Origin: an uncultured Nitrososphaeraceae archaeon
GTDB lineage: Archaea; Thermoproteota; Nitrososphaeria; Nitrososphaerales; Nitrososphaeraceae
Reading direction: 5' to 3'
Assembly (NCBI GenBank): GCA_963825865.1
Contig: CAWGVG010000003.1
Location: forward strand, 160,001-224,000
Length of the DNA stretch: 64,000 bases
Shown: one piece after another, positions 1 to 64,000 of the stretch
Numbering within the stretch: the stretch's first letter is position 1
How the letters are laid out: each line of letters starts with the position of its first letter
Translations under genes and position numbers: made by a program
Notes under the pieces: generated by a model
What the model was told of the DNA's origin: nothing
The model's input: only the letters and a program-made list of their open reading frames with translations
Databases searched by the model: none

Positions 1-547
1 TGTGGAATTAGAAGAAATAGATATGTAGCCAAAGTACTTAGAGAATCAAAAATTGCTACCTTGATACTTTGACTAGACATTTTAGATTCGATATAAATTT
101 ACTGGCTAATAGATTCATTGATGTTACTAATTGGATTATAGATTATAATAGGAACAATCTGGCATTGGTATTATTAATAGTACACAAATACCAACAGAGA
201 GCAAAGAAAAGAAGAATAGCTTCTTAAATCTAAATATAGGTCATTTTGGTGCCACTACAGGTGCAGGAGCGGCCCTGGTTGCATCTTCAAAGCTTCAAGA
301 TAATAATAACAACAATTATGCCATTGTCAACGCAATAGTGTCAAGAGTAGGAAGACCTGATCTAGCAGGAGAACATGGGTTATCAACAGTGAGATCACAT
401 ACATTATTGATTATTGGTAGTAATGATGCAGTAGTCATCGAATTAAATAAACAAGCTCTAAATTATTTAACAAATACATTACAAGAAAGTGAATTAGTAA
501 TTGTTCCTGGAGCAACACATCTTTTTGAAGAACCAGGAACACTATAG
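1..547 (+). pseudogene. Alpha/beta hydrolase (dienelactone hydrolase-like), degraded/partial
   Basis: Motifs GHFGATTGAGAAL (upstream frame), VSRVGRPDLA, LLIIGSND and VPGATHLFEEPGTL; interrupted and ends prematurely. Confidence 0.7.
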
Positions 548-670
548 ACAGGTCTTGACACAATACAGATAGCATGAGGTTAAAATTTTTTTAAATGGTG
601 GTCCTGTGTAATAATAGAAAAATTCCTATGATTTTTATCAGTCCTTAAACGAGAAAGTATTGTATAGATA

Positions 671-1579
671 TTGTCACTACAGGTAGCGAAAATCAAAGGA
701 ATACCTATCCGTTTACATTTTACTTTAATTATTGCCTTTTTTCTAATATCTTGGACACTTGCAGCAACGCTAATGCCTCAAATATATCGTTATCCCGGTC
801 ATACGACTGTACATTATTGGATTATGGGTGTACTGGGTGCGGCTATAGTTTTTATATCTGTACTTTTACACGAATTAGCACATTCCATTTTAGCACTAAG
901 GTATGGCATTAGAGTACGCCAGATAATGCTCTTCATTTTTGGTGGAGTTTCAGATATAGAAGAAGAAGAATACAAGTGGGAACAAGAAGGAGAAATAATA
1001 GGACCATCAAAAATGGACTTTCGCAAAGAGTTTAAAATTGCAGTAGTGGGTCCTTTGACGAGTTTTATTATTGCAAGTGTGCTAGCATTGGCATGGTGGA
1101 TATTGGTTCAAACTGATACTACAGGAGGAGGATTTACGGTTACTACTAGCACTACTATTACTACAATTAATATAGCAAAAAGGATTGCAGAAGGTGTTCT
1201 TCAATATGGTGCAGTTGTAAACACACTTCTTGGAGGATTTAATCTTATACCTGCATTTCCATTAGATGGTGGCAGAATATTGCGTTCTGCTTTATTACAA
1301 TGGAAAAAAGATTATGATCAGTCTACAAAAATTGCAGTAAAAATTGGAATATCAATATCCTACGGGTTTATGGCACTAGGCTTTATGACCATGATCTCCG
1401 GGGAATTCGTTAGTGGAATATGGATACTACTCATAGGCTGGTTTCTAAACACCGGCGCTCAATCTTATTTGCAACAACAAGGAAATCAGCAAGTTTGCAA
1501 GAAAACAATAACAAATGAGGACTACTACTACACCGTGTCTACAAGTTTACAGGACCCCTTTGCTAAAGCCTTCGAATGA
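671..1579 (+). CDS. Site-2 protease (peptidase M50 zinc metalloprotease); C-terminus probably truncated or replaced after ~1480
   Basis: HELAH zinc motif, FNLIPAFPLDGG motif and multiple TM helices; the usual C-terminal CBS pair is absent. Confidence 0.9.
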   Translation: MSLQVAKIKGIPIRLHFTLIIAFFLISWTLAATLMPQIYRYPGHTTVHYWIMGVLGAAIVFISVLLHELAHSILALRYGIRVRQIMLFIFGGVSDIEEEEYKWEQEGEIIGPSKMDFRKEFKIAVVGPLTSFIIASVLALAWWILVQTDTTGGGFTVTTSTTITTINIAKRIAEGVLQYGAVVNTLLGGFNLIPAFPLDGGRILRSALLQWKKDYDQSTKIAVKIGISISYGFMALGFMTMISGEFVSGIWILLIGWFLNTGAQSYLQQQGNQQVCKKTITNEDYYYTVSTSLQDPFAKAFE

Positions 1580-2155
1580 GCTTTGTTCAAGCTATATTCA
1601 TACTAAATTAGTCATCTCCCTTTTTTTCACATCGTCAGCATTACTTCTAAATCCGTGTAAAAACACGAATTGCACGGGCATATTACACTATTTGTGTGGT
1701 TCATCGTCAGACGTATACAGGTGGTTGATCAGGTGAGCAGATATTGTTCTCTTTTTATATATTTGTAAATGTCCAATTACCACGTATTCTTATTACTTGG
1801 TCCAAAAATAGGCTCTAGGCTACACATTGAATGTGCTTAACTAAGAGCTAATTTCACTACTTTTGTTTTTATTTTTATCTTTTTGATGGTAATTTAGCTT
1901 TCTCTTGTTCCAATATTTCTCTTAGTTTTTATTCTTCTTGTTCTCTCATCTTGATCCCTTCCAAGAAGAAGAACTGCAGCATCTTAATTACATCATTTTT
2001 AACATCTGGAGAGATCTTTATTGTATCTTATATGATTTTTTTCCGACACAATGGAAAGTCTTTAGCTCTAAATACTGCTCCCACAACGGATTATCATGGA
2101 TTGTTGAGATTTATATAACACTCGATTCTAATAAAGAAATGGGCATTATAAAATT

Positions 2156-2378
2156 ATGACCCCGGGAGAAGGACAGCCTTTGGAAAAGGGCAGCAACAAG
2201 AACTCATCTCCAGATCAGTCGTGGTTCGATAGGAACATGTACCTGCAAAACATGTGATCATGGCCTTGTAAGGGATTGTCTTAAAATAAGATGTACGTGC
2301 TGCAAAGGACATGATCATTCAATGGTTCTAGATGGAATAGAAGGATTTCCACCAACAAGTGATAATAGCAACGGATAG
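2156..2378 (+). CDS. Small Cys/His-rich metal-binding protein (frameshifted)
   Basis: ATG at 2156 reads MTPGEGQPLEKG...; the adjacent frame reads GTCTCKTCDHGLVRDCLKIRCTCCKGHDHSMVLDGIEGFPP...* ending at 2378. Confidence 0.5.
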
Positions 2379-2634
2379 GAGGTGATATTAATGTCTGAGC
2401 GTATTCTCGGACAGCAACAAATTTCACATTTATCTTTGCGATGACTAGTGGGGTCTTGGGACAGGTGTTATCATAATTGTTGCCAAAGCTTCGGATTATC
2501 CCTTGCTAATGTCCATCAAGACACAAGTAGGAAGAAGAAACAACGAAGTCATCTTCAAACGTAAAAACAAGCTAATTGGAATCATATAATAATACTGACG
2601 TGTAGGATGATAATAAATTGTTAGATGATGCTGT

Positions 2635-4078
2635 TTGGAAGGACTATTAGTATCGGAATATGATCATGACGGCGGCAGCGATATTGCATTAGCTACTGAT
2701 TTTTACCAATTAACGATGGCTGCTGCATACTACCACTCTAATAATGGTGATCTGAAGGGTATGAAAAAGAATGGAATCTTTGAAATGTTTGTCAGAAAGC
2801 TTCCATCAAACAGATCGGTACTTTGTGGCCGACAGGTCTTGAACAAGCAATTTACTTTCTTATGAAGATAAAGTTCAACGACAAACATATATCTTATCTA
2901 AAGTCTCTCGAGGCTTTCAAAGATGTTGGCCAAGACTTTTTCGAATATCTAGGGAGATTTAAATTTACTGGGGCTGTTTGGGCAGTACCTGAAGGTACTA
3001 TTCTATTCCCTAATGAGCCTATTATAAGGATAGAAGCGCCCATAATTGAAGGACAAATAGTTGAAACATATCTGTTGTCTACAATAAATTTTCAAAGCTT
3101 AATAGCAACTAAGGCATCAAGGATAGTCACAGGCAGCAAGAGGGAAATCGTCAATCATAGAATTTGGTTCTAGGCGTGCTCATGGACCTCAAGCGGGACT
3201 TTTAGCCGCTAGGGCTAGCTATATTGGAGGATGCGTTGGAACTTCAAATGCACTTGCCGGCTACAAGCTAGGCATACCGGTATTTGGAACTATGGCTCAT
3301 TCATTTATCATGAGTTTTGAAAATGAAGAAGAGGCATTCAAACAATTTAGCAAAATATTTTCATCCGGGTTTTTGCTAGTTGACACCTATGATAGTATAG
3401 CAGCTGTAAAAAAGATAATCAGATTAGGGATTCATACAAATGGCATAAGACTTGATAGCGGCGATCTGTATTATCTAAGCGTAGAATCCAGAAGGCTACT
3501 TGATAACTCTGCTGGCTATAAGGACACCAAGATAATGGCAAGCGGAGATCTAAATGAATACATAATACGTGACCTTGTTGACAGAGGCGCTCCTATAGAT
3601 TCCTTTGGCGTAGGAACTGAGCTAAGTACATCGAAGAGATGACCCGGCAATGAATGGAGTCTACAAATTAGTGGCTGTAAGGATGCATGCCACACAAGAA
3701 GAAGATGATAAGAAAAAAAAGAGTCGAGGTAATAACATAAGATATAAGCTAAAGACCAGCCCGGGGAAGGAAACTTATCCTGGTCCTAAACAAATACAGA
3801 GGATAACGGAAAATGGTAAGATAAAAAAAGATGTGATAATACTAGAAGGCGAAAAAGAGATTCGTGGCGATCCAGGAGTCCCTTTACTAAGAAAATTATT
3901 TGATAAAGGAAACCTTTTATGCGAAATGCCTTCATTATGGGATATTCAGAGATATTGCTTTCAACAGATAGAATTACTTCCCACTCGATTCAAGGATTTA
4001 GATTTTGCACCAGGAGAATTTCCAGTAATGTACAGTGACAAACTGAAGTCTATAGCACATGATTTCAAAGCCTGGTAA
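2635..4078 (+). CDS. pncB: Nicotinate phosphoribosyltransferase (several 1-bp frameshifts)
   Basis: ATDFYQLTMA, EFGSRRAHG, GTMAHSFIM, LVDTYD, IRLDSGD, SFGVGT and GVYKLV spread over four ORF pieces. Confidence 0.92.
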
Positions 4079-4260
4079 TGTTGTAAGCATAATAACAAAA
4101 AATACCTAAGAAAGTATATTTTAGATATTATTGTTTGATTACTTCGTTATAACCATCATTTAAGAATCATAAAATAATTTCTATCCACTTTTGATAGTAT
4201 TTATTTGAATTTAGCTATTCTTATACCTGTAAATGGCGAGTCGTCGATCCGAATTCATAG

Positions 4261-4434
4261 GCTCTTATTACGATTGAAGCTGATGCAACACTAGGAGACG
4301 CAGCAGAAATGATGATGAAGAAAAAAATCCGCAGACTTTTGGTTAAACAAAACGACACATATATTGGAATAATAACCCAACGTGATCTGCAAAGATTAAT
4401 GATAGATACAATCAGATCTTTGTCTATTACGTAA
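4261..4434 (+). pseudogene. CBS domain C-terminal fragment
   Basis: Reads LITIEADATLGDAAEMMMKKKIRRLLVKQNDTYIGIITQRDL...*; no N-terminal half. Confidence 0.7.
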
Positions 4435-4816
4435 TTTAGTGCAATCCAAGTAACACTACAAAATCTGGTAGATCTTAATGATAACAAAGATTCTTCGTCT
4501 TCGAAACAATATAGTATACATACTAACAAAATGATATTTTATAAAAAAAAGCATTGGAAATGACTTGCATTATTTAATATTCAAAAAACAAGTATCAACC
4601 AGAACCATCGTGAGAAGAAGCCGATTCAGTTGTAGTTATCGTAGTAGTAACAGTGCTACTATTAAGACGAAGGATTCTGTTAGAGTGTAGGAGGGTAGTG
4701 TGTATTTTCGTATCAATTCTTAAAGGATTATCAGTATTAATAACATCTTATTATGATGCATTTTATTGTCGAAAGAGCAGAGAGCGAGCTAATGCCGATC
4801 TTCTTCTCCCGCTGCC

Positions 4817-5257
4817 TTATTTCCACTGCCATTCTTTATTTGAAATGTTTCCAACCTCATCTGTTTCAGATTTAAAAACAGTCATAACGTTATTGAGAAA
4901 AGCAAGATTTCCTCGCGATGAGGCTGTCCTGTAAAATGCTGAACCATGCAATAACTTCTTGTTGCCTTCCTTTGCAACATTTTCAATTCCTTGGCTTGTC
5001 CATGTTGCCATTTCTCTTCCATCTTTGATAGTTATTATTCCTTGTCCTTGGCTATAGAATATTTCGCTACTTCTTCTAGTAGAACTTATAAGTGTCCCAT
5101 TATCTGTGACACTAACATTGCCATTCATAATTCCATCCAGGGAGATAATATATTCTATCTGAACTTCTGGTTCCACAGCCAATATTCTCTGACTGATAAC
5201 CTTGCCCTTTTCTTCAAAAAATGGATTTCCTAATGAAATAATATCTCTATCAGTCAT
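4817..5257 (-). CDS. Hypothetical beta-rich protein (146 aa)
   Basis: Clean ORF with protein-like composition ending in EWQWK. Confidence 0.65.
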   Translation of the reverse strand: MTDRDIISLGNPFFEEKGKVISQRILAVEPEVQIEYIISLDGIMNGNVSVTDNGTLISSTRRSSEIFYSQGQGIITIKDGREMATWTSQGIENVAKEGNKKLLHGSAFYRTASSRGNLAFLNNVMTVFKSETDEVGNISNKEWQWK

Positions 5258-5334
5258 ATACTATTCGCTCTATATTATGCATCTTTCTTTAATAATATTT
5301 GAGTGCTTTGATGATGATGGCCACATATATTTAA

Positions 5335-5830
5335 TTGCAGATTGATAATAATAATAATAATATGAAAATTTTAAATGCTGATCCTTCATTTGCTAGGCCA
5401 TTATCCGAGAATGAAATAAGGAATTTTTTGACCGATACGAAACTGAATATCCATATTGCTACTATTGACGATAAAGGACATCCTAACATACATCCAGCAT
5501 GGTACTACTTTGATAGTACTAACAATAAGACTTTACGTTGAAACAGCCAAGAATTCAAAGAAGGTAGAGAATTTGAGGAGGAGAGATAACGTCATCTATT
5601 ATTGTGTTGATGTCCCGTGTCTGCCGTATAAGGGAGTTAGAGGCAAGGGAAGGGTGAGGATTCATGTAGATGTTAATCACAATATACCCATAGCTGAAAA
5701 GATAATGGTTAGATATCTAGGAAGCCTAGCGCATCCCATTGCAACATCCATTATGAGCAGTGTCAAGAATGGAGATTCAGTTATTTTAGAAATTACACCA
5801 AGTTACTATTCAACATGGGATGAGTCTTAG
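5335..5830 (+). CDS. Pyridoxamine 5'-phosphate oxidase-like (split barrel, FMN/F420-binding) protein, frameshifted
   Basis: IATIDDKGHPNIHPAWY, SKKVENLRR, YKGVRGKG. Confidence 0.8.
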
Positions 5831-5981
5831 ACAAAGTAGCCGATTGATAAAAGACAAACTTCAAATTAGATCCTTATGAGTTAACCATTTGGTAATAGAT
5901 ACTATTATTTGACAACTTGGAATGTTATGCGATGCAGTGCAGACGCACTTCCTTATATATTAAGAAATGTTAACATAATTC

Positions 5982-6531
5982 ATGTCATCTGACTCAGGTT
6001 CAGAAAAAAAAGGAGATAACAAAAAGAGAGGAGCCTAGAGGCATTAGTCGCAAAGCTCCACGATACCATATGCAAGACATTTTCGATGACTTTAGGAAAG
6101 ATATAGAAGATTTTATGGAACGCTCTTGGTGGCCGTCGTCATCGTTTATGAGGTTACCGTCATTATCATTGAGAGCACCAGCTTTTGGTAAAGACACAAG
6201 AATGGCCGTATGTGATGTAGTCGACAAGGGAGACAAATATGAACTGCAGGTAGAAGTGCCAGGGATTGAAAAGGATAAAATAGATGTCAAAGCAACAAAG
6301 GATGCTATCGAAATTTCTGGAGAAAAATCAGAGAAAACTGAAGAGAAAGGGAGAAACTACCTATACAACGAAAGGTCATACAAATCATTTCATAGAAGAA
6401 TTGCAATTCCAGAAGAAATAATACCTTCAAAAATTGAGGCGAAAATGAATAATGGCGTATTAGTGATAGACGCTGCAAAGAAGACACCTACGAAAGTAGA
6501 AGAAAAAATGACAAAGGTAGAAGTTAAATAG
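5982..6531 (+). CDS. Small heat shock protein Hsp20 (frameshift in poly-A near the 5' end)
   Basis: DVVDKGDKYELQVEVPGIEKDKIDV, ERSYKSFHRRI, AKMNNGVL. Confidence 0.92.
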
Positions 6532-6983
6532 AAAAAAGATACGAAGAAGAAGAGAAAGTTTCTTTTTTTATATTTTTTGTTTTGCTTATTGTTTATAAGG
6601 CATCTATTATTCGAATTTAGGTTTTTTAATAGAAGTGTGAATGTAATAGATAGCAATATCCCCTTTATCATTATTTTTTTATGCCAAATCTTTTTTTCCT
6701 TTTTCTTAGCCTATATCTTAAGGAATTGAAAAATGGGCTTGGCTACAATGTTCAATTAGTAATGATCCTGCTTCTACCTTAGAATCTGGAAGCAGTATCA
6801 TCAGAATGAGCATGTTGTACTACTCTCTTGATGTTTGTTCTAAACACTTAGCAGCATTTATACTTGTTCTAGCCAGATCTTTGTATGTCCTGGTCTAAAA
6901 TATAGTAAACGTCAGATTACTTATAATATATTTTATCTACAATGAAAAGGCTCGAGAAGAGAAAAAAATTGGTGCTGACGATT

Positions 6984-8212
6984 TTATTCAGTTATGTGTC
7001 TAACAGATTCCTTTTGCCTACCTGATCTCTTGTGTCCTAATTGATTCTTTAAGCTATCGCTCATTTGATCAAACATTTTAGCTAGATCCCATCCCATATT
7101 CGTATATGTGTGACGCCTGTATGGTGGTACTTATATTAACATCAACCTCATATCTTCTTCTTTGTCCCTGAATACCTCTCAGTTTCATTCGGCATCTTGC
7201 TTCTTCAATCTCAGGCGATACTTTGCTTAAGAATTTAATCAGGTTTGTAAACTTTGACTTTGCAAGTTCAGCATCAAAAGGATCATCTGGCAATCCTATG
7301 ATGAATGCAGGAATTTCATGCTCTACTTTTTCTCCTAATAACGCAATTATATCCCTATATGTGATTATTCCTTGAATTTCATCAAATTGTTTTACTACAG
7401 AGTATGTTGAACCTGTATTTAACATCAGACCTGACAAGGAATGTATGGAATCATCTACAGCTGATACTGTAACATTCTGATCTAACATGCCAGTTACTGG
7501 CATATCTAGTCTGCTAAGTATATTATCAATTCCAATTGATTTTCTACCAATTCTTTCTGACGGTAGCATACATTCTAAAACATGATTTGATGTTAGTATT
7601 CCTTTCAGAGTAGGTGGACCTTTTCGCTCTTTTTCAACAACAGGAAGGTGATCGATTCTGCGTCTTATCATTATATCTTTAGCCGTAGATATTCGATCCT
7701 TTGTCATTATCGTTATAGGGCTAGGAGTCATTATATCGGAGGCAGTGATCCTAGCATGGCCTACTCCAGCTGAAGCTTCTCTTTTTTCTGTAATTTTAGC
7801 GTCGTACATAGCTTTCATAATCGCTTTGGCAGAAATCTGTCCTACTATATCATTGTGGTGAGACTCTATTACCGGCAATGCTCTAAGTCTATATAGACTC
7901 ATTATTCTTGCCGCCTGTCCTATATTGTCTTTATCAGCAAGCGTAGGAATTCTGTTACCTAAAATAGATGGTTTTGCGAGCACTAATGTCTCGCACTGAA
8001 ATTAAGTCTCTTATATTGATGCTTACTACAGCCGTACCTGTTAGATGTATAAATATGTCATACGCATTTTTTTCTGTCAAGATACCTATAATCTTTGACA
8101 CAGAAGTATTAGTATCAGTTACAACCGGAGGTTCAATTAACTCTTTTACATATCTAGTGCGGAAATCTCTTAACGATTCATACAACTGGATGTTCATTTC
8201 TTTTAGTATCAT
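6984..8212 (-). CDS. Four-CBS plus C-terminal HPF/RaiA-like domain protein (putative archaeal ribosome hibernation factor); two frameshifts
   Basis: Four CBS motifs, then IPAFIIGL..AKSKF..EEARCRMK..RRRYEVDVNI and, after a frameshift, HTYTNMGWDLAKMFDQMSDSLKNQL. Confidence 0.7.
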
Positions 8213-8861
8213 ATTCTAACACACACACAATCAGATCAGGATCTCTATAACTATTTACTATATATATTGTGCATTGCTGTGCATTCTCACTTCTAAAATG
8301 TAATAGTCGCATACCAGATATTACTGAATTTTTATGTACCGATATATAAAACATCCTCACTAGTATTGATAATCACAACATTGCCTGTAGACAAGTCGGA
8401 TGGATCTAAGACTGTGGATGAGTTGAATTCAGTTAAGCCATAAGAATGTTAATCTCATACCTATATTGCGATGCTGTCCATTAAGAAGCAGTTTAGCAAA
8501 TAAACTACTAATATTATGTTATTATTCTTGTCTGCATAATGCAAGGGTAGAAAAATGGTAGAAGAACCAAATCCGCAATTTCTGATAAAAAGTAAATATA
8601 AAAATCATGATACTGTAAGTTTCGTTGACTCGATGAGGGGGATGATGAGGACGAGCTATTCATTTTTTCTTGTTGTTTATATTATACTAACATGAGTCTT
8701 ATCTTTTTTGTTTGAACAATTGTAGAACAGGTAACATTTCCAATATCAACTACTTTTCTTGATAAAAACAATCACAAACATCATCAACAATCTCGACTCC
8801 TTGTGTTGCTAGTTGTTCGCTCCATCTTCTCAAATGTGTCTACCAGGTAAAAAAATACAAT

Positions 8862-9907
8862 AGATTTCTTGCGTAATTAGCAGCTATAGTCTAACACCCT
8901 ACTTGTTTTAGCCGTCTTCTTAGATTGAAATGCTGTCAGACTGTATAACTCTGAAGTTCAGGAGACCGGATATTATATCAGATACGTTATTGTACTTCCT
9001 TAATCTGTTTCTAAATTTAGTACCCATTATTCCAAACTTTTTGATTTTACATATGGTATGTTCTACTATGATCCTTAGCCTAGAATGATTCTTGTTGTAA
9101 GTTCTTTCATCACATGAAAGCAATGTACCCTTTTTCTTTTTGATACGAAGTACAGACTTTACAGTGGGAAAGTCCTTTTCAATGCCAAGATAACCAAGAT
9201 CAACTATGTTTTCAACTTGTGATGGAGTTATAGAATGATTGTGTTTGTAAATGTCATAATCATGTTTTCTTCCACTTCTGTGACCTGTCTTATGCAGTAT
9301 CAATCCTTCACTGTTTACCATCAATTGTGTCTTGACAGTATGTTTCTTCTTTCTACCTGAATAGTAACTCTTCCTTCTTCTTTTGTTCTTAGGTCTTGGA
9401 ATTTCTTGTTCTGTAGAGTCTATGAAAGCCTTGAATCCAGGAAAGTACTCTTCTACTTCATCTATAGTTCTTAATCTCCTAGTACGTTTGTATATCTTCT
9501 TTGGCAATGGAATACACTCCTTGATAAGTGGTTCCATCATTGATATATCTCTACAAACATTGCTTTGATCAAGGTCAAACAGAAATCCTGATAATGTATA
9601 TGTAATGTATAATCTGTAGTATACTAGAAGCATAACGAATCTTTCTTTAACTTTAAGCTTAAATGGTCTACCAGCACCTATATCCCGTATTCTCGTCCTT
9701 GATAGAAGACGTCTTCTTTCGTGCTCTTCGTAGTTATGTTCAATTTCGTTACAAATGGATTCAAATTCAGATACAGTTACTCCGGTAAATGACCTGAATA
9801 TCAAAGGTTTCTTACATAATTTGCTATAGGACATCAAAGAGCTTGTCAGATAGATATCCTATGTGAAGAGGAATATAGCTCTAAGCTTCTAATTACACAA
9901 GAGATCT
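8862..9907 (-). mobile_element. IS5-family (ISL2-like) insertion sequence, copy 1
   Basis: TIRs AGATTTCTTGCGTAATTAG (8862-8880) and CTAATTACACAAGAGATCT (9889-9907) enclose the transposase; no matching TSD. Confidence 0.92.
8920..9837 (-). CDS. IS5-family DDE transposase (HTH + DDE)
   Basis: FIDSTEQEIPRP, YYSGRKKKHTVK, DLGYLG, RIIVEHTI. Confidence 0.93.
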   Translation of the reverse strand: MMSYSKLCKKPLIFRSFTGVTVSEFESICNEIEHNYEEHERRRLLSRTRIRDIGAGRPFKLKVKERFVMLLVYYRLYITYTLSGFLFDLDQSNVCRDISMMEPLIKECIPLPKKIYKRTRRLRTIDEVEEYFPGFKAFIDSTEQEIPRPKNKRRRKSYYSGRKKKHTVKTQLMVNSEGLILHKTGHRSGRKHDYDIYKHNHSITPSQVENIVDLGYLGIEKDFPTVKSVLRIKKKKGTLLSCDERTYNKNHSRLRIIVEHTICKIKKFGIMGTKFRNRLRKYNNVSDIISGLLNFRVIQSDSISI

Positions 9908-9959
9908 TTTCTTTGTAGACGATATTTCATTCTAATGAAAAGGATACTCTACATTTCAT

Positions 9960-11085
9960 TTAACTTAGATCCACATTTCTAGTGTCAGGATTTAGTCTTG
10001 AACCTGCAAATATTATTGCAGCACCAATTATGACATTTAATGCTAGTGCAAACGGTATAAGAAGATTTGAGGAGGAGGAGGAGGAGGAGGAGCCTGCACG
10101 CGATAAAAGGTTTATGGCAATAAGCGGGGACCATGAACCAATTATTAATCCACCATTGTAAGCAAAACCTGAAGCAGTATTTCTTATTTCAGTTGGAAAT
10201 CTTTCTGATAGAAATGCAGGTATTGGCCCAAAAGCGGTTGAAGACACAAATACCACCATAGAGGCATAAAGTACTTTTTCATTAATATTTGTAGTATGGT
10301 ATAGGCCATATAGCAATGGTACTGCAAGTATTATAGATGCTGATGCAAAAACAGTCAGCGTTTTCATTCTTCCAATATACTGGCTTACAAGTCCGGTAAG
10401 TATAGTACCAATCATAGCTGCAACTGTTACAACAATCATTATTGCAGCAACTTCGTTTTTGTTTATCTTAACGTACTTTTCTAAAAAAGTAGGCATAAAG
10501 CCAATAGAAGTATAATAAGAGTACAAAAGACCAGTCATAACTATTAAAGCAAGTAAAAAGCGCTTTCTTTGTTTTTTGTCAGATATTACGTCTTTTAAGG
10601 GAGTTTTGGATATTACCTTTTCTTTTGATTTTTTAAGCCATATTTGCGATTCGTCCATCTTAAGCCTTATGAATAACGCAAGTAATCCTGGTATAATTCC
10701 CGTGAAGAACATTACTCTCCATCCTATTTCTATAAATAATTGTCCGGGAAAGGCGAGCAAGTGCTAGCCCATACGCAAGTGATGCAATTACAAATCCAAA
10801 AGAATATCCACTTTGTACAAATCCAGAGAGCAATCCACGCATACTTTTCGGTGCTGTCTCCATTGTGATTACAGAACCATTTGCCCATTCGCCTCCAGCA
10901 AATAATCCTTGAGAAAACCTTAAAATTATAAGCGATATGGGAGATAGTATGCCAGCAGTTGGCCAGGTTGGAATTAAGCCAGTTAGAAATGTAACAATTG
11001 AAAATCCCAGGATTGTTATTATCATTGCTTTTTTTCTTCCATGTTTGTCTCCAAAATTTCCAAAAATAGCTCCCCCAACTGGTCG
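9960..11085 (-). pseudogene. MFS transporter (metabolite:H+ symporter-like); 5' truncated, one frameshift
   Basis: RPVGGAIFGNFGDKHGRKKAM, RFSQGLFAGGEW, SERFPTEIRNT; the first TM helix and part of the second are missing where accB ends. Confidence 0.85.
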
Positions 11086-11123
11086 CTACAGAGCCGTTCC
11101 ATTATTATATTCTGTTATTGCCT

Positions 11124-11555
11124 TTATTCAAACGTTACGAGAATCTCTCCTGTCTTTACTGGTTGGTCTTTAGAGGCTTTAATTTCCTTTATTGTGCCAG
11201 ATGCTGGGGACTTGATTTGGATCTCCATTTTCATAGCTTCGATGATTACAACAACCTGGCCTTCTTTTACGTGGCTCCTTGCCTTAGCGAAAACGTCTTT
11301 CACCTTGCCGCTTATAGGCGCCTTTATTTCTTTAAGTTGCGCATAGCTCAAAGAACTTTCAGAGAGCAGATATGTCATACCATTTATTATCATGAGAGAG
11401 GGCTCTCCTTCCTCAACAAAATCCAAGTAAAATGTCTTTTCATCTATTGTAATTTTATCCTCGTTTATCTTTGCAGCAAGTTCTCTGCCATTGATTCTTA
11501 CTTTTTCGCCGATAATTTCTACATCGTACTTGGTCCCGTTAACTTGGATTTTCAT
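11124..11555 (-). CDS. accB: Biotin carboxyl carrier protein
   Basis: EAMKME biotinylation motif, IKAPISG. Confidence 0.95.
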   Translation of the reverse strand: MKIQVNGTKYDVEIIGEKVRINGRELAAKINEDKITIDEKTFYLDFVEEGEPSLMIINGMTYLLSESSLSYAQLKEIKAPISGKVKDVFAKARSHVKEGQVVVIIEAMKMEIQIKSPASGTIKEIKASKDQPVKTGEILVTFE

Positions 11556-13036
11556 TTAGTCCACTTGTCTGTCGTATGAAAGACATCGAAGGTATCAATC
11601 CAATCGAACCTGCTCTTCATCCAGGTATCTTCCTCTTCTTTGATCTTGGCAAATTCTATCTTCTTGGGGAGAAGGTGAAAAATTGCTGCAGCTATATCTA
11701 CATCTTTTGATGAGAAAGGCATCATTTCATTGATAAACGATGTGTCATAGCTTCCATGGATAAACCTCCTGTCATTTAGTGCCGATATATGGAAAGGTAT
11801 AGTTGATGGAATGCCTGAAATCCTAAAGGACAGAAGTGAGTTTTTCATCTTCTCTATTGCTTCGCCCCTATCGTTTCCAAAGCATATCAGCTTAGCTATT
11901 AGAGAATCGTAGAAGATAGGTATGTGGTACCCGGAATATAAAGCAGTATCGACTCTGATGCCCTCTCCTTCAGGAGCAATAACTTTCTTCACAGTTCCTG
12001 CAAAAGGAATAAAGCTCAAAGGATGCTCTGCATTTATTCGGCACTCTATTGCATGTCCTCTTGATTTTATTTCTCCTTGTTTTATGGCTAACCCCTTATG
12101 TAAAGCTATATTGAGCTGCTGTTCTACTATGTCCACTCCTGTAACCGCCTCCGTTATAGGGTGCTCCACCTGTATTCTTGCATTGACTTCCATGAAGTAG
12201 AACTTTCCATCCTTGAATAGGAATTCTACTGTACCAGCGTTCTGATAACCTATTTCTTTCATTACTGATATAGCAGTTTCGCTTATGTTCTTTCTCATTT
12301 CCTTTGTCAGAGCAGGGGAAGGTGTCTCCTCGATGAGCTTCTGATTGCGTCGTTGAATAGAACATTCTCTCTCTCCAAGATGAAGTACATTAGAATTATC
12401 CGCTATAATCTGTACTTCGATGTGTCTTGGATTTTCCATGTACCTTTCAATGTATATCCTATCTGAGCCAAAGCTAATCACAGCCTCATTCTTGGAGGAT
12501 GTCAAGGCCTTATTTAGCTCCTCTGAAGACTTGACTATCCTGAGACCTCTTCCTCCTCCTCCTTCTACTGCCTTTAGGATTACCGGATAGCCTATCTTCC
12601 CGGCGAGGCTCATGGCGTCGTTTTCATTCGACACCTCTTCTCCGTCAACAATTGGTGCGACTTTTGAAGCAATTTTTCTCGTTCGCACCTTGTCTCCAGA
12701 AAAAACCATAGCATCAATGGGAGGTCCTACAAAAATGAGTCCCTCTCTTTTACACAGCTTAGCAAACTTTGGGTTCTCAGAAAGGAATCCATAACCTGGG
12801 TGTATCAAATCACATCCAAGCCTTTTAGCAGCGTCAATTATCTTGTCAAGCCTCAGGTAACTCTCTGAGGGCATGGAGCCTCCAATGTTTATAGTTTCCT
12901 CACAATGCTTTGTATGAAGAGAATCCTTGTCCGCATCAGAATAAACACCACATGGATGTACGCCAAGCTTTCTGCAAGTCCTTGCGATTCTTATTACGAT
13001 TTCTCCTCTGTTAGCTATAAGCACCTTGTTGTGCAT
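11552..13036 (-). CDS. accC: Biotin carboxylase subunit of an acetyl/propionyl-CoA carboxylase
   Basis: KVLIANRGEI, IHPGYGFLSEN, GGGGRG, ERECSIQRRNQK, MEVNARIQVEHP. Confidence 0.95.
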   Translation of the reverse strand: MHNKVLIANRGEIVIRIARTCRKLGVHPCGVYSDADKDSLHTKHCEETINIGGSMPSESYLRLDKIIDAAKRLGCDLIHPGYGFLSENPKFAKLCKREGLIFVGPPIDAMVFSGDKVRTRKIASKVAPIVDGEEVSNENDAMSLAGKIGYPVILKAVEGGGGRGLRIVKSSEELNKALTSSKNEAVISFGSDRIYIERYMENPRHIEVQIIADNSNVLHLGERECSIQRRNQKLIEETPSPALTKEMRKNISETAISVMKEIGYQNAGTVEFLFKDGKFYFMEVNARIQVEHPITEAVTGVDIVEQQLNIALHKGLAIKQGEIKSRGHAIECRINAEHPLSFIPFAGTVKKVIAPEGEGIRVDTALYSGYHIPIFYDSLIAKLICFGNDRGEAIEKMKNSLLSFRISGIPSTIPFHISALNDRRFIHGSYDTSFINEMMPFSSKDVDIAAAIFHLLPKKIEFAKIKEEEDTWMKSRFDWIDTFDVFHTTDKWTK

Positions 13037-13052
13037 TACCTCAAATCAAAAT

Positions 13053-13076
13053 CATATGGAAGGCTTAAAACTTTTA
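13053..13076 (-). promoter_or_regulatory. Putative BRE/TATA promoter of accC
   Basis: Minus strand AAAAGTTTTAAGCCTTCCATATG about 20-40 bp upstream of the ATG; similar to the motif upstream of pccB. Confidence 0.45.
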
Positions 13077-13320
13077 GTCCAAGAGACATCTTCGGCTATT
13101 TCTGATCCTGTGGAAAAACTTAACTACCGAGGATAGCAAAATCACAAAAGGAAAAATTCGGTATTGGCTACAACATAGAATTCTGCTTGGCAAAGAGCAA
13201 CAATAAGTATTGCAGATATACTCTAATTAATGAGTCTATTGATATATTGATTGTAGTAGTAATGTGTACATGCAACTTAGTTTCTTGATTTTCAGATTGC
13301 TGCTCTCATATGACTATATA

Positions 13321-14367
13321 AGATCTCTTGCGTAATTAGCAAGCTATAGTCTAACACCCTACTTGTTTTAGCCGTCTTCTTAGATTGAAATGCTGTCAGA
13401 CTGTATAACTCTGAAGTTCAGGAGACCGGATATTATATCAGATACGTTATTGTACTTCCTTAATCTGTTTCTAAATTTAGTACCCATTATTCCAAACTTT
13501 TTGATTTTACATATGGTATGTTCTACTATGATCCTTAGCCTAGAATGATTCTTGTTGTAAGTTCTTTCATCACATGAAAGCAATGTACCCTTTTTCTTTT
13601 TGATACGAAGTACAGACTTTACAGTGGGAAAGTCCTTTTCAATGCCAAGATAACCAAGATCAACTATGTTTTCAACTTGTGATGGAGTTATAGAATGATT
13701 GTGTTTGTAAATGTCATAATCATGTTTTCTTCCACTTCTGTGACCTGTCTTATGCAGTATCAATCCTTCACTGTTTACCATCAATTGTGTCTTGACAGTA
13801 TGTTTCTTCTTTCTACCTGAATAGTAACTCTTCCTTCTTCTTTTGTTCTTAGGTCTTGGAATTTCTTGTTCTGTAGAGTCTATGAAAGCCTTGAATCCAG
13901 GAAAGTACTCTTCTACTTCATCTATAGTTCTTAATCTCCTAGTACGTTTGTATATCTTCTTTGGCAATGGAATACACTCCTTGATAAGTGGTTCCATCAT
14001 TGATATATCTCTACAAACATTGCTTTGATCAAGGTCAAACAGAAATCCTGATAATGTATATGTAATGTATAATCTGTAGTATACTAGAAGCATAACGAAT
14101 CTTTCTTTAACTTTAAGCTTAAATGGTCTACCAGCACCTATATCCCGTATTCTCGTCCTTGATAGAAGACGTCTTCTTTCGTGCTCTTCGTAGTTATGTT
14201 CAATTTCGTTACAAATGGATTCAAATTCAGATACAGTTACTCCGGTAAATGACCTGAATATCAAAGGTTTCTTACATAATTTGCTATAGGACATCAAAGA
14301 GCTTGTCAGATAGATATCCTATGTGAAGAGGAATATAGCTCTAAGCTTCTAATTACACAAGAGATCT
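13321..14367 (-). mobile_element. IS5-family (ISL2-like) insertion sequence, copy 2
   Basis: 19-bp TIRs AGATCTCTTG(C/T)GTAATTAG at 13321-13339 and 14349-14367; 3-bp ATA direct repeat on both flanks. Confidence 0.94.
13380..14297 (-). CDS. IS5-family DDE transposase, identical protein to copy 1
   Basis: Identical 305-aa translation in the ORF track. Confidence 0.93.
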   Translation of the reverse strand: MMSYSKLCKKPLIFRSFTGVTVSEFESICNEIEHNYEEHERRRLLSRTRIRDIGAGRPFKLKVKERFVMLLVYYRLYITYTLSGFLFDLDQSNVCRDISMMEPLIKECIPLPKKIYKRTRRLRTIDEVEEYFPGFKAFIDSTEQEIPRPKNKRRRKSYYSGRKKKHTVKTQLMVNSEGLILHKTGHRSGRKHDYDIYKHNHSITPSQVENIVDLGYLGIEKDFPTVKSVLRIKKKKGTLLSCDERTYNKNHSRLRIIVEHTICKIKKFGIMGTKFRNRLRKYNNVSDIISGLLNFRVIQSDSISI

Positions 14368-14430
14368 ATAATATATATCTTCAATTTTTTATGGGTTTAT
14401 TTTTTTTATGCTATAATAATAAGCTAAAAA

Positions 14431-15966
14431 CTAGACTGGTATATTGCCGTGCTTTCTCTTAGGCCTCTCTTCTCTTTTCCTGTATATGGACTTGAGCGCA
14501 GAAATCAGTCTTTCTCTTGTTTCCTTAGGTTCAATGACATCGTCTATGTAGCCTTTTGAAGCTGCAATATAAGGGTTGGAGAATTTCGTTTTATAATTTT
14601 CTACTAATTCAGTTCTTTTCTTTTCAGGATTCTTGGATGCTAATATTTCCTTCCTGAATATTATATTACATGCTCCTTGAGGTCCCATCACAGCGATTTC
14701 GGCGTTAGGCCAAGCAAAATTATAGTCTGCCCCTATATGCTTGCTATTCATAACGTCATAGGCCCCACCATAGGCCTTTCTTGTTATGACAGTAAGCCTT
14801 GGTACGGTAGCTTCTGAGAAGGCATAGAGGAGTTTTGCTCCATGCCTTATTATGCCTCCCCATTCTTGATTGGTACCAGGAAGGAATCCAGGTACGTCAA
14901 CTAATGCGATTAGTGGAATGTTGAAGCAATCGCAGAACCTAGTGAAACGAGCAGCCTTATCGCAGGAATCGATATCTAAAACTCCTGCGAGAACTGCCGG
15001 GTTATTTGCTACAATGCCTACTGAATTACCATCGAGTCTTGCAAATCCCACTATTATATTGCATCCCCAGTACTTCTGAACTTCTAGGAAATCCTCATTG
15101 TCGATAATTTTCCTGATTATCACTCCCATGTCATACGACATATTAGGATTCGAAGGAAGAATTGAGTTGAGCTCTTGAGGCTGCCTTCTGGGATTATCTT
15201 TTGGAGTTATGCGAGGCGGGTTCTCGAGATTATTGAAAGGAATGAACGAAAGAATCTTTCTGAGGACGCTAAAACATTGCTGTTCGTCCTCTACAATGAA
15301 GTGTGCTACGCCGCTTTTTTGGTTGTGGATCCAAGCTCCTCCCAGTTCATCAAAGCTCACATTTTCATTGGTAACCTCTCTTACGACATCAGGACCGGTG
15401 ACAAACATATGTGATGATTTGGTCATGATGATAAAATCTGTTATCGCAGGAGAATAAACAGCTCCGCCTGCACAAGGACCCATGATAAGAGATATCTGAG
15501 GGACAACTCCTGAGGCTTTCACATTCCTGTGAAAAATCTCAGCGTACCCAGCCAGACTAGCTACGCCTTCCTGAATGCGTGCTCCGCCTGAATCATTTAC
15601 GCCTATTATTGGCGCTCCTTGTTTTAACGCAAGATCCATCACTTTGCATATTTTGGAAGCAAATGCCCAGCCTAGAGAACCACCTATGACTGTGAAGTCG
15701 TCTGAAAAAGCAAAAGCCAGGCGGCCGTCAATTGTTCCATATCCTGCTACCACACCATCTCCAAGAACCTTTTTCTTTTCCATTCCAAAGTCATAGCATT
15801 CATGGGTCACAAAAGGATCAAGTTCTACAAACGTTTCGGAGTCAAAGAGTGCGTTCATCCTTTCAAATGCCGTCAGCTTTCCATTCTTTCTGTACTCCTC
15901 CTGTTTCTCCTTCCCTCCTCCTAGTAGATGCTGCTTCCGTTTTTCCTGCAGCTCTGAAAAGTCCAT
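14431..15966 (-). CDS. pccB: Acyl-CoA carboxylase carboxyltransferase subunit
   Basis: GDGVVAGYG, DSGGARIQEG, GPCAGGAVYSPA, DVPGFLPG, RKAYGGAY, KRKHGNIP. Confidence 0.95.
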   Translation of the reverse strand: MDFSELQEKRKQHLLGGGKEKQEEYRKNGKLTAFERMNALFDSETFVELDPFVTHECYDFGMEKKKVLGDGVVAGYGTIDGRLAFAFSDDFTVIGGSLGWAFASKICKVMDLALKQGAPIIGVNDSGGARIQEGVASLAGYAEIFHRNVKASGVVPQISLIMGPCAGGAVYSPAITDFIIMTKSSHMFVTGPDVVREVTNENVSFDELGGAWIHNQKSGVAHFIVEDEQQCFSVLRKILSFIPFNNLENPPRITPKDNPRRQPQELNSILPSNPNMSYDMGVIIRKIIDNEDFLEVQKYWGCNIIVGFARLDGNSVGIVANNPAVLAGVLDIDSCDKAARFTRFCDCFNIPLIALVDVPGFLPGTNQEWGGIIRHGAKLLYAFSEATVPRLTVITRKAYGGAYDVMNSKHIGADYNFAWPNAEIAVMGPQGACNIIFRKEILASKNPEKKRTELVENYKTKFSNPYIAASKGYIDDVIEPKETRERLISALKSIYRKREERPKRKHGNIPV

Positions 15967-15979
15967 AACTCCAGAATAA

Positions 15980-16004
15980 TATAAGGAAGCTTTAAAAACA
16001 TTTT
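15980..16004 (-). promoter_or_regulatory. Putative BRE/TATA promoter of pccB
   Basis: Minus strand AAAATGTTTTTAAAGCTTCCTTATA about 15-40 bp upstream of the ATG. Confidence 0.45.
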
Positions 16005-16454
16005 ACAGCACTTTGATTCATTCAACCTGTTATGTAGGCAAATCCGCAAATTTTATTAAATGATCCGTGGTACACAGTTTAATAATTATGCATTCAAAGA
16101 TCAACCACCTGTTAGCCGCAGCTTCTGTAAAGCAGATGGTACTGCAGACAAACGGCTCAGAGAGTATTGGATCTTGAACAACGACAAACTTTTTATGATA
16201 ATATTTGATCGTCATAACGTCATGATTTCGCAGAAGTCAGCGGTAGCAAAGTAGGAGAGATAATGCAGAAATACGTCAAAGTTAAATTTGCCATCCATGT
16301 GCTCTACAAGTTCAGCCAAATATGCTCTACAAGAAAAAGATATTTCGGTGAGTTTTCAGAAGGGCTTTAACTTAAGCTATTTGGATGGGGTAAGTCTAAT
16401 TATTAGTAATGGTATTTATGAAGGAGAAGATATACCACTAAATCATATCACTAA

Positions 16455-18109
16455 ATGTTTTCCAAGATTGTTGATATTGCGACCCCTCAGCTTGATATAA
16501 AAGATAACAGCATCATTGCAATTTCAGGCTTCAACATGGCCACAACTCCTGAATACTTAATCCTTGAATTATACAGGCGGTATAATGAACAAGGACATCC
16601 CAAGAATATATTTATAATCTCTGATGCTCTGCCTGCCGTACCCTGGAAGGGGGTTAGACCAAATCGCAGAAAGCTTATACAAACACCCAAATCAAGAATT
16701 TCTCAGAGGAGCTTTGATGCCCTTCTTGGGCTTTTCACCATGGCTTCAGAAGCTGGTGACAGATAACAGGATTGAATGTTACGGATGGCCTATAGGCATT
16801 ACTGCATATTGGTTCAGAGAGATAGGATCAGGAAGACCAGGTCTTTTAACAAAAATAGGTGTAGATACTTTTCTTGACCCAAGAAAAGAAGGTGCCGCAT
16901 TAAATGAACGTGCAAAGAGGAATGCTTCATGTAGAGTCAGTGTATTTGATATTGAAGGAGTAGATTATCTTTTATACCAAGCTCCAAAACCAAATTATGC
17001 TTTGATTAGAGCTTCTATATCTGACGAGAATGCTAACCTTTCAATGGAGGATGAGGGTTTGAGAGGAACTGTTCTTAGCATCGCCCAAGCCACAAAAGCA
17101 AGACCGCACCAGGGTACCGTTATCGCGCAGGTAAGATGGATAACAAAGTCCGGTACAATGAATCCAAGAGAGGTGGATGTTCCGGGTCCATTAGTAAATT
17201 ATGTCATAGTTGCTCCAAAAGAGTATCATTGGCAGAGTGGTACTATCGAATACGATCCTAGGATCTCATATAAGATAATGCCGCCTATGACAGAGAAGCT
17301 GTTAGAAGATTTCCTGCTCTCTAAAACACCATTGAAACAACATGAAAAAGTAATAGCCAGAAGAATTCTATTGGAGTTGATCAGGCTATTCGCAAATAAG
17401 CGAGCCCCTGTGTTAGTTAACCTAGGAATAGGAATTCCGGCTTTGATCTCATTAGTTGCGAGCTGAAGAGGACCTGACACAGTTCATCATAACGGTGCTC
17501 GAATCTGGTCCCTGGGGAGGACTTGCTCTGTCAGGAAATGACTTTGGTTTAGCGATAAGCCCTTTTGCCCTCTCGACTATACCCGACGTATTTTCTAGTT
17601 TCGAGGGAGGAATAATCGATGCTGCGTCTCTTGGCTTTCTACAAGTTGACAAAAAAGGAAATGTGAATCCGTCTATGTTACCTGATAAGATCTTCGGACC
17701 AGGCGGATTCCCAGTGATAGCTGGAGGGGCACCCAGAATTTACTTTGCAGGCTCATTCACTGCGGGAAAAAGTGAGATTAGTATCTCAGACAATAGGATT
17801 ACAATTTTACACGATGGGGCAATACCAAAGTTCATTGAAAGCGTCTTTAAAGTCGTATTTAGCGGATACCAAGCGCTAAAGTATGAACAAGAGATTCTCT
17901 ATATTACTGAAAGGGCAGTTTTTAGACTTACTGGGAGTGGAATAATTCTCGAAGAGGTTGCTCCTGGGATTGACCTAGACAAAGACATAACATCTAAGAT
18001 GGGTTTTAAGCCTATTATTGTAGAATCGCTAAAGGAGATGGACAAAAGAATATTTAATGATGGGAAAATGGGTATTAAAGATGAGATTATGCAGAAATTT
18101 AAGATGTAA
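16455..18109 (+). CDS. Family I CoA-transferase (YdiF/propionate CoA-transferase-like), two frameshifts
   Basis: GRPGLLTKIGVDTFLDPR, VNLGIGIP, catalytic VLESG, LQVDKKGNVN, YITERAVF, EVAPGIDL. Confidence 0.9.
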
Positions 18110-18461
18110 CTGTCATTAAGACATTTATCCTTATTACATATCCAGGTTATGTCCAATTAGAAATACAAATGATGATAAATAAGTTAACTCACCGTAAGCA
18201 ATGAATCCATTTTGCTAGCCCTTTGGCCACAATTTCTCACCACCAGGTCTTTTAAGGCAATCTTTTTTCTTGCTGGATAAATGTCGCTTACTGCTATTGC
18301 TGAGTCTGTAGCAACCAGATCATCTTTTTCAACGTCTATCACCAATATGGGAACAGTTATACTTCTTAGGACTATGTAGTTATTATCAACTTTCATTTTG
18401 TTTCCTAATTGTTTATGATCTGACGATGCAGATTTCTAGGAACATACACTTCAGTTGACTT

Positions 18462-18545
18462 TGGATTTCCAAGGTAAGAGTTTTAGGAAGTGTTTCTCGT
18501 GCAGTATCTGAAAATGCAAATTGCCCAGTGATGCTTGTTCATTAA
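18462..18545 (+). pseudogene. Universal stress protein C-terminal fragment
   Basis: LGSVSRAVSENANCPVMLVH*. Confidence 0.65.
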
Positions 18546-18735
18546 CTAAACAATATTTTCGTAGACTTAAATAAATTAAAAATATAAAGAATTAATAGTA
18601 AATAGTAAATTATTTTTGTAAATAAGTCAGAGCTAGCCATATTGAGATCCATTTATGATAATGATAATAATAATAGCCTCTTGAACAAGGAAAGTCTTAG
18701 GATTTTCTCTGAATTTACTGAGATTTTGACAAGAA

Positions 18736-19302
18736 ATGTACCCTGAATCTATGCCAGCATTACTCATAATATTGGCTGTAGCTTTGGCTAGAACGAGAAA
18801 AAATACTCAACTAATGAATTGGGATGAAATGGTAAATGCCGTTGATTGGAATATTGTAATATTGTTTGGTGGTGGTTTGGTACTTGGACTGGGAATAGAA
18901 AGCAGTGGCCTTGCAGCTTGGATGGGTGATCAGATATCTGCTAACTTTGGAACAACTGGATTGTTGAGTAATTCCAGTGCAATATTTGCTATAAGTGCAA
19001 TTATGGGCTTTGCTATGTCTTATTCTGCGTCTAATACTGCTTCAGCGGTGATCACATGTCCTCTAGCGGCTACACTTGCAATGGGCGCAGGATTAAACCC
19101 TATTCCACCTATAATCGCTGGAGCTTTGGCCTCTTCAATTTCAAGCTCAATTCCTTCCACTACTCCACCAATGGCAATTATTTATTCCTCAAGGGTTGTT
19201 CGCATATCAAGTATGTTTAAGACAGGTATGGTATCTGATTTGATCAGACTTGCAATATTGATTATTATTGGACCAATACTGATAGGCTTGGTATACAAGT
19301 AG
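18736..19302 (+). pseudogene. SLC13/DASS di-/tricarboxylate or anion symporter, C-terminal fragment
   Basis: VDWNIVILFGGGLVLG, ASNTASA, PSTTPPMAI motifs. Confidence 0.8.
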
Positions 19303-19606
19303 AATTACATAGGAAGCAGAAGAATGGTTTAATAACATTAAAGAGCAAACAAATGAATCGATTCAACTACGCTAAATGGTTATCCTTCACATACTTTATT
19401 TTTGATATATTGTAATCGTGTCTTGATTGTTAGATAGCTTGCATAATCACGATTGCATACAATGATAGCATACTTAGAGCATTTCTTCTTTCTGTAAAGA
19501 CCACTCATAGATAAAATAAAAGAACATCGAGTTATATCCTTATCTGTTAAATAAAAACATCATGTCTATATTTTTGGGATAGGCTCTTAGAAACTTTCCA
19601 ATCCAT

Positions 19607-20017
19607 CTATGTTGTAATGGGAATTTTTTTATCTATTGTGACAAACCTCTCATTTAGCTTTTCTCTTAATATGTCTTGTCTGGAAACTACCCCAATAAGT
19701 CTGCCATCATCTTCTACAACAGGTAACATATCAATTCTCTTTCTGTACATAATATCAATCATTTCATCTATAGTGGTGTCTTGATAGAGCTGCGCCCAGA
19801 GTCATTAGATCTTTTGCAGATATGTTGTCAAGATTCTTATCATCCTTTATTGCTTTCAAGAGATCAATAGTAGTAATAACGCCTGTTACTTTGCCCTGAT
19901 TATCAATTATCGGAAGACCATTAAATGTGCCGAGAACTATCCTTGTAGCAATTTCAATAGCAGTTGCATTTTCTTTAGTGCTACTATATTTACTGACATT
20001 ACATCATATGCATTCAT
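19607..20017 (-). pseudogene. CBS pair protein, frameshifted
   Basis: MNAYDVMS..GLPIIDNQGKVTGVITTIDL..LPVVEDDGRLIGVVSRQDIL. Confidence 0.75.
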
Positions 20018-20399
20018 ACCGATGACCCACTGCTTAATTCAATTTGCTTCACATTCTTATTAAAACTTTAACGATAGCGCACAGAATAGTTTTTGCTTTA
20101 TTTATCCAATCTTATCCTTTAATGGCACGGCAGTTAGATGCCCAAATTATATCATCAGTCCAAGGTACATTTTAATCTGTAAGTGGGATAATGAATCGAA
20201 TTAAAATAAATCCTAAGAGTAGTAATTCCTGAAATGCCCCCATCTGGTTTCTTTACCAACAGTCTTCTTACATACCTGTTTCTCATATACAATGCATGGC
20301 ACTGTATTCTAGCTATTAAAATGTGGCTAACATTATTTTCTAGAATATTATTATGTTACGAGAATCATTAATAAAAAATTTATAAGTTATGCAAAGATA

Positions 20400-21195
20400 A
20401 TTCCAGAGAGAGCAGAAAAACTGCTCTACGGCAGAGGATCGCCAGTAACGAACTTTACTGCCAAAGCAGGAAATATTGATATACAAAAGAAGTTTGATGG
20501 AGCCCTTCCTACAACAATATATCAAGCAGGCTTTTCTGAGGTATACGGTCAAAATCCGGACATTGATTCTACAGCATTGATAATTTCCACAACGTCTTGG
20601 ATTTTGGATAGATCCCTCAAAAATCAGGAGAATGAACAGAAACAACAGCGAAGAGGTTCTTTGTCTGGAGGTTCATCCGCATCACTCTCGTCTTCAGTCA
20701 TGGCACCAGAACAGTCATCAGATTATGTTTCTGCACTATTGTCAAAAGATGCTATAACGGATCAAGTTAGAGTTGCTGAGTTCGCCGTTCCTAGAATGCT
20801 CAAAGCTATAAGAGTACCTGAACAGCCGTGATCTTGATAATGATGGCATATTACAACAAAACTATAATGAAGACTGGATGGATACGGCGTTAAGAGCAAG
20901 TAAAATAGTTTACAGCCAAGCTTGCTGCATACTTGCTTTAAATGATCTTTCTTGTCTACTTTCAAAGCTTGGAAGGGATAAAGAAGCTGATAGAATGATC
21001 GATTTTATGGATAAAGCAATACATGGAGTCGAACAAAAATTATGGTCTGAGGAAGGTGGATGCTATATTGATTTGCAGTACTCAGAAAGTGCAGAAGGTA
21101 AACCATATAGACTATTAACTCAAGATGTATCACTCTACTTAATTGCGGTTTCACAGAATACAACCAATGATAGCCTACTAAGTGGTTGTATTTGA
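20400..21195 (+). pseudogene. Glycogen-debranching / amylo-alpha-1,6-glucosidase-like ((alpha/alpha)6) fragment
   Basis: EVYGQNPDIDSTAL, HNEDWMDTALR, KLWSEEGGCYID; internal deletions. Confidence 0.6.
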
Positions 21196-21196
21196 A

Positions 21197-21541
21197 ATGA
21201 AGCGATTAGACATAATAATTTCTCATGAGCACATAGCAGAAGTTAACGATACTCTTCACAGAAATAAAGTCGGCGGTATGACATTTTACGATATCAAAGG
21301 TAGGGGTCATTCAAAATATGAGCCAGTAGACGTTGGCAGAGGTATAAGGAGATATGTACCAGAATTTGGTTCTTGGACAAAGATTGAGGTAATTGTAGCT
21401 AATTCACAAGCAAAGAAGGTTGTTGGTTATATATTACATGTTGTAGGCACACATTCAGCTTCTGACGGCAAGATATTTGTCTACAATGTAGAAGAAGCTT
21501 ATGATTTACGGACAAAGAAAACCGCTGATAGAGCACTATAG
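21197..21541 (+). CDS. P-II family nitrogen regulatory protein
   Basis: GGMTFYDIKGRG, KIEVIV, DGKIFVYNVEEAYDLRT. Confidence 0.9.
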   Translation: MKRLDIIISHEHIAEVNDTLHRNKVGGMTFYDIKGRGHSKYEPVDVGRGIRRYVPEFGSWTKIEVIVANSQAKKVVGYILHVVGTHSASDGKIFVYNVEEAYDLRTKKTADRAL

Positions 21542-21841
21542 TGTTCATTTAAGAACATTGGGAAGGCATTATTTTTGTGATGTAAACTTCGAGCAGTCCA
21601 ATTAACAGTGCCGTTCAAATAGCACGATGGATCATCTTTTTGTCTGATAAGGCATTAAATAAATAAGATAGGTCGTGATAAGATCCTACATTCAAAAATA
21701 TTCTTGTTTTTTCATTCTATTTTTCACAAATTGCTTCGACAATTGATTTAGTAATTTAACTTTGAAATTGTAATGTATCATGATTTCATAAAAACATGGA
21801 GTACAAGTCAAGAACTAACTATTCCAAACTTGCTGCCTTAT

Positions 21842-22774
21842 TCAGGCTCGTTTAAAATATGTTCGTACAAATATGTCTAACATGGCAACTGCAAGACAGC
21901 ACACCTTATCTCCACCGCCATAGTATACATATAATTTATCATCAATAATACATGTACCGGTTGGGAAAACCACATTTTTGACATCGCCCTCCTTTTCGTA
22001 TGGCTCCTCAGGTTCTAAAATAGGCTTTTTAGTCCTGACTATTATTTTAACTGGATTGTCTAGATCAAGAAGTGCAGCGCCAGCTCTGTAAATTAAATCT
22101 CTATCTACACCATGATAAATTAAAAGCCAGCCGTGCCTAGTTTTTATCGGAGGAGGACCGGATCCGATTTTTAACTCTTCCCACTGTTGTTCTGGTTTTA
22201 GAAGGAGCGTGTGGTTTTCAAACTTTGAGAGAGACTTACCTTCGCCGATCCAAATACTCGGCTTATCGATGCCGATTCTTTGTCCAATCCAAGTTCTTGG
22301 CCTGTGTAAAAAAAAGTATTTTCCATTTATCCTTTCAGGAAAAATGACAACATCCTTATTATCTGACCCTTTGCTAGTAATGATTCCTAGTCGTGCATAG
22401 TTATCAAAATCAACAGTTGCAGCTAAAGCAGTTAACCCTACAGGTTGCTTTGATACATAGTCAGAAAGGACAACATAAGTAAAATATATCTGATTATCAA
22501 CCATTACTAGCCGGGGATTTTCTATTCCATATTTTTCATACTCTTGAGTGGATTCAAATGCAATTTGTTTTTTTCTCTCGAAGTTAAGACCATCAGTACT
22601 ATATGCATATCCTAATCTTGAAATGTATTGTTCATACTCTCCTATTGCCCTATAGAGCATGTGGATTTTATTTCCATCATATAGAACTGCAGGATTAAAG
22701 ACTGCTTTTGATTCCCACCAATTATCTTTATTCGGTAACAGTATTGGATTTTTCTTGTACCTTTCTAGAATCAC
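21842..22774 (-). CDS. GH130-like glycosidase/phosphorylase (5-blade beta-propeller)
   Basis: NPIL, AVFNPAV, LYRA, GIENPR, NKDVVIFP, KIGSGPPP, NVVFPTG, YYGGGD. Confidence 0.88.
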   Translation of the reverse strand: MILERYKKNPILLPNKDNWWESKAVFNPAVLYDGNKIHMLYRAIGEYEQYISRLGYAYSTDGLNFERKKQIAFESTQEYEKYGIENPRLVMVDNQIYFTYVVLSDYVSKQPVGLTALAATVDFDNYARLGIITSKGSDNKDVVIFPERINGKYFFLHRPRTWIGQRIGIDKPSIWIGEGKSLSKFENHTLLLKPEQQWEELKIGSGPPPIKTRHGWLLIYHGVDRDLIYRAGAALLDLDNPVKIIVRTKKPILEPEEPYEKEGDVKNVVFPTGTCIIDDKLYVYYGGGDKVCCLAVAMLDIFVRTYFKRA

Positions 22775-23223
22775 TTTTTGCTCTTTATGACCGCTTTATA
22801 TTCGAGACTCAATATTTAGACTTAGTTCTATGACGAGTTACTGGACTGGTTCTGTACTTAACTTAACTTTTCCATTTTTATTCTCTGAACGTATTTCCGA
22901 ATTTAACAAACCTAATCCATAGGTATTATCATTGGCATGCACAGTCAATCTACTAAAAATATGAAGGAATAAACGAAGCTCGCAAAGTCAAATAGTTCTT
23001 TGTTATTGCCACAATTCCATTTGCCTTTGTATAATTTCTTATTCAGAGGCAAGAGATTAAATGCAAATCCTTTCAATAAACGTGTAGACGAATATATTGA
23101 TGCTTTTCGATTTGATAGTATATGTTCTAGATATATGTTCTAACATGCAGATAACAACCGTTGCGTACTCTTATTGACAATACATTCCACATTATTATTA
23201 TTATTATTATTTTACTGACTGCA

Positions 23224-23410
23224 TTAACTAGCAAGGAATGCCTTTGTGATATCGGTCTTCGTAACTATTCCAACTAGCTTATCAATTGAATTTACAACAG
23301 GCAGGCCGCTTATCCTATTGTTTGTCATTATTTGTGCAGCATTAGTCAAGTCAGTGTCTCTTGCAACTGTTATTGGGTTATGTTTCATTATCTCCCTTGC
23401 CAAAAATATA
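23224..23410 (-). pseudogene. CBS C-terminal fragment (paralogue of the 28530-28707 segment)
   Basis: LAREIMKHNPITVARDTDLTNAAQIMTNNRISGLPVV..GIVTKTDI. Confidence 0.7.
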
Positions 23411-23615
23411 TTCTTTAAAGTTAACCTCTTTAATATTTATCTCTTCGACCCTTGTGTTGAGGCTCTGATAAAGGAAGATAAAAAGCACTTTATATATATA
23501 TATCTCATGACAATTTGTGTAATATTATTAAGCTAAAAATTAATTCTCATGCAATGCATGACACTGTATTCCACGTACTAAAATATCACTAAATATTATT
23601 TACTAGAGTATTACC

Positions 23616-24744
23616 ATGGGACAAGAGAGATATATCTATGACCGCAACAACAAGGATCAGGAAAAGAATGCTACTACTATTCTTTCTGCAAGGATTCACG
23701 AATACCAAAGACCGCTATCTATAGATGATATTCCAAAACCGAGAATATCTACAGGGGAGCAAGTTTTAGTTAAAGTAGCAGCCGCAGGCCTATGTCACAG
23801 CGATTTACATCTGATAAATGGTCAGTGGAAGGATATTATTCCAATACAATTACCAATTACGCCAGGACATGAAGTAGCAGGTTGGATTGAAGAACTAGGA
23901 AATTCTGTTCCTAAAGGAGTTTTAGATATAGGTGATCTAGTAGCTGTATTTGGAGGATGGGGATGTGGAATTTGCTTTTATTGTAAAAACGGCGATGAGC
24001 AATTATGCATAAATCCAAAATGGCCTGGACTATCTTCGTGGAATGATGGAGGGTTTTCACAGTATATCATAGTACCATCATACAGGTTTTTGATAACTGT
24101 GAATACATATCAAAAATATGGCATAAAGCCTGAGGAGCTGGCACCTTTGACTGATGCTGGATTAACACCATATAGAGCAATAAAAAAAATCAGGCATTTG
24201 TTAGTACCAGGAACGAATATAGCGATAATAGGAGTAGGAGGACTTGGGTCTTATGCGTGTACAATATGCAAAAATATTTGGTGCAGGTTCAAACGTAATA
24301 GCAATTGATGTTGATGATAGAAAGTTGGAGTTGGCAGAAAGGTTTGGAGCAGATCATGTGATAAATTCAAAGATGCAACAGGACATAAAAAAAGAAGTAT
24401 TACAAAAGACTGGTGGCAATGGACTTGATGTTGTTGTTGACTGTGTTGGTTCAGAAGAGACAATAAGAAATTCTGTGGCAACGTTAAGTAAGGGCGGAGT
24501 ATTGGTAATGGTTGGTCTATTCGGAGGACAGATAAATATGCCTTTGATTTCAGCTGTAATAAATGAATATCAAGTCATTTGTTCACTTTGGGGAAATTAT
24601 AATGAGCTACGTGAAGTTATAGAATTGGCAAAAGATCAAAAGATAAAACACAGAATACATAGCTTTCCATTTACAGAAATAAATAAAGCAATAGATTTAC
24701 TTAGAGTAGGTAATATAGAAGGTAGGGCAGTAATTGTTCCATAG
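23616..24744 (+). CDS. Zinc-dependent (MDR) alcohol dehydrogenase, one frameshift
   Basis: GLCHSDLH, PGHEVAG, CGICFYC..C, DAGLTPYRA, GVGGLG. Confidence 0.92.
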
Positions 24745-24835
24745 CAACAGATTTGTATTTCTTTTTCATCTCTTTTCCATTTCTAGCTATATACGCCAAT
24801 GATACTGAAATAATAAAATATAGCAGGTATTAAAT

Positions 24836-25319
24836 ATGAAACGAAAATTTTCAAAAATATTAGTGGCTATGGATGGCTCGGAATCATCTAAGGATGCAGC
24901 ACGATATGCTACTATGATGGCAAAGAAAAATAATTCAGAGTTAATTGCTATTCACATTTTAACTCCCGATGGTTATGCATACTTGTTTGATATACCACCA
25001 TCTGATGCTGGGTCATTAGAAGAGCTCATGAACATATCTAGGCATGTAGTTATGAATTGGATAGATGAAATCAAAGAAGAAGAAGAACAAACTAACAATG
25101 ATGGTAACAAAAATATGGACAAAATACAATTGAAAACAGAAGTAATCCGGGCAACTAAACCTATAGTAGGTGAGATAGTAGATTATGCTGAACGTGAAAA
25201 CATAGATTTTATCGTTATTAGGTACTAGAGGAAGAACAGGTCTTAAAAAGATGCTGCTTGGAAGTGTTGCTTCAGGAGTCGTTACCTATGCAACATGTCC
25301 TGTATTGGTAGTAAAGTGA
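24836..25319 (+). CDS. Universal stress protein (frameshift near the 3' end)
   Basis: KILVAMDGS ... GRTGLKKMLLGSVASGVVTYATCPVLVVK. Confidence 0.88.
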
Positions 25320-25622
25320 ATTGGATAACGGCTTAATGGTTGTTGTTTCTTCGCGTCTAATGATAACAAATGAATCAAGGCGAGATTTTCATATATAGTA
25401 TTCCAATATCTTTTCAATATTGTCCTTTTCCTATGAACTTGTGCCTCTAAATGTTTATTGTTGAAATATTAAAGAGGTTATAAAGAATTTTTTACAAAAA
25501 GACAAAAGTTATATCGATAGTAATATTACTAACAATATATTATCCATTTACAATCACTCTCTCTAAAATTAAGTAAAATTGTACTATTTGCAAGAAGTTA
25601 TCCTATACCAGTTTTTGCAGTT

Positions 25623-27609
25623 TTGGGATTGCTCTTAGGTGCCATCTATTATGTATTAAATCAATCTGTTGTGGGGCAATGGATTTGGTTTTTAACATTA
25701 ATTATTGGAGGAATTCCTGTTGTGTGGGGTACTGTTAAGGGAATGATACATCGTCATTTTGCTTCTGATATAGTAGCAATGTTAGCAATTGTTGCAGCTA
25801 TCTTGACAAATGAAGCATTACCAGGAGTAGTTATTGTTATAATGCAAACTGGCGGTAAAGCGCTAGAAGATTATGCTTTTAGAAGAGCTTCATCTTCACT
25901 GGATGAATTAATGGCTAGATCTCCACGCATAGCATATAGAAAAATGAGGGAAGTAAATAACAAAAATAATAATAATAATAATGGTTATGATGGTATTTAT
26001 GATCAAAGCCTAGAAGAAATAAAAGTAACCGATGTTCGGATCGGTGATTTACTTGTAGTACCGAGCGGGCGATCTTATTCCTGTCGATGGAGCGATAATC
26101 TCCGGACGAGCACAAATAGATGAATCCGCACTTACAGGAGAACCTTTGCCTAAAAACAAAGGTGTTGGTGATAAAGTCTTTAGTGGTACTATTAATGCAG
26201 GAGGAAGTGCTTTTGAAATGCAAGCTAGTAAAGTTAGCGAAGACAGTCAGTATGCCAAAATAGTGCAACTAGTACGAAAAGCCCAAGAGGAGAAAGCTCC
26301 AATACAACGACTTGCAGATAGATATGCATTATGGTTCACTCCTATAACAGTAGCAATAAGTGGACTAGGTTGGCTCATAACACAAAATCCACAGACTATC
26401 TTATCTGTCCTTGTTGTTGCTACTCCATGTTCACTTATATTTGCAACTCCTGTAGCTATTATGAGTGGAATAAATAGATGTGCAAAGATAGGAATAATAA
26501 TAAAGACTGGAGCTGCAATTGAACAGATAGGCAAATCGCAAGCAGTTGTATTTGATAAAACTGGCACTATTACTTATGGATCTCCTGTTGTAGAGGACAT
26601 TGTTATATTAACAAAAGGTGGCAAAATAAGACAAGAAGAGGACGATAATAATAGTATTAATAGCAATAATAGCAATACTGTCATTAGTAACAACAATAAC
26701 AATGCTTCTGATGATCTATTGCTCAAAGCTGCCAGGTATGGAACAAATGTCTTCTCATCCAGCAGCTCGTGTAATTGTCCAAAAAGCAAAAGAAAAGTTT
26801 GGTAGTAGTTTATTGCCCACTCCAAGAAACTTCCATGAAATAGCTGGAGCTGGGGTAGAAGGTGATATTAATGGTGAACATATTATAGTTGGTTCACAAA
26901 GTCTTTTTGAAAATAATGATAACAAGAAATATCATCGTCAGCAACTGCAACAACAACAACAGCAATTAGAACTAGGATTCGATAAAGAATTACTACTAAA
27001 TACTATAAAAAAACGAGGCGAAGGAAAAATGATAGCATTCATTGGTATCAACAGTATTCTTGTAGGAGCTATAGTACTTGGTGATAAGATAAGGTCAGGA
27101 GTTAATGTGATGATGCAACGTCTTCAAAAGCTTGGAGTAAAAGAAACAGTTATGCTTACAGGAGATAGCTTTGACAATGCACAGGTTATTGCCAAGCAAG
27201 CAGCTGTCACTAATTTTGAATTTAACCTTTTACCAGAGCAGAAGGTATTGGCAATAAAGAAATTGAAAGAACGGTACAAAAATATTGTCATGGTTGGTGA
27301 TGGAATCAATGATGCTCCTGCATTGGCGCTGCTACAGTAGGTGTTGCTATGGGAGCTAAAGGAACAGCAATATCAGCTGAGGCCGCAGATATGGTATTGA
27401 TAGTTGATGATGTGACAAAAGTTGCGGATGTATTAGAAATAGGTCAGAGAACAATACAAATAGCAAAGCAGAGTATTTACTTTGGGTTAGGAGTCAGTTT
27501 CATCCTAATGATTGTTGCAAGCATTGGATTAATTCCTCCAACAATTGGTGCATTGCTTCAAGAAATATTGGATGTAAGTGTTATATTAAATGCATTAAGG
27601 GCAAGATAG
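25623..27609 (+). CDS. Heavy-metal P1B-type ATPase (P1B-5-like), three frameshifts
   Basis: LTGEP, ATPCSL, FDKTGT, SSHP, GDGINDAPAL, QEILDV..NALR. Confidence 0.9.
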
Positions 27610-27815
27610 GTAGGACATAGAGTTTCACTATGTCGATTAGATAACTGGCAGATTTTATGCAAGATAAGTAACTCTACGCTTTATCTGGAGCTTACCCTAT
27701 CATGGTAGTAAAATGAAGGTATACTATATTTTGCAATCGATATATCATTCAAACAGGATTAATCTGTGCTACAAGTGCATAAATATAAGAACAAGGATCA
27801 ACATTATCTTAAAGC

Positions 27816-28707
27816 ATGCAAACGTTAAAACAAATAGATTTAACGAGAGAAGTCATCAAACTCCAACCAGATAAAACACTTTATGATGCTCGTAATGCCT
27901 TATTGATATACAACATTAGCAGAGTTATCCTTGCAAAGGATGATAAGCCTTTAGGGATTCTTACTGAGAAGGATATTTCTCGGTTCTTGTACGAGGACAC
28001 ATCTAACAGGAACCTCAAAGAGATTCGATTAGATGAGGTAGCCAGTAAAGAACTCATAACGGCCAGCGAGGATAGTGATTTGAAAACATGCTCAAAGTTG
28101 ATGATAGATAACAAACTTGAGCTCAATAGTAATAGTTGATACTGTGGGAAATCTCAAAGGCATATTTACAAAAAGCGATATGGTAGATGTTTATGCAAAA
28201 TATTATACAAAAAAAAGATTGGTAGAAGAATACATGACTAAGAGAGTCTTTACAGTAGATCCTGATGAAACTGTACAATCTGTCCTTCTTTTAATGGTTA
28301 ATAATAAAGTGTCAAGAATAGTCGTTACAAGAAATAGTAAACCTATTGGCATTATAACAGGTCGTGACTTGTTACCTATGAGTGCACTTTCAGATACATA
28401 CTTCACTATATACCAAACTAATACTCATGAGAAAAGAGTAGGAAGTGAACATGTAGAAGAACAATTTCTTCCAAAAAGACAGAAATATTCACAATATGTT
28501 CCATCTGGTGTTAAATCTATTTTCTTGGCAAAAGACGTAATGACACATGATCCAATAACTATTACCGAGGATTCAGATTTGGCTACTGCTGCCAGAATTA
28601 TGTCAAGAAATAGAATAAGTGGTATTCCTGTAATAAATTCAAGTGAAAATTTAATTGGAATAGTTACAAAGAGCGATATAATTAAAGCAATATATGATGC
28701 TAACTAA
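27816..28707 (+). CDS. Four-CBS domain protein, one frameshift
   Basis: Repeated GILTEKD/GIFTKSD/GIITGRD/GIVTKSD CBS motifs. Confidence 0.88.
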
Positions 28708-28996
28708 AGAGGGATATCAGAATTATGAACTAATTGTATCAGAAAAAGTAGTTGATAATATGAGTTAATGCATAAAATCAATCTGTTAAACAATCAATTA
28801 CTATTAGAGGCTCTTCACTTCGCATTAAACCTATAGCTAAAGATGTTATATTTCTCTTATGCTACTCAAAAGGAATAGAACACCACTATTAGTGTAGTGC
28901 TATATTAGAATATAGCGTCAATTAATACATGTCAAATTCACCGAATATTTGTTTAGCGATACTTTATATATAATATTTGTAAGCTTGCTGAGTACG

Positions 28997-29567
28997 TCAA
29001 CAGTTCAATAAATGAACTGTATCCATATGTTTATCTATTTTTCTTTTATCTTCAAACGCAGATTGACAGTATGGACAAATGATCACAGCAAGTTTTCCAA
29101 TATTTTCTGATGGAGTTTCGCCTGCTAATTCTACTTCAGCTAGATCTATTCCTTGGCTTGGAATATTACCAATAGCTGATTAAGGGTATAATTCCTAAAA
29201 TACTACCATCCGCTTTCTTTACCAGCAGTCTTCTTATATGCCTGTTTCTCATTATACAAATGGCTTCTTTTACTGATGCTTTATCATTTATAGAAACAAG
29301 AGGATGGCTCATTATACTCCTCAAAGTTGTTTCAGATGGACTCTTGTCTTCTCCTATCACTCTATATAATATGTCCCTTTCAGTAACAATTCCTATAGGT
29401 TGTTGAGTACTCTTGTTAGTTATTATAATACTAGACATGTCACCGTTACGCATGACTTTTACTCCTTCGCTTACTGTGTTGTCTTCATTTAAAGTAATGT
29501 AATTTCTGCTAGTGATACTTCCAACGTCTTTAGAAAGATAATATTCTTGGTTCAATAATCTTAACAT
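28997..29567 (-). CDS. CBS pair fused to a C-terminal C2H2-type zinc finger (frameshift ~29170)
   Basis: GIVTERDIL, IRRLLV; after the frameshift ...IICPYCQSAFEDKRKIDKHMDTVH. Confidence 0.75.
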
Positions 29568-29677
29568 ATCTGCAAGCTGAATAATATAAATATTATTAAA
29601 AGTCAGTCTATGTATTGTTCTCCTTATTTTTTATTCAGAAATACCAATGTTTTCGTAAAAATAAAAAATAAAGCGCT

Positions 29678-29884
29678 TCAGGGAGTTGTTACCTGATATG
29701 GAGATGGTGGAACGTATTTGATTGGGTATGGTGGATGTGGTGACCATGGTGGTACCGGGATTACTGGCGGTAGGATTCCCGTGGTAACGCCATATACAGT
29801 CGCAGGAGTCAAGACAAGACTGCCTATCATGAGCACTAGAAATATCGTTCCTAGCAGCATTCCTATTTTGGTAGTAGTAGACAT
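29678..29884 (-). CDS. Small secreted or membrane-anchored Pro-rich protein
   Basis: N-terminal hydrophobic signal followed by PPVIPVPPWSPHPPYP. Confidence 0.5.
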   Translation of the reverse strand: MSTTTKIGMLLGTIFLVLMIGSLVLTPATVYGVTTGILPPVIPVPPWSPHPPYPIKYVPPSPYQVTTP

Positions 29885-30199
29885 TTTCTCGTATCACCCC
29901 TTCATGTATATATTACAATAGAAAACTATATGCGCAGTATGTGTATAGTGCAATGCTGTGCAGTTTATTGGTATAAAAGTTAAGGTATACCGATGGTAGT
30001 ACGGGATCTATTCAAACAATAGATAGTCTAATCGACAAAAAATCTAATTAAGTTACTTTTGCTTCCTGTTCCGCCATACACGCAAAACAAATTATTTTTA
30101 GTGGTTTTTTGTACTCATCTGGAACTTCCCAATATGATTTGCAACTTTTGCAAGTTATAAATTTACCCGTTTTCTTTTATTCACTTCCTCACACTAGTT

Positions 30200-30415
30200 G
30201 TGATAATAGGAGTTTTCATTTTGCTTAACTTCTATATGAGAAAGAGAATGATGAAAAGAATGGGAATGGGAGGAGTAGGAATGTTTGGTTCAATGTCGCC
30301 ATCTTCAATGTTTGGAGATAGTTCATTAAAATATTACTGTATGAGTTGCGGAACACAACACAAACAAGCTGCATGTCCTAAATGTGGTTCTAAGATGAAA
30401 AGAGTTGGGTCTTGA
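30200..30415 (+). CDS. Membrane-anchored zinc-ribbon protein (probably 5' truncated)
   Basis: YYCMSCG..ACPKCGSKM. Confidence 0.7.
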   Translation: MIIGVFILLNFYMRKRMMKRMGMGGVGMFGSMSPSSMFGDSSLKYYCMSCGTQHKQAACPKCGSKMKRVGS

Positions 30416-30524
30416 CATGAATTAATCAAAATCCACAGCCTGTCATCATTACTAGCATAATATAAACAGAATACTAATAAATAAGAATTGTAAGGGAAGG
30501 TAATCAATTGGAAGGAGAAAGGTA

Positions 30525-30833
30525 ATGGGAGATATGGTATTTCCATATAAAAAAATACTAGTACCATATGATGGTTCTAAACAATCAGAAAATGCATTGC
30601 AACAAGCAATACAATTAGCTGATTTTTCGTTTTCAAGTGGAACTACTACAGAAAGTATACAAATAATATTATTACACATAGTAGAGGAAATTCATATTCG
30701 TATTCCAAATCTCTACTTTGGGCTAAGAATACTTGCTGGCAAGTCTATGAAGAAATTCTTCGAGGAAGTATATGAAGATATACTTCGTTTGTCCAAAGGG
30801 CTGTGTTCATTTAACAGAACATCTATAGATTAA
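30525..30833 (+). pseudogene. Universal stress protein, N-terminal half
   Basis: YKKILVPYDGSKQSENAL; no C-terminal GxxG-GS motif. Confidence 0.75.
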
Positions 30834-30917
30834 CGTTGCTCTATTTACACTATGGGTATCAGACCACTTTTTGTTTATTTTGGAAATAGCGTGTGTATGC
30901 TTTTGCTTTTTGCTTAT

Positions 30918-31109
30918 CTATTCCTCTGACATTCCTATGTATACGAGAAGTGCAGAGTAATCGTTAGTATTATCATCTCTCTTAAATGAAGAGTATTTAA
31001 TATCTATTATCTTCTGAATATTATTTTCCCTTAAAAAATCATTGATTTGATTTGAAAGAGAATCAGGATGAGTCGAATTAAATGCTTGAGTAAGTATTAT
31101 ACGTTTCAT
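30918..31109 (-). CDS. Small hypothetical protein (Cse60/DUF2758-like)
   Basis: LSNQINDFL..IIDIKYSS..YSALLVY pattern. Confidence 0.5.
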   Translation of the reverse strand: MKRIILTQAFNSTHPDSLSNQINDFLRENNIQKIIDIKYSSFKRDDNTNDYSALLVYIGMSEE

Positions 31110-31224
31110 TCAGACTTAACCATCATTAATGCTTGGCAATGGCGTTTACTAACTTTTGCTTTTGTTCAATGTCAGTAATTATTTTAGGATATGAATTTTA
31201 ATTAGAGCTTCTTTTTAACTAAAA

Positions 31225-31497
31225 ATGAATATGTCAACTACTACTACTGGTGCTAGTCAAAAAACGATATTCTCCAAAATATTAGTTGCAATTGATGGCT
31301 CTAATGCCTCAATGTATGCAGCAGATTACGCTATCTCTCTATCTAAAGAATATAATAATGCAGAACTTTATGCTTTGCATGTTATACGTGCCGATGTTGA
31401 TTTATTTGGGCCACATGAAACATCTTTCCTCGTTATTTGTGTATTCCTGATATCTTGTAAAGTCAAGTGGAGTGATTATGCCAATAGATTTGCTTAA
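31225..31497 (+). pseudogene. Universal stress protein, N-terminal fragment
   Basis: FSKILVAIDGSNASMYAADYAI..LYALHVI; diverges after ~31425. Confidence 0.75.
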
Positions 31498-32038
31498 ATT
31501 AATTTTATCATCATGGTCAACAACGAATAAATGCCTTACGTCTGCAACATCATATCAGCTCCACCGATAGCGATGAATTAGAATAGTAATAAGAGGAGAA
31601 AACATTATCTGCTTATTTGTAACTGCGCTAGTTACGTACATCATTAATGTTCTACAGATAACCACCAATGATATGTTTGCTACTAATCCTGCCGATAGGT
31701 TTCTTGCTTTCGTTGATTACTACTAGACCATCTACATAGATCTGAGGACCGATTGCAAGAAATGTCGCTATTTGCAACATATGAGCAGTTGGGTTTACGA
31801 ACAAGTACGGTCGTCTAAAAATATGAGATGCTGCATCTTTAATTGGAATACCTTATAGATCAAGATGATAGTTCATGCAAGAACTCGCTCCCTTCAAAGT
31901 TAGTGGATGCATGTTCTTCTACATAACCCTTTAGGCACTTTGCATGATATGATGCATCACTTGAATCTTTACGATTCCCTTATTTTATTATTGAAACAAT
32001 TAATAATATAGGGTATAACTAAATAATAGAATAAGAGT

Positions 32039-32605
32039 ATGAGTATCGAATCTATTCCAGTATCTAGCTTTATGACAACGAATATAATAACACAAACAGA
32101 AGATCAAAATATTCGAGCAGTTTCGAGGACTATGTATGAAAATAATATTGGCAGTATAGTTATTGTAAAAAATAATAATAAAGATCGCGATAGTGATATC
32201 AACAACAACAATAACAAACAGCCAGTAGGAATAATCACAGAAAGGGATATAGTACGGATATTAGGATCACTAGAACCAGATTTACTCAAAATACCAGTAC
32301 GCCAGCTGATGAGCAAACCTCTAATTACAATATCACCTAATAGCTCCATTAAAGATGCAATGCAGACTATGCAATCGAAGAACATCCGTAGACTAGTAGT
32401 AGTAGCTAAAAAAGAAGGAAAAGTAAATCATGATGATGATAATAATATGGTAGGAATAATCACCGATAAAGATATATTCAGAGCAATAATGAAAAACCAA
32501 AGTCTAATACCTAGTCTATTAAACGATGAATTACTGACACAACACAAACCAGTATATGAACAATTTAGTGAATATTGGTTTGGTGATATTCTCCATAGGC
32601 GTTGA
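32039..32605 (+). CDS. CBS pair protein
   Basis: GIITERDIV, IRRLVVV, GIITDKDI. Confidence 0.9.
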   Translation: MSIESIPVSSFMTTNIITQTEDQNIRAVSRTMYENNIGSIVIVKNNNKDRDSDINNNNNKQPVGIITERDIVRILGSLEPDLLKIPVRQLMSKPLITISPNSSIKDAMQTMQSKNIRRLVVVAKKEGKVNHDDDNNMVGIITDKDIFRAIMKNQSLIPSLLNDELLTQHKPVYEQFSEYWFGDILHRR

Positions 32606-32914
32606 AAAATTATTGATTGTAGAAAAATAGGTGATTCAGACAACAAAACAGCTTTCAAAATTTGCAACGTAAGAGAAGAAATATTCTAGAGCAACCGTAC
32701 TGAATTACAATTGAAAACTAGTTTGAAATAAACTCCTCTAGAATATCTGTCTTAAGTTCTTAAGCAATATCAGAAAGCTTTAAAAAGTTTACTTCAGCAA
32801 TCTGTCTTATCATTCGATGGACTCCTTATTTTAAATTAATCATTTTTACCTGACGTTTTACCAGGAGTGAATCATTTAGTATATATTTTAGGTAGGTATA
32901 TTTCGTAGTGCTTA

Positions 32915-33385
32915 ATGAGTATAAAAGATGATGAGTCTGATGCTGCTGCTCCTGTCTCTAAATTTATGACTAAAACAGTATTAACAGCAAATGTTGACCA
33001 AACTATACAATCTGTTTGTAAAATCATGCACGAAAATCACATAGGTAGTGTGGTCATTGTCAAAAGAGAAATAGATGGCAATAAACCATTGGGAATAATT
33101 ACTGAAAGCGATATAATACACAAAATAGGTTCAGTAGAACTCTTTAGTACTCAGACTCCAATAAGAGAATTAATGAGTAGCAATATAATTTCAATTAAAC
33201 CACATAATACAATAAGCGATGTCATAGGAATTATGCATGGAAACAACATTCGACGGCTTCCAGTAATTGGTAACGATGGAAAAATGATTGGAATAATCAC
33301 CTATAAAGACATACTTAAGGCAATTGCAAGAAAGAGATCCATTGCATCTGCTTATCTATCTAGAAGATTTGATGTTGAAGGCTAA
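32915..33385 (+). CDS. CBS pair protein
   Basis: GIITESDI, IRRLPVI, GIITYKDI. Confidence 0.9.
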   Translation: MSIKDDESDAAAPVSKFMTKTVLTANVDQTIQSVCKIMHENHIGSVVIVKREIDGNKPLGIITESDIIHKIGSVELFSTQTPIRELMSSNIISIKPHNTISDVIGIMHGNNIRRLPVIGNDGKMIGIITYKDILKAIARKRSIASAYLSRRFDVEG

Positions 33386-33993
33386 AGGACTGCGGTATTG
33401 TTCCTGGTCAGGTGTAATGTTTGATGGTCTTGCCCATGGGTTGTCATTTGTTGCAACCAACTTGCTTTTTCAAGGAATTTTCTTCAAAAAGGTTAGGTAT
33501 AAGGGTAGTATATATGGGTAAATAGTAGGATTATACTGAAAGCCAGAATGTTGACTTGATTAAAATGGCACTAGGGTACATCAGGACTGAAAAAGATGTT
33601 ACTTGGAAGTGGTATATCAGGTGCTGTAATGTTGTATTGTATGAGCATTGTCCAGTCATTGACACAGAATAACTTAAAAGATAATTATTTAATTACTATG
33701 AACAAATCGATTTTGAATATTCTATATTCAACACAGCAGAAGATATCCAATATCAGAGTTTGCCGTTTCAGGAATCTGAGTGCAATTTTTCATTGCATCT
33801 TGCTACAATCTTACTGTTGGAGATTGGATTTAGCTGATTGCATTATTTATTGGAAGAATTCCTGTTGTTATAGTGGACAAAACAGGCATAATCACATATG
33901 CAACTCCTGTTGTAGAGGGATCATATCATCATCATCAACAATAGTGAATGAATTTATTGAAAGACTTCTTACTCTTTATTCTCTTTTCACTAC

Positions 33994-36636
33994 CTAAAAT
34001 TTTATTCTTTTATAAAAAATCTTCTTTACTATTTCTGCTGTAATAATATAGAATAACACAATTACTCCTACTGCAACCAAATACAAAGGAGGAAGCCCTA
34101 TAAATCCAAATATCTGTGCAAGTGGAGTGAAGGGTAAAATGATGATAACACCAACAATAAATAAAGTTGCTAATAACAAATGCTTTCTTGGCTTACTTTT
34201 AAACAGTGGCTTCCTGGTTCTGATAACAAGTACAACCATAGATGCAGAGATAACCGATTCCATAAACCATGCTGTTCGGAATTGATCCATGCCAGAATGT
34301 AATACTAACAAGAGTGTTCCAAATGTGATATAATCAAATATTGTACTTAATAGACCAAATACAATCATAAATTTCCTAATAAATTTTATATCCCATCGCC
34401 TAGGCTTCTCAACGATTTCTATATCTACATTATCAGTAGATATTGTCATCTCTGGCATATCTGTCATCAAATTCATAAGTAAAATCTGCTTTGGCAGCAA
34501 TGGAAGAAATGGTAAAAATAATGATACACCGGCCATACTGAACATATTTCCAAAATTCGCACTAGTGGCCATAAAGACATACTTCAATGTATTGGCAAAT
34601 GTCCTTCTGCCTTCTTGTACACCTTTAGCTAATACTCCTAAATCTTTTTCAAGTAATACAAAATCAGCAGCTTCTTTTACAACATCTGCAGCTATATCAA
34701 CTGAAATACCCGCATCAGCAGCATGAAGTGCTGAAGCATCATTAATTCCGTCTCCCATATAACCAACAACATTTTTCCTTGACTGTCTTAATGCTAAAAT
34801 AATACGTTCTTTTTGATTTGGTTCAATTTCTGCAAAAATATCTACCTCGTCAGCTTTATTTATTAGTGCATCATTGCTCATGTGATGTAGATCAGGTCCT
34901 GCAAGAACATGACGATTTAATAGTCCTATCTGCTGTCCTACGTAGGCTGCAACATGTCTGTTGTCACCGCTTATTATCTTAAGAGAGATTCCAAGTCTTT
35001 TTAAATTAGATATTGATTCTATTACATCAGATTTAATTGGATCAAAAAAGATAAGAAATCCTAAGAAAGTCATATTAATCTCGTCACCCGTGGTAATAGA
35101 AGTACGTCGATTATTGTCGTTTGTCATTCTATTATCGTCATGCTTACAGTCAATCATGTTACGATAACATACACCCAAAATGCGGAAACCTTTGTTACAT
35201 ATTTCTTTAAACCTATGTTGGATTTCTTGTTTGACTATCGATATATCGACGATCTTTCCATCAGGCATCTCAGCGCATGAGCATACTTCTAGTATGTTAT
35301 GTAGAGCACCTTTCGTTATTATAAAAAAAGATTCTAGTGTTTTATCTGAAGATGAAACAAGAATGCTTAGTCTTTTTCGGATAAAATCATATGGAATTTC
35401 ATCCAATTTACTATAACCAGATATATCAAATTGACTAGAACAAAAGTCTTTGATGGCTTTATCAATAGGATTTGTAAAACCAGTTTCATAAATAGCATTA
35501 AGATAAGAATAGAGAAGGACTTTATTATTATTATTAGCATTTCCTTTTACGTCTATTGCAGATTGCAGTTTTACTTCACCAATTGTTAAGGTCCCTGTTT
35601 TATCTGAGCAAAGTACATTCATGCTTCCTAGGTTTTCTATGGATGCAAGGCGTTTCACAATTACTTTTTCATTGGCCATCCTTTTTGCACCATGAGCTAG
35701 GTTAACGCTAATAATTGCAGGTAAAAGCTGAGGCGTAAGTCCAATGGCTAATGCCAATGAGAACAAAAATGACTCTAAAACTGGTCGACCAAAATAAACG
35801 TTAATTACAAGAATGGAAATGACTAGCATCAATGTTATTTCCATAAGAAAATATCCAAATCCTCTTACACCTCTTTCAAATTCTGTCTCTGGTGCCTTAT
35901 GTCTTAATCTATCAGATATTTTGCCTAACTCCGTATTAGCACCAGTTTTTATTACTAATGCCTTTGCAGTACCGCTTATTGCAAAAGTACCCATAAAAAT
36001 AGAGTTTGTTCTATCTCTAAGCGGCGTTTCTTCCGGTAGTATACTTGCAGATTTCTCTACGGGGTAACTTTCACCAGTTAGTGTAGCTTCATTCACAAAA
36101 AAATCTTTTGATTCAATGATTATACAATCTGCAGGTATACTGTCTCCTGATTTTAGTATAACTATGTCACTAGGAACAACATCCTCAAAAGTAATTTCTT
36201 GTAGCTTTTTATCGCGCAGTACCGTAGTTTTTAACTGTACAATTGCCAATAATTTAGTAATGGCATCTGTTGCTCCTTTTTCTTGCCAGAATCCGAGTAG
36301 TCCACTTACAATTACGATTGAAATAATAATTAAGGCATCCTCTGTTTGACCAAGGAAAAATGATAATATGGAAGTGAAAATGAAAATAACTATTATCGGA
36401 CTTTTGAACTGAGAGATTAATAACGATAATAAATCTGTTTTCTTTTTTGGTTTTACAAGGTTTTTACCATAGTTCGATAGCCTCAGATTTGCTTCTGTAG
36501 AAGTTAACCCTGTTTCTTGGTATTCTTGAGGTTTTTCTACAGTCGTATTATTATTATTATTATTAAGCTCTTGAATAATATCAGCAGTAGGAATACTCCA
36601 ATAGGAATAATCTTCTTCTTGATTAGTCTTAGTCAT
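33994..36636 (-). CDS. mgtA: Magnesium-translocating P-type ATPase (P3B)
   Basis: LTGES, GLTPQLLP, CSDKTGTLT, PYDFIRKR, GDGINDA, SANFGNMFS; intact 880 aa. Confidence 0.93.
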   Translation of the reverse strand: MTKTNQEEDYSYWSIPTADIIQELNNNNNNTTVEKPQEYQETGLTSTEANLRLSNYGKNLVKPKKKTDLLSLLISQFKSPIIVIFIFTSILSFFLGQTEDALIIISIVIVSGLLGFWQEKGATDAITKLLAIVQLKTTVLRDKKLQEITFEDVVPSDIVILKSGDSIPADCIIIESKDFFVNEATLTGESYPVEKSASILPEETPLRDRTNSIFMGTFAISGTAKALVIKTGANTELGKISDRLRHKAPETEFERGVRGFGYFLMEITLMLVISILVINVYFGRPVLESFLFSLALAIGLTPQLLPAIISVNLAHGAKRMANEKVIVKRLASIENLGSMNVLCSDKTGTLTIGEVKLQSAIDVKGNANNNNKVLLYSYLNAIYETGFTNPIDKAIKDFCSSQFDISGYSKLDEIPYDFIRKRLSILVSSSDKTLESFFIITKGALHNILEVCSCAEMPDGKIVDISIVKQEIQHRFKEICNKGFRILGVCYRNMIDCKHDDNRMTNDNNRRTSITTGDEINMTFLGFLIFFDPIKSDVIESISNLKRLGISLKIISGDNRHVAAYVGQQIGLLNRHVLAGPDLHHMSNDALINKADEVDIFAEIEPNQKERIILALRQSRKNVVGYMGDGINDASALHAADAGISVDIAADVVKEAADFVLLEKDLGVLAKGVQEGRRTFANTLKYVFMATSANFGNMFSMAGVSLFLPFLPLLPKQILLMNLMTDMPEMTISTDNVDIEIVEKPRRWDIKFIRKFMIVFGLLSTIFDYITFGTLLLVLHSGMDQFRTAWFMESVISASMVVLVIRTRKPLFKSKPRKHLLLATLFIVGVIIILPFTPLAQIFGFIGLPPLYLVAVGVIVLFYIITAEIVKKIFYKRIKF

Positions 36637-37034
36637 ACCGATGTTCCTGTCAATCCCACAATATAATCATCTATTAGCAACAGTAATCTATTTGCTATAT
36701 TTTGACTTCTATTTACTGTCGCCATTAAAGCCAAATTAAATCAAAAGTTAGACGCTATTTAATTATTGTTATACTATCATGACTTCAAATTCTATCCCCT
36801 AAAAGTCGTAAAGTATGGAAATTAGATATAGGATTATTCATAACGAAGAGGATGAGTTATACAAGAAGATATTTATTGTTATTATCATGGATACCTGGTG
36901 CTTTGACACCTAGGGAAGAGTGTAGAAGAAAATTACCAATATACCTTACTGCAGCGAATAACACATGTTGTATATTTTTTTATGTATAATCGGGTTTGAA
37001 GAGATATATCGAGAGGCTTGTTAGAAATACTATC

Positions 37035-37151
37035 TTGAGAAAATGTGACAAGTGCGGCAAGGACTTTGTTACAAACAATGATCATTTACTGTGTCATGAT
37101 TGTTGGATGAGTGAAATAGAAAAAATCGGAGGAATGACAGATGATGCTTAA
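37035..37151 (+). CDS. Micro zinc-finger protein (38 aa)
   Basis: TTG start, RKCDKCGKDFVTNNDHLLCHDCWMSEIEKIGGMTDDA*. Confidence 0.55.
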   Translation: MRKCDKCGKDFVTNNDHLLCHDCWMSEIEKIGGMTDDA

Positions 37152-37369
37152 ATACGCTGCTGCAATAGCTTGCCTAGAAACGTCAACCTGCTAGATTATC
37201 AGCTTTGTTCTTTTGCCTGTCATAAAGGAGCACCTAATCGTTATCACACACTAATAGTTACATCGAGTCAGAAATTATTATTGCATGTTCCTCTTTCTTT
37301 TGCTTATGATATAGATCTAACTCGGCAAGTAACTGATCCTTTATCTGTTTGTAAAGCTTGATCCGTATC

Positions 37370-37427
37370 GAATGGCTTTATATGATCTAGTCGACAAAGG
37401 AGACAAATATGAATTGCAAGTAGAAGT
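37370..37427 (+). pseudogene. Hsp20 internal fragment
   Basis: Close nucleotide match to 6200-6257 (MA..D.VDKGDKYELQVEV). Confidence 0.65.
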
Positions 37428-37587
37428 AGCTTCTTTATTATACTTTGACTTCAATCTATCGCAAAAGGTTGAAAGAATTGCTGCAACATATGTCATAATG
37501 ACATGCTTATAGATATATCTCTCCTGTTTCCATTTTTTACTGGTAGTTAACTAATAGTTCTACACATGTATAATTAATATCAATAGT

Positions 37588-38062
37588 TCACTTTACTACC
37601 AATACAGGACAATGAGCATAAGTTACTACTTTAGAAGCAACACTTCCAAGCAGTAACTTCTTAAAACCTGATCTACCTCTCGTACCAATTACAATTAAGT
37701 CTATATTCTCTTCTTCAGCATAGTTTGCTATTGCACCTCCTACTGACATTGAGCTTTCAATTTGTGATTTGAACTGAACATTATTATTATTCCCTTTTTC
37801 TGACACCATACTGGCAATCTTATCTAACCATTGCTGAGCTTCTTTCCTTTCCTCTTCCAATTCCCTCATGCCATAAGTAGGTGCTGTAATGAAGGTAGAA
37901 GACAAATGTTTTGGTTTAGATATATCAAGTTACAGTCAATGCGACTATTTGAGCACTATACCTTTTTGCAATCTCAATAGCATATTCTGCTGCTTTGAAT
38001 GATTGTTCTGAGCCGTCTACTGCTACCAGAATCTTAGAAAACCTTTCTTTTGTTTCAGTCAA
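37588..38062 (-). CDS. Universal stress protein, frameshifted
   Basis: FSKILVAVDGS ... IGTRGRSGFKKLLLGSVASKVVTYAHCPVLVVK. Confidence 0.88.
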
Positions 38063-38294
38063 TGAGTTTTATGTTTGTTTTTTGGTTATTAATAGAATTG
38101 CAGTTATGCCTTCTTTTATTAGGTAGGAATCTTAATTTCGACGGTACGAAAGTTAGGATGACATTATAATATAATCATAACCTTGTAAATGTAATAACAC
38201 TCTCTATTCTCCTTTAATCTACCTATAATTTTATTCTTTTGTAAAATATCTTCTTTACCAACTCAGCTGTAATAATATATACCAGTTAGTAGTT

Positions 38295-38525
38295 TTGAAT
38301 ATTATTTGTGACACATATCAAACATCTATTTCAGAATATATGCAAGAAGCACTAGTGGAAGCAATGAAATTTGATTTAGAGGAAGGAAATTTCTATGATG
38401 TTCTATTAGGCAAGATAATAGACGAGCACGATGATAACAAAAAGAATAATGATTCTACTTCTCCTCCTGCCTCAATGAATAATGAATTAGATACGCTTAA
38501 GAAGTTGAAGACACAGGTATTGTAG
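38295..38525 (+). CDS. Hypothetical protein
   Basis: ORF with an RHH-like stretch SISEYMQEALVEAM. Confidence 0.4.
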   Translation: MNIICDTYQTSISEYMQEALVEAMKFDLEEGNFYDVLLGKIIDEHDDNKKNNDSTSPPASMNNELDTLKKLKTQVL

Positions 38526-39909
38526 TTGCATAAGGCTTCGTAAAAAAAGACAGTAAATCTTATGTAACCAAGCCTGTATTATTCATCCTATCATCTAGTA
38601 TCTATTATTAGATATCCAGTTACTGAGCACTATCATCATTTTCAGATTCTATTAACAACAGCCTAAGGCGCAAGATTAAATCCCAGGTGATATATGAAAA
38701 AGAGAAACGCAAAGAAAGATACTGGATATGCGTAAAGAATAAAGGTGCTATTCCAAATCTGCTGTTAAAATTAGCAGTAGTCTAGATTTTAAAATTGGAA
38801 TATGATTCACATACCTCCTATATGAATAACTATTTATCTTTCATAATAATTCAAAAACCTTCTAAGTAAAAGAGTGCTCCTGTTTCTCAAGGTAACAAAC
38901 CAGACAAGTTATATGCTGATTTTCTCAACTGTAGAAATGTTTTTGAGAACCGAGATTTTATCATCACTTTAAATATTTCTCTTTATCCATTCACTTTCTC
39001 TGCCGTTCTGTAACCAAGCAAAGCCATTGATTGCCAATATATCGTTAATCTCCCTCCATACTGATCTAGCGATCCACTTTTTTGGCTTTACAGAGATGCA
39101 ATCCTTTTCACGAACAATATTGACATGTTCAATCCTTTTTCCTTATTGAAATTCTATATTGTATTCCCTCTTTGTTTGCTCTTGCTTCAGCACTCTTCTC
39201 ATATTCAAATAAAAAACTCAAACTCGATATTTGTTATTATTATTCAGTCTCTTTCAGAAGATAATTTTTCTTTAATTAGAGTTGGAATCATTACCTTTCT
39301 ATCATAATCTGTTATTCCCCAATAATGAGCTTGGAAGAACTTGTCAAACAGAACGCATTGGTTATTATCAATCCTAAAGATTTTGATCTGTTCATAGTTA
39401 CCTTTACTTATTAGCTTTTGACCAATCAAAAGTGCATGAAATATCTTTCAGTTAAAGATAACATGTTTTGGTTTAGGTTTCCTTAACATTCTTTTAATAT
39501 AATCCAAATTAATTTGCAATCTATACTGCATAACATAATTTGATACAACTGTCTAAAGAACTAGTTCAATATCATTTAGCTTGAATATGTTATGAATATA
39601 CTACTACTCCAATATTAACTGGATATTAGACAGACTGAAAATGGAGTCTTTATACCTTGGAAAACGCTCTGTAGTGCTTCACAATCATATTTGCTAGAGT
39701 CATGTGGTTCTTTGATTACTCCGGACGGCATGTTGACTAGTGCTGGAGACACAGCAGTAGGATGTATTACATAGTTGGTTGTTATCTATTTTGATGGTAT
39801 AAGTAAGGATAATTTTTTTGAAATCATCTCAGATATTATAATAGCAATTAATTTAGTAAACCTGAATTACGAAAGATACTTACATTCAAATGCGCCTCTC
39901 CACTATGAT

Positions 39910-40255
39910 ACAGTCGGTTCTAATGAAGCGTGGTTATGGATTGCAGTAGAGCCAATCCATAGACAAATCCTTGGAGTTCACATTTCAAGGCATAGGAATA
40001 TGATAGTAGCGGAATCATTTATTAGATCATTAATCAAAAGTTATAGGAAACATACTGCTGTCTACACCGATGGTGGATTATGGTATCCTGAAGCATGTAT
40101 TTTTTGTTAGGCCTAAAACATAGATTACATTCATCATATGAAAAGAGTGTTGTAGAAAGAGTAATAGTATATTTTAAGGATAGAAGTGAGATATTTGATG
40201 ATTATTATCCTTGCATAAGATCAGGATTACTATTATGTAATCTGCTACATGTATA
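39910..40255 (+). mobile_element. IS6-family (IS240-like DDE) transposase remnant
   Basis: AWLWIAVEPIHRQILGVHISRHRNM, YTDGGLWYPEAC, EKSVVER, KDRSEIFDDYYPC. Confidence 0.8.
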
Positions 40256-40259
40256 CAAA

Positions 40260-40622
40260 TCGTTGCTTTAATATTATCAATGTTGTTGGTAGCAATTGCA
40301 TCCTTCAGTTCTTGACTAGATTTGTTGATTTTTTCCTCGTGTTCTGGTTTCATCTTGTCTTTCAAATCTTGCTTTACCAGTTTTTTGGCTGCATAAATCA
40401 AATTATCAGGCTTCGTTTTTGACTTCTGTTTCCTCCTCCTTCTTTTTATCAGCATCTGCAAATTGGTCTGATTCTTTTTTCAGCCTTTCGATCTCTGATT
40501 TTGATAGTTTGGTGTTTGCGTATAGTGTTTGCATCTTCGCCTCTTTTGATGTAGCCCGGTCTTTTGCAGTAACGTTTAAGATTCCGTTTGCATCTATGTC
40601 AAATGTAACTTCGATCTGTGCA
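40260..40622 (-). pseudogene. dnaK: DnaK/Hsp70 C-terminal fragment (end of substrate-binding domain and lid)
   Basis: [42 protein letters not shown]. Confidence 0.85.
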
Positions 40623-40649
40623 AAAAATAAGGAGGAAGATTTGGTTCTA

Positions 40650-41023
40650 TTAGGCTGGTGTAACGTGGTATCGTGTATCCTTGCCTAAGCCAAACCTTTG
40701 AATTTTAAGTACGTTATGTCCTTCGCTAAGGTATGAATCGATCTCTTCCGAAGTTCTCTTTCCTACAGTAATGTACTTTTCTTCTTGATTGGTGTTGCGC
40801 CATTATTAGGTTCTGTTACTGTGTATTGGTATCTCTGAGTCTTTTTGCCATTAAATTCCGCTTCTACCTGTTCTATGTTCTCTGGATTAAATTGTAGAAC
40901 CTTTTTTTCTCCTGGCTGTAATTTTATAAACTTGCTGTCCTTCTGTCTGAGTTCTGCATTCCTTTGCAAATTCTGTTTAGCTTTTGGACTCAATCTTTCT
41001 GCTGCTGCCAAATTAAATCTCAC
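40650..41023 (-). CDS. Putative phage/MGE single-stranded DNA-binding (OB-fold) protein, frameshifted
   Basis: [20 protein letters not shown]..(frameshift)..[16 protein letters not shown]; GGAGGTGA SD-like motif; overlaps the PolB stop. Confidence 0.5.
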
Positions 41024-42600
41024 CTCCTGTCTGCAAATTTGCTTTACCCGACCACGCCACTTGGAGGCTTTGCTGTGTGGTCATATTTATACAAATTAAA
41101 TCTTGTTCTATTGTTGCGATATCATGACCTGCAATTTCTAGAATGTCTTTGACTGCTTTCCATAACATTATTTTGTATTTTTTGACACTGATGTCTTGCA
41201 GATTAAGAGAATATCCTTCTTTATTGTTGTCAGATTCAAAATACTCTATGACATCTCCTTTCCTTGCACCAATCGCTAACCCTATCTTGCGCTTACGATC
41301 GTTTTCATTTTCGTATTCTTCAGGATTTTTGGATAATCTATTAGATCTCTTTAGTAATTCTGGACTTACATTATGAAGTTCTAAATCAGAGATTGCTTTT
41401 TTCAGATTAGCAATAGCGTCCGCATTATTAACAATGTCATATACTGTCTGTCTGAATACAACATTAATCCATCTAGGTCGATCATTCTTGTCTCCTTCCA
41501 TACCAACTATGTCTGGTTCTTTTCCTTGTATGCCAGTCCAACCAACGTAATGCTTTTTCTTATCAGAAATTATTGCTGTTGTGTAGGTCTTGGCATGTTC
41601 TACTTCTATACCTAACTGGTTATAGCATTCTTCTTGAAATCTTGAAATAATATTACTGCTACATGTGGTTCCAGTCGTATCATAGACTGTGTTGTAAAGG
41701 AATAAAGAATCAGTGTCACCATAGACAATTTCAAATCCCATACCTTTGGCAATTTCTTGCATTTTTGAAAGTGTGTATCTACCGTATGTGGTAATTAGCT
41801 CTGCAACCCTCGGATCATAATACTTGAAATATTGACTTCCAAAGACACCATATCCACCATTGATCAGAATCTTTAATGCTAGCTGTTTTACTTGATTTCC
41901 TAGTTTCTTTTGCTTAAGTCTCTCTTCTTTGAACACCTTTAATTTGTTTGGAAATGCACCTTCTTTTTGTCTGCATGTCCAGTATTCCTTTTGAATTTTG
42001 CAATCCTTTATAATATCTTCATTTATTCTACATTGAGAATCATCTTTACAACATTCACAATTTACTGTATCAAATGATATATTGTAAAGTATTGCCATTG
42101 AAGGGTACAAACTGGCAACGTCTACAACAATCAGATCATGGTAAAGTCCCTTTGGTTGAAGAACAAATCCCCCAGCATATTGTTGTAGTTCAGATTTTTC
42201 CACATTTCTGTCATATAATGAAACTGCTGGTGTTTGACATTCTCCATTAGATATCATACTATCAAAAATAGCTGCCCATCATGTTGATATGCCAGTTCTA
42301 CATACTCTTTCAAAATCTAAACCAGTTAGTTCTGATGTGGCTTTCATAGCATTAAGGACTTCACCATTATTATGTTTTGAAAGCTGCATTACCAGCTCAG
42401 CATCTCTTAAAACATATTTTTTCTGCTCTTCAATTGGAAGGGTTTGAATGTCTTTTCCTGTTAGTCCTTTGTATTTTCTAGCTACTCCTACTCCTCCAAG
42501 ACCATCTCCTAATACAGCCTTAGATACATCATCTAGTTTTAGAGTTCGATAAGCATTCTTGAAAATTGTAGTCTGTACCATTGGTTTGCCAAATACAGTC
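41013..42600 (-). CDS. Family B DNA polymerase (MGE-type), 5' truncated, frameshift ~42270
   Basis: DVASLYPS, KILINGGYG, YGDTDS, KKHY; exonuclease motif III YVLRDAEL in the upstream piece. Confidence 0.88.
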
Positions 42601-42850
42601 CCTTTGCCGTATTCAGTAAGATAACCTCTAGTATTTACCATGGAGATACCATATTTATCGGCATATTCAGTAAGTACTTCAGGAACACCTTCCTTCTCTA
42701 TAAACACAATATCTGTTCCCTTCTCTGCAAGTTCATCTATTGCATCAAAACTAACACTAGTCCAAGTACCATCAAAATACACTCAGCCCTTACCCCTGCA
42801 ATTATACCTATGTCTTCACGTTTTCTCCCAGCAGCTTTACAGATTTTACT
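42600..42850 (-). pseudogene. Toprim (TopoVI-A/Spo11-like) domain fragment fused in frame to the PolB remnant
   Basis: REDIGIIAG..YFDG..DIVFIEKEGV..YGISMVNTRGYLTEY. Confidence 0.5.
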
Positions 42851-42852
42851 AA

Positions 42853-43986
42853 TTAACTGCTTGAAGAAGATTTGATATTATCACTGTTAATCCTTGATTG
42901 TTCTATAACGTCTTCCATTTGATTTTGAAGTCTATTCTCGTTGCTAATCGTCAAAAATTCTATAGCCTTCAAATAATCTTCCAAAAGCTCGTTCTCGGTT
43001 GCTCTGTAATAGGAGCCAGAAATACCTATGGAGTGGCCCATCAGTTTCTCAATGTTTATTGGCTTCATCCCAGAGATTTCGCAACGAGTCTTGAACCACT
43101 TACGGAAACCATGATCAGCCTGAAACTCATGTCTCCTCTTACCATCCTCAAGCTTTTTTCTAAGCCCTTGAATCCAAAGTGCATCTTCCATCAACCTCTT
43201 TACACCTGATGATTTTAGCTTCTTTGGTGAATCAATAAAACCACGTTTGAATCCTTGTTTGGTATTCCACATATTCCTTAGAACCCAACTATTTCCATCA
43301 ATTGCCTCTCCAGACTCTCTGCGATAGTTCATCCATTTTTCTAACTCATGATATGCTTCTGGAGTTATGAAACTAAAGTATTCTTCCTCATCTTCTGCAT
43401 ATACAATTATTTTAGCTGCTATGATTTTTCCATTCCTCTTGGCAGGGTGTATATCTTTCCATCTAAGGTAATCCCACGCACCAAGTCTAATGCCAGAAGA
43501 AGACATGGTGCAAACAATTGCTTTTATTCGCCTATCTGGATATTCAATTATTCTTTTTATATCTTCAATCGTTGGGGCTCTATCATAGGCATACTTTCTT
43601 CCCTTAGGTAATCCTCTTGTAATCTTCTTCCATGGTATGGATATATCATTCATTTCGCAGAACAACTTTATGGCCTTGACAAAATTATGAACAGTAGCTC
43701 CTGTGATCTCTTTTCTCTCTACTCTCTCTTTTTGTGCTTGCAGAAACCTCAGGATGCTATTCAGAAACCATTTACTGTTACTATTGCCATTTATTCTATC
43801 CATCTCTAATGCATTTCTGCACCTTTGTTGTATGTTCTCGCCTTCAAGGTTGATAAAGTCAAAGAATTTCGTTAGCCTATAGGTGTATTTTTGTTTGGTC
43901 ACTTGTGAATTTATCGCAAACATGAATATACCGTAAGGATCTGAATCTACGTTCAGGCATCCTCCTATTACATTTTGTTCTTGCAT
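42853..43986 (-). CDS. Tyrosine recombinase/integrase
   Basis: Catalytic set SSGIRLGA (R), HGFRK (HxxR), LMGHS (H), SYYR (Y). Confidence 0.9.
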   Translation of the reverse strand: MQEQNVIGGCLNVDSDPYGIFMFAINSQVTKQKYTYRLTKFFDFINLEGENIQQRCRNALEMDRINGNSNSKWFLNSILRFLQAQKERVERKEITGATVHNFVKAIKLFCEMNDISIPWKKITRGLPKGRKYAYDRAPTIEDIKRIIEYPDRRIKAIVCTMSSSGIRLGAWDYLRWKDIHPAKRNGKIIAAKIIVYAEDEEEYFSFITPEAYHELEKWMNYRRESGEAIDGNSWVLRNMWNTKQGFKRGFIDSPKKLKSSGVKRLMEDALWIQGLRKKLEDGKRRHEFQADHGFRKWFKTRCEISGMKPINIEKLMGHSIGISGSYYRATENELLEDYLKAIEFLTISNENRLQNQMEDVIEQSRINSDNIKSSSSS

Positions 43987-44033
43987 TCTATTTTTTCTTT
44001 TTCCTAGAACCCTATTTGAGAACTAATACCAAT

Positions 44034-44058
44034 GTGGGCCGAAAGGGAGTTGAACCCT
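44034..44058 (-). other. tRNA 3'-end-like sequence (putative att site)
   Basis: Minus strand AGGGTTCAACTCCCTTTCGGCCCAC = T-arm plus acceptor 3' strand; ~50 bp upstream of the integrase; no D- or anticodon arm. Confidence 0.6.
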
Positions 44059-44361
44059 GCATATAAATGGGTTCAGCATATTCCATGGTATGGGCTATAA
44101 TAAAGGATGATCTCGATACTTTACTTGTCTATTTGAAGTTTATAGGTAATATCTGCGAAATGAGGATTAGTGCCAGGTGAGGTGAGGGCGCCTGTTGGGG
44201 TGACACGAACATTGTAAAAGATTGTATGCTCCCCAGGAGGCAGTGGCTTCAGAAAGACCCACCATCCTTGACTTACCGCGCGCCATGCTCCTGTCACTTG
44301 GTTTGCGATATCGGTGTCAGCTGGTATCGTAAGGTTAAATCCCTTTGAGTAGAAATCGTTA

Positions 44362-46055
44362 ATGTTAGTTTATTTTGGGCCTCTCAGCGATGTCCTAGTT
44401 AGAACTATCCAAGGGTCTAACCCGAGGTTTACGATAGGAGTCTTTGGTGACTGGGGTACTGGAAAAACAACATTGATGAGGCTTATTCAGAAACAACTTC
44501 AGGAAAAAAATGATGAAACAAAAATGGTAACCGTATGGTTCAATGCCTGGAGATACGAACGAGAAGAGCAATTTGCAGTTATACCTCTTCTCAAGACTAT
44601 TGCATACGCTATTCCTGATAATGTAGGAGAATTAAAGGGCCTCAAACAAAAAATCAAGAGGGCTGGGATGAATGTTTTAAAAGGACTTCCAGACGTTATC
44701 CCTTCGCTTGTTAAGCAATATTTCGGTGAAGTGGGAGAAAAGGTTACAGAGGATGCGGTCAATAAATTTAAAGCAGAATTCATCCCAAAATTCGAACTTC
44801 TAACAGAAGTAGATAGAGAGACAATCTATTATGATGGTTTAGAACTGATTAGCAATGAGTTATCTAAAATTAGGACCAAACCCGGGTACAGAAACGTTTA
44901 GGATTGTAATATTCATTGATGACCTAGATAGATGCTCTCCTAAAAGAGCATTAGAGGTATTTGAGTCTGTAAAAGTCTTTCTAGATGTGGAGGGTTTTAT
45001 TTTCGTTATGGGTCTTAGTCTTACCACTATGGCCAAATTAGTTGAAAAGGAGTACGAGGGTACGGATATCAAAGGGCGAGATTATATACGTAAAATTATC
45101 CAAACTCCTATTTTTCTGCCAGCATGGAAAGTCGGTGATACTATCAGCGTTATTAAGGATCTGATTGATGGAAATCGATTGGGTGGAGCATATGCGAATT
45201 TTATTGCTGAAAGAAAAGATATTCTAGCAACCATTATTGAACCCAATCCAAGAGAAATAAAGCGGTTTATTAATGACTTTCTGATAACGTCTGAATTGTC
45301 TGAATTATCTGAACCTAAATTAGATAAGGAAGCACTTATCCTTATTCGAGCACTTCAATTCAGATGGGATGTTTTTTATGAAAAGTTTATGTCTGATGGG
45401 AATTTCAGGTCGGCTATAATTGCCGTTTCTTCTCTACATGTGAATTTAGAGTATTTGAACAATTACTTGAACGAAGAGGACTTTGGACGGAGAGGGATGA
45501 TGATGAGTATAATGTTATATCCAACAAGGAGAACCTTGAATATCGGGCAAACGGAAGAGGAACTAAAAGAGAAGATGGAGGCAAACCGGCGAGATATCGA
45601 ATCCGCTAAGAGAATGTGGAAGGACCAGGAGAAGTCAAGGAAGGAAAAAGAGCGTGACATACAGTACATACCATTAGGTAGCGCGAAAACGCTAGATGAA
45701 GTAAGAGAGGAGAGAAATGAAGCAAGAGATCAGACGGAGAAATTTCTGAGAGATGACAGCGAACGCATAAAGAAATTGGAAGAAGAGTACGGTGAAATGC
45801 AACGGAGGGCCTCAGAAGAAGAAAGTGCTCTCAGAATCGAATACGGAGAGTTGGAATAGTATTAGTACGGCGCTGAAAGACAATATAGATATACTCGACG
45901 CGTATAAAGCCGAGGTTAATGAGATAGAGTCTCGGTTATGGGAAGTTTTAGTCCAGAGTAGCAAAAACTTTTCTACGATAACGAATTGGGATGATTACAG
46001 ACGTGTAATGGGGATAGCCAGTCATAAAAAGATAGATGTGATTACTCAAAAATGA
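44362..46055 (+). CDS. KAP-family P-loop NTPase with a coiled-coil C-terminus (frameshifts)
   Basis: GDWGTGKT, WFNAWRYE, IFIDDLDRC, YIRKIIQ, NPREIKRFIN. Confidence 0.88.
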
Positions 46056-46273
46056 GGCTGACTAGGCTACTACTCTTTTAATATTCGCGCTCACTCATCT
46101 CGTCTCATCTTATCGATAATATAGAGCATTCTTATGAGTCATTTAATTATTTATTTTTTCTAATTAATGCTAAATATTAAACCTCCTGGATACTGCTGTA
46201 GGATTTCCTATTATACCCTCAGCGTGCGGATTACCAGTTTCAGTGCTACCTTTGATTATTTATTAGAGAAAGT

Positions 46274-47790
46274 TTGCTCAAAAACTATGTAATTTATGAA
46301 GTTGATAATAACAAGAAAATCAAGAAATTGGCAAAGCATCAACAGTACAGAGTAGTTACAAAAGCAGTTGAAAGACTAAATCTAGAAGAGGAAGAAAATA
46401 TTGCAGACAAAGGTGGCGTAATATGGCATACACAAGGATCAGGTAAATCGCTTTCTATGCTCTGGCTTGCAACTCAATTAATGTATAGGTTTGGAAATCC
46501 ACCCATTGTAATAGTTACTGATAGAACACAATTAGACGAACAAATCCATGGAACTTTCAAGGCTTGTGGATTTCCAGATCCTATACCAGCTAGAAGTAGG
46601 AAGCATCTTCAATCCTTGCTTAGCAATCCCAGAGGCAAAACTATAATGACTACTATTCAGAAATTTGGCTCTAAAGAAAACCACATTCATACAGATGAGA
46701 AAGTTATTGCTCTTGTAGATGAAGCGCACAGAACACAGTACAAATTCAATGCAGAAGCCATGAGATCAGCCATGCCAAATGCAGTATTCTTTGCATTTAG
46801 TGGAACTCCAATAGACAAGAAAAACAAAAGCACCTACAACGTTTTTGGCCCTCTGCTTGATAAATATTCCTTTGAAGAATCAAAAAATGATGGTGCCACA
46901 TTAAAGATTATGTATGAAGACAGGATGCCAGATCTTTATGTGGAAGGAGCAGATAGCATAGACCATATCTTTGAACGTGTTTTTTCAGACCTTGATCAAG
47001 ATACTAAACACAGACTCAAAAAAGAGTATGTGACAAAAGAGAAAATATCAGAAGCCCCTGCAAGAATCAGAAAGATTTGCCTTGATTTAGTAAATCATTA
47101 TAGCTTCACATATTCAACCCAATGGGTACAAGGCAATGGTAGTTGCAACTTCAAGGGAAGCTGCTGTTACTTACAAAAGGGAATTGGACAAGCTCAATGC
47201 ACCCAGATCCAAGATTATTATGACATCCCATCTGGGTGAAAAAGGTAAAGATGGAAGCAGCTGGGATGAATATTACCTTACTTCTGAGCAACGTGAAGAG
47301 GAAGCTGATAGGTTCAAAGATCCAAATGATGCAACTAAAATTCTAATAGTAGTTGATATGCTTCTTGTAGGCTATGATGTTCCAATAGTCCAGGTCATGT
47401 ATTTAGATAAAGGGTTAAGGGAGCATACTTTACTTCAAGCAATAGCCAGAGTAAACAGATTATATGATGTACGAAAAACATATGGATTGATAGTTGATTA
47501 TTGTGGAATAACAAAAGATCTACAAAAAGCACTTGCCATATTTGAAGAAGAAGATATCAAAGGAGCGTTAGAGCCAGCAGAGAAAGAGCTGGAAGAGTTG
47601 AAGAACAGACACCAAGAAGTAATGTCATTTTTCACAGATATTGACAAAGAAATGATGATGCAATAATTGAAAAGTTTGAACCTGTAAACGTCAGAGATGA
47701 CTTTGAATATGCATTTAAGATGTTTTCAAAAGCACTAGATATTATCCTTCCAAGAAAGGAAGCAGATCCATATATTCCCTGTATAAGAAA
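46274..47790 (+). pseudogene. hsdR: Type I restriction enzyme R subunit, helicase part only
   Basis: HQQY, IWHTQGSGKS, TTIQKF, DEAHR, FSGTP, IVVDMLLVGYD, LLQAIARVNR; nuclease N-terminus and C-terminus absent. Confidence 0.9.
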
Positions 47791-48170
47791 TCTTCGAATT
47801 TGTGCTTTGGACATTTCTGTCATTATTATTATTATTATTATTATTATTTATCTTGCCTGTTGTAATAGTATGGAGATAGAAGATAAAATTCTAAAAAGTT
47901 TGCTACGCCACTATCATTCACATATTCTCTATCTTATTGCTACCTGTACCAACGTATCATAGGCTAGTTTTACATATCAGCAGCCGACAGCTAACGGCTT
48001 CTAGTGTCGCCTGTCAAGTTAACAGAACCATTTAGATAACTTAATTTATTAAAAAGACCAGCAGGAGATGTGTGGCATCGATTAAGAACGATAATAATAA
48101 TAATTAGCATATTTGTCCTCACTCAGACTCTAGCAGCGAGTGGTCATCAGCAGAATATGCTTTAGAATAC

Positions 48171-48803
48171 TTGGAAATTGCAGAGAAAATTCCACACAAG
48201 AATGAAGGAGAAAAAGTTCTTCTTGAATATATTCCAGCAGATACAAAAAGAATACTTGATTTAGGAACAGGAGATGGTAGACTAATCAAACTAATAAAGT
48301 CGAAGAAACAACAGCAATTGTCCGCTTCCTCATCCACATCGTTGTCGTCATTAACCCCAGAAATTACAGTAGTTGATGTTTCACCTACCATGCTTGAAAA
48401 GGTAAGAATGTATTTTAAAAATGATAATAATGTAAGAATAATAGAACATGATCTTTCATATCCCATTTCTAATACTAAAATAGAAAGACAATTTGATGCC
48501 ATAATTTCTGGACTTGCAATACATCATCTGACTCATGAGCGCAAATATTCGCTTTACAAGGAGGTTTATGACTTATTGAAGCCTGGAGGAGTATTTTGTA
48601 ATTTAGACCATGTTGCTTCGCCGACGCCAAGCCTCCATAAACAATTCTTGGCAAAAACAGTATGCAAAAAAGAAGATAAGTCCAATAAATTATTAGACAT
48701 GCAAACGCAGCTCAAATGGTTGCAGGAAATTGGATTTATTGATGTAGATTGTTATTGGAAGTGGCTTGAACTGGCACTTTTGGTAGGAGTTAAACCAATT
48801 TGA
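48171..48803 (+). CDS. Class I SAM-dependent methyltransferase
   Basis: ILDLGTGDG, VDVSPTML, AIHHL, LKPGG, CYWKW. Confidence 0.88.
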   Translation: MEIAEKIPHKNEGEKVLLEYIPADTKRILDLGTGDGRLIKLIKSKKQQQLSASSSTSLSSLTPEITVVDVSPTMLEKVRMYFKNDNNVRIIEHDLSYPISNTKIERQFDAIISGLAIHHLTHERKYSLYKEVYDLLKPGGVFCNLDHVASPTPSLHKQFLAKTVCKKEDKSNKLLDMQTQLKWLQEIGFIDVDCYWKWLELALLVGVKPI

Positions 48804-48905
48804 GTTCATTACTAACTAGATGATCTCAGCCATCTTCTAACAAATCCTTTTTCTTTGAAAGTGTCAAAAGTACATATATCGAGGATGGATTTAATTCATC
48901 TTTGA

Positions 48906-49064
48906 CTATACTTCAGGGCATGTTAGTTCCTGCCAGCACTCCAAACAGTAATCACCATTAACTTGGAAGATCTCTGATAATCTGTCTTCACAACGGTTGC
49001 AGTAAGGAGCAGAAAAGTAGTAATTGTTACCGCTACTATTATTTTTGTTGTTATCTTTGTTCAT
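48906..49064 (-). CDS. Micro zinc-finger protein (52 aa)
   Basis: MNKDNNKNN..YCNRCEDRLSEIFQVNGDYCLECWQELTCPEV*. Confidence 0.6.
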   Translation of the reverse strand: MNKDNNKNNSSGNNYYFSAPYCNRCEDRLSEIFQVNGDYCLECWQELTCPEV

Positions 49065-50489
49065 TGCAATCATATATCGTATCTCAAAAGAAGGCTCAAA
49101 AGCGTTCCGTTGTGATGTATGTTGACCAATTGTAGTTAATGGTTGACCAACTTTTCTTTATTTCTCCTCTGCCAATTATTAATGACTATATTGCCAAACC
49201 CCAGAACAAAAATCAAGCATGGAAGATGACACGTCAGCAGTAGGCTACATAGCAACTATGTAGTAAATCTACTACCTACTTTTTAGGGAAAAGGTAAAGG
49301 TAGATCGAAAGGCGTTGTATCTTTTACAGGATGATGAGTATCTTTAGGTGTGCAGGCAATAATATCATCACTACTACATTTGTTGTGATCAGCAGCAACA
49401 ACAACAGCATTAGCAGTAGTAGTAGCATTTGCTTGTTGCGATAATACTACTGGAAATGTACCTGGCTTTAATGTAACAGTAGTAGTACCTGGAGATTGTC
49501 CACGAGGAAAAGAGCTTTGAGGCGATACATTACTGTCGCTTGCACTACTCGTAAAATCTTTTGCAAAAATAGTTCCAACAATGTCATTTATTACATGTGG
49601 TTGTAATATTGGCAGCGATACTTGAGTAGCAGATATAATTCCCTCTTGTGAACAGGTTGCATTGTTGTCTGGATGAGTACATATCAGGTTGTGTGGTTGT
49701 GGTGCAAATGATGATGTTGCTGCCTACTGCTAATGATCCTGTTGTAAAGATAAGAACAACTACTATTACTATTGCTGCGAGAGCTCTTATAGTAGTCGCG
49801 TTGTTCATATATCATCAAACAATATATCTGTATATTTGACTTGGGTAAGTTAATTTTGACTTATCTAGTATATTTATATAGAATATCAAATCAATTGAAA
49901 TTATTCATTTAACTAATAATACTATAATATGACAATGTGTTATTACTAAATAATAGAGTGTGAAGAATATGATTTGAGAAATTAATATTCTATATGAATG
50001 TGCGATTCTATCTAGTAATTGTACCTTTTAATTAGATAGACATATTGTTCTAATACATAGAGAGAAAAGTTAAGCAATATATCCTATACATCTTTTTTTA
50101 AATTTGTTTATTGTATTGTACTTTTTATAAAAAATAAATGAGAAAGGCTTCTTATTCCTTCTCTTAAGCCATTTTGATTAATAGTTTAAAGTGATCCTGC
50201 CTACGATCCACTATTAACCAGTGCCGGGCCGCTGCCGCTACCGCCGTGGTTGCCTGTTGTATCGGTCGCGATATTTTGAACAATAAAAAAGCAGTAGTAT
50301 TGGCAGCAGTTATACACTGTTTTAGAGGCCTTGAGAAATCGTCATGACAAACAACAGCTGCTAATTTATGACTCTTTCTATCCACTAAATAATAAAGGCG
50401 CTGCAGATATATTGGCCAAAATGATGTCTTCATCATCATAAGCGAACCCAGAAAATTATCTTTCTATGTCATTCCATCATTCTTATCAA

Positions 50490-50926
50490 TAAACGTAAGA
50501 CATATTCTAATCGGATACGCTGGCAGAGTAAGCATGTTTGATATTTTTAGAAAATATATTGTAGGAGACGTAGTCATTAGACGTAGCAAAGACCCTTATA
50601 CTCCGGAAAATTTCATATCTGAATCATCCCAGTCGGTTAGGCGCTTCAATAAGCTAGTATGTGACCAAGATTCTTTCTTTGAAGTATTAGTAGCAAAACA
50701 TCAAGGAAAAAATTCAGAACTATATCATATCGATTTTAATGGTAAACCCAACTTAGTAAACTATAAGGCTATTGGTAGTGGTGAAGCGACAGCAAATAAT
50801 TCTTGCGCAGTGTTGCCACATAAGGAAATTAAAATGAAGGATTTCCTAAAACATGCTTATTTTGCCATTGAATTTATGAACCAAGAAACAACAAACAAGA
50901 TAGTATCGTCGAATGAGTGCGTATAG
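50490..50926 (+). pseudogene. Proteasome-subunit/Ntn-hydrolase-like fragment
   Basis: HILIGYAGR upstream in frame, LYHID, YKAIGSG; N-terminal catalytic Thr region missing. Confidence 0.5.
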
Positions 50927-50995
50927 CTGTAATCTCTCAATTACGCAAAAGATCTATTGAATATGGTTTCTTGATAGTTTGTTTATTATTGCTAC

Positions 50996-51226
50996 TTAAC
51001 TAGTGCGTCGAGTATTTCTATATTCTCTATTGTCATAGGTTTTTCTTGATGAAGGCGGACTGTCATTCTCATGCCCCGGGTGTGATCTTATATGGTACCA
51101 ATATCTTGAATTTTCAATTGCATTTTTGCAAATAGGGCAGTTTCCATAACCACATTTATGATATCCTATAAAGTTTGGATGAATTGTTAGACCGCATTCA
51201 CTACATTTGTTATGGTTATATTTCAA
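50996..51226 (-). CDS. Zinc-finger protein
   Basis: CSECG..H.C and CPICK..HIRSH motifs. Confidence 0.55.
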   Translation of the reverse strand: MKYNHNKCSECGLTIHPNFIGYHKCGYGNCPICKNAIENSRYWYHIRSHPGHENDSPPSSRKTYDNREYRNTRRTS

Positions 51227-51252
51227 AAGGTGTTCAGTATTGATTACACTAT

Positions 51253-51289
51253 GTGCAATTAGAACGTATTAGTCAAGTGCAATTAGAAC
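51253..51289. repeat. 13-bp direct repeat GTGCAATTAGAAC x2 (24-bp period)
   Basis: Copies at 51253-51265 and 51277-51289. Confidence 0.8.
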
Positions 51290-51445
51290 ATAAGTGATAG
51301 GTACAGACATTATTCGCAGTAGTGTAGATACTTACTTCATCTTGTTTCCTATTGCCCCATTGATTATAGATAGAAGAGGTATCTAAAGGGGTTTTTCTAT
51401 ATATATCTATTATAATTTTATATTATATTGCAACTCTAATATATT

Positions 51446-52523
51446 GTGCAACGCAGCGAAATAACAGGTAAGGAAGCTGAACTATATATTAAACTTCCAA
51501 ATGGCAGGATGAAATGTACCTGCCTGCGCTAGGCTATGTGAAATTCCAGAAGGCAAAACAGGATTGTGCGGTATTAGAGGAGTCACAAATAACAAATTAT
51601 ATTTATACGTATATGGTAGAGTTATTGCAGGTCATATAGACCCGATAGAGAAAAAGCCTGTGACACATTACAGACCAGGTACAGCGATTTATTCTATAGC
51701 CACAACAGGATGCAATTGGCTATGTAAATATTGTCAGAATTATGATATTTCTCAAAGGCGTAAAGTAGAAGGTGTTGAAATGACTCCTGCAAGAAGTCAT
51801 TCAGAATGCTGAACGTTATGGTACGCATGGTATTGCCTATACGTATAATGAACCTTCTATCTTCATTGAATTTGCAGAAGATTGTGGAATTGAGGCCCAT
51901 AAAAAAGGTATTTTTAACATTTTTGTTTCAAATGGCTACGACACTCCTGAATCTGTCAATATGATGAGCAAATTCTTGGATTGCATAACAGTAGACTTCA
52001 AGGGAAGTGGCAAGCAGGAGTTTGTAAGACAGTACATAGGAATTCCAAGTGCTGAACCAATTTTCCAGACTTTAAAAGCAATTAAGGACAAGACAAAGAT
52101 TCACACCGAAATTACAGATCTTATTGTTCCCCAGGTTGGTGATGACTTAGGAAGCTGCCAAGAAGATTGTGTAGATTTATTTATAATGAACTTGGACCTG
52201 ATACTCCAATTCACTTTTTGAGGTTCCATCCAGATTACAAAATGATGGAGTTTGGTATGACGCCAGTTGAAACATTGGAGAAGCATCATGCTATTGCAAA
52301 AGAGGAAGGTTTGAAGTATGCATATCTAGGAAATGTTCCAGGTCATCCATTAGAACACACTTACTGTCCTGAATGCAAAAGCATTGCTATAGAACGTCAT
52401 GGATATAACATAGGTTCATGGAATCTTGATAATAATAACTGTTGTAAAAAATGTGGTTATCCTCTTCCTATAATAGGAAAGCTAAATAGAAGCAGAAAGA
52501 ATTTGTTTCAAATCATTCAGTAA
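51446..52523 (+). CDS. amrS: AmmeMemoRadiSam radical SAM enzyme (PFL-activase-like), frameshifted
   Basis: [53 protein letters not shown]. Confidence 0.9.
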
Positions 52524-53609
52524 TAATTCTAGATTATTATAATCTGTCGAGACATTACTTCAAAAACATAACTCTTTCAAAAAGATACTAGATTAGGTGT
52601 TACTGAGTTTTTCTTAGATTTATGGCTTGGCTAATGTCTTTCCTCAATAACGAATATTGTAATGATCGAGTGTGTATTATAACAAGGCCTAATCACAATA
52701 TTGCTATCAAACCCATAATTTAATGAGAATAACCAAAAAATATGTGTCTGTGTCTATGCGGTCAAACTACTTTCAACATATGGTGGCAAATAGGCATATG
52801 ACGGGGAGTGATCCTCCAAATTTATAGGTGTTGCACTAAAGATATTAAATGCTCAATATACATCTTATAGCCTAAAGCATTTGTCAAATCTTCATCTATT
52901 ATCAACAATTCCATTTTATCAATAGCTTCTTTCAAAATATCTGAATGTATCAGGCGATTTTGCTTCCTGAGTTTATCTAAATTATTATTCATTTCCTTTT
53001 GTAATTCTGGAACTTCTAGCTTTTGTTTTAAATTTTTAAATCGCCTTAACTGTTCATTTATAGGATCGTTAGTAGACAACAGGAATCATAGATCCTAATA
53101 TAGGTAAAAGCCTTGTTGCACTTATTATAACAAATAAAGTACTTTCGCAGCTAAAGAAGAAGTATTGTTATTTCTTCCTACAATGAATGCCCAAAGCTTG
53201 AAACCGATAGATCTTCCTGAAACTTTTCCAACAAGACTATAATGATGCTTCTCAAATGATTTCTCATTTAGCTCTTCATATCTTCTCTTTTTCCCAATAG
53301 GAGGCATGATTCTGTCATGATAACAAATAGACCTAGAAGTGGCGGCAGACCACCAGAAGTGTCGGAAAAGAAATTCTATTTACGGAATTGGGTGCAATTC
53401 TATTTTTCAAATGAATCGCGTAAACAAGTAAATGAAATAAAACAGATTTTAAACAAGTTAAGCCAAAATGAAAATGAACAAACCATTGCCATTTTTAGAT
53501 GAAAAGATATGGGTTTTAGATCTATGTTTGGTTATTAAATTCTGACCTTGGTTTACTAGATATGCCAAGAATTTATCGTAAAGTAAATCTGCCGGTACTT
53601 TGGAATTGC

Positions 53610-53757
53610 CGGGTATAGCATTTTGTTCTTTGGATATTTCAATTACCTTATGTGCTGTTACAAAAAGAAATTCTGCATCCTTATCAATGAAATTTTTTAT
53701 AAGCCAAGGACAGGCTATTCTGTCAACTTTTGCATGTTCTCTTGTTATCCATTTCAT
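53610..53757 (-). pseudogene. Chromate resistance ChrB-like N-terminal fragment
   Basis: MKWITREHAKVDRIACPWLIKNFIDKDAEFLFV. Confidence 0.8.
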
Positions 53758-53932
53758 GATATTGCACTGCTTTTGAAATTATAAATGTTCGAATGACTGT
53801 AGTTTTGCACTTAAAATATTGTGTATAAAATTTATTATAATCAAGAATAATATGGATAGCCAATTTTGACATAATCTTTGGGCGCGAAACAAAAGTAATA
53901 ATTTGCATTTTTTGTTACTGCCCATTCACTTA

Positions 53933-54225
53933 CTAGATTTGTTTAGTTAATGGTAGACTAAATGCAAATGTTGCTCCTTTACCATCGGTATTGTTCTCAC
54001 CCCACATCTTGCCCCCATGAGCTTCCACGATACTTTTCGAGATAAACAAACCTAAGCCGGTACCTGCAACTGATTTTGATACAAACTTTGTAAACAATCT
54101 AGGAAATATTTCAGGATCTATTCCTGTGCCCGTATCCTTCACGCTAACTATGGCATCCTTGTAATCCATCTTTTCTGCCGCTGCTGCTGCCAATAGTTAT
54201 AGTACCTTCTTTTGTAAATTGGATG
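53933..54225 (-). pseudogene. Sensor histidine kinase HATPase_c fragment
   Basis: KDTGTGID, LFTKF, GTGLGLFISKSIVEAHGG, GATFAFSLP. Confidence 0.85.
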
Positions 54226-54629
54226 GCTCAAATATTGCTACATAAGATAAAACTCCTGCTCTGCTATTAGAGTATGAGGTCCAAGACCGGACCAACAACA
54301 AAAGTCATCACCGGATTATAATACTGAAGCTAATGCAGATATCATAATAGGTGAAGCTGAAAGCTTTTCTATAAACTAATAAAAGATAGTATAAACAATA
54401 TTCCTATCGAATATCCTTTTAGGAAACCATCATCGTTGAGGTATAAAGAGCACAGATAGCAGGTTTTCATTTTATGACCAATGCAAAACAGGATTCAACA
54501 ACTTCGGGAAAAAGGCAGAAACCGTGACTTTTAGTATAGGATAGTTTCGTTTCTACCGTTGAGATTTAGTTATATCTATTGAGAGCATTCTATTTTTAAG
54601 AACCGTATCTTTGATCTTGAAAAATCTCT

Positions 54630-57600
54630 TCATAATTCTCTTGCTTCTATAAAGGTAAAGTCTCCTCTCTCTTCATCTGAGTATATCTCAAAACCTTGCT
54701 CTTTTACTATTTGATGAAGATTATACAATCTTCCTTTGATTAAAGACTTTGTTGTTTCTGCAATCATCAAGATGCCATTAGTTACAAGACATCTCTTTGC
54801 TTCTGCGATATACTCCTGCCAATTCTTACCCATTAGCGATAGTGAAAAGATTGCAACATCTAATGCTTCATCAGCTAACGGTACTTTTTTCATATCACAT
54901 GCTACGACTTTATCATTTATAGCAACATGGTCAAAGCTATGACACTCTTTGTGATCCGATTGCCTCCATGATTTTTGCTTCTCCCAGCCAAAGTCTCCAA
55001 TATGCAGTCTCGGGGATAGCCGTTTTATTCTTTTGATAATTTCTTCATATGGAATAACACTCCAAGTCTTGCGTGCTTCTCTATACTGTCTGTGATATTC
55101 TTCCCACTCTTTTGGGTCTTCCAGCATTCTTTCATGGGTGGTTTCAGAATTTTCATTATTAATTTGGTTGTTTAATCCTGTAAAGTCACCGTATTTTCTT
55201 ATTCTTTGTTCTATCTCAACAGGTGTTAATTTTACCTCAAGATCTCTTCTATTAATACTTGATATTTCTCCTCTCTCTAATCTTTCCAACCATTTTGCTG
55301 CTTCCATCATAGCTTGCTGTGGAGTTACCATGTTCTTATTGGGTAGTCGACCATCTACTGCACAGTCTGCCAATGTACGTTTGTATTGAATTCTTTTCCA
55401 TTTGTTATCATCATATTTTAATCCATTGATATTTGCTTTGATGATGTAAACATTTACATAGTCCATCTCACTGCCTTTTCTAACCAATCTACCAACAAGT
55501 CTGCTGATATTGTGCATTAGTCCATGGAAGAGTATTTATGATTAAATTATTGCAGATGTGCTGCAGCCCATCTACACCAGTGGATATAGGGCGGGAAGCA
55601 ATCAATACTTGGACTTTTTTATCCAAAAATCTTTTTAATCCTGAGTGATCTTCACCCGTATATTTTGCATAAGTGTACCCAGCATCTTCTACTGCTTTTG
55701 ATAATTTTTCAACTATGTCTGTAACATATTCTGTGTAAATTATAGTCGTACCTTGTATATGTTTTATTATTTCAGGTATTTTCGCATCTGATGCTAACCG
55801 TTCAACTGTGAGTGGATTTCTTATTAATTCCTTTGCGCTAATATTACTTTTTCTTATATCTATTTCGACGTCTATATGTTCTGTGTATACGCTAATAGGA
55901 TATGGCGGTATTTCTCTGATTGATATCAAAGATAATTTTTCATATAATTTGACAGCATTTTGTGGAGTTGGTCTGGTTGATATATCATCATATATTTTAC
56001 CTGTTATCAACTGTAGCAAAGATTTACCCTCTTCTAATTCATTTATTACTGGTGTCGCTGATAGTCCAAGGACATTTACATAGCTGTTTTTCTTACTAAC
56101 ATCAGTCATCAATCCTTCAATGTTATGTCGTCTTTTACTTTCTTCCTTTTCATTTCTTTTCTTTGTGAAATGTATTTCATCCAGTACAACAAAGTCGATT
56201 TTTTGTTTCACCAGATTTAAGATAAGATTTGGGGAATATGGCTGACTGAATAGATCATAGTTTAAGACCAGATATTTGTGTTTATTTTTATCATATTTCT
56301 CATAGAACGCTTCATTTCTTGTTATAACGACGGAATCATGAAATATCTCCAGGATATTATTTTCCCATTGGTCTACTACATCATTTGGACATATTATGAG
56401 AGTCATTTTACTGTCAATCACACGACTTGCCAGCACAGCTGAAAGTGTTTTTCCTGCTCCAGTTCCAGAGAAATTACCGAAACGCCTATTTGTTTTGATT
56501 TTATATGCTACATATCGCTGCATCAGTGTTGGTGATAGAATCTCCTTATCTTTATCTCTGAATGTATAGCCTTTTGGAATTTCAATACTCTGTGCTCCTT
56601 CATAATCTGAAAGAAATGTTTCCAATATTATGTCATGATATTTGTTACCATCTTTGCCTTCACGCCTTACATCTGAAATAGTATTTTCTTTATCTCTAAA
56701 TGCACTTGCCCATAAATCCTTTATTGATTTATTAACATAAAACTGCATGGACTCTATATCTTCAGTATATGATTCTAACCTATCAGATTGGGCAAAGATT
56801 TGCTGTGGTGTCTTGATTTTACCATAATCTAGTGGATCTGTTTCCTTTCCTACCAAATCAGCAATCTCTTGAGAAGATGCAGTTCCTATTTCTTCCTCTT
56901 CTGATAAATCTGGTGGAATTTCTAAATCAGAATTTACATATTCCTCTATAGTCTTACGCCCTTCAGCTGTACGTCTTGCCTCAATCAAGTTTTTGAAGAA
57001 TTGTGTGTGACGGCTCTGTAGATTCAACAGTCCCTTTGTACTTAATAAGTGGTATAGAACAATTTCATCTTCCTCATAAAGCATTCCACTTTCAATCCAA
57101 TCCTTTAACAATTCCTTTACTCTTCTTATTGACCAATCTGTTTCTTCATATCCAAGAAAATCATACCAACCTTTCCATACTTCTTCATATATTATATTAG
57201 CATTTGTTGGTATATAATCAGGCTTTTCTCCAGATCTGCACCACTTTCTCCATTCCTGCCAACTTTTCAATCCAAGTGAATGAACAAATTTTTTAGCTTC
57301 TAGAAATGACCAGTATTTTCTATCCTGTGTAGCTATAGTGCCTGTACCAAGCCAATCTCCCCAACCTTTCCATTCTTTTTTATATACTCGATTAGGACTG
57401 TATGGTATATAATCAGGCTTTTCTCCAGATCTGGACCACTTATTGTATTCTTTCGTATTCTTAAAGCCAAGTGAATGAACAAATTTTTTAGCTTCTAGAA
57501 ATGACCAGTATTTTCTATCCTGTGTAGCTATAGTGCCTGTACCAAACCAATCTCCCCAACTTATCCATTCTTTCTTGTAAGTTCTTTCTGGATGAGGTGG

Positions 57601-58095
57601 TATACCTTCAGGAAGATCTTTTTCCTTAACATATTTGCGCCATTCTTTATTATTTTTTATTCCCGATGAACGAGCAAATTCTCTTGCTTCCTCAAAAGGC
57701 AGTGGTTTAAAATCTTGCTTCCATACTGTCCCAGTACCAAGAAAATTCCCCCAGCTTATCCATCCTTTATTTTTATATACTTTATGAGGAATACGTGGTA
57801 TACCTTCAGGAAGACCTTTCTCCTTAGCATATTTTTCCCACTCCCTAGAATTTTTTATTCCCGATGAACGAGCAAATTCTCTTGCTTGAGAAAAAGATAA
57901 CCATTCTTTACCAATCCAATTACGCCAGCTTATCCATCCTTTATTTCTATATACAGAATCAGGACGAGATGGTATACCTTCAGGAAGACCTTTCTCCTTA
58001 GCATATTTTTCCCATTCATCCTTACCTTCTAATTTGAGTGAATTAGCAAACGCTCTTGCTTCTTCAAATTTCCTCCAAATTGTGTGAAATATCAT
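54630..58095 (-). CDS. Multidomain protein: five Trp-rich repeats + SF2 helicase + Rrp8-like SAM methyltransferase (frameshift ~55500)
   Basis: Repeats at ~57150-58080; SGTGAGKT, VLDEIH, LSATP, ISTGVDG, GRLVRKG; EDPKEWEEYH, IGDFG[CGEA], HSFD, CDMKKVPL, FSLSLMG, LMIAE. Confidence 0.85.
57150..58080 (-). repeat. Five tandem ~175-200-bp coding repeats (integrase-repeat-like units)
   Basis: For example, a 79-bp identical block at 57272-57350 and 57467-57545; consensus F.EA..F..S.G.K...EW..Y...(KP/LP)..IP..P...Y...W..W..(W/F)LG. Confidence 0.9.
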
Positions 58096-58262
58096 CTGAA
58101 ATTGCCATCAGTGTACTTGATTGACAATATAAGATTGGACCATTATTCAAGTCTCATTTCTACTTTCATCAAACAATGCCTTAACTAACCTTAAAGCCAA
58201 TTGTAAGGCTCTTAAAATATCCCACAGAGTATAATATTGATGCCGCCCTTTTCCCTTTTTTT

Positions 58263-59087
58263 TTGATGATGAAATTGAGAAAAAAGATATACAATATAGA
58301 TAAAGAAAGTTTTGAAATCAAGTTTAACGAGTTTAGAGGTGCAGTACAATTTGAAAATGGGAGTCAGTTTAGGAAAAGGCTGAATAACAAATTTATTACT
58401 TTCGGCAGGATTATGAAAGACGGAAATATACCATACGATAATAGAAAAGCATATGCAACTCAGCTAGTTAAAGAATTAGAATGTTTTAGAACTAAAATCT
58501 CTAGTTTCTTGCCAGAATTTATGTTAGCTGCGCTTGTTCAAGGGGAAGGTTTTAACATCAGGTTTATCTCAACAACAACTGCTTCTAAAACATGTGATTT
58601 ACTTTTTAACTCACATAATACTGAAGTTAAAACATTTTTAGATAGCTATAAGCAAGGTACAAAAATAGAACGTAGTTTAATTAAAGAGATAGAATGTACA
58701 TTAAAAAGAAAAAAAGCAGTGTACGATATAAATGAAGCACTATCTAAGAAAGCAGATATAATTTTTATGTATCTTACTTTTTCTTCTTTAGCAATAGGTT
58801 TTGCTAAATATACTTTTGAAAAGAATATGAGCTTTCCATTATTAAAAGCACTTAGAGAGTCAATCTCCATTTGTGACAAGAATGCCATGAAACAGACTAT
58901 TGAAACTATACCAGTAATAGTGTTTACTACGTTAATAGATGCAGTTAGTTGGGATTATAAGATTTTCTCTCTTATGGTTCCTTATCCTGTAAAGATGAAT
59001 AAAATGAATCAGGTTGGAGCAGATTCCGAGAAACTATTAATAAAGTTGGACAAGGACTCACACAGATCCGAATATTTGAAAATATAG
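58263..59087 (+). CDS. Putative PD-(D/E)XK nuclease-fold protein
   Basis: E(FMLA)..GFNI..KTCDLLF..TEVKT pattern. Confidence 0.5.
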   Translation: MMMKLRKKIYNIDKESFEIKFNEFRGAVQFENGSQFRKRLNNKFITFGRIMKDGNIPYDNRKAYATQLVKELECFRTKISSFLPEFMLAALVQGEGFNIRFISTTTASKTCDLLFNSHNTEVKTFLDSYKQGTKIERSLIKEIECTLKRKKAVYDINEALSKKADIIFMYLTFSSLAIGFAKYTFEKNMSFPLLKALRESISICDKNAMKQTIETIPVIVFTTLIDAVSWDYKIFSLMVPYPVKMNKMNQVGADSEKLLIKLDKDSHRSEYLKI

Positions 59088-59275
59088 AAGAACAATTCAC
59101 CTTCAACCCGACCGCAAAGATTCCCTTCCTTTTTTCTTTGCATCGCGATTATCGTCATCATTAAAATTATACTGACTAGCCTAATGAAGTTAGATTTATC
59201 TACAAATGCTACTGGGGTAGATGATGCCATAAAGTTTGTATCATAGAAATCATCATCTATAAAACCCGAATTAGA

Positions 59276-60166
59276 AAAACATAAAGTTGATGATGCTGTT
59301 ACTGTAGATAAGAATCACACCAATGACATTCAAAGATGAGTCATCACCTGACCTGCTGGAGCAGATATCATCTTTAGGACTCCCAGATCAAAGCATACAG
59401 TACTAGTAGTATTATCAGGCTCAGTGCTCTGTAGAGTAACACCCCTTCCAGCGTTATCTGTCGGTGCATTATGGTCTATCAGAGCAAAACCAGGTGGATA
59501 ACTTGAGTGAACGGAGCTCTCATATACGCACCTATGCTTAGATTCCGTTGAAGAACCTATGAACAATGTTGGCTTGCTCATCCGTTTTTGCTTTCTCGTG
59601 CCTTTTTTTGATAGATGCATATATTTTAGAATATCGATCTTCTCAATAATTTTCAAGACTGGTCAGAATGACAGCCAGGTAGGATGATAATTCCTGTTAC
59701 CAATAAGTAACAATTTTTTTCTAACGTGACTTAGAGTAAAGTTCTGGAGTTTGTTAAATCCCTGTCTAAACAAGAAATGATAGATTTTGATGGGGCGGCA
59801 CCGTGCTCATGAGGCTCGTCTTGAGCTGCTCGATCTGTTCGAGCGCGCAAGCGTGTTTATCAAGCACACTTTGACAAGAAATTGCCGTAACAAGCTTCTG
59901 CATCTGATTGACTGCTTCTGATTGTTAGTCCGCTATTAGCACGCAGTTCAGCAAATTCAGAATCGCTGATCATGAGAGACCTAATCATCTGTGCCGTCCA
60001 TATGACGTTAGTGGTTTGTCTTGGCTTGGACGTCCGATTATAAGCGGAGTATAAGTCCTCTTTTCATAGTGCCGTCGAGAGTTAGTTAAGGATATTGCTT
60101 GCTAGAAAAAGAAAACATAAAGTGGATGATGCTGTTACTGTAGATAAGAAACATAGTAATGACATT
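59276..60166. repeat. 55-bp imperfect direct repeat (59276-59330 and 60112-60166)
   Basis: AAAACATAAAGT(T/G)GATGATGCTGTTACTGTAGATAAGAA...AATGACATT, 50/55 identical. Confidence 0.85.
59520..59581 (-). pseudogene. TIR-like (Cap12/Pycsar-type) domain N-terminal stub
   Basis: MSKPTLFIGSSTES. Confidence 0.45.
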
Positions 60167-60771
60167 TAAGGATCTGAGGAAGATGATAATAAGCAGCAGC
60201 CAACAAACACTTACAATCGCTAATAATGATCTACCATCAGTATAGTGGAGATATGAAAAGCTCAAAAGAGAAGAAGCATCTTTACAAGCTGGTAATCATA
60301 ATTCAGCCAGAACCTTTCAGGAATTAAGTGATCTGATATCAACTACACGCAACACATTGGAGCAATATGAGTCAGATTGTGAAGAAAAGAGACTCGAGAT
60401 AACCAAGCTGCGGATACAAATGATTCGAGCAGAGGCCCGCATACGAGATAACACTCCGCGTTAAAGGTAGAAAATCAGGCAGAGACATCCCTAGGCCAGT
60501 CTGGTTTGTGCATGAAGGCAACACGTAATTAAGCTAACAGTTTTTTATTTCGTGTCTATCCGATGTACTGAATCAATTATTCTTTAGAGAGATAGATGAT
60601 GGATATTTATCGTTGTAAAAAACCCTTCCTTTTTCTAAAGAAGAATGCAATAATAGAAGTTCTGATAAAAGACGCTATCCCTTTTTTGCAATAGACACCG
60701 TTCATTCATCTGCTCTTGGAGTATTAGGAGATACATCGGATTTACTTGCTACTCCTACAGTATCTTGTTGA

Positions 60772-60993
60772 TCACTGCTGCCTACTCTTTCGATTTATAG
60801 TGGAAGACGATGAATCTTTCTCTTGCTCTGTCTTTTTGTCTTGTCCTTGAGTTTTTGCAATACAGTCATTGCATGTCCATACACCTTTGATATAACTACC
60901 TGCCTTTATCTTCCCATGTTGTTCTATTTCATCTTCTAGCGAATCGGTAACAGGCGAGCCACATTTGATACATTGCGGTAGTAAGTTTACCAT
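60772..60993 (-). CDS. Small zinc-finger protein
   Basis: CIKCG ... WTCNDC. Confidence 0.6.
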   Translation of the reverse strand: MVNLLPQCIKCGSPVTDSLEDEIEQHGKIKAGSYIKGVWTCNDCIAKTQGQDKKTEQEKDSSSSTINRKSRQQ

Positions 60994-61755
60994 TATATCA
61001 AAGATATCTATCTATTTCTAATTTATTAGTTAATATATGATATCCAATGATACTCAAAAATCTGTTTCTGGACATCTACCAAACTTATCTTTTTAGATGT
61101 TATCATATATACCCGATCGTTTCAATCTTGAATGTATTACCATTATATCATGAAAGCATGCTCTATATAGATATGTGCAGGTGGTTGGATGGTATGATAG
61201 TTGGTTAGAAGAAGCAAAGTATTTTCGTTGGTTAAATGAATGGTTAGGATACAAGGAATTTGAATAACGGGAAAAGTGGGTAGTAGTAGTTATGTTAGTA
61301 ACCGATTTGTATTAAACTGATTTATTAGATATCTTCAATAACAAAATAAATGCTAATGAGGACTAACTCCTTTGCTTGTTGTCTTACAACAGATAGATCT
61401 CTTTACTGCGCAAAATATCTACAATTTTAGCATTTTGGCAAGTAGATGTATTCTCTTACGTTTATTCCTTAGCCAAAGATAACTCTTATATCTTTTAATT
61501 TCGTTAGTTTGGACAATATTTTCAATTTTTACGTATTAGAAAAATATTATTATATAATATTATATAAATTAGTTCAGAATTTACAATTTGGTTTAACAAT
61601 TTGCAATAGTACTTTTTTTTATTAGGGGAACTTAAGATAAAGTAGAGCTGTGGAAAATATAAGTACAGAGCAGCAGCATCTGAGAACAACATCATCATCA
61701 CAAGACTAACTTAAGAGAAAAATCTGAAGAGAAAAAAGAACAACAACAACTCTGG

Positions 61756-62001
61756 TTGAAAACCATTTCTATTCACAGTTATTCACAGCTATCAGAATTG
61801 CAAGACCATTTTTGCGATAATAAAGAACCTGCTATTCTAATCGCAAGAATCACACCAATAGTGACAAAAAATATTGAAGAAGGAATGAAGTTAGTAAATG
61901 AAGTTTATTCGATGGCTACAAAAAAAAATTATTCTGTTTTTCGCTTAGGAGAAGAAAGAATTATTCTAGTTCCATCTACCGTAAGAATAAAGTCCTTGTA
62001 A
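61756..62001 (+). CDS. SepF-like (DUF552) protein
   Basis: ILIARITP..KLVNEVY..FRLGEERIILVPSTVRI. Confidence 0.6.
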   Translation: MKTISIHSYSQLSELQDHFCDNKEPAILIARITPIVTKNIEEGMKLVNEVYSMATKKNYSVFRLGEERIILVPSTVRIKSL

Positions 62002-62159
62002 TAATAATAATAATAGGACGACGAAGACAATAAAATTGTATGGCTGCATTTGCATATCTGTAAATCTCTTGCTTTTAGTTTTTCTAAAAACTATTAGAAA
62101 TCATGAATCAGTCAGCTTAGCTTTATACATTTTTAATCTATATTCCTAAGAGTAGCTTT

Positions 62160-62549
62160 AGGGTATCTTGAGTGCCATCTCCGACCCCTTTTCTTTAGCA
62201 AATTTCACAAAAGCTTTTTCGAACCTTTTGGCGATGCTCTTCACTTGTTCATCAAGTCCTGCTCTGTAGTTTTAATCCACTCAATAAGATCAAGTAAAGC
62301 TGTCATGAAAGGATAAATTGGCTATAGTGATTCACCGATCAAGACTTCATCCTTGCCATAAAAACCTACCAAGAAGTCCTTATCTTTATTGATCAGTTTT
62401 TGATAGATCTTGTTCAATAATGCAGACTTGCCAATTCCAGATTCTCCTATAACATATGTAATGCTACTTTGGCTACTATTCATCCTATTCCAAAGCTCGT
62501 CAAGCTCTTTTTCTCTTCCGAATAATTCTCGTTCTGATTTAATAGCCAA
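62160..62549 (-). pseudogene. AAA/STAND-type ATPase N-terminal fragment
   Basis: LFGREKELDEL..VIGESGIGKSAL; stops shortly afterwards. Confidence 0.65.
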
Positions 62550-62754
62550 TAATCGATACCAAGATAGGTATGATTAAAAGTTTTTTATTTGAATGTCCAT
62601 TTCGTATCTGGAAAACGATCATCGTCAACACAACAGCTACCAACAATCCAATGATTATCACCAACAATATTAAACCACTGGAAGTGGCGTGCATGAATAA
62701 TCTTCACCTAACTAAAGACCAATGCGATCAGACAATTGTGGATGGTGGCTCGAT

Positions 62755-63205
62755 TTATTGATTGACCTCTCTAGATTCAATTTTCTCTAATCTCTCTTCT
62801 AATGACTTTACTGCTAGAACAATTGGCCCTTCAGATAAAAGCTTAAACTTGGACTCATTGGATTCTATAATTACCTTTAGTGCCAAGAGTTTCTCCTTTA
62901 TTGGGAGTTTATTGTCATTATATATTTTCCATGATTCTCTATTAGCTTGATCAATATCTTCTATGCATTGTTTGTAATAGTAAGCAAGATCTGATTTTGC
63001 TAGATCGTAGACAAATTGTTGGCTTTTAGCTTTTAGAGCTTTGATGTCTCTACAGATAGTACTCTACATGAACATCAAGGCGAATGGCAATTTCAGTTTC
63101 AGTCATTGACTGAGCTAATAGTCTTGCAACTGTTCTTCTGCGATCTTCAATCAGGAATTTAGAATTGCTGTATTTGTTTTGCAAGGTCACGCTGATTTTT
63201 TGCAT
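62755..63205 (-). CDS. HTH protein (MGE-associated, terminase-small-subunit-like), frameshift ~63065
   Basis: IEDRRRTVARLLAQSMTETEIAIRL..STICRDIKAL..KLLALKVI..LLSEGP. Confidence 0.6.
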
Positions 63206-64000
63206 TTCTCCTCGCTTGTTTTAATAAGGTCTTGCAATCCCACGCTTAGAATATATCTCGAAACCAAGCTTTATGTATTTTCAATGCTCATTGCATTTCA
63301 AATTGTTCATAGTCCTTATTGGTTCAATTTCTTTTTCTTTCTTATCGCATCAACTATTGCTTGAACTTCTTTACCAATTAATTTGCTAAACGATGCTAAG
63401 TTTCTTTTGCTTCAACATTTGTCTGTTTTACGTAATCGACTTCTTCTTTTACTAGGTAATTGGGGATTGAATCTATGTAAATTCTAGTTCTTTGATGTGA
63501 AGAATATATTTGATTATATGGATCATCTTAATACAATATCTCTTTGTGTCTCTGAAGGTCAAAATGCTCGTATGTGATCATATGAGCGAGTCACACTCTA
63601 TAAACAATTATACTGCAGATGTGCACTAAAAAAATATCAAATTTTTTATTAATCATGGTAAAATATTGGATTGTTATTATCCAGGGAATCTAAATACCGA
63701 AGCAACAACTCTAAAGAAGTATTTTAAGTCTATATCAGTAAAGATAAATAGTAAAAGAAAAATTGTCTCCATTTAAATCAATTGTAAATAAGGAGAAATA
63801 ACTTATAACCACAGTAATGGAGTAGATAATCAATCAAAGATGCAGGAATCAAATATAGAATTGAATGGATCTGTTAACTAATTTCAGTATTTTTTGTTTA
63901 AATTATTAGGAAAGTCCATGACTAGATCTACATTTATACGACAAATTGTGTTTTTGAAAGTAATAATGTTTCTAGAATTTACCTTGAAAGTGTAAACCTA

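What the first reader, a model, noticed from the sequence alone, without database searches (positions are those of the whole stretch)
54630..58095. Repeat array + SF2 helicase + Rrp8-like m1A methyltransferase in one polypeptide: candidate undescribed defence or modification system
Seen in the sequence: joining the two ORFs across a 1-bp shift at ~55500 (AQYQQ/LVGRLVRKG restores helicase motif VI) gives a ~1150-aa protein. It has five N-terminal Trp-rich repeats, a complete SF2 helicase (GTGAGKT, DEIH, SATP, STGVDG, GRLVR) and a C-terminal MTase. Established knowledge: the motif order F..LN....S......EDP..W.EYH...W...P....I.DFGCGEA..HSFD....CD...VPL....D...F.LSLMG.N.....EA.R.L...G.L.IAE matches eukaryotic Rrp8/nucleomethylin (Methyltransf_8, the 25S/28S rRNA m1A methylase). 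It does not match N6/N4 (NPPY/DPPY) or C5 (PC) DNA MTases, so this is not a standard type I/III/IIG RM enzyme, and no nuclease domain is visible. Inference: the gene sits among defence remnants (HsdR, KAP NTPase, TIR and STAND stubs). It may recognise a nucleic-acid target through the repeats, translocate, and install base-pair-blocking m1A on foreign DNA/RNA or host rRNA.
Basis: partly seen in the sequence, partly recalled or inferred. Interest (0 to 1): 0.88.

Follow-up and report, generated by a model that had tools for sequence, protein, structure and literature searches.

The report
Archaeal Snf2 motor–Rrp8-like methyltransferase fusion
This is one copy of a large, unstudied gene family of ammonia-oxidising archaea that joins a DNA-tracking motor to a methyltransferase otherwise known from eukaryotic ribosome making, and its apparent breaks are probably sequencing errors.

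Summary
The two ORFs (55489-58095 and 54630-55517, minus strand) are real and read through as one ~1154-aa protein. It has five INT_rpt repeats, a helical domain, a Swi2/Snf2-type ATPase and an Rrp8/nucleomethylin-type methyltransferase (Pfam PF05148 E=7e-38; an intact homologue matches PDB 2ZFU at TM 0.82). It needs three 1-nt frame corrections, not one: the SAM motif I is also out of frame. These breaks (0.87/kb) are no denser than breaks in essential genes of the same assembly (rpoB, rpoA', secY, thermosome). They are therefore most likely assembly noise, and neither "pseudogene" nor "two genes" can be concluded. The same caution applies to the neighbouring "defence stubs".

The fusion is not unique. 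There are 910 homologues, 100 of the 120 best listed carry the methyltransferase, and every named source is an ammonia-oxidising archaeon. Distribution is patchy (2 of 301 genomes sampled across the phylum). The gene often lies near tyrosine integrases or protein-primed PolB. In marine lineages a small NTP-pyrophosphohydrolase-like gene follows it. It is absent from PADLOC and NCBIfam defence models and from the literature I could search.

Closest known kind: the methylase-Snf2 dyad of mobile elements (P1 DarB). Verdict: a new variant of a known kind. The function is inferred, not shown.

The parts
57121..58095 (-). N-terminal array of five ~65-aa INT_rpt (PF14882-type) repeats, residues 1 to about 325 of ORF1
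   Evidence: Repeats are readable in the translation. DNA direct repeats D1 and D2 lie at 57152-58017. Pfam INT_rpt scores 20.6 bits on this ORF, below the 26.5 cut-off. Homologues carry PF14882.
56506..57120 (-). Conserved all-helical domain between the repeats and the motor, with no Pfam family
   Evidence: Conserved columns in alignment A2. It is helical in the AF2 model of homologue P0011, residues about 335-530.
55501..56505 (-). Swi2/Snf2-like ATPase, motifs I to the first half of VI (GTGAGKT, DEIH, SATP, STGVDG, ...QYQQ)
   Evidence: Pfam ResIII 9.5e-10, SNF2-rel_dom 3.7e-8, DEAD 1.3e-7, Helicase_C 2e-4. The Foldseek top PDB hits of homologue P0011 are Snf2 remodellers, Mot1 and RapA.
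55499..55502 (-). Frame break 1: one extra base at about 55500, inside helicase motif VI
   Evidence: Sequence. The tblastn frame switches from -2 to -3 at 55501/55502.
55194..55499 (-). Second half of motif VI (LVGRLVRKG) and the helical bridge to the methyltransferase
   Evidence: ORF2 residues 7-108 align to P0011 residues 881-985. This stretch is helical in the model.
54630..55193 (-). Rrp8/nucleomethylin-like SAM methyltransferase domain (PF05148)
   Evidence: Pfam PF05148 E=7e-38 on ORF2 residues 109-287. Homologue P0011 matches 2zfu_A at E=1.1e-27 by sequence and at TM 0.81-0.82, rmsd 2.1 A by fold.
54942..54986 (-). Out-of-frame patch over SAM motif I: frame breaks 2 (about 54985, one base missing) and 3 (about 54942, one base extra)
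   Evidence: Translations in two frames, compared with the invariant DFGCGEAKIMEAIG..RV of homologues.
42853..43986 (-). Context: tyrosine integrase of the same family as integrases found beside homologues of this gene
   Evidence: Pfam Phage_integrase. It is 29% identical, E=4e-48, over the full length to the integrase of L025.
41013..42782 (-). Context: family-B DNA polymerase in two ORFs beside the integrase
   Evidence: Pfam DNA_pol_B 5.8e-36. NCBIfam archaeal PolB hit on 42279-42782.
44362..47666 (+). Context: KAP-family NTPase (two ORFs) and HsdR-type SWI2/SNF2 motor (two ORFs)
   Evidence: Pfam.

Best explanation
The locus holds one gene of a family restricted to ammonia-oxidising archaea. 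The protein has, in order, an N-terminal array of INT_rpt repeats, a helical domain, a Swi2/Snf2-type ATPase and a C-terminal Rrp8/nucleomethylin-type SAM methyltransferase.

The three 1-nt frame breaks in this copy are most likely errors of a noisy assembly (my estimate about 0.7). The organism therefore probably makes the full ~1154-aa enzyme.

The gene is an accessory gene carried in integrase- or PolB-bearing integrated elements and variable islands (about 0.8).

Inferred mechanism:
- The repeats dock the enzyme on DNA. In bacteria and tailed phages the same repeat is fused to nucleases, helicases and integrases.
- The Snf2 motor tracks along duplex DNA without unwinding it.
- The methyltransferase marks bases as it goes, at a ring nitrogen such as N1 of adenine if the Rrp8 chemistry is kept.

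Most likely role (about 0.35-0.4): protective or epigenetic marking of the element's or host's DNA. That would make it the archaeal counterpart of the methylase-Snf2 dyad of phages and plasmids (P1 DarB).

Shown: the architecture, the family membership of each domain, the distribution, the neighbours, and the assembly noise. Inferred: DNA as substrate, the methylated atom, and the biological role.
For: Architecture:
- Pfam on the two ORFs.
- 100 of the 120 best listed homologues carry PF05148 together with the helicase families, and most are 1000-1350 aa.
- The AF2 model of intact homologue P0011 has pLDDT 80.7.
- Its ATPase matches Snf2 remodellers best (INO80 8atf_G TMt 0.66, ISW1 0.64, also Mot1, RapA, Sulfolobus 1z63). 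Its C-terminus matches nucleomethylin 2zfu at TMt 0.81-0.82, rmsd 2.1 A, 32-34% identity. The sequence match to 2zfu_A is E=1.1e-27.

Breaks as assembly noise:
- rpoB domain 6 lies in 3 frames, rpoA' domain 2 in 4 pieces over about 500 nt, and secY in 2.
- Only 1 of about 6 thermosome loci is unbroken, and class-I tRNA synthetases are split.
- Only 49% of the genome lies in stop-to-stop frames of at least 150 aa.
- This is roughly 1.4 breaks/kb in these essential genes, against 0.87/kb here.
- The copy keeps 95 of 99 invariant family columns, and 2 of the 4 losses lie in the shifted patch.

Accessory and mobile:
- At E<=1e-10, 2 of 301 genomes sampled across the phylum have a match (one is the window's own).
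- Strong PF05148 hits occur in 4 of 301 genomes of the class, all inside 301-1384-aa frames.
- Of 41 homologue loci with at least 3 kb of flank, 12 hold a tyrosine integrase or protein-primed PolB.
- The window's integrase belongs to the same family.

DNA targeting:
- Atlas leads show INT_rpt fused to Helicase_C/ResIII, GIY-YIG, DUF559 and Integrase_2 proteins.

Known kind:
- The methylase-Snf2 dyad and DarB are described in PMC5512222 (passages read).
Against: - No read or independent contig covers any of the three break sites, so real frameshifts are not excluded.
- Frameshifted homologues exist in other assemblies, at scattered positions.
- A second, much more broken copy lies in the same genome (C61).
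- The copy keeps only 218 of 248 near-invariant columns, which is the low end of the controls at 88-98%.
- The methyltransferase family is known only for rRNA m1A. N1-methyladenine in duplex DNA would be a lesion, not an ordinary mark, which sits badly with a protective role.
- The domain order (motor, then methyltransferase) and the methyltransferase class both differ from DarB-type dyads.
- The gene was not found in viral collections.
- Most loci are short contigs, the 94 loci were not de-duplicated, and 29 of the 41 loci with flank show no integrase or PolB.
- The INT_rpt model has no PDB fold match, so DNA binding by the repeats rests on automatic cluster labels.
Confidence: 0.55

Rival explanations
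1. True pseudogene. The three indels are real, both the motor (motif VI split) and the methyltransferase (motif I destroyed) are dead, and the locus is a relic inside a decaying integrated element.
For: There are three breaks in 3.5 kb, two of them in catalytic motifs. The indels are not in long homopolymers. The same genome has another, heavily broken copy plus fragments. Frameshifted or truncated homologues on long contigs break at different sites, for example P0005, P0050, P0053, P0040 and P0080. The close relative P0003 (92% identical) also ends right after QYQQ. Near-invariant residues are retained at the low end of the controls.
Against: Essential genes in the same assembly are broken at equal or higher density. 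95 of 99 invariant columns are kept, and only two losses lie outside the shifted patch. There is no premature stop apart from those caused by the shifts.
Confidence: 0.28
2. Host defence system. The enzyme recognises invading DNA, or RNA, and disables it by base-pair-blocking methylation. Alternatively it is the modification-and-motor half of a restriction system whose nuclease is encoded separately.
For: Distribution is patchy. There is weak partial similarity of the motor to DISARM DrmD, PbeA, BrxH and DpdE. A DpnII/MboI-fold nuclease gene lies 150-204 nt upstream and divergent in 4 of 94 loci. STAND-TPR NTPases occur in 4 of 94 loci. KAP NTPase and HsdR lie in the window. The gene is intact in a complete genome where the neighbouring integrase is only a 116-aa fragment.
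Against: There is no nuclease domain in the protein and no nuclease partner in 90 of 94 loci. No self/non-self mechanism is evident. The PADLOC and NCBIfam matches cover only about 60-150 residues and score far below their cut-offs. Linkage to integrases and PolB fits element cargo equally well.
Confidence: 0.22
3. Housekeeping or regulatory RNA enzyme: an Rrp8-like rRNA m1A methyltransferase whose fused motor remodels pre-ribosomal or nascent RNA (RapA-like).
For: Characterised PF05148 members methylate large-subunit rRNA (recalled knowledge, no call). The methyltransferase pocket residues are highly conserved with human nucleomethylin. RapA and Mot1 are among the fold hits.
Against: The gene was found in only 2 of 301 genomes sampled across the phylum and in 8 of 24 of its own family, mostly as fragments. 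Copy number and repeat number vary. It is linked to integrases and PolB. Snf2 motors track dsDNA (PMC5512222, passages). INT_rpt partners are DNA enzymes.
Confidence: 0.08
4. Two separate, functional genes: a helicase and a stand-alone methyltransferase working in trans.
For: Two ORFs are called, and the second has an ATG at 55517. Many database entries are methyltransferase-only or helicase-only proteins.
Against: The split falls inside motif VI, and the residues upstream of LVGRLVRKG in ORF2 have no counterpart in homologues. Motif I is out of frame in ORF2. The short database entries start or end at scattered points, or at contig ends. 100 of the 120 best homologues are fused.
Confidence: 0.03

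Closest known systems
DNA methylase-SWI2/SNF2 helicase dyad of phages, plasmids and conjugative elements (archetype phage P1 DarB; Iyer et al. 2017, PMC5512222, passages read)
   Same: A methyltransferase and a Snf2-type ATPase sit in one polypeptide. The gene is carried by mobile elements. The proposed mode is translocation along dsDNA coupled to methylation, and no nuclease is present.
   Different: The methyltransferase here is Rrp8/nucleomethylin-type (PF05148), not an N6-adenine DNA methylase. The order is motor then methyltransferase, not the reverse. An INT_rpt array sits at the N-terminus. The host range is ammonia-oxidising archaea. The gene was not found in virus collections.
Eukaryotic Rrp8 / nucleomethylin (PDB 2ZFU; Pfam PF05148)
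   Same: Same fold and SAM motifs: E=1.1e-27 and 32-34% identity, TM 0.82, rmsd 2.1 A.
   Different: Rrp8 is a stand-alone nucleolar protein acting on rRNA (recalled). Here the domain is the C-terminus of a 1000-1800-aa motor protein, with a patchy, element-linked distribution.
Type ISP, type III and type I restriction-modification enzymes; DISARM (DrmD + DrmMI); BREX
   Same: An SF2 or Snf2-like motor is coupled to a methyltransferase. There are weak partial hits to DrmD, BrxH and DpdE.
   Different: There is no nuclease, no target-recognition domain of the RM type and no amino-methyltransferase family hit. Matches cover only about 60-150 residues and fall far below the curated cut-offs, for example 30 bits against 610-950 for DrmD.
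INT_rpt-helicase proteins of bacteria and tailed phages (uncharacterised Atlas clusters)
   Same: An N-terminal INT_rpt array is followed by ResIII/Helicase_C.
   Different: Those clusters (418-802 aa) list no methyltransferase family. They are known to me only as automatic cluster labels.
Eukaryotic DNMT5 (Snf2 ATPase fused to a C5 DNA methyltransferase; recalled, no call)
   Same: An ATP-dependent methyltransferase built from an Snf2 motor plus a methyltransferase in one chain.
   Different: The methyltransferase class differs, it is eukaryotic, and it has a chromatin-maintenance role. No homology was tested here.

Membership tests
Pfam PF05148 Methyltransf_8 (Rrp8/nucleomethylin) | HMM score above the curated gathering cut-off | tested here: met
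   131.1 bits against 27, E=7e-38, on ORF2 residues 109-287.
Pfam PF05148 Methyltransf_8 (Rrp8/nucleomethylin) | Intact SAM-binding motif I (DFGCGE/D) | tested here: inconclusive
   It is invariant in 72 of 72 aligned homologues. In the window it can be read only across two 1-nt shifts, which may be assembly errors.
Pfam PF05148 Methyltransf_8 (Rrp8/nucleomethylin) | Fold of the solved member (2ZFU) | tested here: met
   Tested on homologue P0011: TMt 0.81-0.82, rmsd 2.1 A, 32-34% identity.
Pfam PF05148 Methyltransf_8 (Rrp8/nucleomethylin) | N1-adenine methylation of large-subunit rRNA | not testable with these tools
   This needs biochemistry or nucleoside mass spectrometry.
Swi2/Snf2 ATPases | SF2 motifs I-VI with Snf2-type motif VI (Q..R..R.GQ...V.VY) and a SNF2 family HMM hit | tested here: met
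   SNF2-rel_dom scores 33.3 bits against 24.9. The motifs are readable. The pattern for motif VI is recalled.
Swi2/Snf2 ATPases | Two-lobe fold closest to solved Snf2 enzymes | tested here: met
   Among the listed top-50 PDB hits most are Snf2 remodellers, Mot1, RapA, CSB/Rad26 and Sulfolobus 1z63. The rest are 2zfu (matching the methyltransferase), RecQ-type helicases, TFIIH and a poxvirus transcription complex.
Swi2/Snf2 ATPases | dsDNA-stimulated ATPase and translocation | not testable with these tools
   No assay was possible.
Pfam PF14882 INT_rpt | HMM score above the cut-off | tested here: inconclusive
   The window ORF scores 20.6 bits, below 26.5. A repeat-only homologue from L024 scores 48 bits. 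PF14882 is precomputed on most full-length homologues.
DarB-like methylase-Snf2 dyad (PMC5512222) | N6-adenine DNA methylase domain N-terminal to the Snf2 module | tested here: not met
   The methyltransferase is PF05148 and is C-terminal. So this works like the dyad at most and is not a member.
DarB-like methylase-Snf2 dyad (PMC5512222) | Carried by phages, plasmids or conjugative elements | tested here: inconclusive
   An integrase or protein-primed PolB lies beside 12 of 41 loci with at least 3 kb of flank. None was found in viral collections.
Restriction-modification types I, III and ISP | Nuclease domain or subunit, and an amino-methyltransferase | tested here: not met
   There is no nuclease and no N6/N4 methyltransferase family in the Pfam lists. 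A nuclease neighbour occurs in only 4 of 94 loci.
Catalogued defence systems (PADLOC 2.0, NCBIfam r20: DISARM DrmD, BREX BrxH, Dpd, PbeA) | Full-length match above the model cut-off | tested here: not met
   The best match is PbeA at 1.4e-11, on the window ORF only. DrmD scores 30 bits against cut-offs of 610-950, covering about 60 residues.
Pseudogene | Frame breaks in excess of the assembly's background | tested here: not met
   0.87 breaks/kb here, against roughly 1.4/kb in rpoB, rpoA', secY and thermosome genes.

The most novel reading that the evidence does not exclude
Ammonia-oxidising archaea and their integrated elements use an ATP-driven, DNA-tracking enzyme that writes a ring-nitrogen methyl mark (for example N1-methyladenine) on duplex DNA. 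That chemistry is otherwise regarded only as damage. The mark would serve either as a self-mark or as a replication-blocking weapon. The small NTP-pyrophosphohydrolase partner would clean methylated nucleotides out of the pool. The family would also be the prokaryotic relative, either source or recipient, of eukaryotic Rrp8/nucleomethylin.
Probability: 0.2. Interest if true: 0.82.

Novelty: new variant of a known kind. Interest (0 to 1): 0.55.

Why it matters
Ammonia-oxidising archaea drive global nitrification, yet their mobile elements and conflict systems are barely explored and no genetic system exists for them. This family is large: 910 homologues at 90% clustering, and 185 clusters at 50% identity with E<=1e-30. 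It is specific to these archaea and it couples a chromatin-remodeller-type motor to a methyltransferase known only from eukaryotic ribosome biogenesis.

If it methylates DNA, it would add a new base-modification chemistry to prokaryotic epigenetics and conflict biology. It would also give an archaeal counterpart to the DarB-type dyad. If it acts on RNA, it would be a new motor-coupled RNA modifier. Either way it bears on the origin of Rrp8/nucleomethylin.

The practical lesson for the scan is that this assembly is riddled with indels. Any 'frameshift', 'stub' or 'remnant' read from it needs independent sequence.

Tried and rejected
- Reads. No public run holds half of the sampled words; the best share was 0.19. 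I laid contigs of X1, X2, X3 and the RNA run X10. They cover only 3-8 of 30 bins, and none covers the sites at about 55500, 54985 or 54942. This gives no evidence on the breaks, on habitat or on expression.
- Programmed frameshift or conserved split. Rejected. Truncated homologues end or start at scattered positions, with ends at reference residues 817-1128.
- Att sites or tRNA target for the element. There is no tRNA in the window and no convincing flanking direct repeat, so the borders are not defined.
- Viral origin. Nothing was found in IMG/VR. In the phage records only the repeats match, to jumbo-phage hypothetical proteins at 27-34% identity. BFVD gives only phage Snf2 helicases.
- Fold of the repeat. 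The AF2 model of a repeat-only protein is good (pLDDT 81.9), but no PDB match was found (best E=1.5). A HeH/SAP-like reading was my guess and remains untested.
- PF05148 family scan over the class. It mostly rings on generic class-I methyltransferases: 161 of 301 genomes, and 8 of 14 control genomes. Only the four hits with E<1e-30 are meaningful. The tallies 161/301 and 60/301 include the genomes flagged unpublished (G310, G168, G259). No claim here rests on those three.
- Literature. Searches found no description of this fusion. In PMC11502894 and PMC8078820 the only mention of PF14882 is in a list. In 10.1101/2021.11.30.470311 I read passages only, and found nothing on this family.


Full report
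WHAT IS IN THE SEQUENCE. On the minus strand, the ORF listing gives an 868-aa ORF (55489-58095) and a 295-aa ORF (54630-55517) that overlap by 29 nt. ORF1 starts with five ~65-aa Trp-rich repeats of the type F.EAR.F...L.LK...EW..Y.K.G..P..IP..P...Y...W..W..W.G. At DNA level these appear as direct repeats with a period of 174-198 nt between 57152 and 58017. After a helical stretch come the motifs GTGAGKT, DEIH, SATP and STGVDG.

Pfam scores ORF1 as ResIII (9.5e-10), SNF2-rel_dom (3.7e-8, above its cut-off), DEAD (1.3e-7), Helicase_C (2e-4) and INT_rpt (5.5e-4, below its cut-off). It scores ORF2 as PF05148 Methyltransf_8 at E=7e-38, 131 bits against a cut-off of 27.

tblastn with intact homologues runs in frame -2 down to 55501 and continues in frame -3 from 55502. 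The DNA reads ...CAG CAG A CTT GTT GGT AGA TTG GTT AGA.... One extra base at about 55500 therefore cuts helicase motif VI between QYQQ and LVGRLVRKG.

The SAM-binding motif I is not in frame. The ORF2 frame reads GDFGWEKQKSWRQSDHKECHSFD. Another frame reads LGEAKIMEAIGSQRV, which is what homologues have: DFGCGEAKIMEAIG..RV.SFD, with D-F-G-C-G invariant in 72 of 72 sequences. So one base is missing at about 54985 and one is extra at about 54942. The gene needs three corrections, and read through it is about 1154 aa.

ARE THE BREAKS REAL? At first I read them as pseudogenisation, since the neighbouring genes are also split: KAP NTPase, HsdR, PolB and a radical-SAM gene. The control overturned that.
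- In the same assembly (4.98 Mb, 62 contigs, 82% complete) only 49% of bases lie in stop-to-stop frames of at least 150 aa.
- Essential single-copy genes are broken in the same way. rpoB domain 6 lies in three frames within 1.1 kb. rpoA' domain 2 is in four pieces within about 500 nt. secY is in two.
- Only one of about six thermosome loci is unbroken, and class-I tRNA synthetases are split.
- That is roughly 1.4 breaks per kb, against 0.87 per kb in this gene.
- The copy still carries 95 of the 99 columns that are invariant across 72 homologues. Two of the four losses lie in the shifted patch. It keeps 218 of 248 near-invariant columns, which is the low end of ten intact controls at 88-98%.
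- Public runs do not cover the three sites.

I therefore put about 0.7 on assembly error and about 0.28 on true decay. The neighbouring 'stubs' need the same caution.

THE FAMILY.
- The helicase part finds 910 proteins at E<=1e-3 among 8000 candidates scored. Of the 120 best listed, 100 carry PF05148 together with the helicase families, and most are 1000-1350 aa with PF14882.
- The names given by sources are 'integrase repeat-containing protein' or 'DEAD/DEAH box helicase family protein', from Nitrosotenuis, Nitrosarchaeum, Nitrososphaeraceae and 'Thaumarchaeota'.
- All 12 loci from the species-genome collection are from Nitrososphaeria.
- Against 1.84 billion 50%-identity representatives, the 295-aa ORF finds 2445 proteins at E<=1e-3, 1341 at E<=1e-10 and 185 at E<=1e-30. 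Most of the best 150 are 800-1800 aa with the match at their C-terminus.
- Distribution is patchy. In the window's own taxonomic family, 8 of 24 genomes match, mostly as fragments, and 0 of 16 other families of the order match. In a sample of the class, 4 of 301 genomes have strong PF05148 hits, all in 301-1384-aa frames. In a sample of the phylum, 2 of 301 genomes match at E<=1e-10, the window's own genome included.
- The window's genome holds a second, much more broken copy (C61:11800-15680) and two fragments.

STRUCTURE. An AlphaFold2 model of the intact homologue P0011, built from 72 sequences, has mean pLDDT 80.7. Foldseek against the PDB puts Swi2/Snf2 ATPases on top: PBAF, Mot1, SMARCAD1, INO80 (TMt 0.62-0.66), ISW1 (0.64), Chd1, RapA, and the Sulfolobus SWI2/SNF2 core 1z63. 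Nucleomethylin 2ZFU matches the C-terminal domain at TMt 0.81-0.82, rmsd 2.1 A, 32-34% identity. The sequence search gives E=1.1e-27 to 2zfu_A and no PDB hit for the rest of the protein.

So the 'SF2 helicase' is an Snf2-type motor, a class that tracks along duplex DNA without unwinding it (PMC5512222, passages). A model of a repeat-only protein is confident (pLDDT 81.9) but has no PDB match. Atlas clusters, which are leads only, show the same repeat fused in bacteria and tailed phages to Helicase_C/ResIII proteins, GIY-YIG and DUF559 nucleases, and Integrase_2. Only the repeats match jumbo-phage proteins in the phage records.

NEIGHBOURS. I called ORFs in 94 homologue loci: L021-L030, L049-L128, L014, L034, L044 and L046. 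L031 and L032 were dropped as partial matches, and the loci were not de-duplicated (L028 and L085 are the same contig). Neighbours were clustered by BLASTP.
- No partner is universal.
- In marine (Nitrosopumilus-type) loci a ~103-aa gene follows 0-9 nt downstream in 20 loci. It has no Pfam or NCBIfam family. Its nearest Atlas clusters are labelled nucleoside-triphosphate / phosphoribosyl-ATP pyrophosphohydrolase, score 0.96.
- The marine loci L024, L027 and L028 that I read ORF by ORF also carry one to six separate repeat-only genes upstream. In L024 a 177-aa gene has its own N-terminal domain and a single repeat.
- In soil-type loci a FUN14 membrane gene (15 loci) and an MCM-like AAA gene (12 loci) lie downstream at 0.2-5.9 kb. 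That looks like a conserved chromosomal flank of a variable spot.
- Tyrosine integrases of two families occur in 6 and 5 loci. Protein-primed PolB (PF03175) occurs in 3. A DpnII/MboI-fold nuclease lies 150-204 nt upstream in 4. STAND-TPR NTPases occur in 4.
- Of the 41 loci with at least 3 kb of flank, 12 have an integrase or protein-primed PolB.
- The window's own integrase (42853-43986) is a full-length homologue of those (29% identity, E=4e-48), and it sits beside a split family-B polymerase.

COMPARISON WITH WHAT IS KNOWN. PADLOC 2.0 and NCBIfam r20 give only short, sub-threshold matches of the motor to DrmD, PbeA, BrxH and DpdE. Four literature searches found nothing on this architecture.

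The closest described kind is the 'DNA methylase-helicase dyad' of phages, plasmids and conjugative elements. In it an adenine methylase is fused or linked to a SWI2/SNF2 ATPase. Its archetype, P1 DarB, protects the incoming DNA in cis against type I restriction (PMC5512222, passages).

The present family shares the logic: motor plus methyltransferase, no nuclease, and links to mobile elements. It fails the membership test on three counts: the methyltransferase class, the domain order and the host range. It is not a type I, III or ISP enzyme, since it has no nuclease and no amino-methyltransferase.

HOW IT MOST LIKELY WORKS (INFERRED). The repeats dock the enzyme on DNA. The Snf2 motor moves it along the duplex. 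The Rrp8-like domain methylates bases, at N1 of adenine if the family's chemistry is kept.

My estimates for the role:
- About 0.35-0.4: protective or epigenetic marking of the element's or host's DNA (DarB-like).
- About 0.2: a host defence that damages invader DNA or works with a separate nuclease.
- About 0.08: an RNA/rRNA role.

The pyrophosphohydrolase-like partner could then be a pool-cleaning enzyme. That is a testable idea, not a finding.

VERDICT. The gene is one member of a large, unstudied, AOA-specific family, not a singular oddity. Its breaks, and the 'remnant' look of its neighbourhood, are best explained by a noisy assembly. Novelty: a new variant of a known kind. Interest: 0.55.

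Noticed in passing
G000:C44:2472-3597, 23333-23830, 25097-26220; also C8, C14, C21, C26, C58: Essential genes (secY, rpoA', rpoB, class-I tRNA synthetases, thermosome) are cut into 2-4 frames each. Only 49% of the genome lies in frames of at least 150 aa. The assembly appears to carry about one indel per kb, so every frameshift or pseudogene call from this genome is suspect.
   Followed up: yes
window 41013-43986: A tyrosine integrase (42853-43986) lies next to a family-B DNA polymerase that is split into two ORFs (42279-42782 and 41013-42257). This looks like the replication and integration module of an integrated element. The borders were not found: there is no tRNA and no flanking repeat.
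   Followed up: partly
window 51513-52523: A radical-SAM enzyme gene runs through three overlapping frames (51513-51812, 51784-52221, 52167-52523). The family name is my reading of the translation and was not scanned.
   Followed up: no
G000:C61:11800-15680 (L048); C2:39450-39668; C62:207393-207980: A second copy of the same repeat-Snf2-methyltransferase gene, 44-79% identical and with many stops, lies 2 kb from an IS481-like transposase (L048 9006-9881). Two further fragments lie elsewhere in the genome.
   Followed up: partly
L024:7704-17014; L027; L028; L070:4997-5308 and 19 other loci: The marine versions form a cluster: one to six tandem repeat-only genes (about 260-450 aa, each starting MKKFRDFESAR-like), then an 874-902-aa motor-methyltransferase, sometimes a 177-aa gene with one repeat, and then a ~103-aa NTP-pyrophosphohydrolase-like gene 0-9 nt downstream.
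   Followed up: partly
L023:867-1652, L056:480-1265, L064:6290-7075, L065:1097-1882: A 261-aa protein with a C-terminal DpnII/MboI restriction-endonuclease fold (PF18742, E=2.5e-43) lies divergently 150-204 nt upstream of the gene. No other methyltransferase is visible on these short contigs.
   Followed up: partly
window 33983-34050 and 38212-38279: A 68-nt stretch at the 3' end of the P-type ATPase gene (33994-36636) is repeated 4.2 kb away at 85% identity. It may be a relic of a second ATPase copy.
   Followed up: no
window 59276-59337 and 60112-60173: A 62-nt direct repeat (89% identical), spaced 836 nt apart, lies in a stretch with almost no long open frame (60001-64000 has no frame of at least 150 aa).
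   Followed up: no
L014:294-1094 and L025:11215-12015: A 266-aa protein with no Pfam, NCBIfam or PADLOC family lies convergently downstream of the gene in two Nitrososphaeraceae loci.
   Followed up: partly

Follow-up and report, generated by a model that had tools for sequence, protein, structure and literature searches.

The window analysed here, a stretch of 64,000 nucleotides of DNA, carries on its minus strand a broken helicase-Methyltransf_8 gene with a tandem array of INT_rpt repeats, and we consider it moderately probable that this array is a substrate-targeting module in which five positions set the contact preferences of each unit. The basic and Trp-rich array would hold the motor-enzyme on a nucleic acid, most likely DNA, whereas the five polar positions, which probably lie at the surface and change almost freely between sister repeats, would provide every unit with contact preferences of its own. 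Taken by itself, the gene of the window is ordinary: it belongs to a catalogued family and is broken here. The INT_rpt family is very large, yet without a solved structure or a tested function, and the family-wide analysis reduces the two variable patches to five specific positions whose evolutionary signature is distinctive. If these five positions do set target preference, the repeats would represent a new programmable recognition scaffold, and otherwise a generic tether.

A minus-strand ORF of 868 aa (55489-58095) begins with the array: its 5′ end, at positions 57121-58095, encodes five tandem units of ~65 aa (64-66 aa each), described here as R1 to R5 (Table 1). Tandem Repeats Finder reported periods of 195 (87% matches) and 174 (80%) for this region, and a repeat HMM derived from the window units, with one iteration, recovered all five of them at E values from 1e-23 to 3e-29.

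Table 1. Features of the array-helicase-methyltransferase region (positions in the window)
Feature	Position	Strand	Basis and remarks
Repeat 1 (aa 1-64)	57904..58095	-	own HMM, E 2.3e-23; begins at the ATG of the ORF; without the long linker
Repeat 2 (aa 65-130)	57706..57903	-	own HMM, E 8.4e-27
Repeat 3 (aa 131-195)	57511..57705	-	own HMM, E 2.6e-29
Repeat 4 (aa 196-260)	57316..57510	-	own HMM; unit modelled alone by AlphaFold2
Repeat 5 (aa 261-325)	57121..57315	-	own HMM, E 1.1e-23; final unit, with a diverged tail
Linker region, array to helicase (aa 326-519)	56539..57120	-	conserved in homologue P0040; no Pfam family
SF2 helicase core: ResIII/SNF2-rel/DEAD (aa 526-706), Helicase_C (aa 773-866)	55498..56514	-	Pfam
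Frame break within helicase motif VI	55489..55506	-	ORF stop at 55489-55491; P0040 uninterrupted here
Downstream overlapping ORF (295 aa), helicase end and Methyltransf_8	54630..55517	-	Pfam and comparison with P0040

On grounds of homology, the repeats of the window belong to INT_rpt (Pfam PF14882), a family whose name stands for 'Integrase repeat unit' and which was formerly called PHINT_rpt. The direct match of the window protein to the Pfam model reaches 20.6 bits (E 5.5e-4, model positions 11-32), below the gathering cut-off of 26.5 bits, and in the genome search the window units scored 20.6 and 18.9 bits. An intact homologue, P0040 (1301 aa, seven repeats), aligns with the window protein unit for unit at 56% identity (E 0) and itself scores 92.6 bits against INT_rpt, as P0015 does with 77.4 bits; altogether, 16 of the 32 long representatives match the family at E≤1e-5. 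Moreover, INT_rpt units are tandem repeats of ~55-65 residues, in agreement with the unit length and the two periods of the window array. Among 30 relatives searched, only one contained a homologue (53% identity). Within representative proteins clustered at 50% identity, the array matches 6710 at E≤0.001 and 1503 at E≤1e-30. Our HMM finds 2328 units, present in every one of the 267 proteins fetched, with 5 to 17 repeats per protein in this sample and 23 units in a single frame at one fetched locus. The family spans bacteria, archaea and giant viruses, and its carriers are almost always DNA-motor enzymes: among the 32 representatives of at least 1000 aa, 28 carry ResIII, 27 Helicase_C, 19 Mrr_cat_2 and three Methyltransf_8 domains. 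Most INT_rpt-type units stand on helicase-Mrr nuclease proteins; they also occur in nearly all-repeat proteins and in giant-virus helicases. From the 105 repeat-bearing loci fetched, 36 also match an Mrr query and 14 match both helicase and methyltransferase, while the two types of protein, nuclease and methyltransferase, were together within 8 kb in none of them, leaving the idea of a paired nuclease/methyltransferase system unsupported. PMC8078820 lists INT_rpt among repeat families without known structure, and the papers retrieved for PF14882 or INT_rpt mention it in lists only, with no functional study among them.

In its intact form, the gene would encode the repeat array followed by an SF2 helicase and a Methyltransf_8 methyltransferase, the same repeat and the same order found in P0040. 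The helicase domains ResIII (39.1 bits), SNF2-rel (33.3) and DEAD (32.0) score above their Pfam cut-offs, and Helicase_C falls short of its own (22.0 versus 23.5 bits), with motif VI split at ~55500 and its remainder read in the overlapping frame of the ORF at 54630-55517. This second ORF has a strong Methyltransf_8 (PF05148) match (7e-38, 131.1 bits versus a cut-off of 27) along its aa 109-287, corresponding to window positions 54657-55193. Near 54930-54990, approximately 16 codons of the methyltransferase motif I stretch are out of frame, and another frame resembles P0040 there. The window copy differs from P0040 in having five units instead of seven, a frameshift within motif VI of the helicase and a scrambled motif I of the methyltransferase. 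The gene is broken by indels, which would reflect either a pseudogene or assembly errors, and in such a broken copy part of the variation now seen may be neutral decay. Among the sequencing runs compared, the best-matching one shares 0.18 of the sampled words, and contig coverage has a depth of 0 in the bins at the frame break (55419-55535). The neighbourhood also contains type I restriction and KAP NTPase genes, which are broken as well.

The AlphaFold2 model of repeat 4 alone (pLDDT 92.5, pTM 0.76) places helices at unit residues 4-14, 19-27, 39-42 and 50-54, and the model of the whole array (pLDDT 91.7, pTM 0.55) loses confidence in the linkers. In these models, a unit comprises a small helical domain of ~57 residues that folds independently, with a Gly/Thr-rich linker of ~8 residues after it, and the predicted array is a string of beads, not a solenoid. 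A search of the PDB with the predicted unit gave no structural match, and a search of the ESM Atlas excluding PF14882 gave no usable one. The scaffold is aromatic, proline-rich and strongly constrained, with conserved Lys/Arg at columns 2, 8, 12, 17, 27, 31 and 44. The array has a pI of 9.6, compared to 5.5 for the remaining protein, and contains 26 Trp in 325 aa; throughout the family, the mean net charge per repeat is +3.6, with 86% of 2327 repeats carrying a positive charge.

The earlier note on this DNA, made from the letters alone, had pointed to long identical blocks shared by repeats 4 and 5 and to two patches differing in every unit. The first of these blocks, of 79 bp, is exactly as described (57272-57350 is identical to 57467-57545, and no extension is possible), and a run of that length or longer appeared in only one of 100,000 shuffles of the 29 differences found in the 195-nt duplicate. 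A second block of ~30 bp corresponds to columns 27-36 of R4 and R5, which lack any nucleotide difference. The strings given for patches A and B were also correct, but as drawn the patches take in the conserved residues E21, W22 and P39: only columns 19, 37 and 38 show five different residues across R1-R5, and columns 20, 26, 40 and 41 show four. In R4-R5, 10 of the 14 patch columns differ versus 8 of the 42 other columns (Fisher p=0.0006), and the amino-acid differences of R2-R3 are likewise concentrated in the patches (p=0.021), whereas no significant concentration was seen for R1-R2 (p=0.36), R1-R3 (p=0.13) or R3-R4 (p=0.76). Patch dN/dS values within the window (1.24-1.61) rest on approximately two synonymous differences and are not significant.

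Across the family, the picture of a conserved scaffold with localised hypervariable positions holds, both in the entropy of 2328 repeats and in the divergence of sister pairs. While approximately ten columns exceed 3.1 bits, entropy reaches 3.4-3.8 bits at columns 19, 23, 38, 40 and 41, all inside the two patches. In 1063 within-protein pairs of at least 70% identity, these five columns differ in 65-71% of the pairs and attain 74-82% of saturation, whereas nine further columns of equal diversity attain 36-51%. The residues involved are polar or basic, in support of the earlier note on this point; 2143 distinct five-residue combinations were counted in 2299 repeats, so that no small residue code exists. 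In the predicted unit, columns 19 and 23 lie one turn apart in helix 2, and columns 38, 40 and 41 surround the short third helix. Their surface placement is deduced from helix periodicity, residue type and covariation. By covariation, the pairs 19-23, 38-41, 19-51 and 40-51 rank within the first 16 of 1485 column pairs, which suggests that both patches meet around residue 51. The existence of near-identical sister repeats shows that duplication does enlarge the arrays, and this, together with a repeat number that varies, also supports the earlier note.

Rates were estimated in a DNA set independent of the protein one (714 units from 105 loci, the related loci being gathered by a degenerate DNA pattern scan). 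When 37 loci were compared through their 127 closest pairs (spanning tree), at nucleotide distances up to 0.25, dN/dS was 1.17 (0.92-1.49) at the hypervariable columns, compared to 0.58 at the remaining variable ones and 0.21 in the scaffold. Depending on the method of picking pairs, the hypervariable value ranges from 1.15 (0.75-1.53) to 1.33 (1.10-1.59), this upper figure coming from reciprocal-best within-locus pairs, which were picked by scaffold distance, lowering dS and biasing dN/dS upward; the estimates at 1.05-1.17 have intervals that all include 1. Between loci the value is 1.03, with a dS of ~0.8 that makes these pairs too diverged to reproduce the contrast seen at the protein level. 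A dN/dS near 1 is equally expected from wholly unconstrained side chains. At equal scaffold divergence, the ratio of hypervariable to other-variable rates in proteins is 1.94 (1.69-2.25) within arrays, a figure somewhat inflated because the five columns were defined on the same protein set, versus 1.07 (0.83-1.37) between close homologues. Positions that are fast within arrays and ordinary between homologues fit a repeat-specific specialisation. Diversifying selection, as the earlier note had advanced it, is suggested for the five columns by dN/dS values of ~1.1-1.3, which are nevertheless close to neutral and do not prove it. On the basis of these sequence comparisons, such a fast variation hints at a target-reading role.

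The most serious competing explanation, which we regard as possible although rather unlikely, is that the five positions hold solvent-facing side chains under no constraint, within a generic tether or spacer that is independent of sequence and whose conserved basic scaffold alone binds the partner, while the patches carry no information. The hypervariable dN/dS around 1 both within and between loci is what this would give, the near absence of repeated five-residue combinations is expected under free drift, and the seven conserved Lys/Arg columns could do the binding. A single fixed neutral rate, however, fails to predict a ratio of ~1.9 within arrays and of 1.07 between homologues. Moreover, one of the dN/dS estimates stays above 1 over its whole interval (1.10-1.59), and the positions covary inside each patch and with column 51.

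We find it more doubtful that the array recognises a protein instead, for example by sensing phage proteins or partner proteins for a defence enzyme of the helicase-nuclease type, with variable positions that follow a changing target in an arms race. Such a role would agree with the 19 Mrr-nuclease-helicase proteins among the 32 long carriers, with the broken restriction and KAP NTPase genes nearby, with a dN/dS of ~1 or higher at a few surface positions and with weak matches of the helicase part to the defence helicase models PbeA (1.4e-11) and DrmD (3.1e-8) of PADLOC. These matches, however, are limited to the generic helicase core, and no PADLOC model matches the repeats, the methyltransferase ORF (54630-55517) or the ORF at 58263-59087; a positive charge in 86% of the units suits a polyanion better than a protein, and the family is also present on nearly all-repeat proteins and giant-virus helicases. 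Finally, it is highly improbable that the window pattern is a gene-conversion mosaic of recently homogenised blocks and older patches free of selection, since, although the identical blocks of R4-R5 (columns 1-14 and 27-36) hold no synonymous difference against an overall pS of 0.27 and conversion typically leaves long exact blocks, the pS of codons flanking the hypervariable ones equals that of the scaffold family-wide (0.26-0.33 versus 0.28-0.36), conversion tracts are unable to skip interleaved single codons (19, 23, 38, 40 and 41), and the ~10 synonymous differences of R4-R5 (Sd 9.7 in 35 synonymous sites) are too few to show a mosaic.

The reading of the array as a targeting module with unit-specific contacts calls for a comparison with known modular systems. 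TALE repeats are near-identical units of 33-35 aa forming a continuous superhelix, with a constant scaffold and variation at two adjacent residues that make up a small code. INT_rpt arrays resemble them in their tandem units, constant scaffold, variation at few positions and variable length. The window unit, however, has ~65 aa and is predicted to be a separate small domain with a flexible linker, there are ~2100 five-residue combinations where TALE repeats use only a few two-residue codes, and sister units show a far lower scaffold identity (29 differences in the 195-nt duplicate). The ~65-aa unit, the confidently predicted folding of a single unit on its own and the lack of a small code speak against a TALE-like repeat. 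C2H2 zinc fingers, on the other hand, are small domains on a string, with short conserved linkers and Cys2His2 metal ligands. The likeness here lies in the beads-on-a-string arrangement with its short conserved linkers, in variable polar residues one helix turn apart and in the many combinations, while the window unit differs in being helical, twice as long and built on an aromatic core. There is no conserved Cys2His2 set either, as expected of a C2H2 zinc finger: Cys is frequent at column 26 alone (46%), and His is conserved at no column. A much broader proposal, which we consider improbable at present, would be that INT_rpt arrays constitute a widespread but unrecognised class of modular nucleic-acid readers with a zinc-finger-like logic in a new fold, where each unit would read a short sequence or structural feature through two positions in helix 2 and three around helix 3, and where bacterial, archaeal and giant-virus enzymes of the helicase-nuclease and helicase-methyltransferase types would be guided by the array to defined targets.

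The fold matches of the predicted unit in BFVD (probability 0.94-1.00) are giant-virus SF2 helicases from Klosneuvirus KNV1, Bodo saltans virus and Marseillevirus LCMAC102, which carry the same predicted unit fold on the helicase with TM values of 0.65-0.81 and identities of 23-34%, but are viral proteins of viruses infecting eukaryotes.

The window gene is a new member, broken here, of a known but functionally unstudied repeat family. The first 325 residues of its 868-aa ORF, whose 5′ end is the site of the finding, consist of five tandem units (R1-R5) of 64-66 aa each, and Tandem Repeats Finder recovers two nucleotide periods, one of 195 nt at 87% matches and one of 174 nt at 80%. As claimed in an earlier note, two 79-bp blocks are exactly identical; a run of at least 79 appeared in 1 of 100000 trials when the 29 differences between the two 195-nt copies were shuffled. 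The strings quoted there for two variable stretches per unit, patch A on helix 2 and patch B around a short third helix, are also correct, and the observation on the array is confirmed. Amino-acid differences are concentrated in the patches for R4-R5, where 10 of 14 patch columns differ versus 8 of the 42 remaining columns (p=0.0006), and for R2-R3 (p=0.021), but not for R1-R2 (p=0.36), R1-R3 (p=0.13) and R3-R4 (p=0.76). The array has a pI of 9.6, against 5.5 for the remainder of the protein, and contains 26 Trp.

Features of the repeat gene, its surroundings and related matches (window positions unless otherwise indicated)
Feature	Position	Strand	Remarks
868-aa ORF	55489-58095	minus	
Repeat array	57121-58095	minus	R1-R5
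Identical blocks	57272-57350; 57467-57545		79 bp
SF2 helicase core	residues 526-866 of 868-aa ORF	minus	ResIII, SNF2-related, DEAD matches and Helicase_C
Overlapping ORF	54630-55517		different frame
DNA polymerase B fragment	41013-42257	minus	
KAP NTPase	44362-44901; 44855-45859		split
Type I restriction R subunit	46274-47239; 47136-47666		split
Class I methyltransferase	48171-48803		
Series of broken or split genes	41013-48803		
274-aa ORF	58263-59087	plus	divergent neighbour
Identical to metagenome contigs	56779-57021; 57106-57256; 57338-57535		
Second repeat-helicase copy	C61:11776-14807		same genome
Further repeat fragment	C62:207393-207980		same genome
Exonuc_X-T_C matches	P0004 aa 723-760; P0041 aa 10-31; P0054 aa 9-30		homologue proteins

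The match of the window protein to the Pfam integrase repeat unit INT_rpt (PF14882) is weak (20.6 bits, below the 26.5-bit cut-off), and its homologues P0040 (92.6 bits) and P0015 (77.4 bits) score clearly over that threshold. A full-library search with the array as query matched 6710 representative proteins at E<=0.001; among the 32 long representatives (those of at least 1000 aa within the best 150 matches), ResIII occurs in 28, Helicase_C in 27, an Mrr_cat_2 nuclease in 19 and Methyltransf_8 in 3. A pattern scan of species-representative genomes found repeats in 105 of 120 loci returned, the records listed coming from cyanobacteria, Verrucomicrobiota, Chloroflexota, Proteobacteria, Bacteroidota and ammonia-oxidising archaea. 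In none of these 105 loci do nuclease-type and methyltransferase-type carriers occur together, which gives no hint of two partners sharing an array in the manner of restriction-modification systems. An excerpt of PMC8078820 places PF14882 among repeat families without known structure, and in one of PMC11502894 the accession serves as an integrase marker; no functional study of these repeats was found in the literature searched. The heads of some units match a short stretch (~positions 192-229) of Pfam Exonuc_X-T_C, with 36.9 bits in P0004 (cut-off 27 bits), and when a 103-unit profile was run against the PDB, exonuclease I chains were absent from the hits at E<=10.

AlphaFold2 was used to model the array (56-sequence alignment; pLDDT 91.7, pTM 0.55) and a single unit (pLDDT 92.5, pTM 0.76); the single-unit model has helices at unit residues 4-14, 19-27, 39-42 and 50-54. 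Since confidence is high for the single unit and drops at the linkers of the array, the modelled units look like independent small domains connected by Gly/Thr-rich linkers. They resemble no PDB entry by sequence or by fold. In the viral library BFVD, giant-virus SF2 helicases (A0A1V0SLK7, A0A2H4UVX6 and A0A481YT28, from Klosneuvirus, Bodo saltans virus and Marseillevirus) bear a unit whose predicted fold is the same (TM 0.65-0.81), and therefore the repeat-helicase association reaches viruses of eukaryotes.

An HMM built on the window units extracted 2328 units from 267 homologues, with a near-invariant scaffold (F4, A7, L14, W22, P32, I35, P36, P39, Y43, W48, D53, L55 and G56), about ten columns with entropy above 3.1 bits, and a mean net charge of +3.6 per unit (86% positive among 2327 units). 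In 1063 within-protein unit pairs of at least 70% identity, 65-71% of the pairs show a difference at each of columns 19, 23, 38, 40 and 41, or 74-82% of their saturation level, whereas nine further columns that are as diverse across the family attain just 36-51%; linker columns 62 and 63 act like the hypervariable five. All five fall inside patches A and B, so the picture of a constant scaffold with two variable patches generalises to the whole family and is sharpened. Columns 19 and 23 lie one helical turn apart, and helix periodicity together with a polar residue spectrum indicates that the five positions are probably surface-exposed. Covariation ranks among 1485 pairs (19-23, 5; 19-51, 11; 38-41, 12; 40-51, 16) suggest that the two patches may meet near residue 51.

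The window patches give a dN/dS of 1.24-1.61, resting on about two synonymous differences. In an independent DNA set (714 units, 105 loci), minimum-spanning-tree pairs within loci at a nucleotide distance of up to 0.25 (127 pairs, 37 loci) yielded 1.17 (95% interval 0.92-1.49) for the five columns, 0.58 (0.48-0.69) for other variable columns and 0.21 (0.18-0.24) for the scaffold. Reciprocal-best within-locus pairs raised the first value to 1.33 (1.10-1.59), although choice by scaffold distance lowers dS and biases this ratio upward. After duplication, the five positions, taken together, evolve at or slightly over the neutral rate: the hypervariability stands, the dN/dS is near 1, and the diversifying selection proposed earlier is suggested rather than established. 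At the protein level, their rate relative to other variable columns was 1.94 (1.69-2.25) between sister repeats (127 pairs, 86 proteins) and 1.07 (0.83-1.37) when units were compared with their reciprocal-best partners in other proteins (81 pairs from 51 protein pairs), with non-overlapping bootstrap distributions at equal scaffold divergence (8.4% vs 8.9%), the five columns having been picked on the same protein set; the DNA set holds no close orthologues for repeating this contrast (dS ~0.8). Thus the five positions seem less exceptional between close homologues, a pattern that repeat-specific specialisation predicts and that fits it, short of proof.

On the strength of fusion partners and basic charge, we lean towards the array being a nucleic-acid-targeting module for the attached motor enzyme. 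A generic tether whose surface residues are free of constraint is rather unlikely, and a protein sensor improbable. A gene-conversion mosaic is very unlikely: synonymous divergence in the codons next to the hypervariable ones equals that of the scaffold, which speaks against a mosaic of the simple kind. As to the modular recognition code envisaged earlier, a small code of the TALE type is ruled against by five-residue combinations that hardly ever recur (2143 distinct ones among 2299 units; ~140 effective pairs for patch A alone). A logic like that of C2H2 zinc fingers, in which independent small domains carry many combinations, would be conceivable; the column table of 2328 units contains no zinc ligands. 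The modular-code reading is a minority possibility of low probability, now directly testable through the five named positions.

Downstream of the array, Helicase_C scores slightly below its cut-off (22.0 versus 23.5 bits) and the 868-aa ORF stops within helicase motif VI; the overlapping ORF encodes the remainder of the motif and, after it, a Methyltransf_8 domain (PF05148, 7e-38). The intact homologue P0040 (1301 aa, 7 repeats) has no frame interruption at this break point and shares 56% identity over array and helicase, rising to 72% in the methyltransferase part. Moreover, the methyltransferase loses its reading frame for ~16 codons at the SAM-binding motif I, where an alternative frame resembles P0040. 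By this comparison, the gene appears to be an array-helicase-methyltransferase fusion disrupted by at least three indels. These may reflect either a pseudogene or an assembly error, and contigs from metagenome runs miss the frame break. Three stretches in and near the array are matched without a difference by short, low-depth contigs from a single study's rhizosphere metagenome runs; no habitat is claimed, as these runs share few of the sampled words (<=0.18).

A genome rich in pseudogenes is favoured by the surroundings, since neighbouring genes are split or fragmentary and the second repeat-helicase copy, on contig C61, carries several internal stop codons. The region also has low overall coding density and a GC content of ~35%, and the 274-aa divergent neighbour has no Pfam or PADLOC match. 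A repeat-helicase homologue occurs in 1 of 30 relatives searched, and the genome measures 4.98 Mb at 82% completeness, versus 1-4 Mb for same-family relatives.
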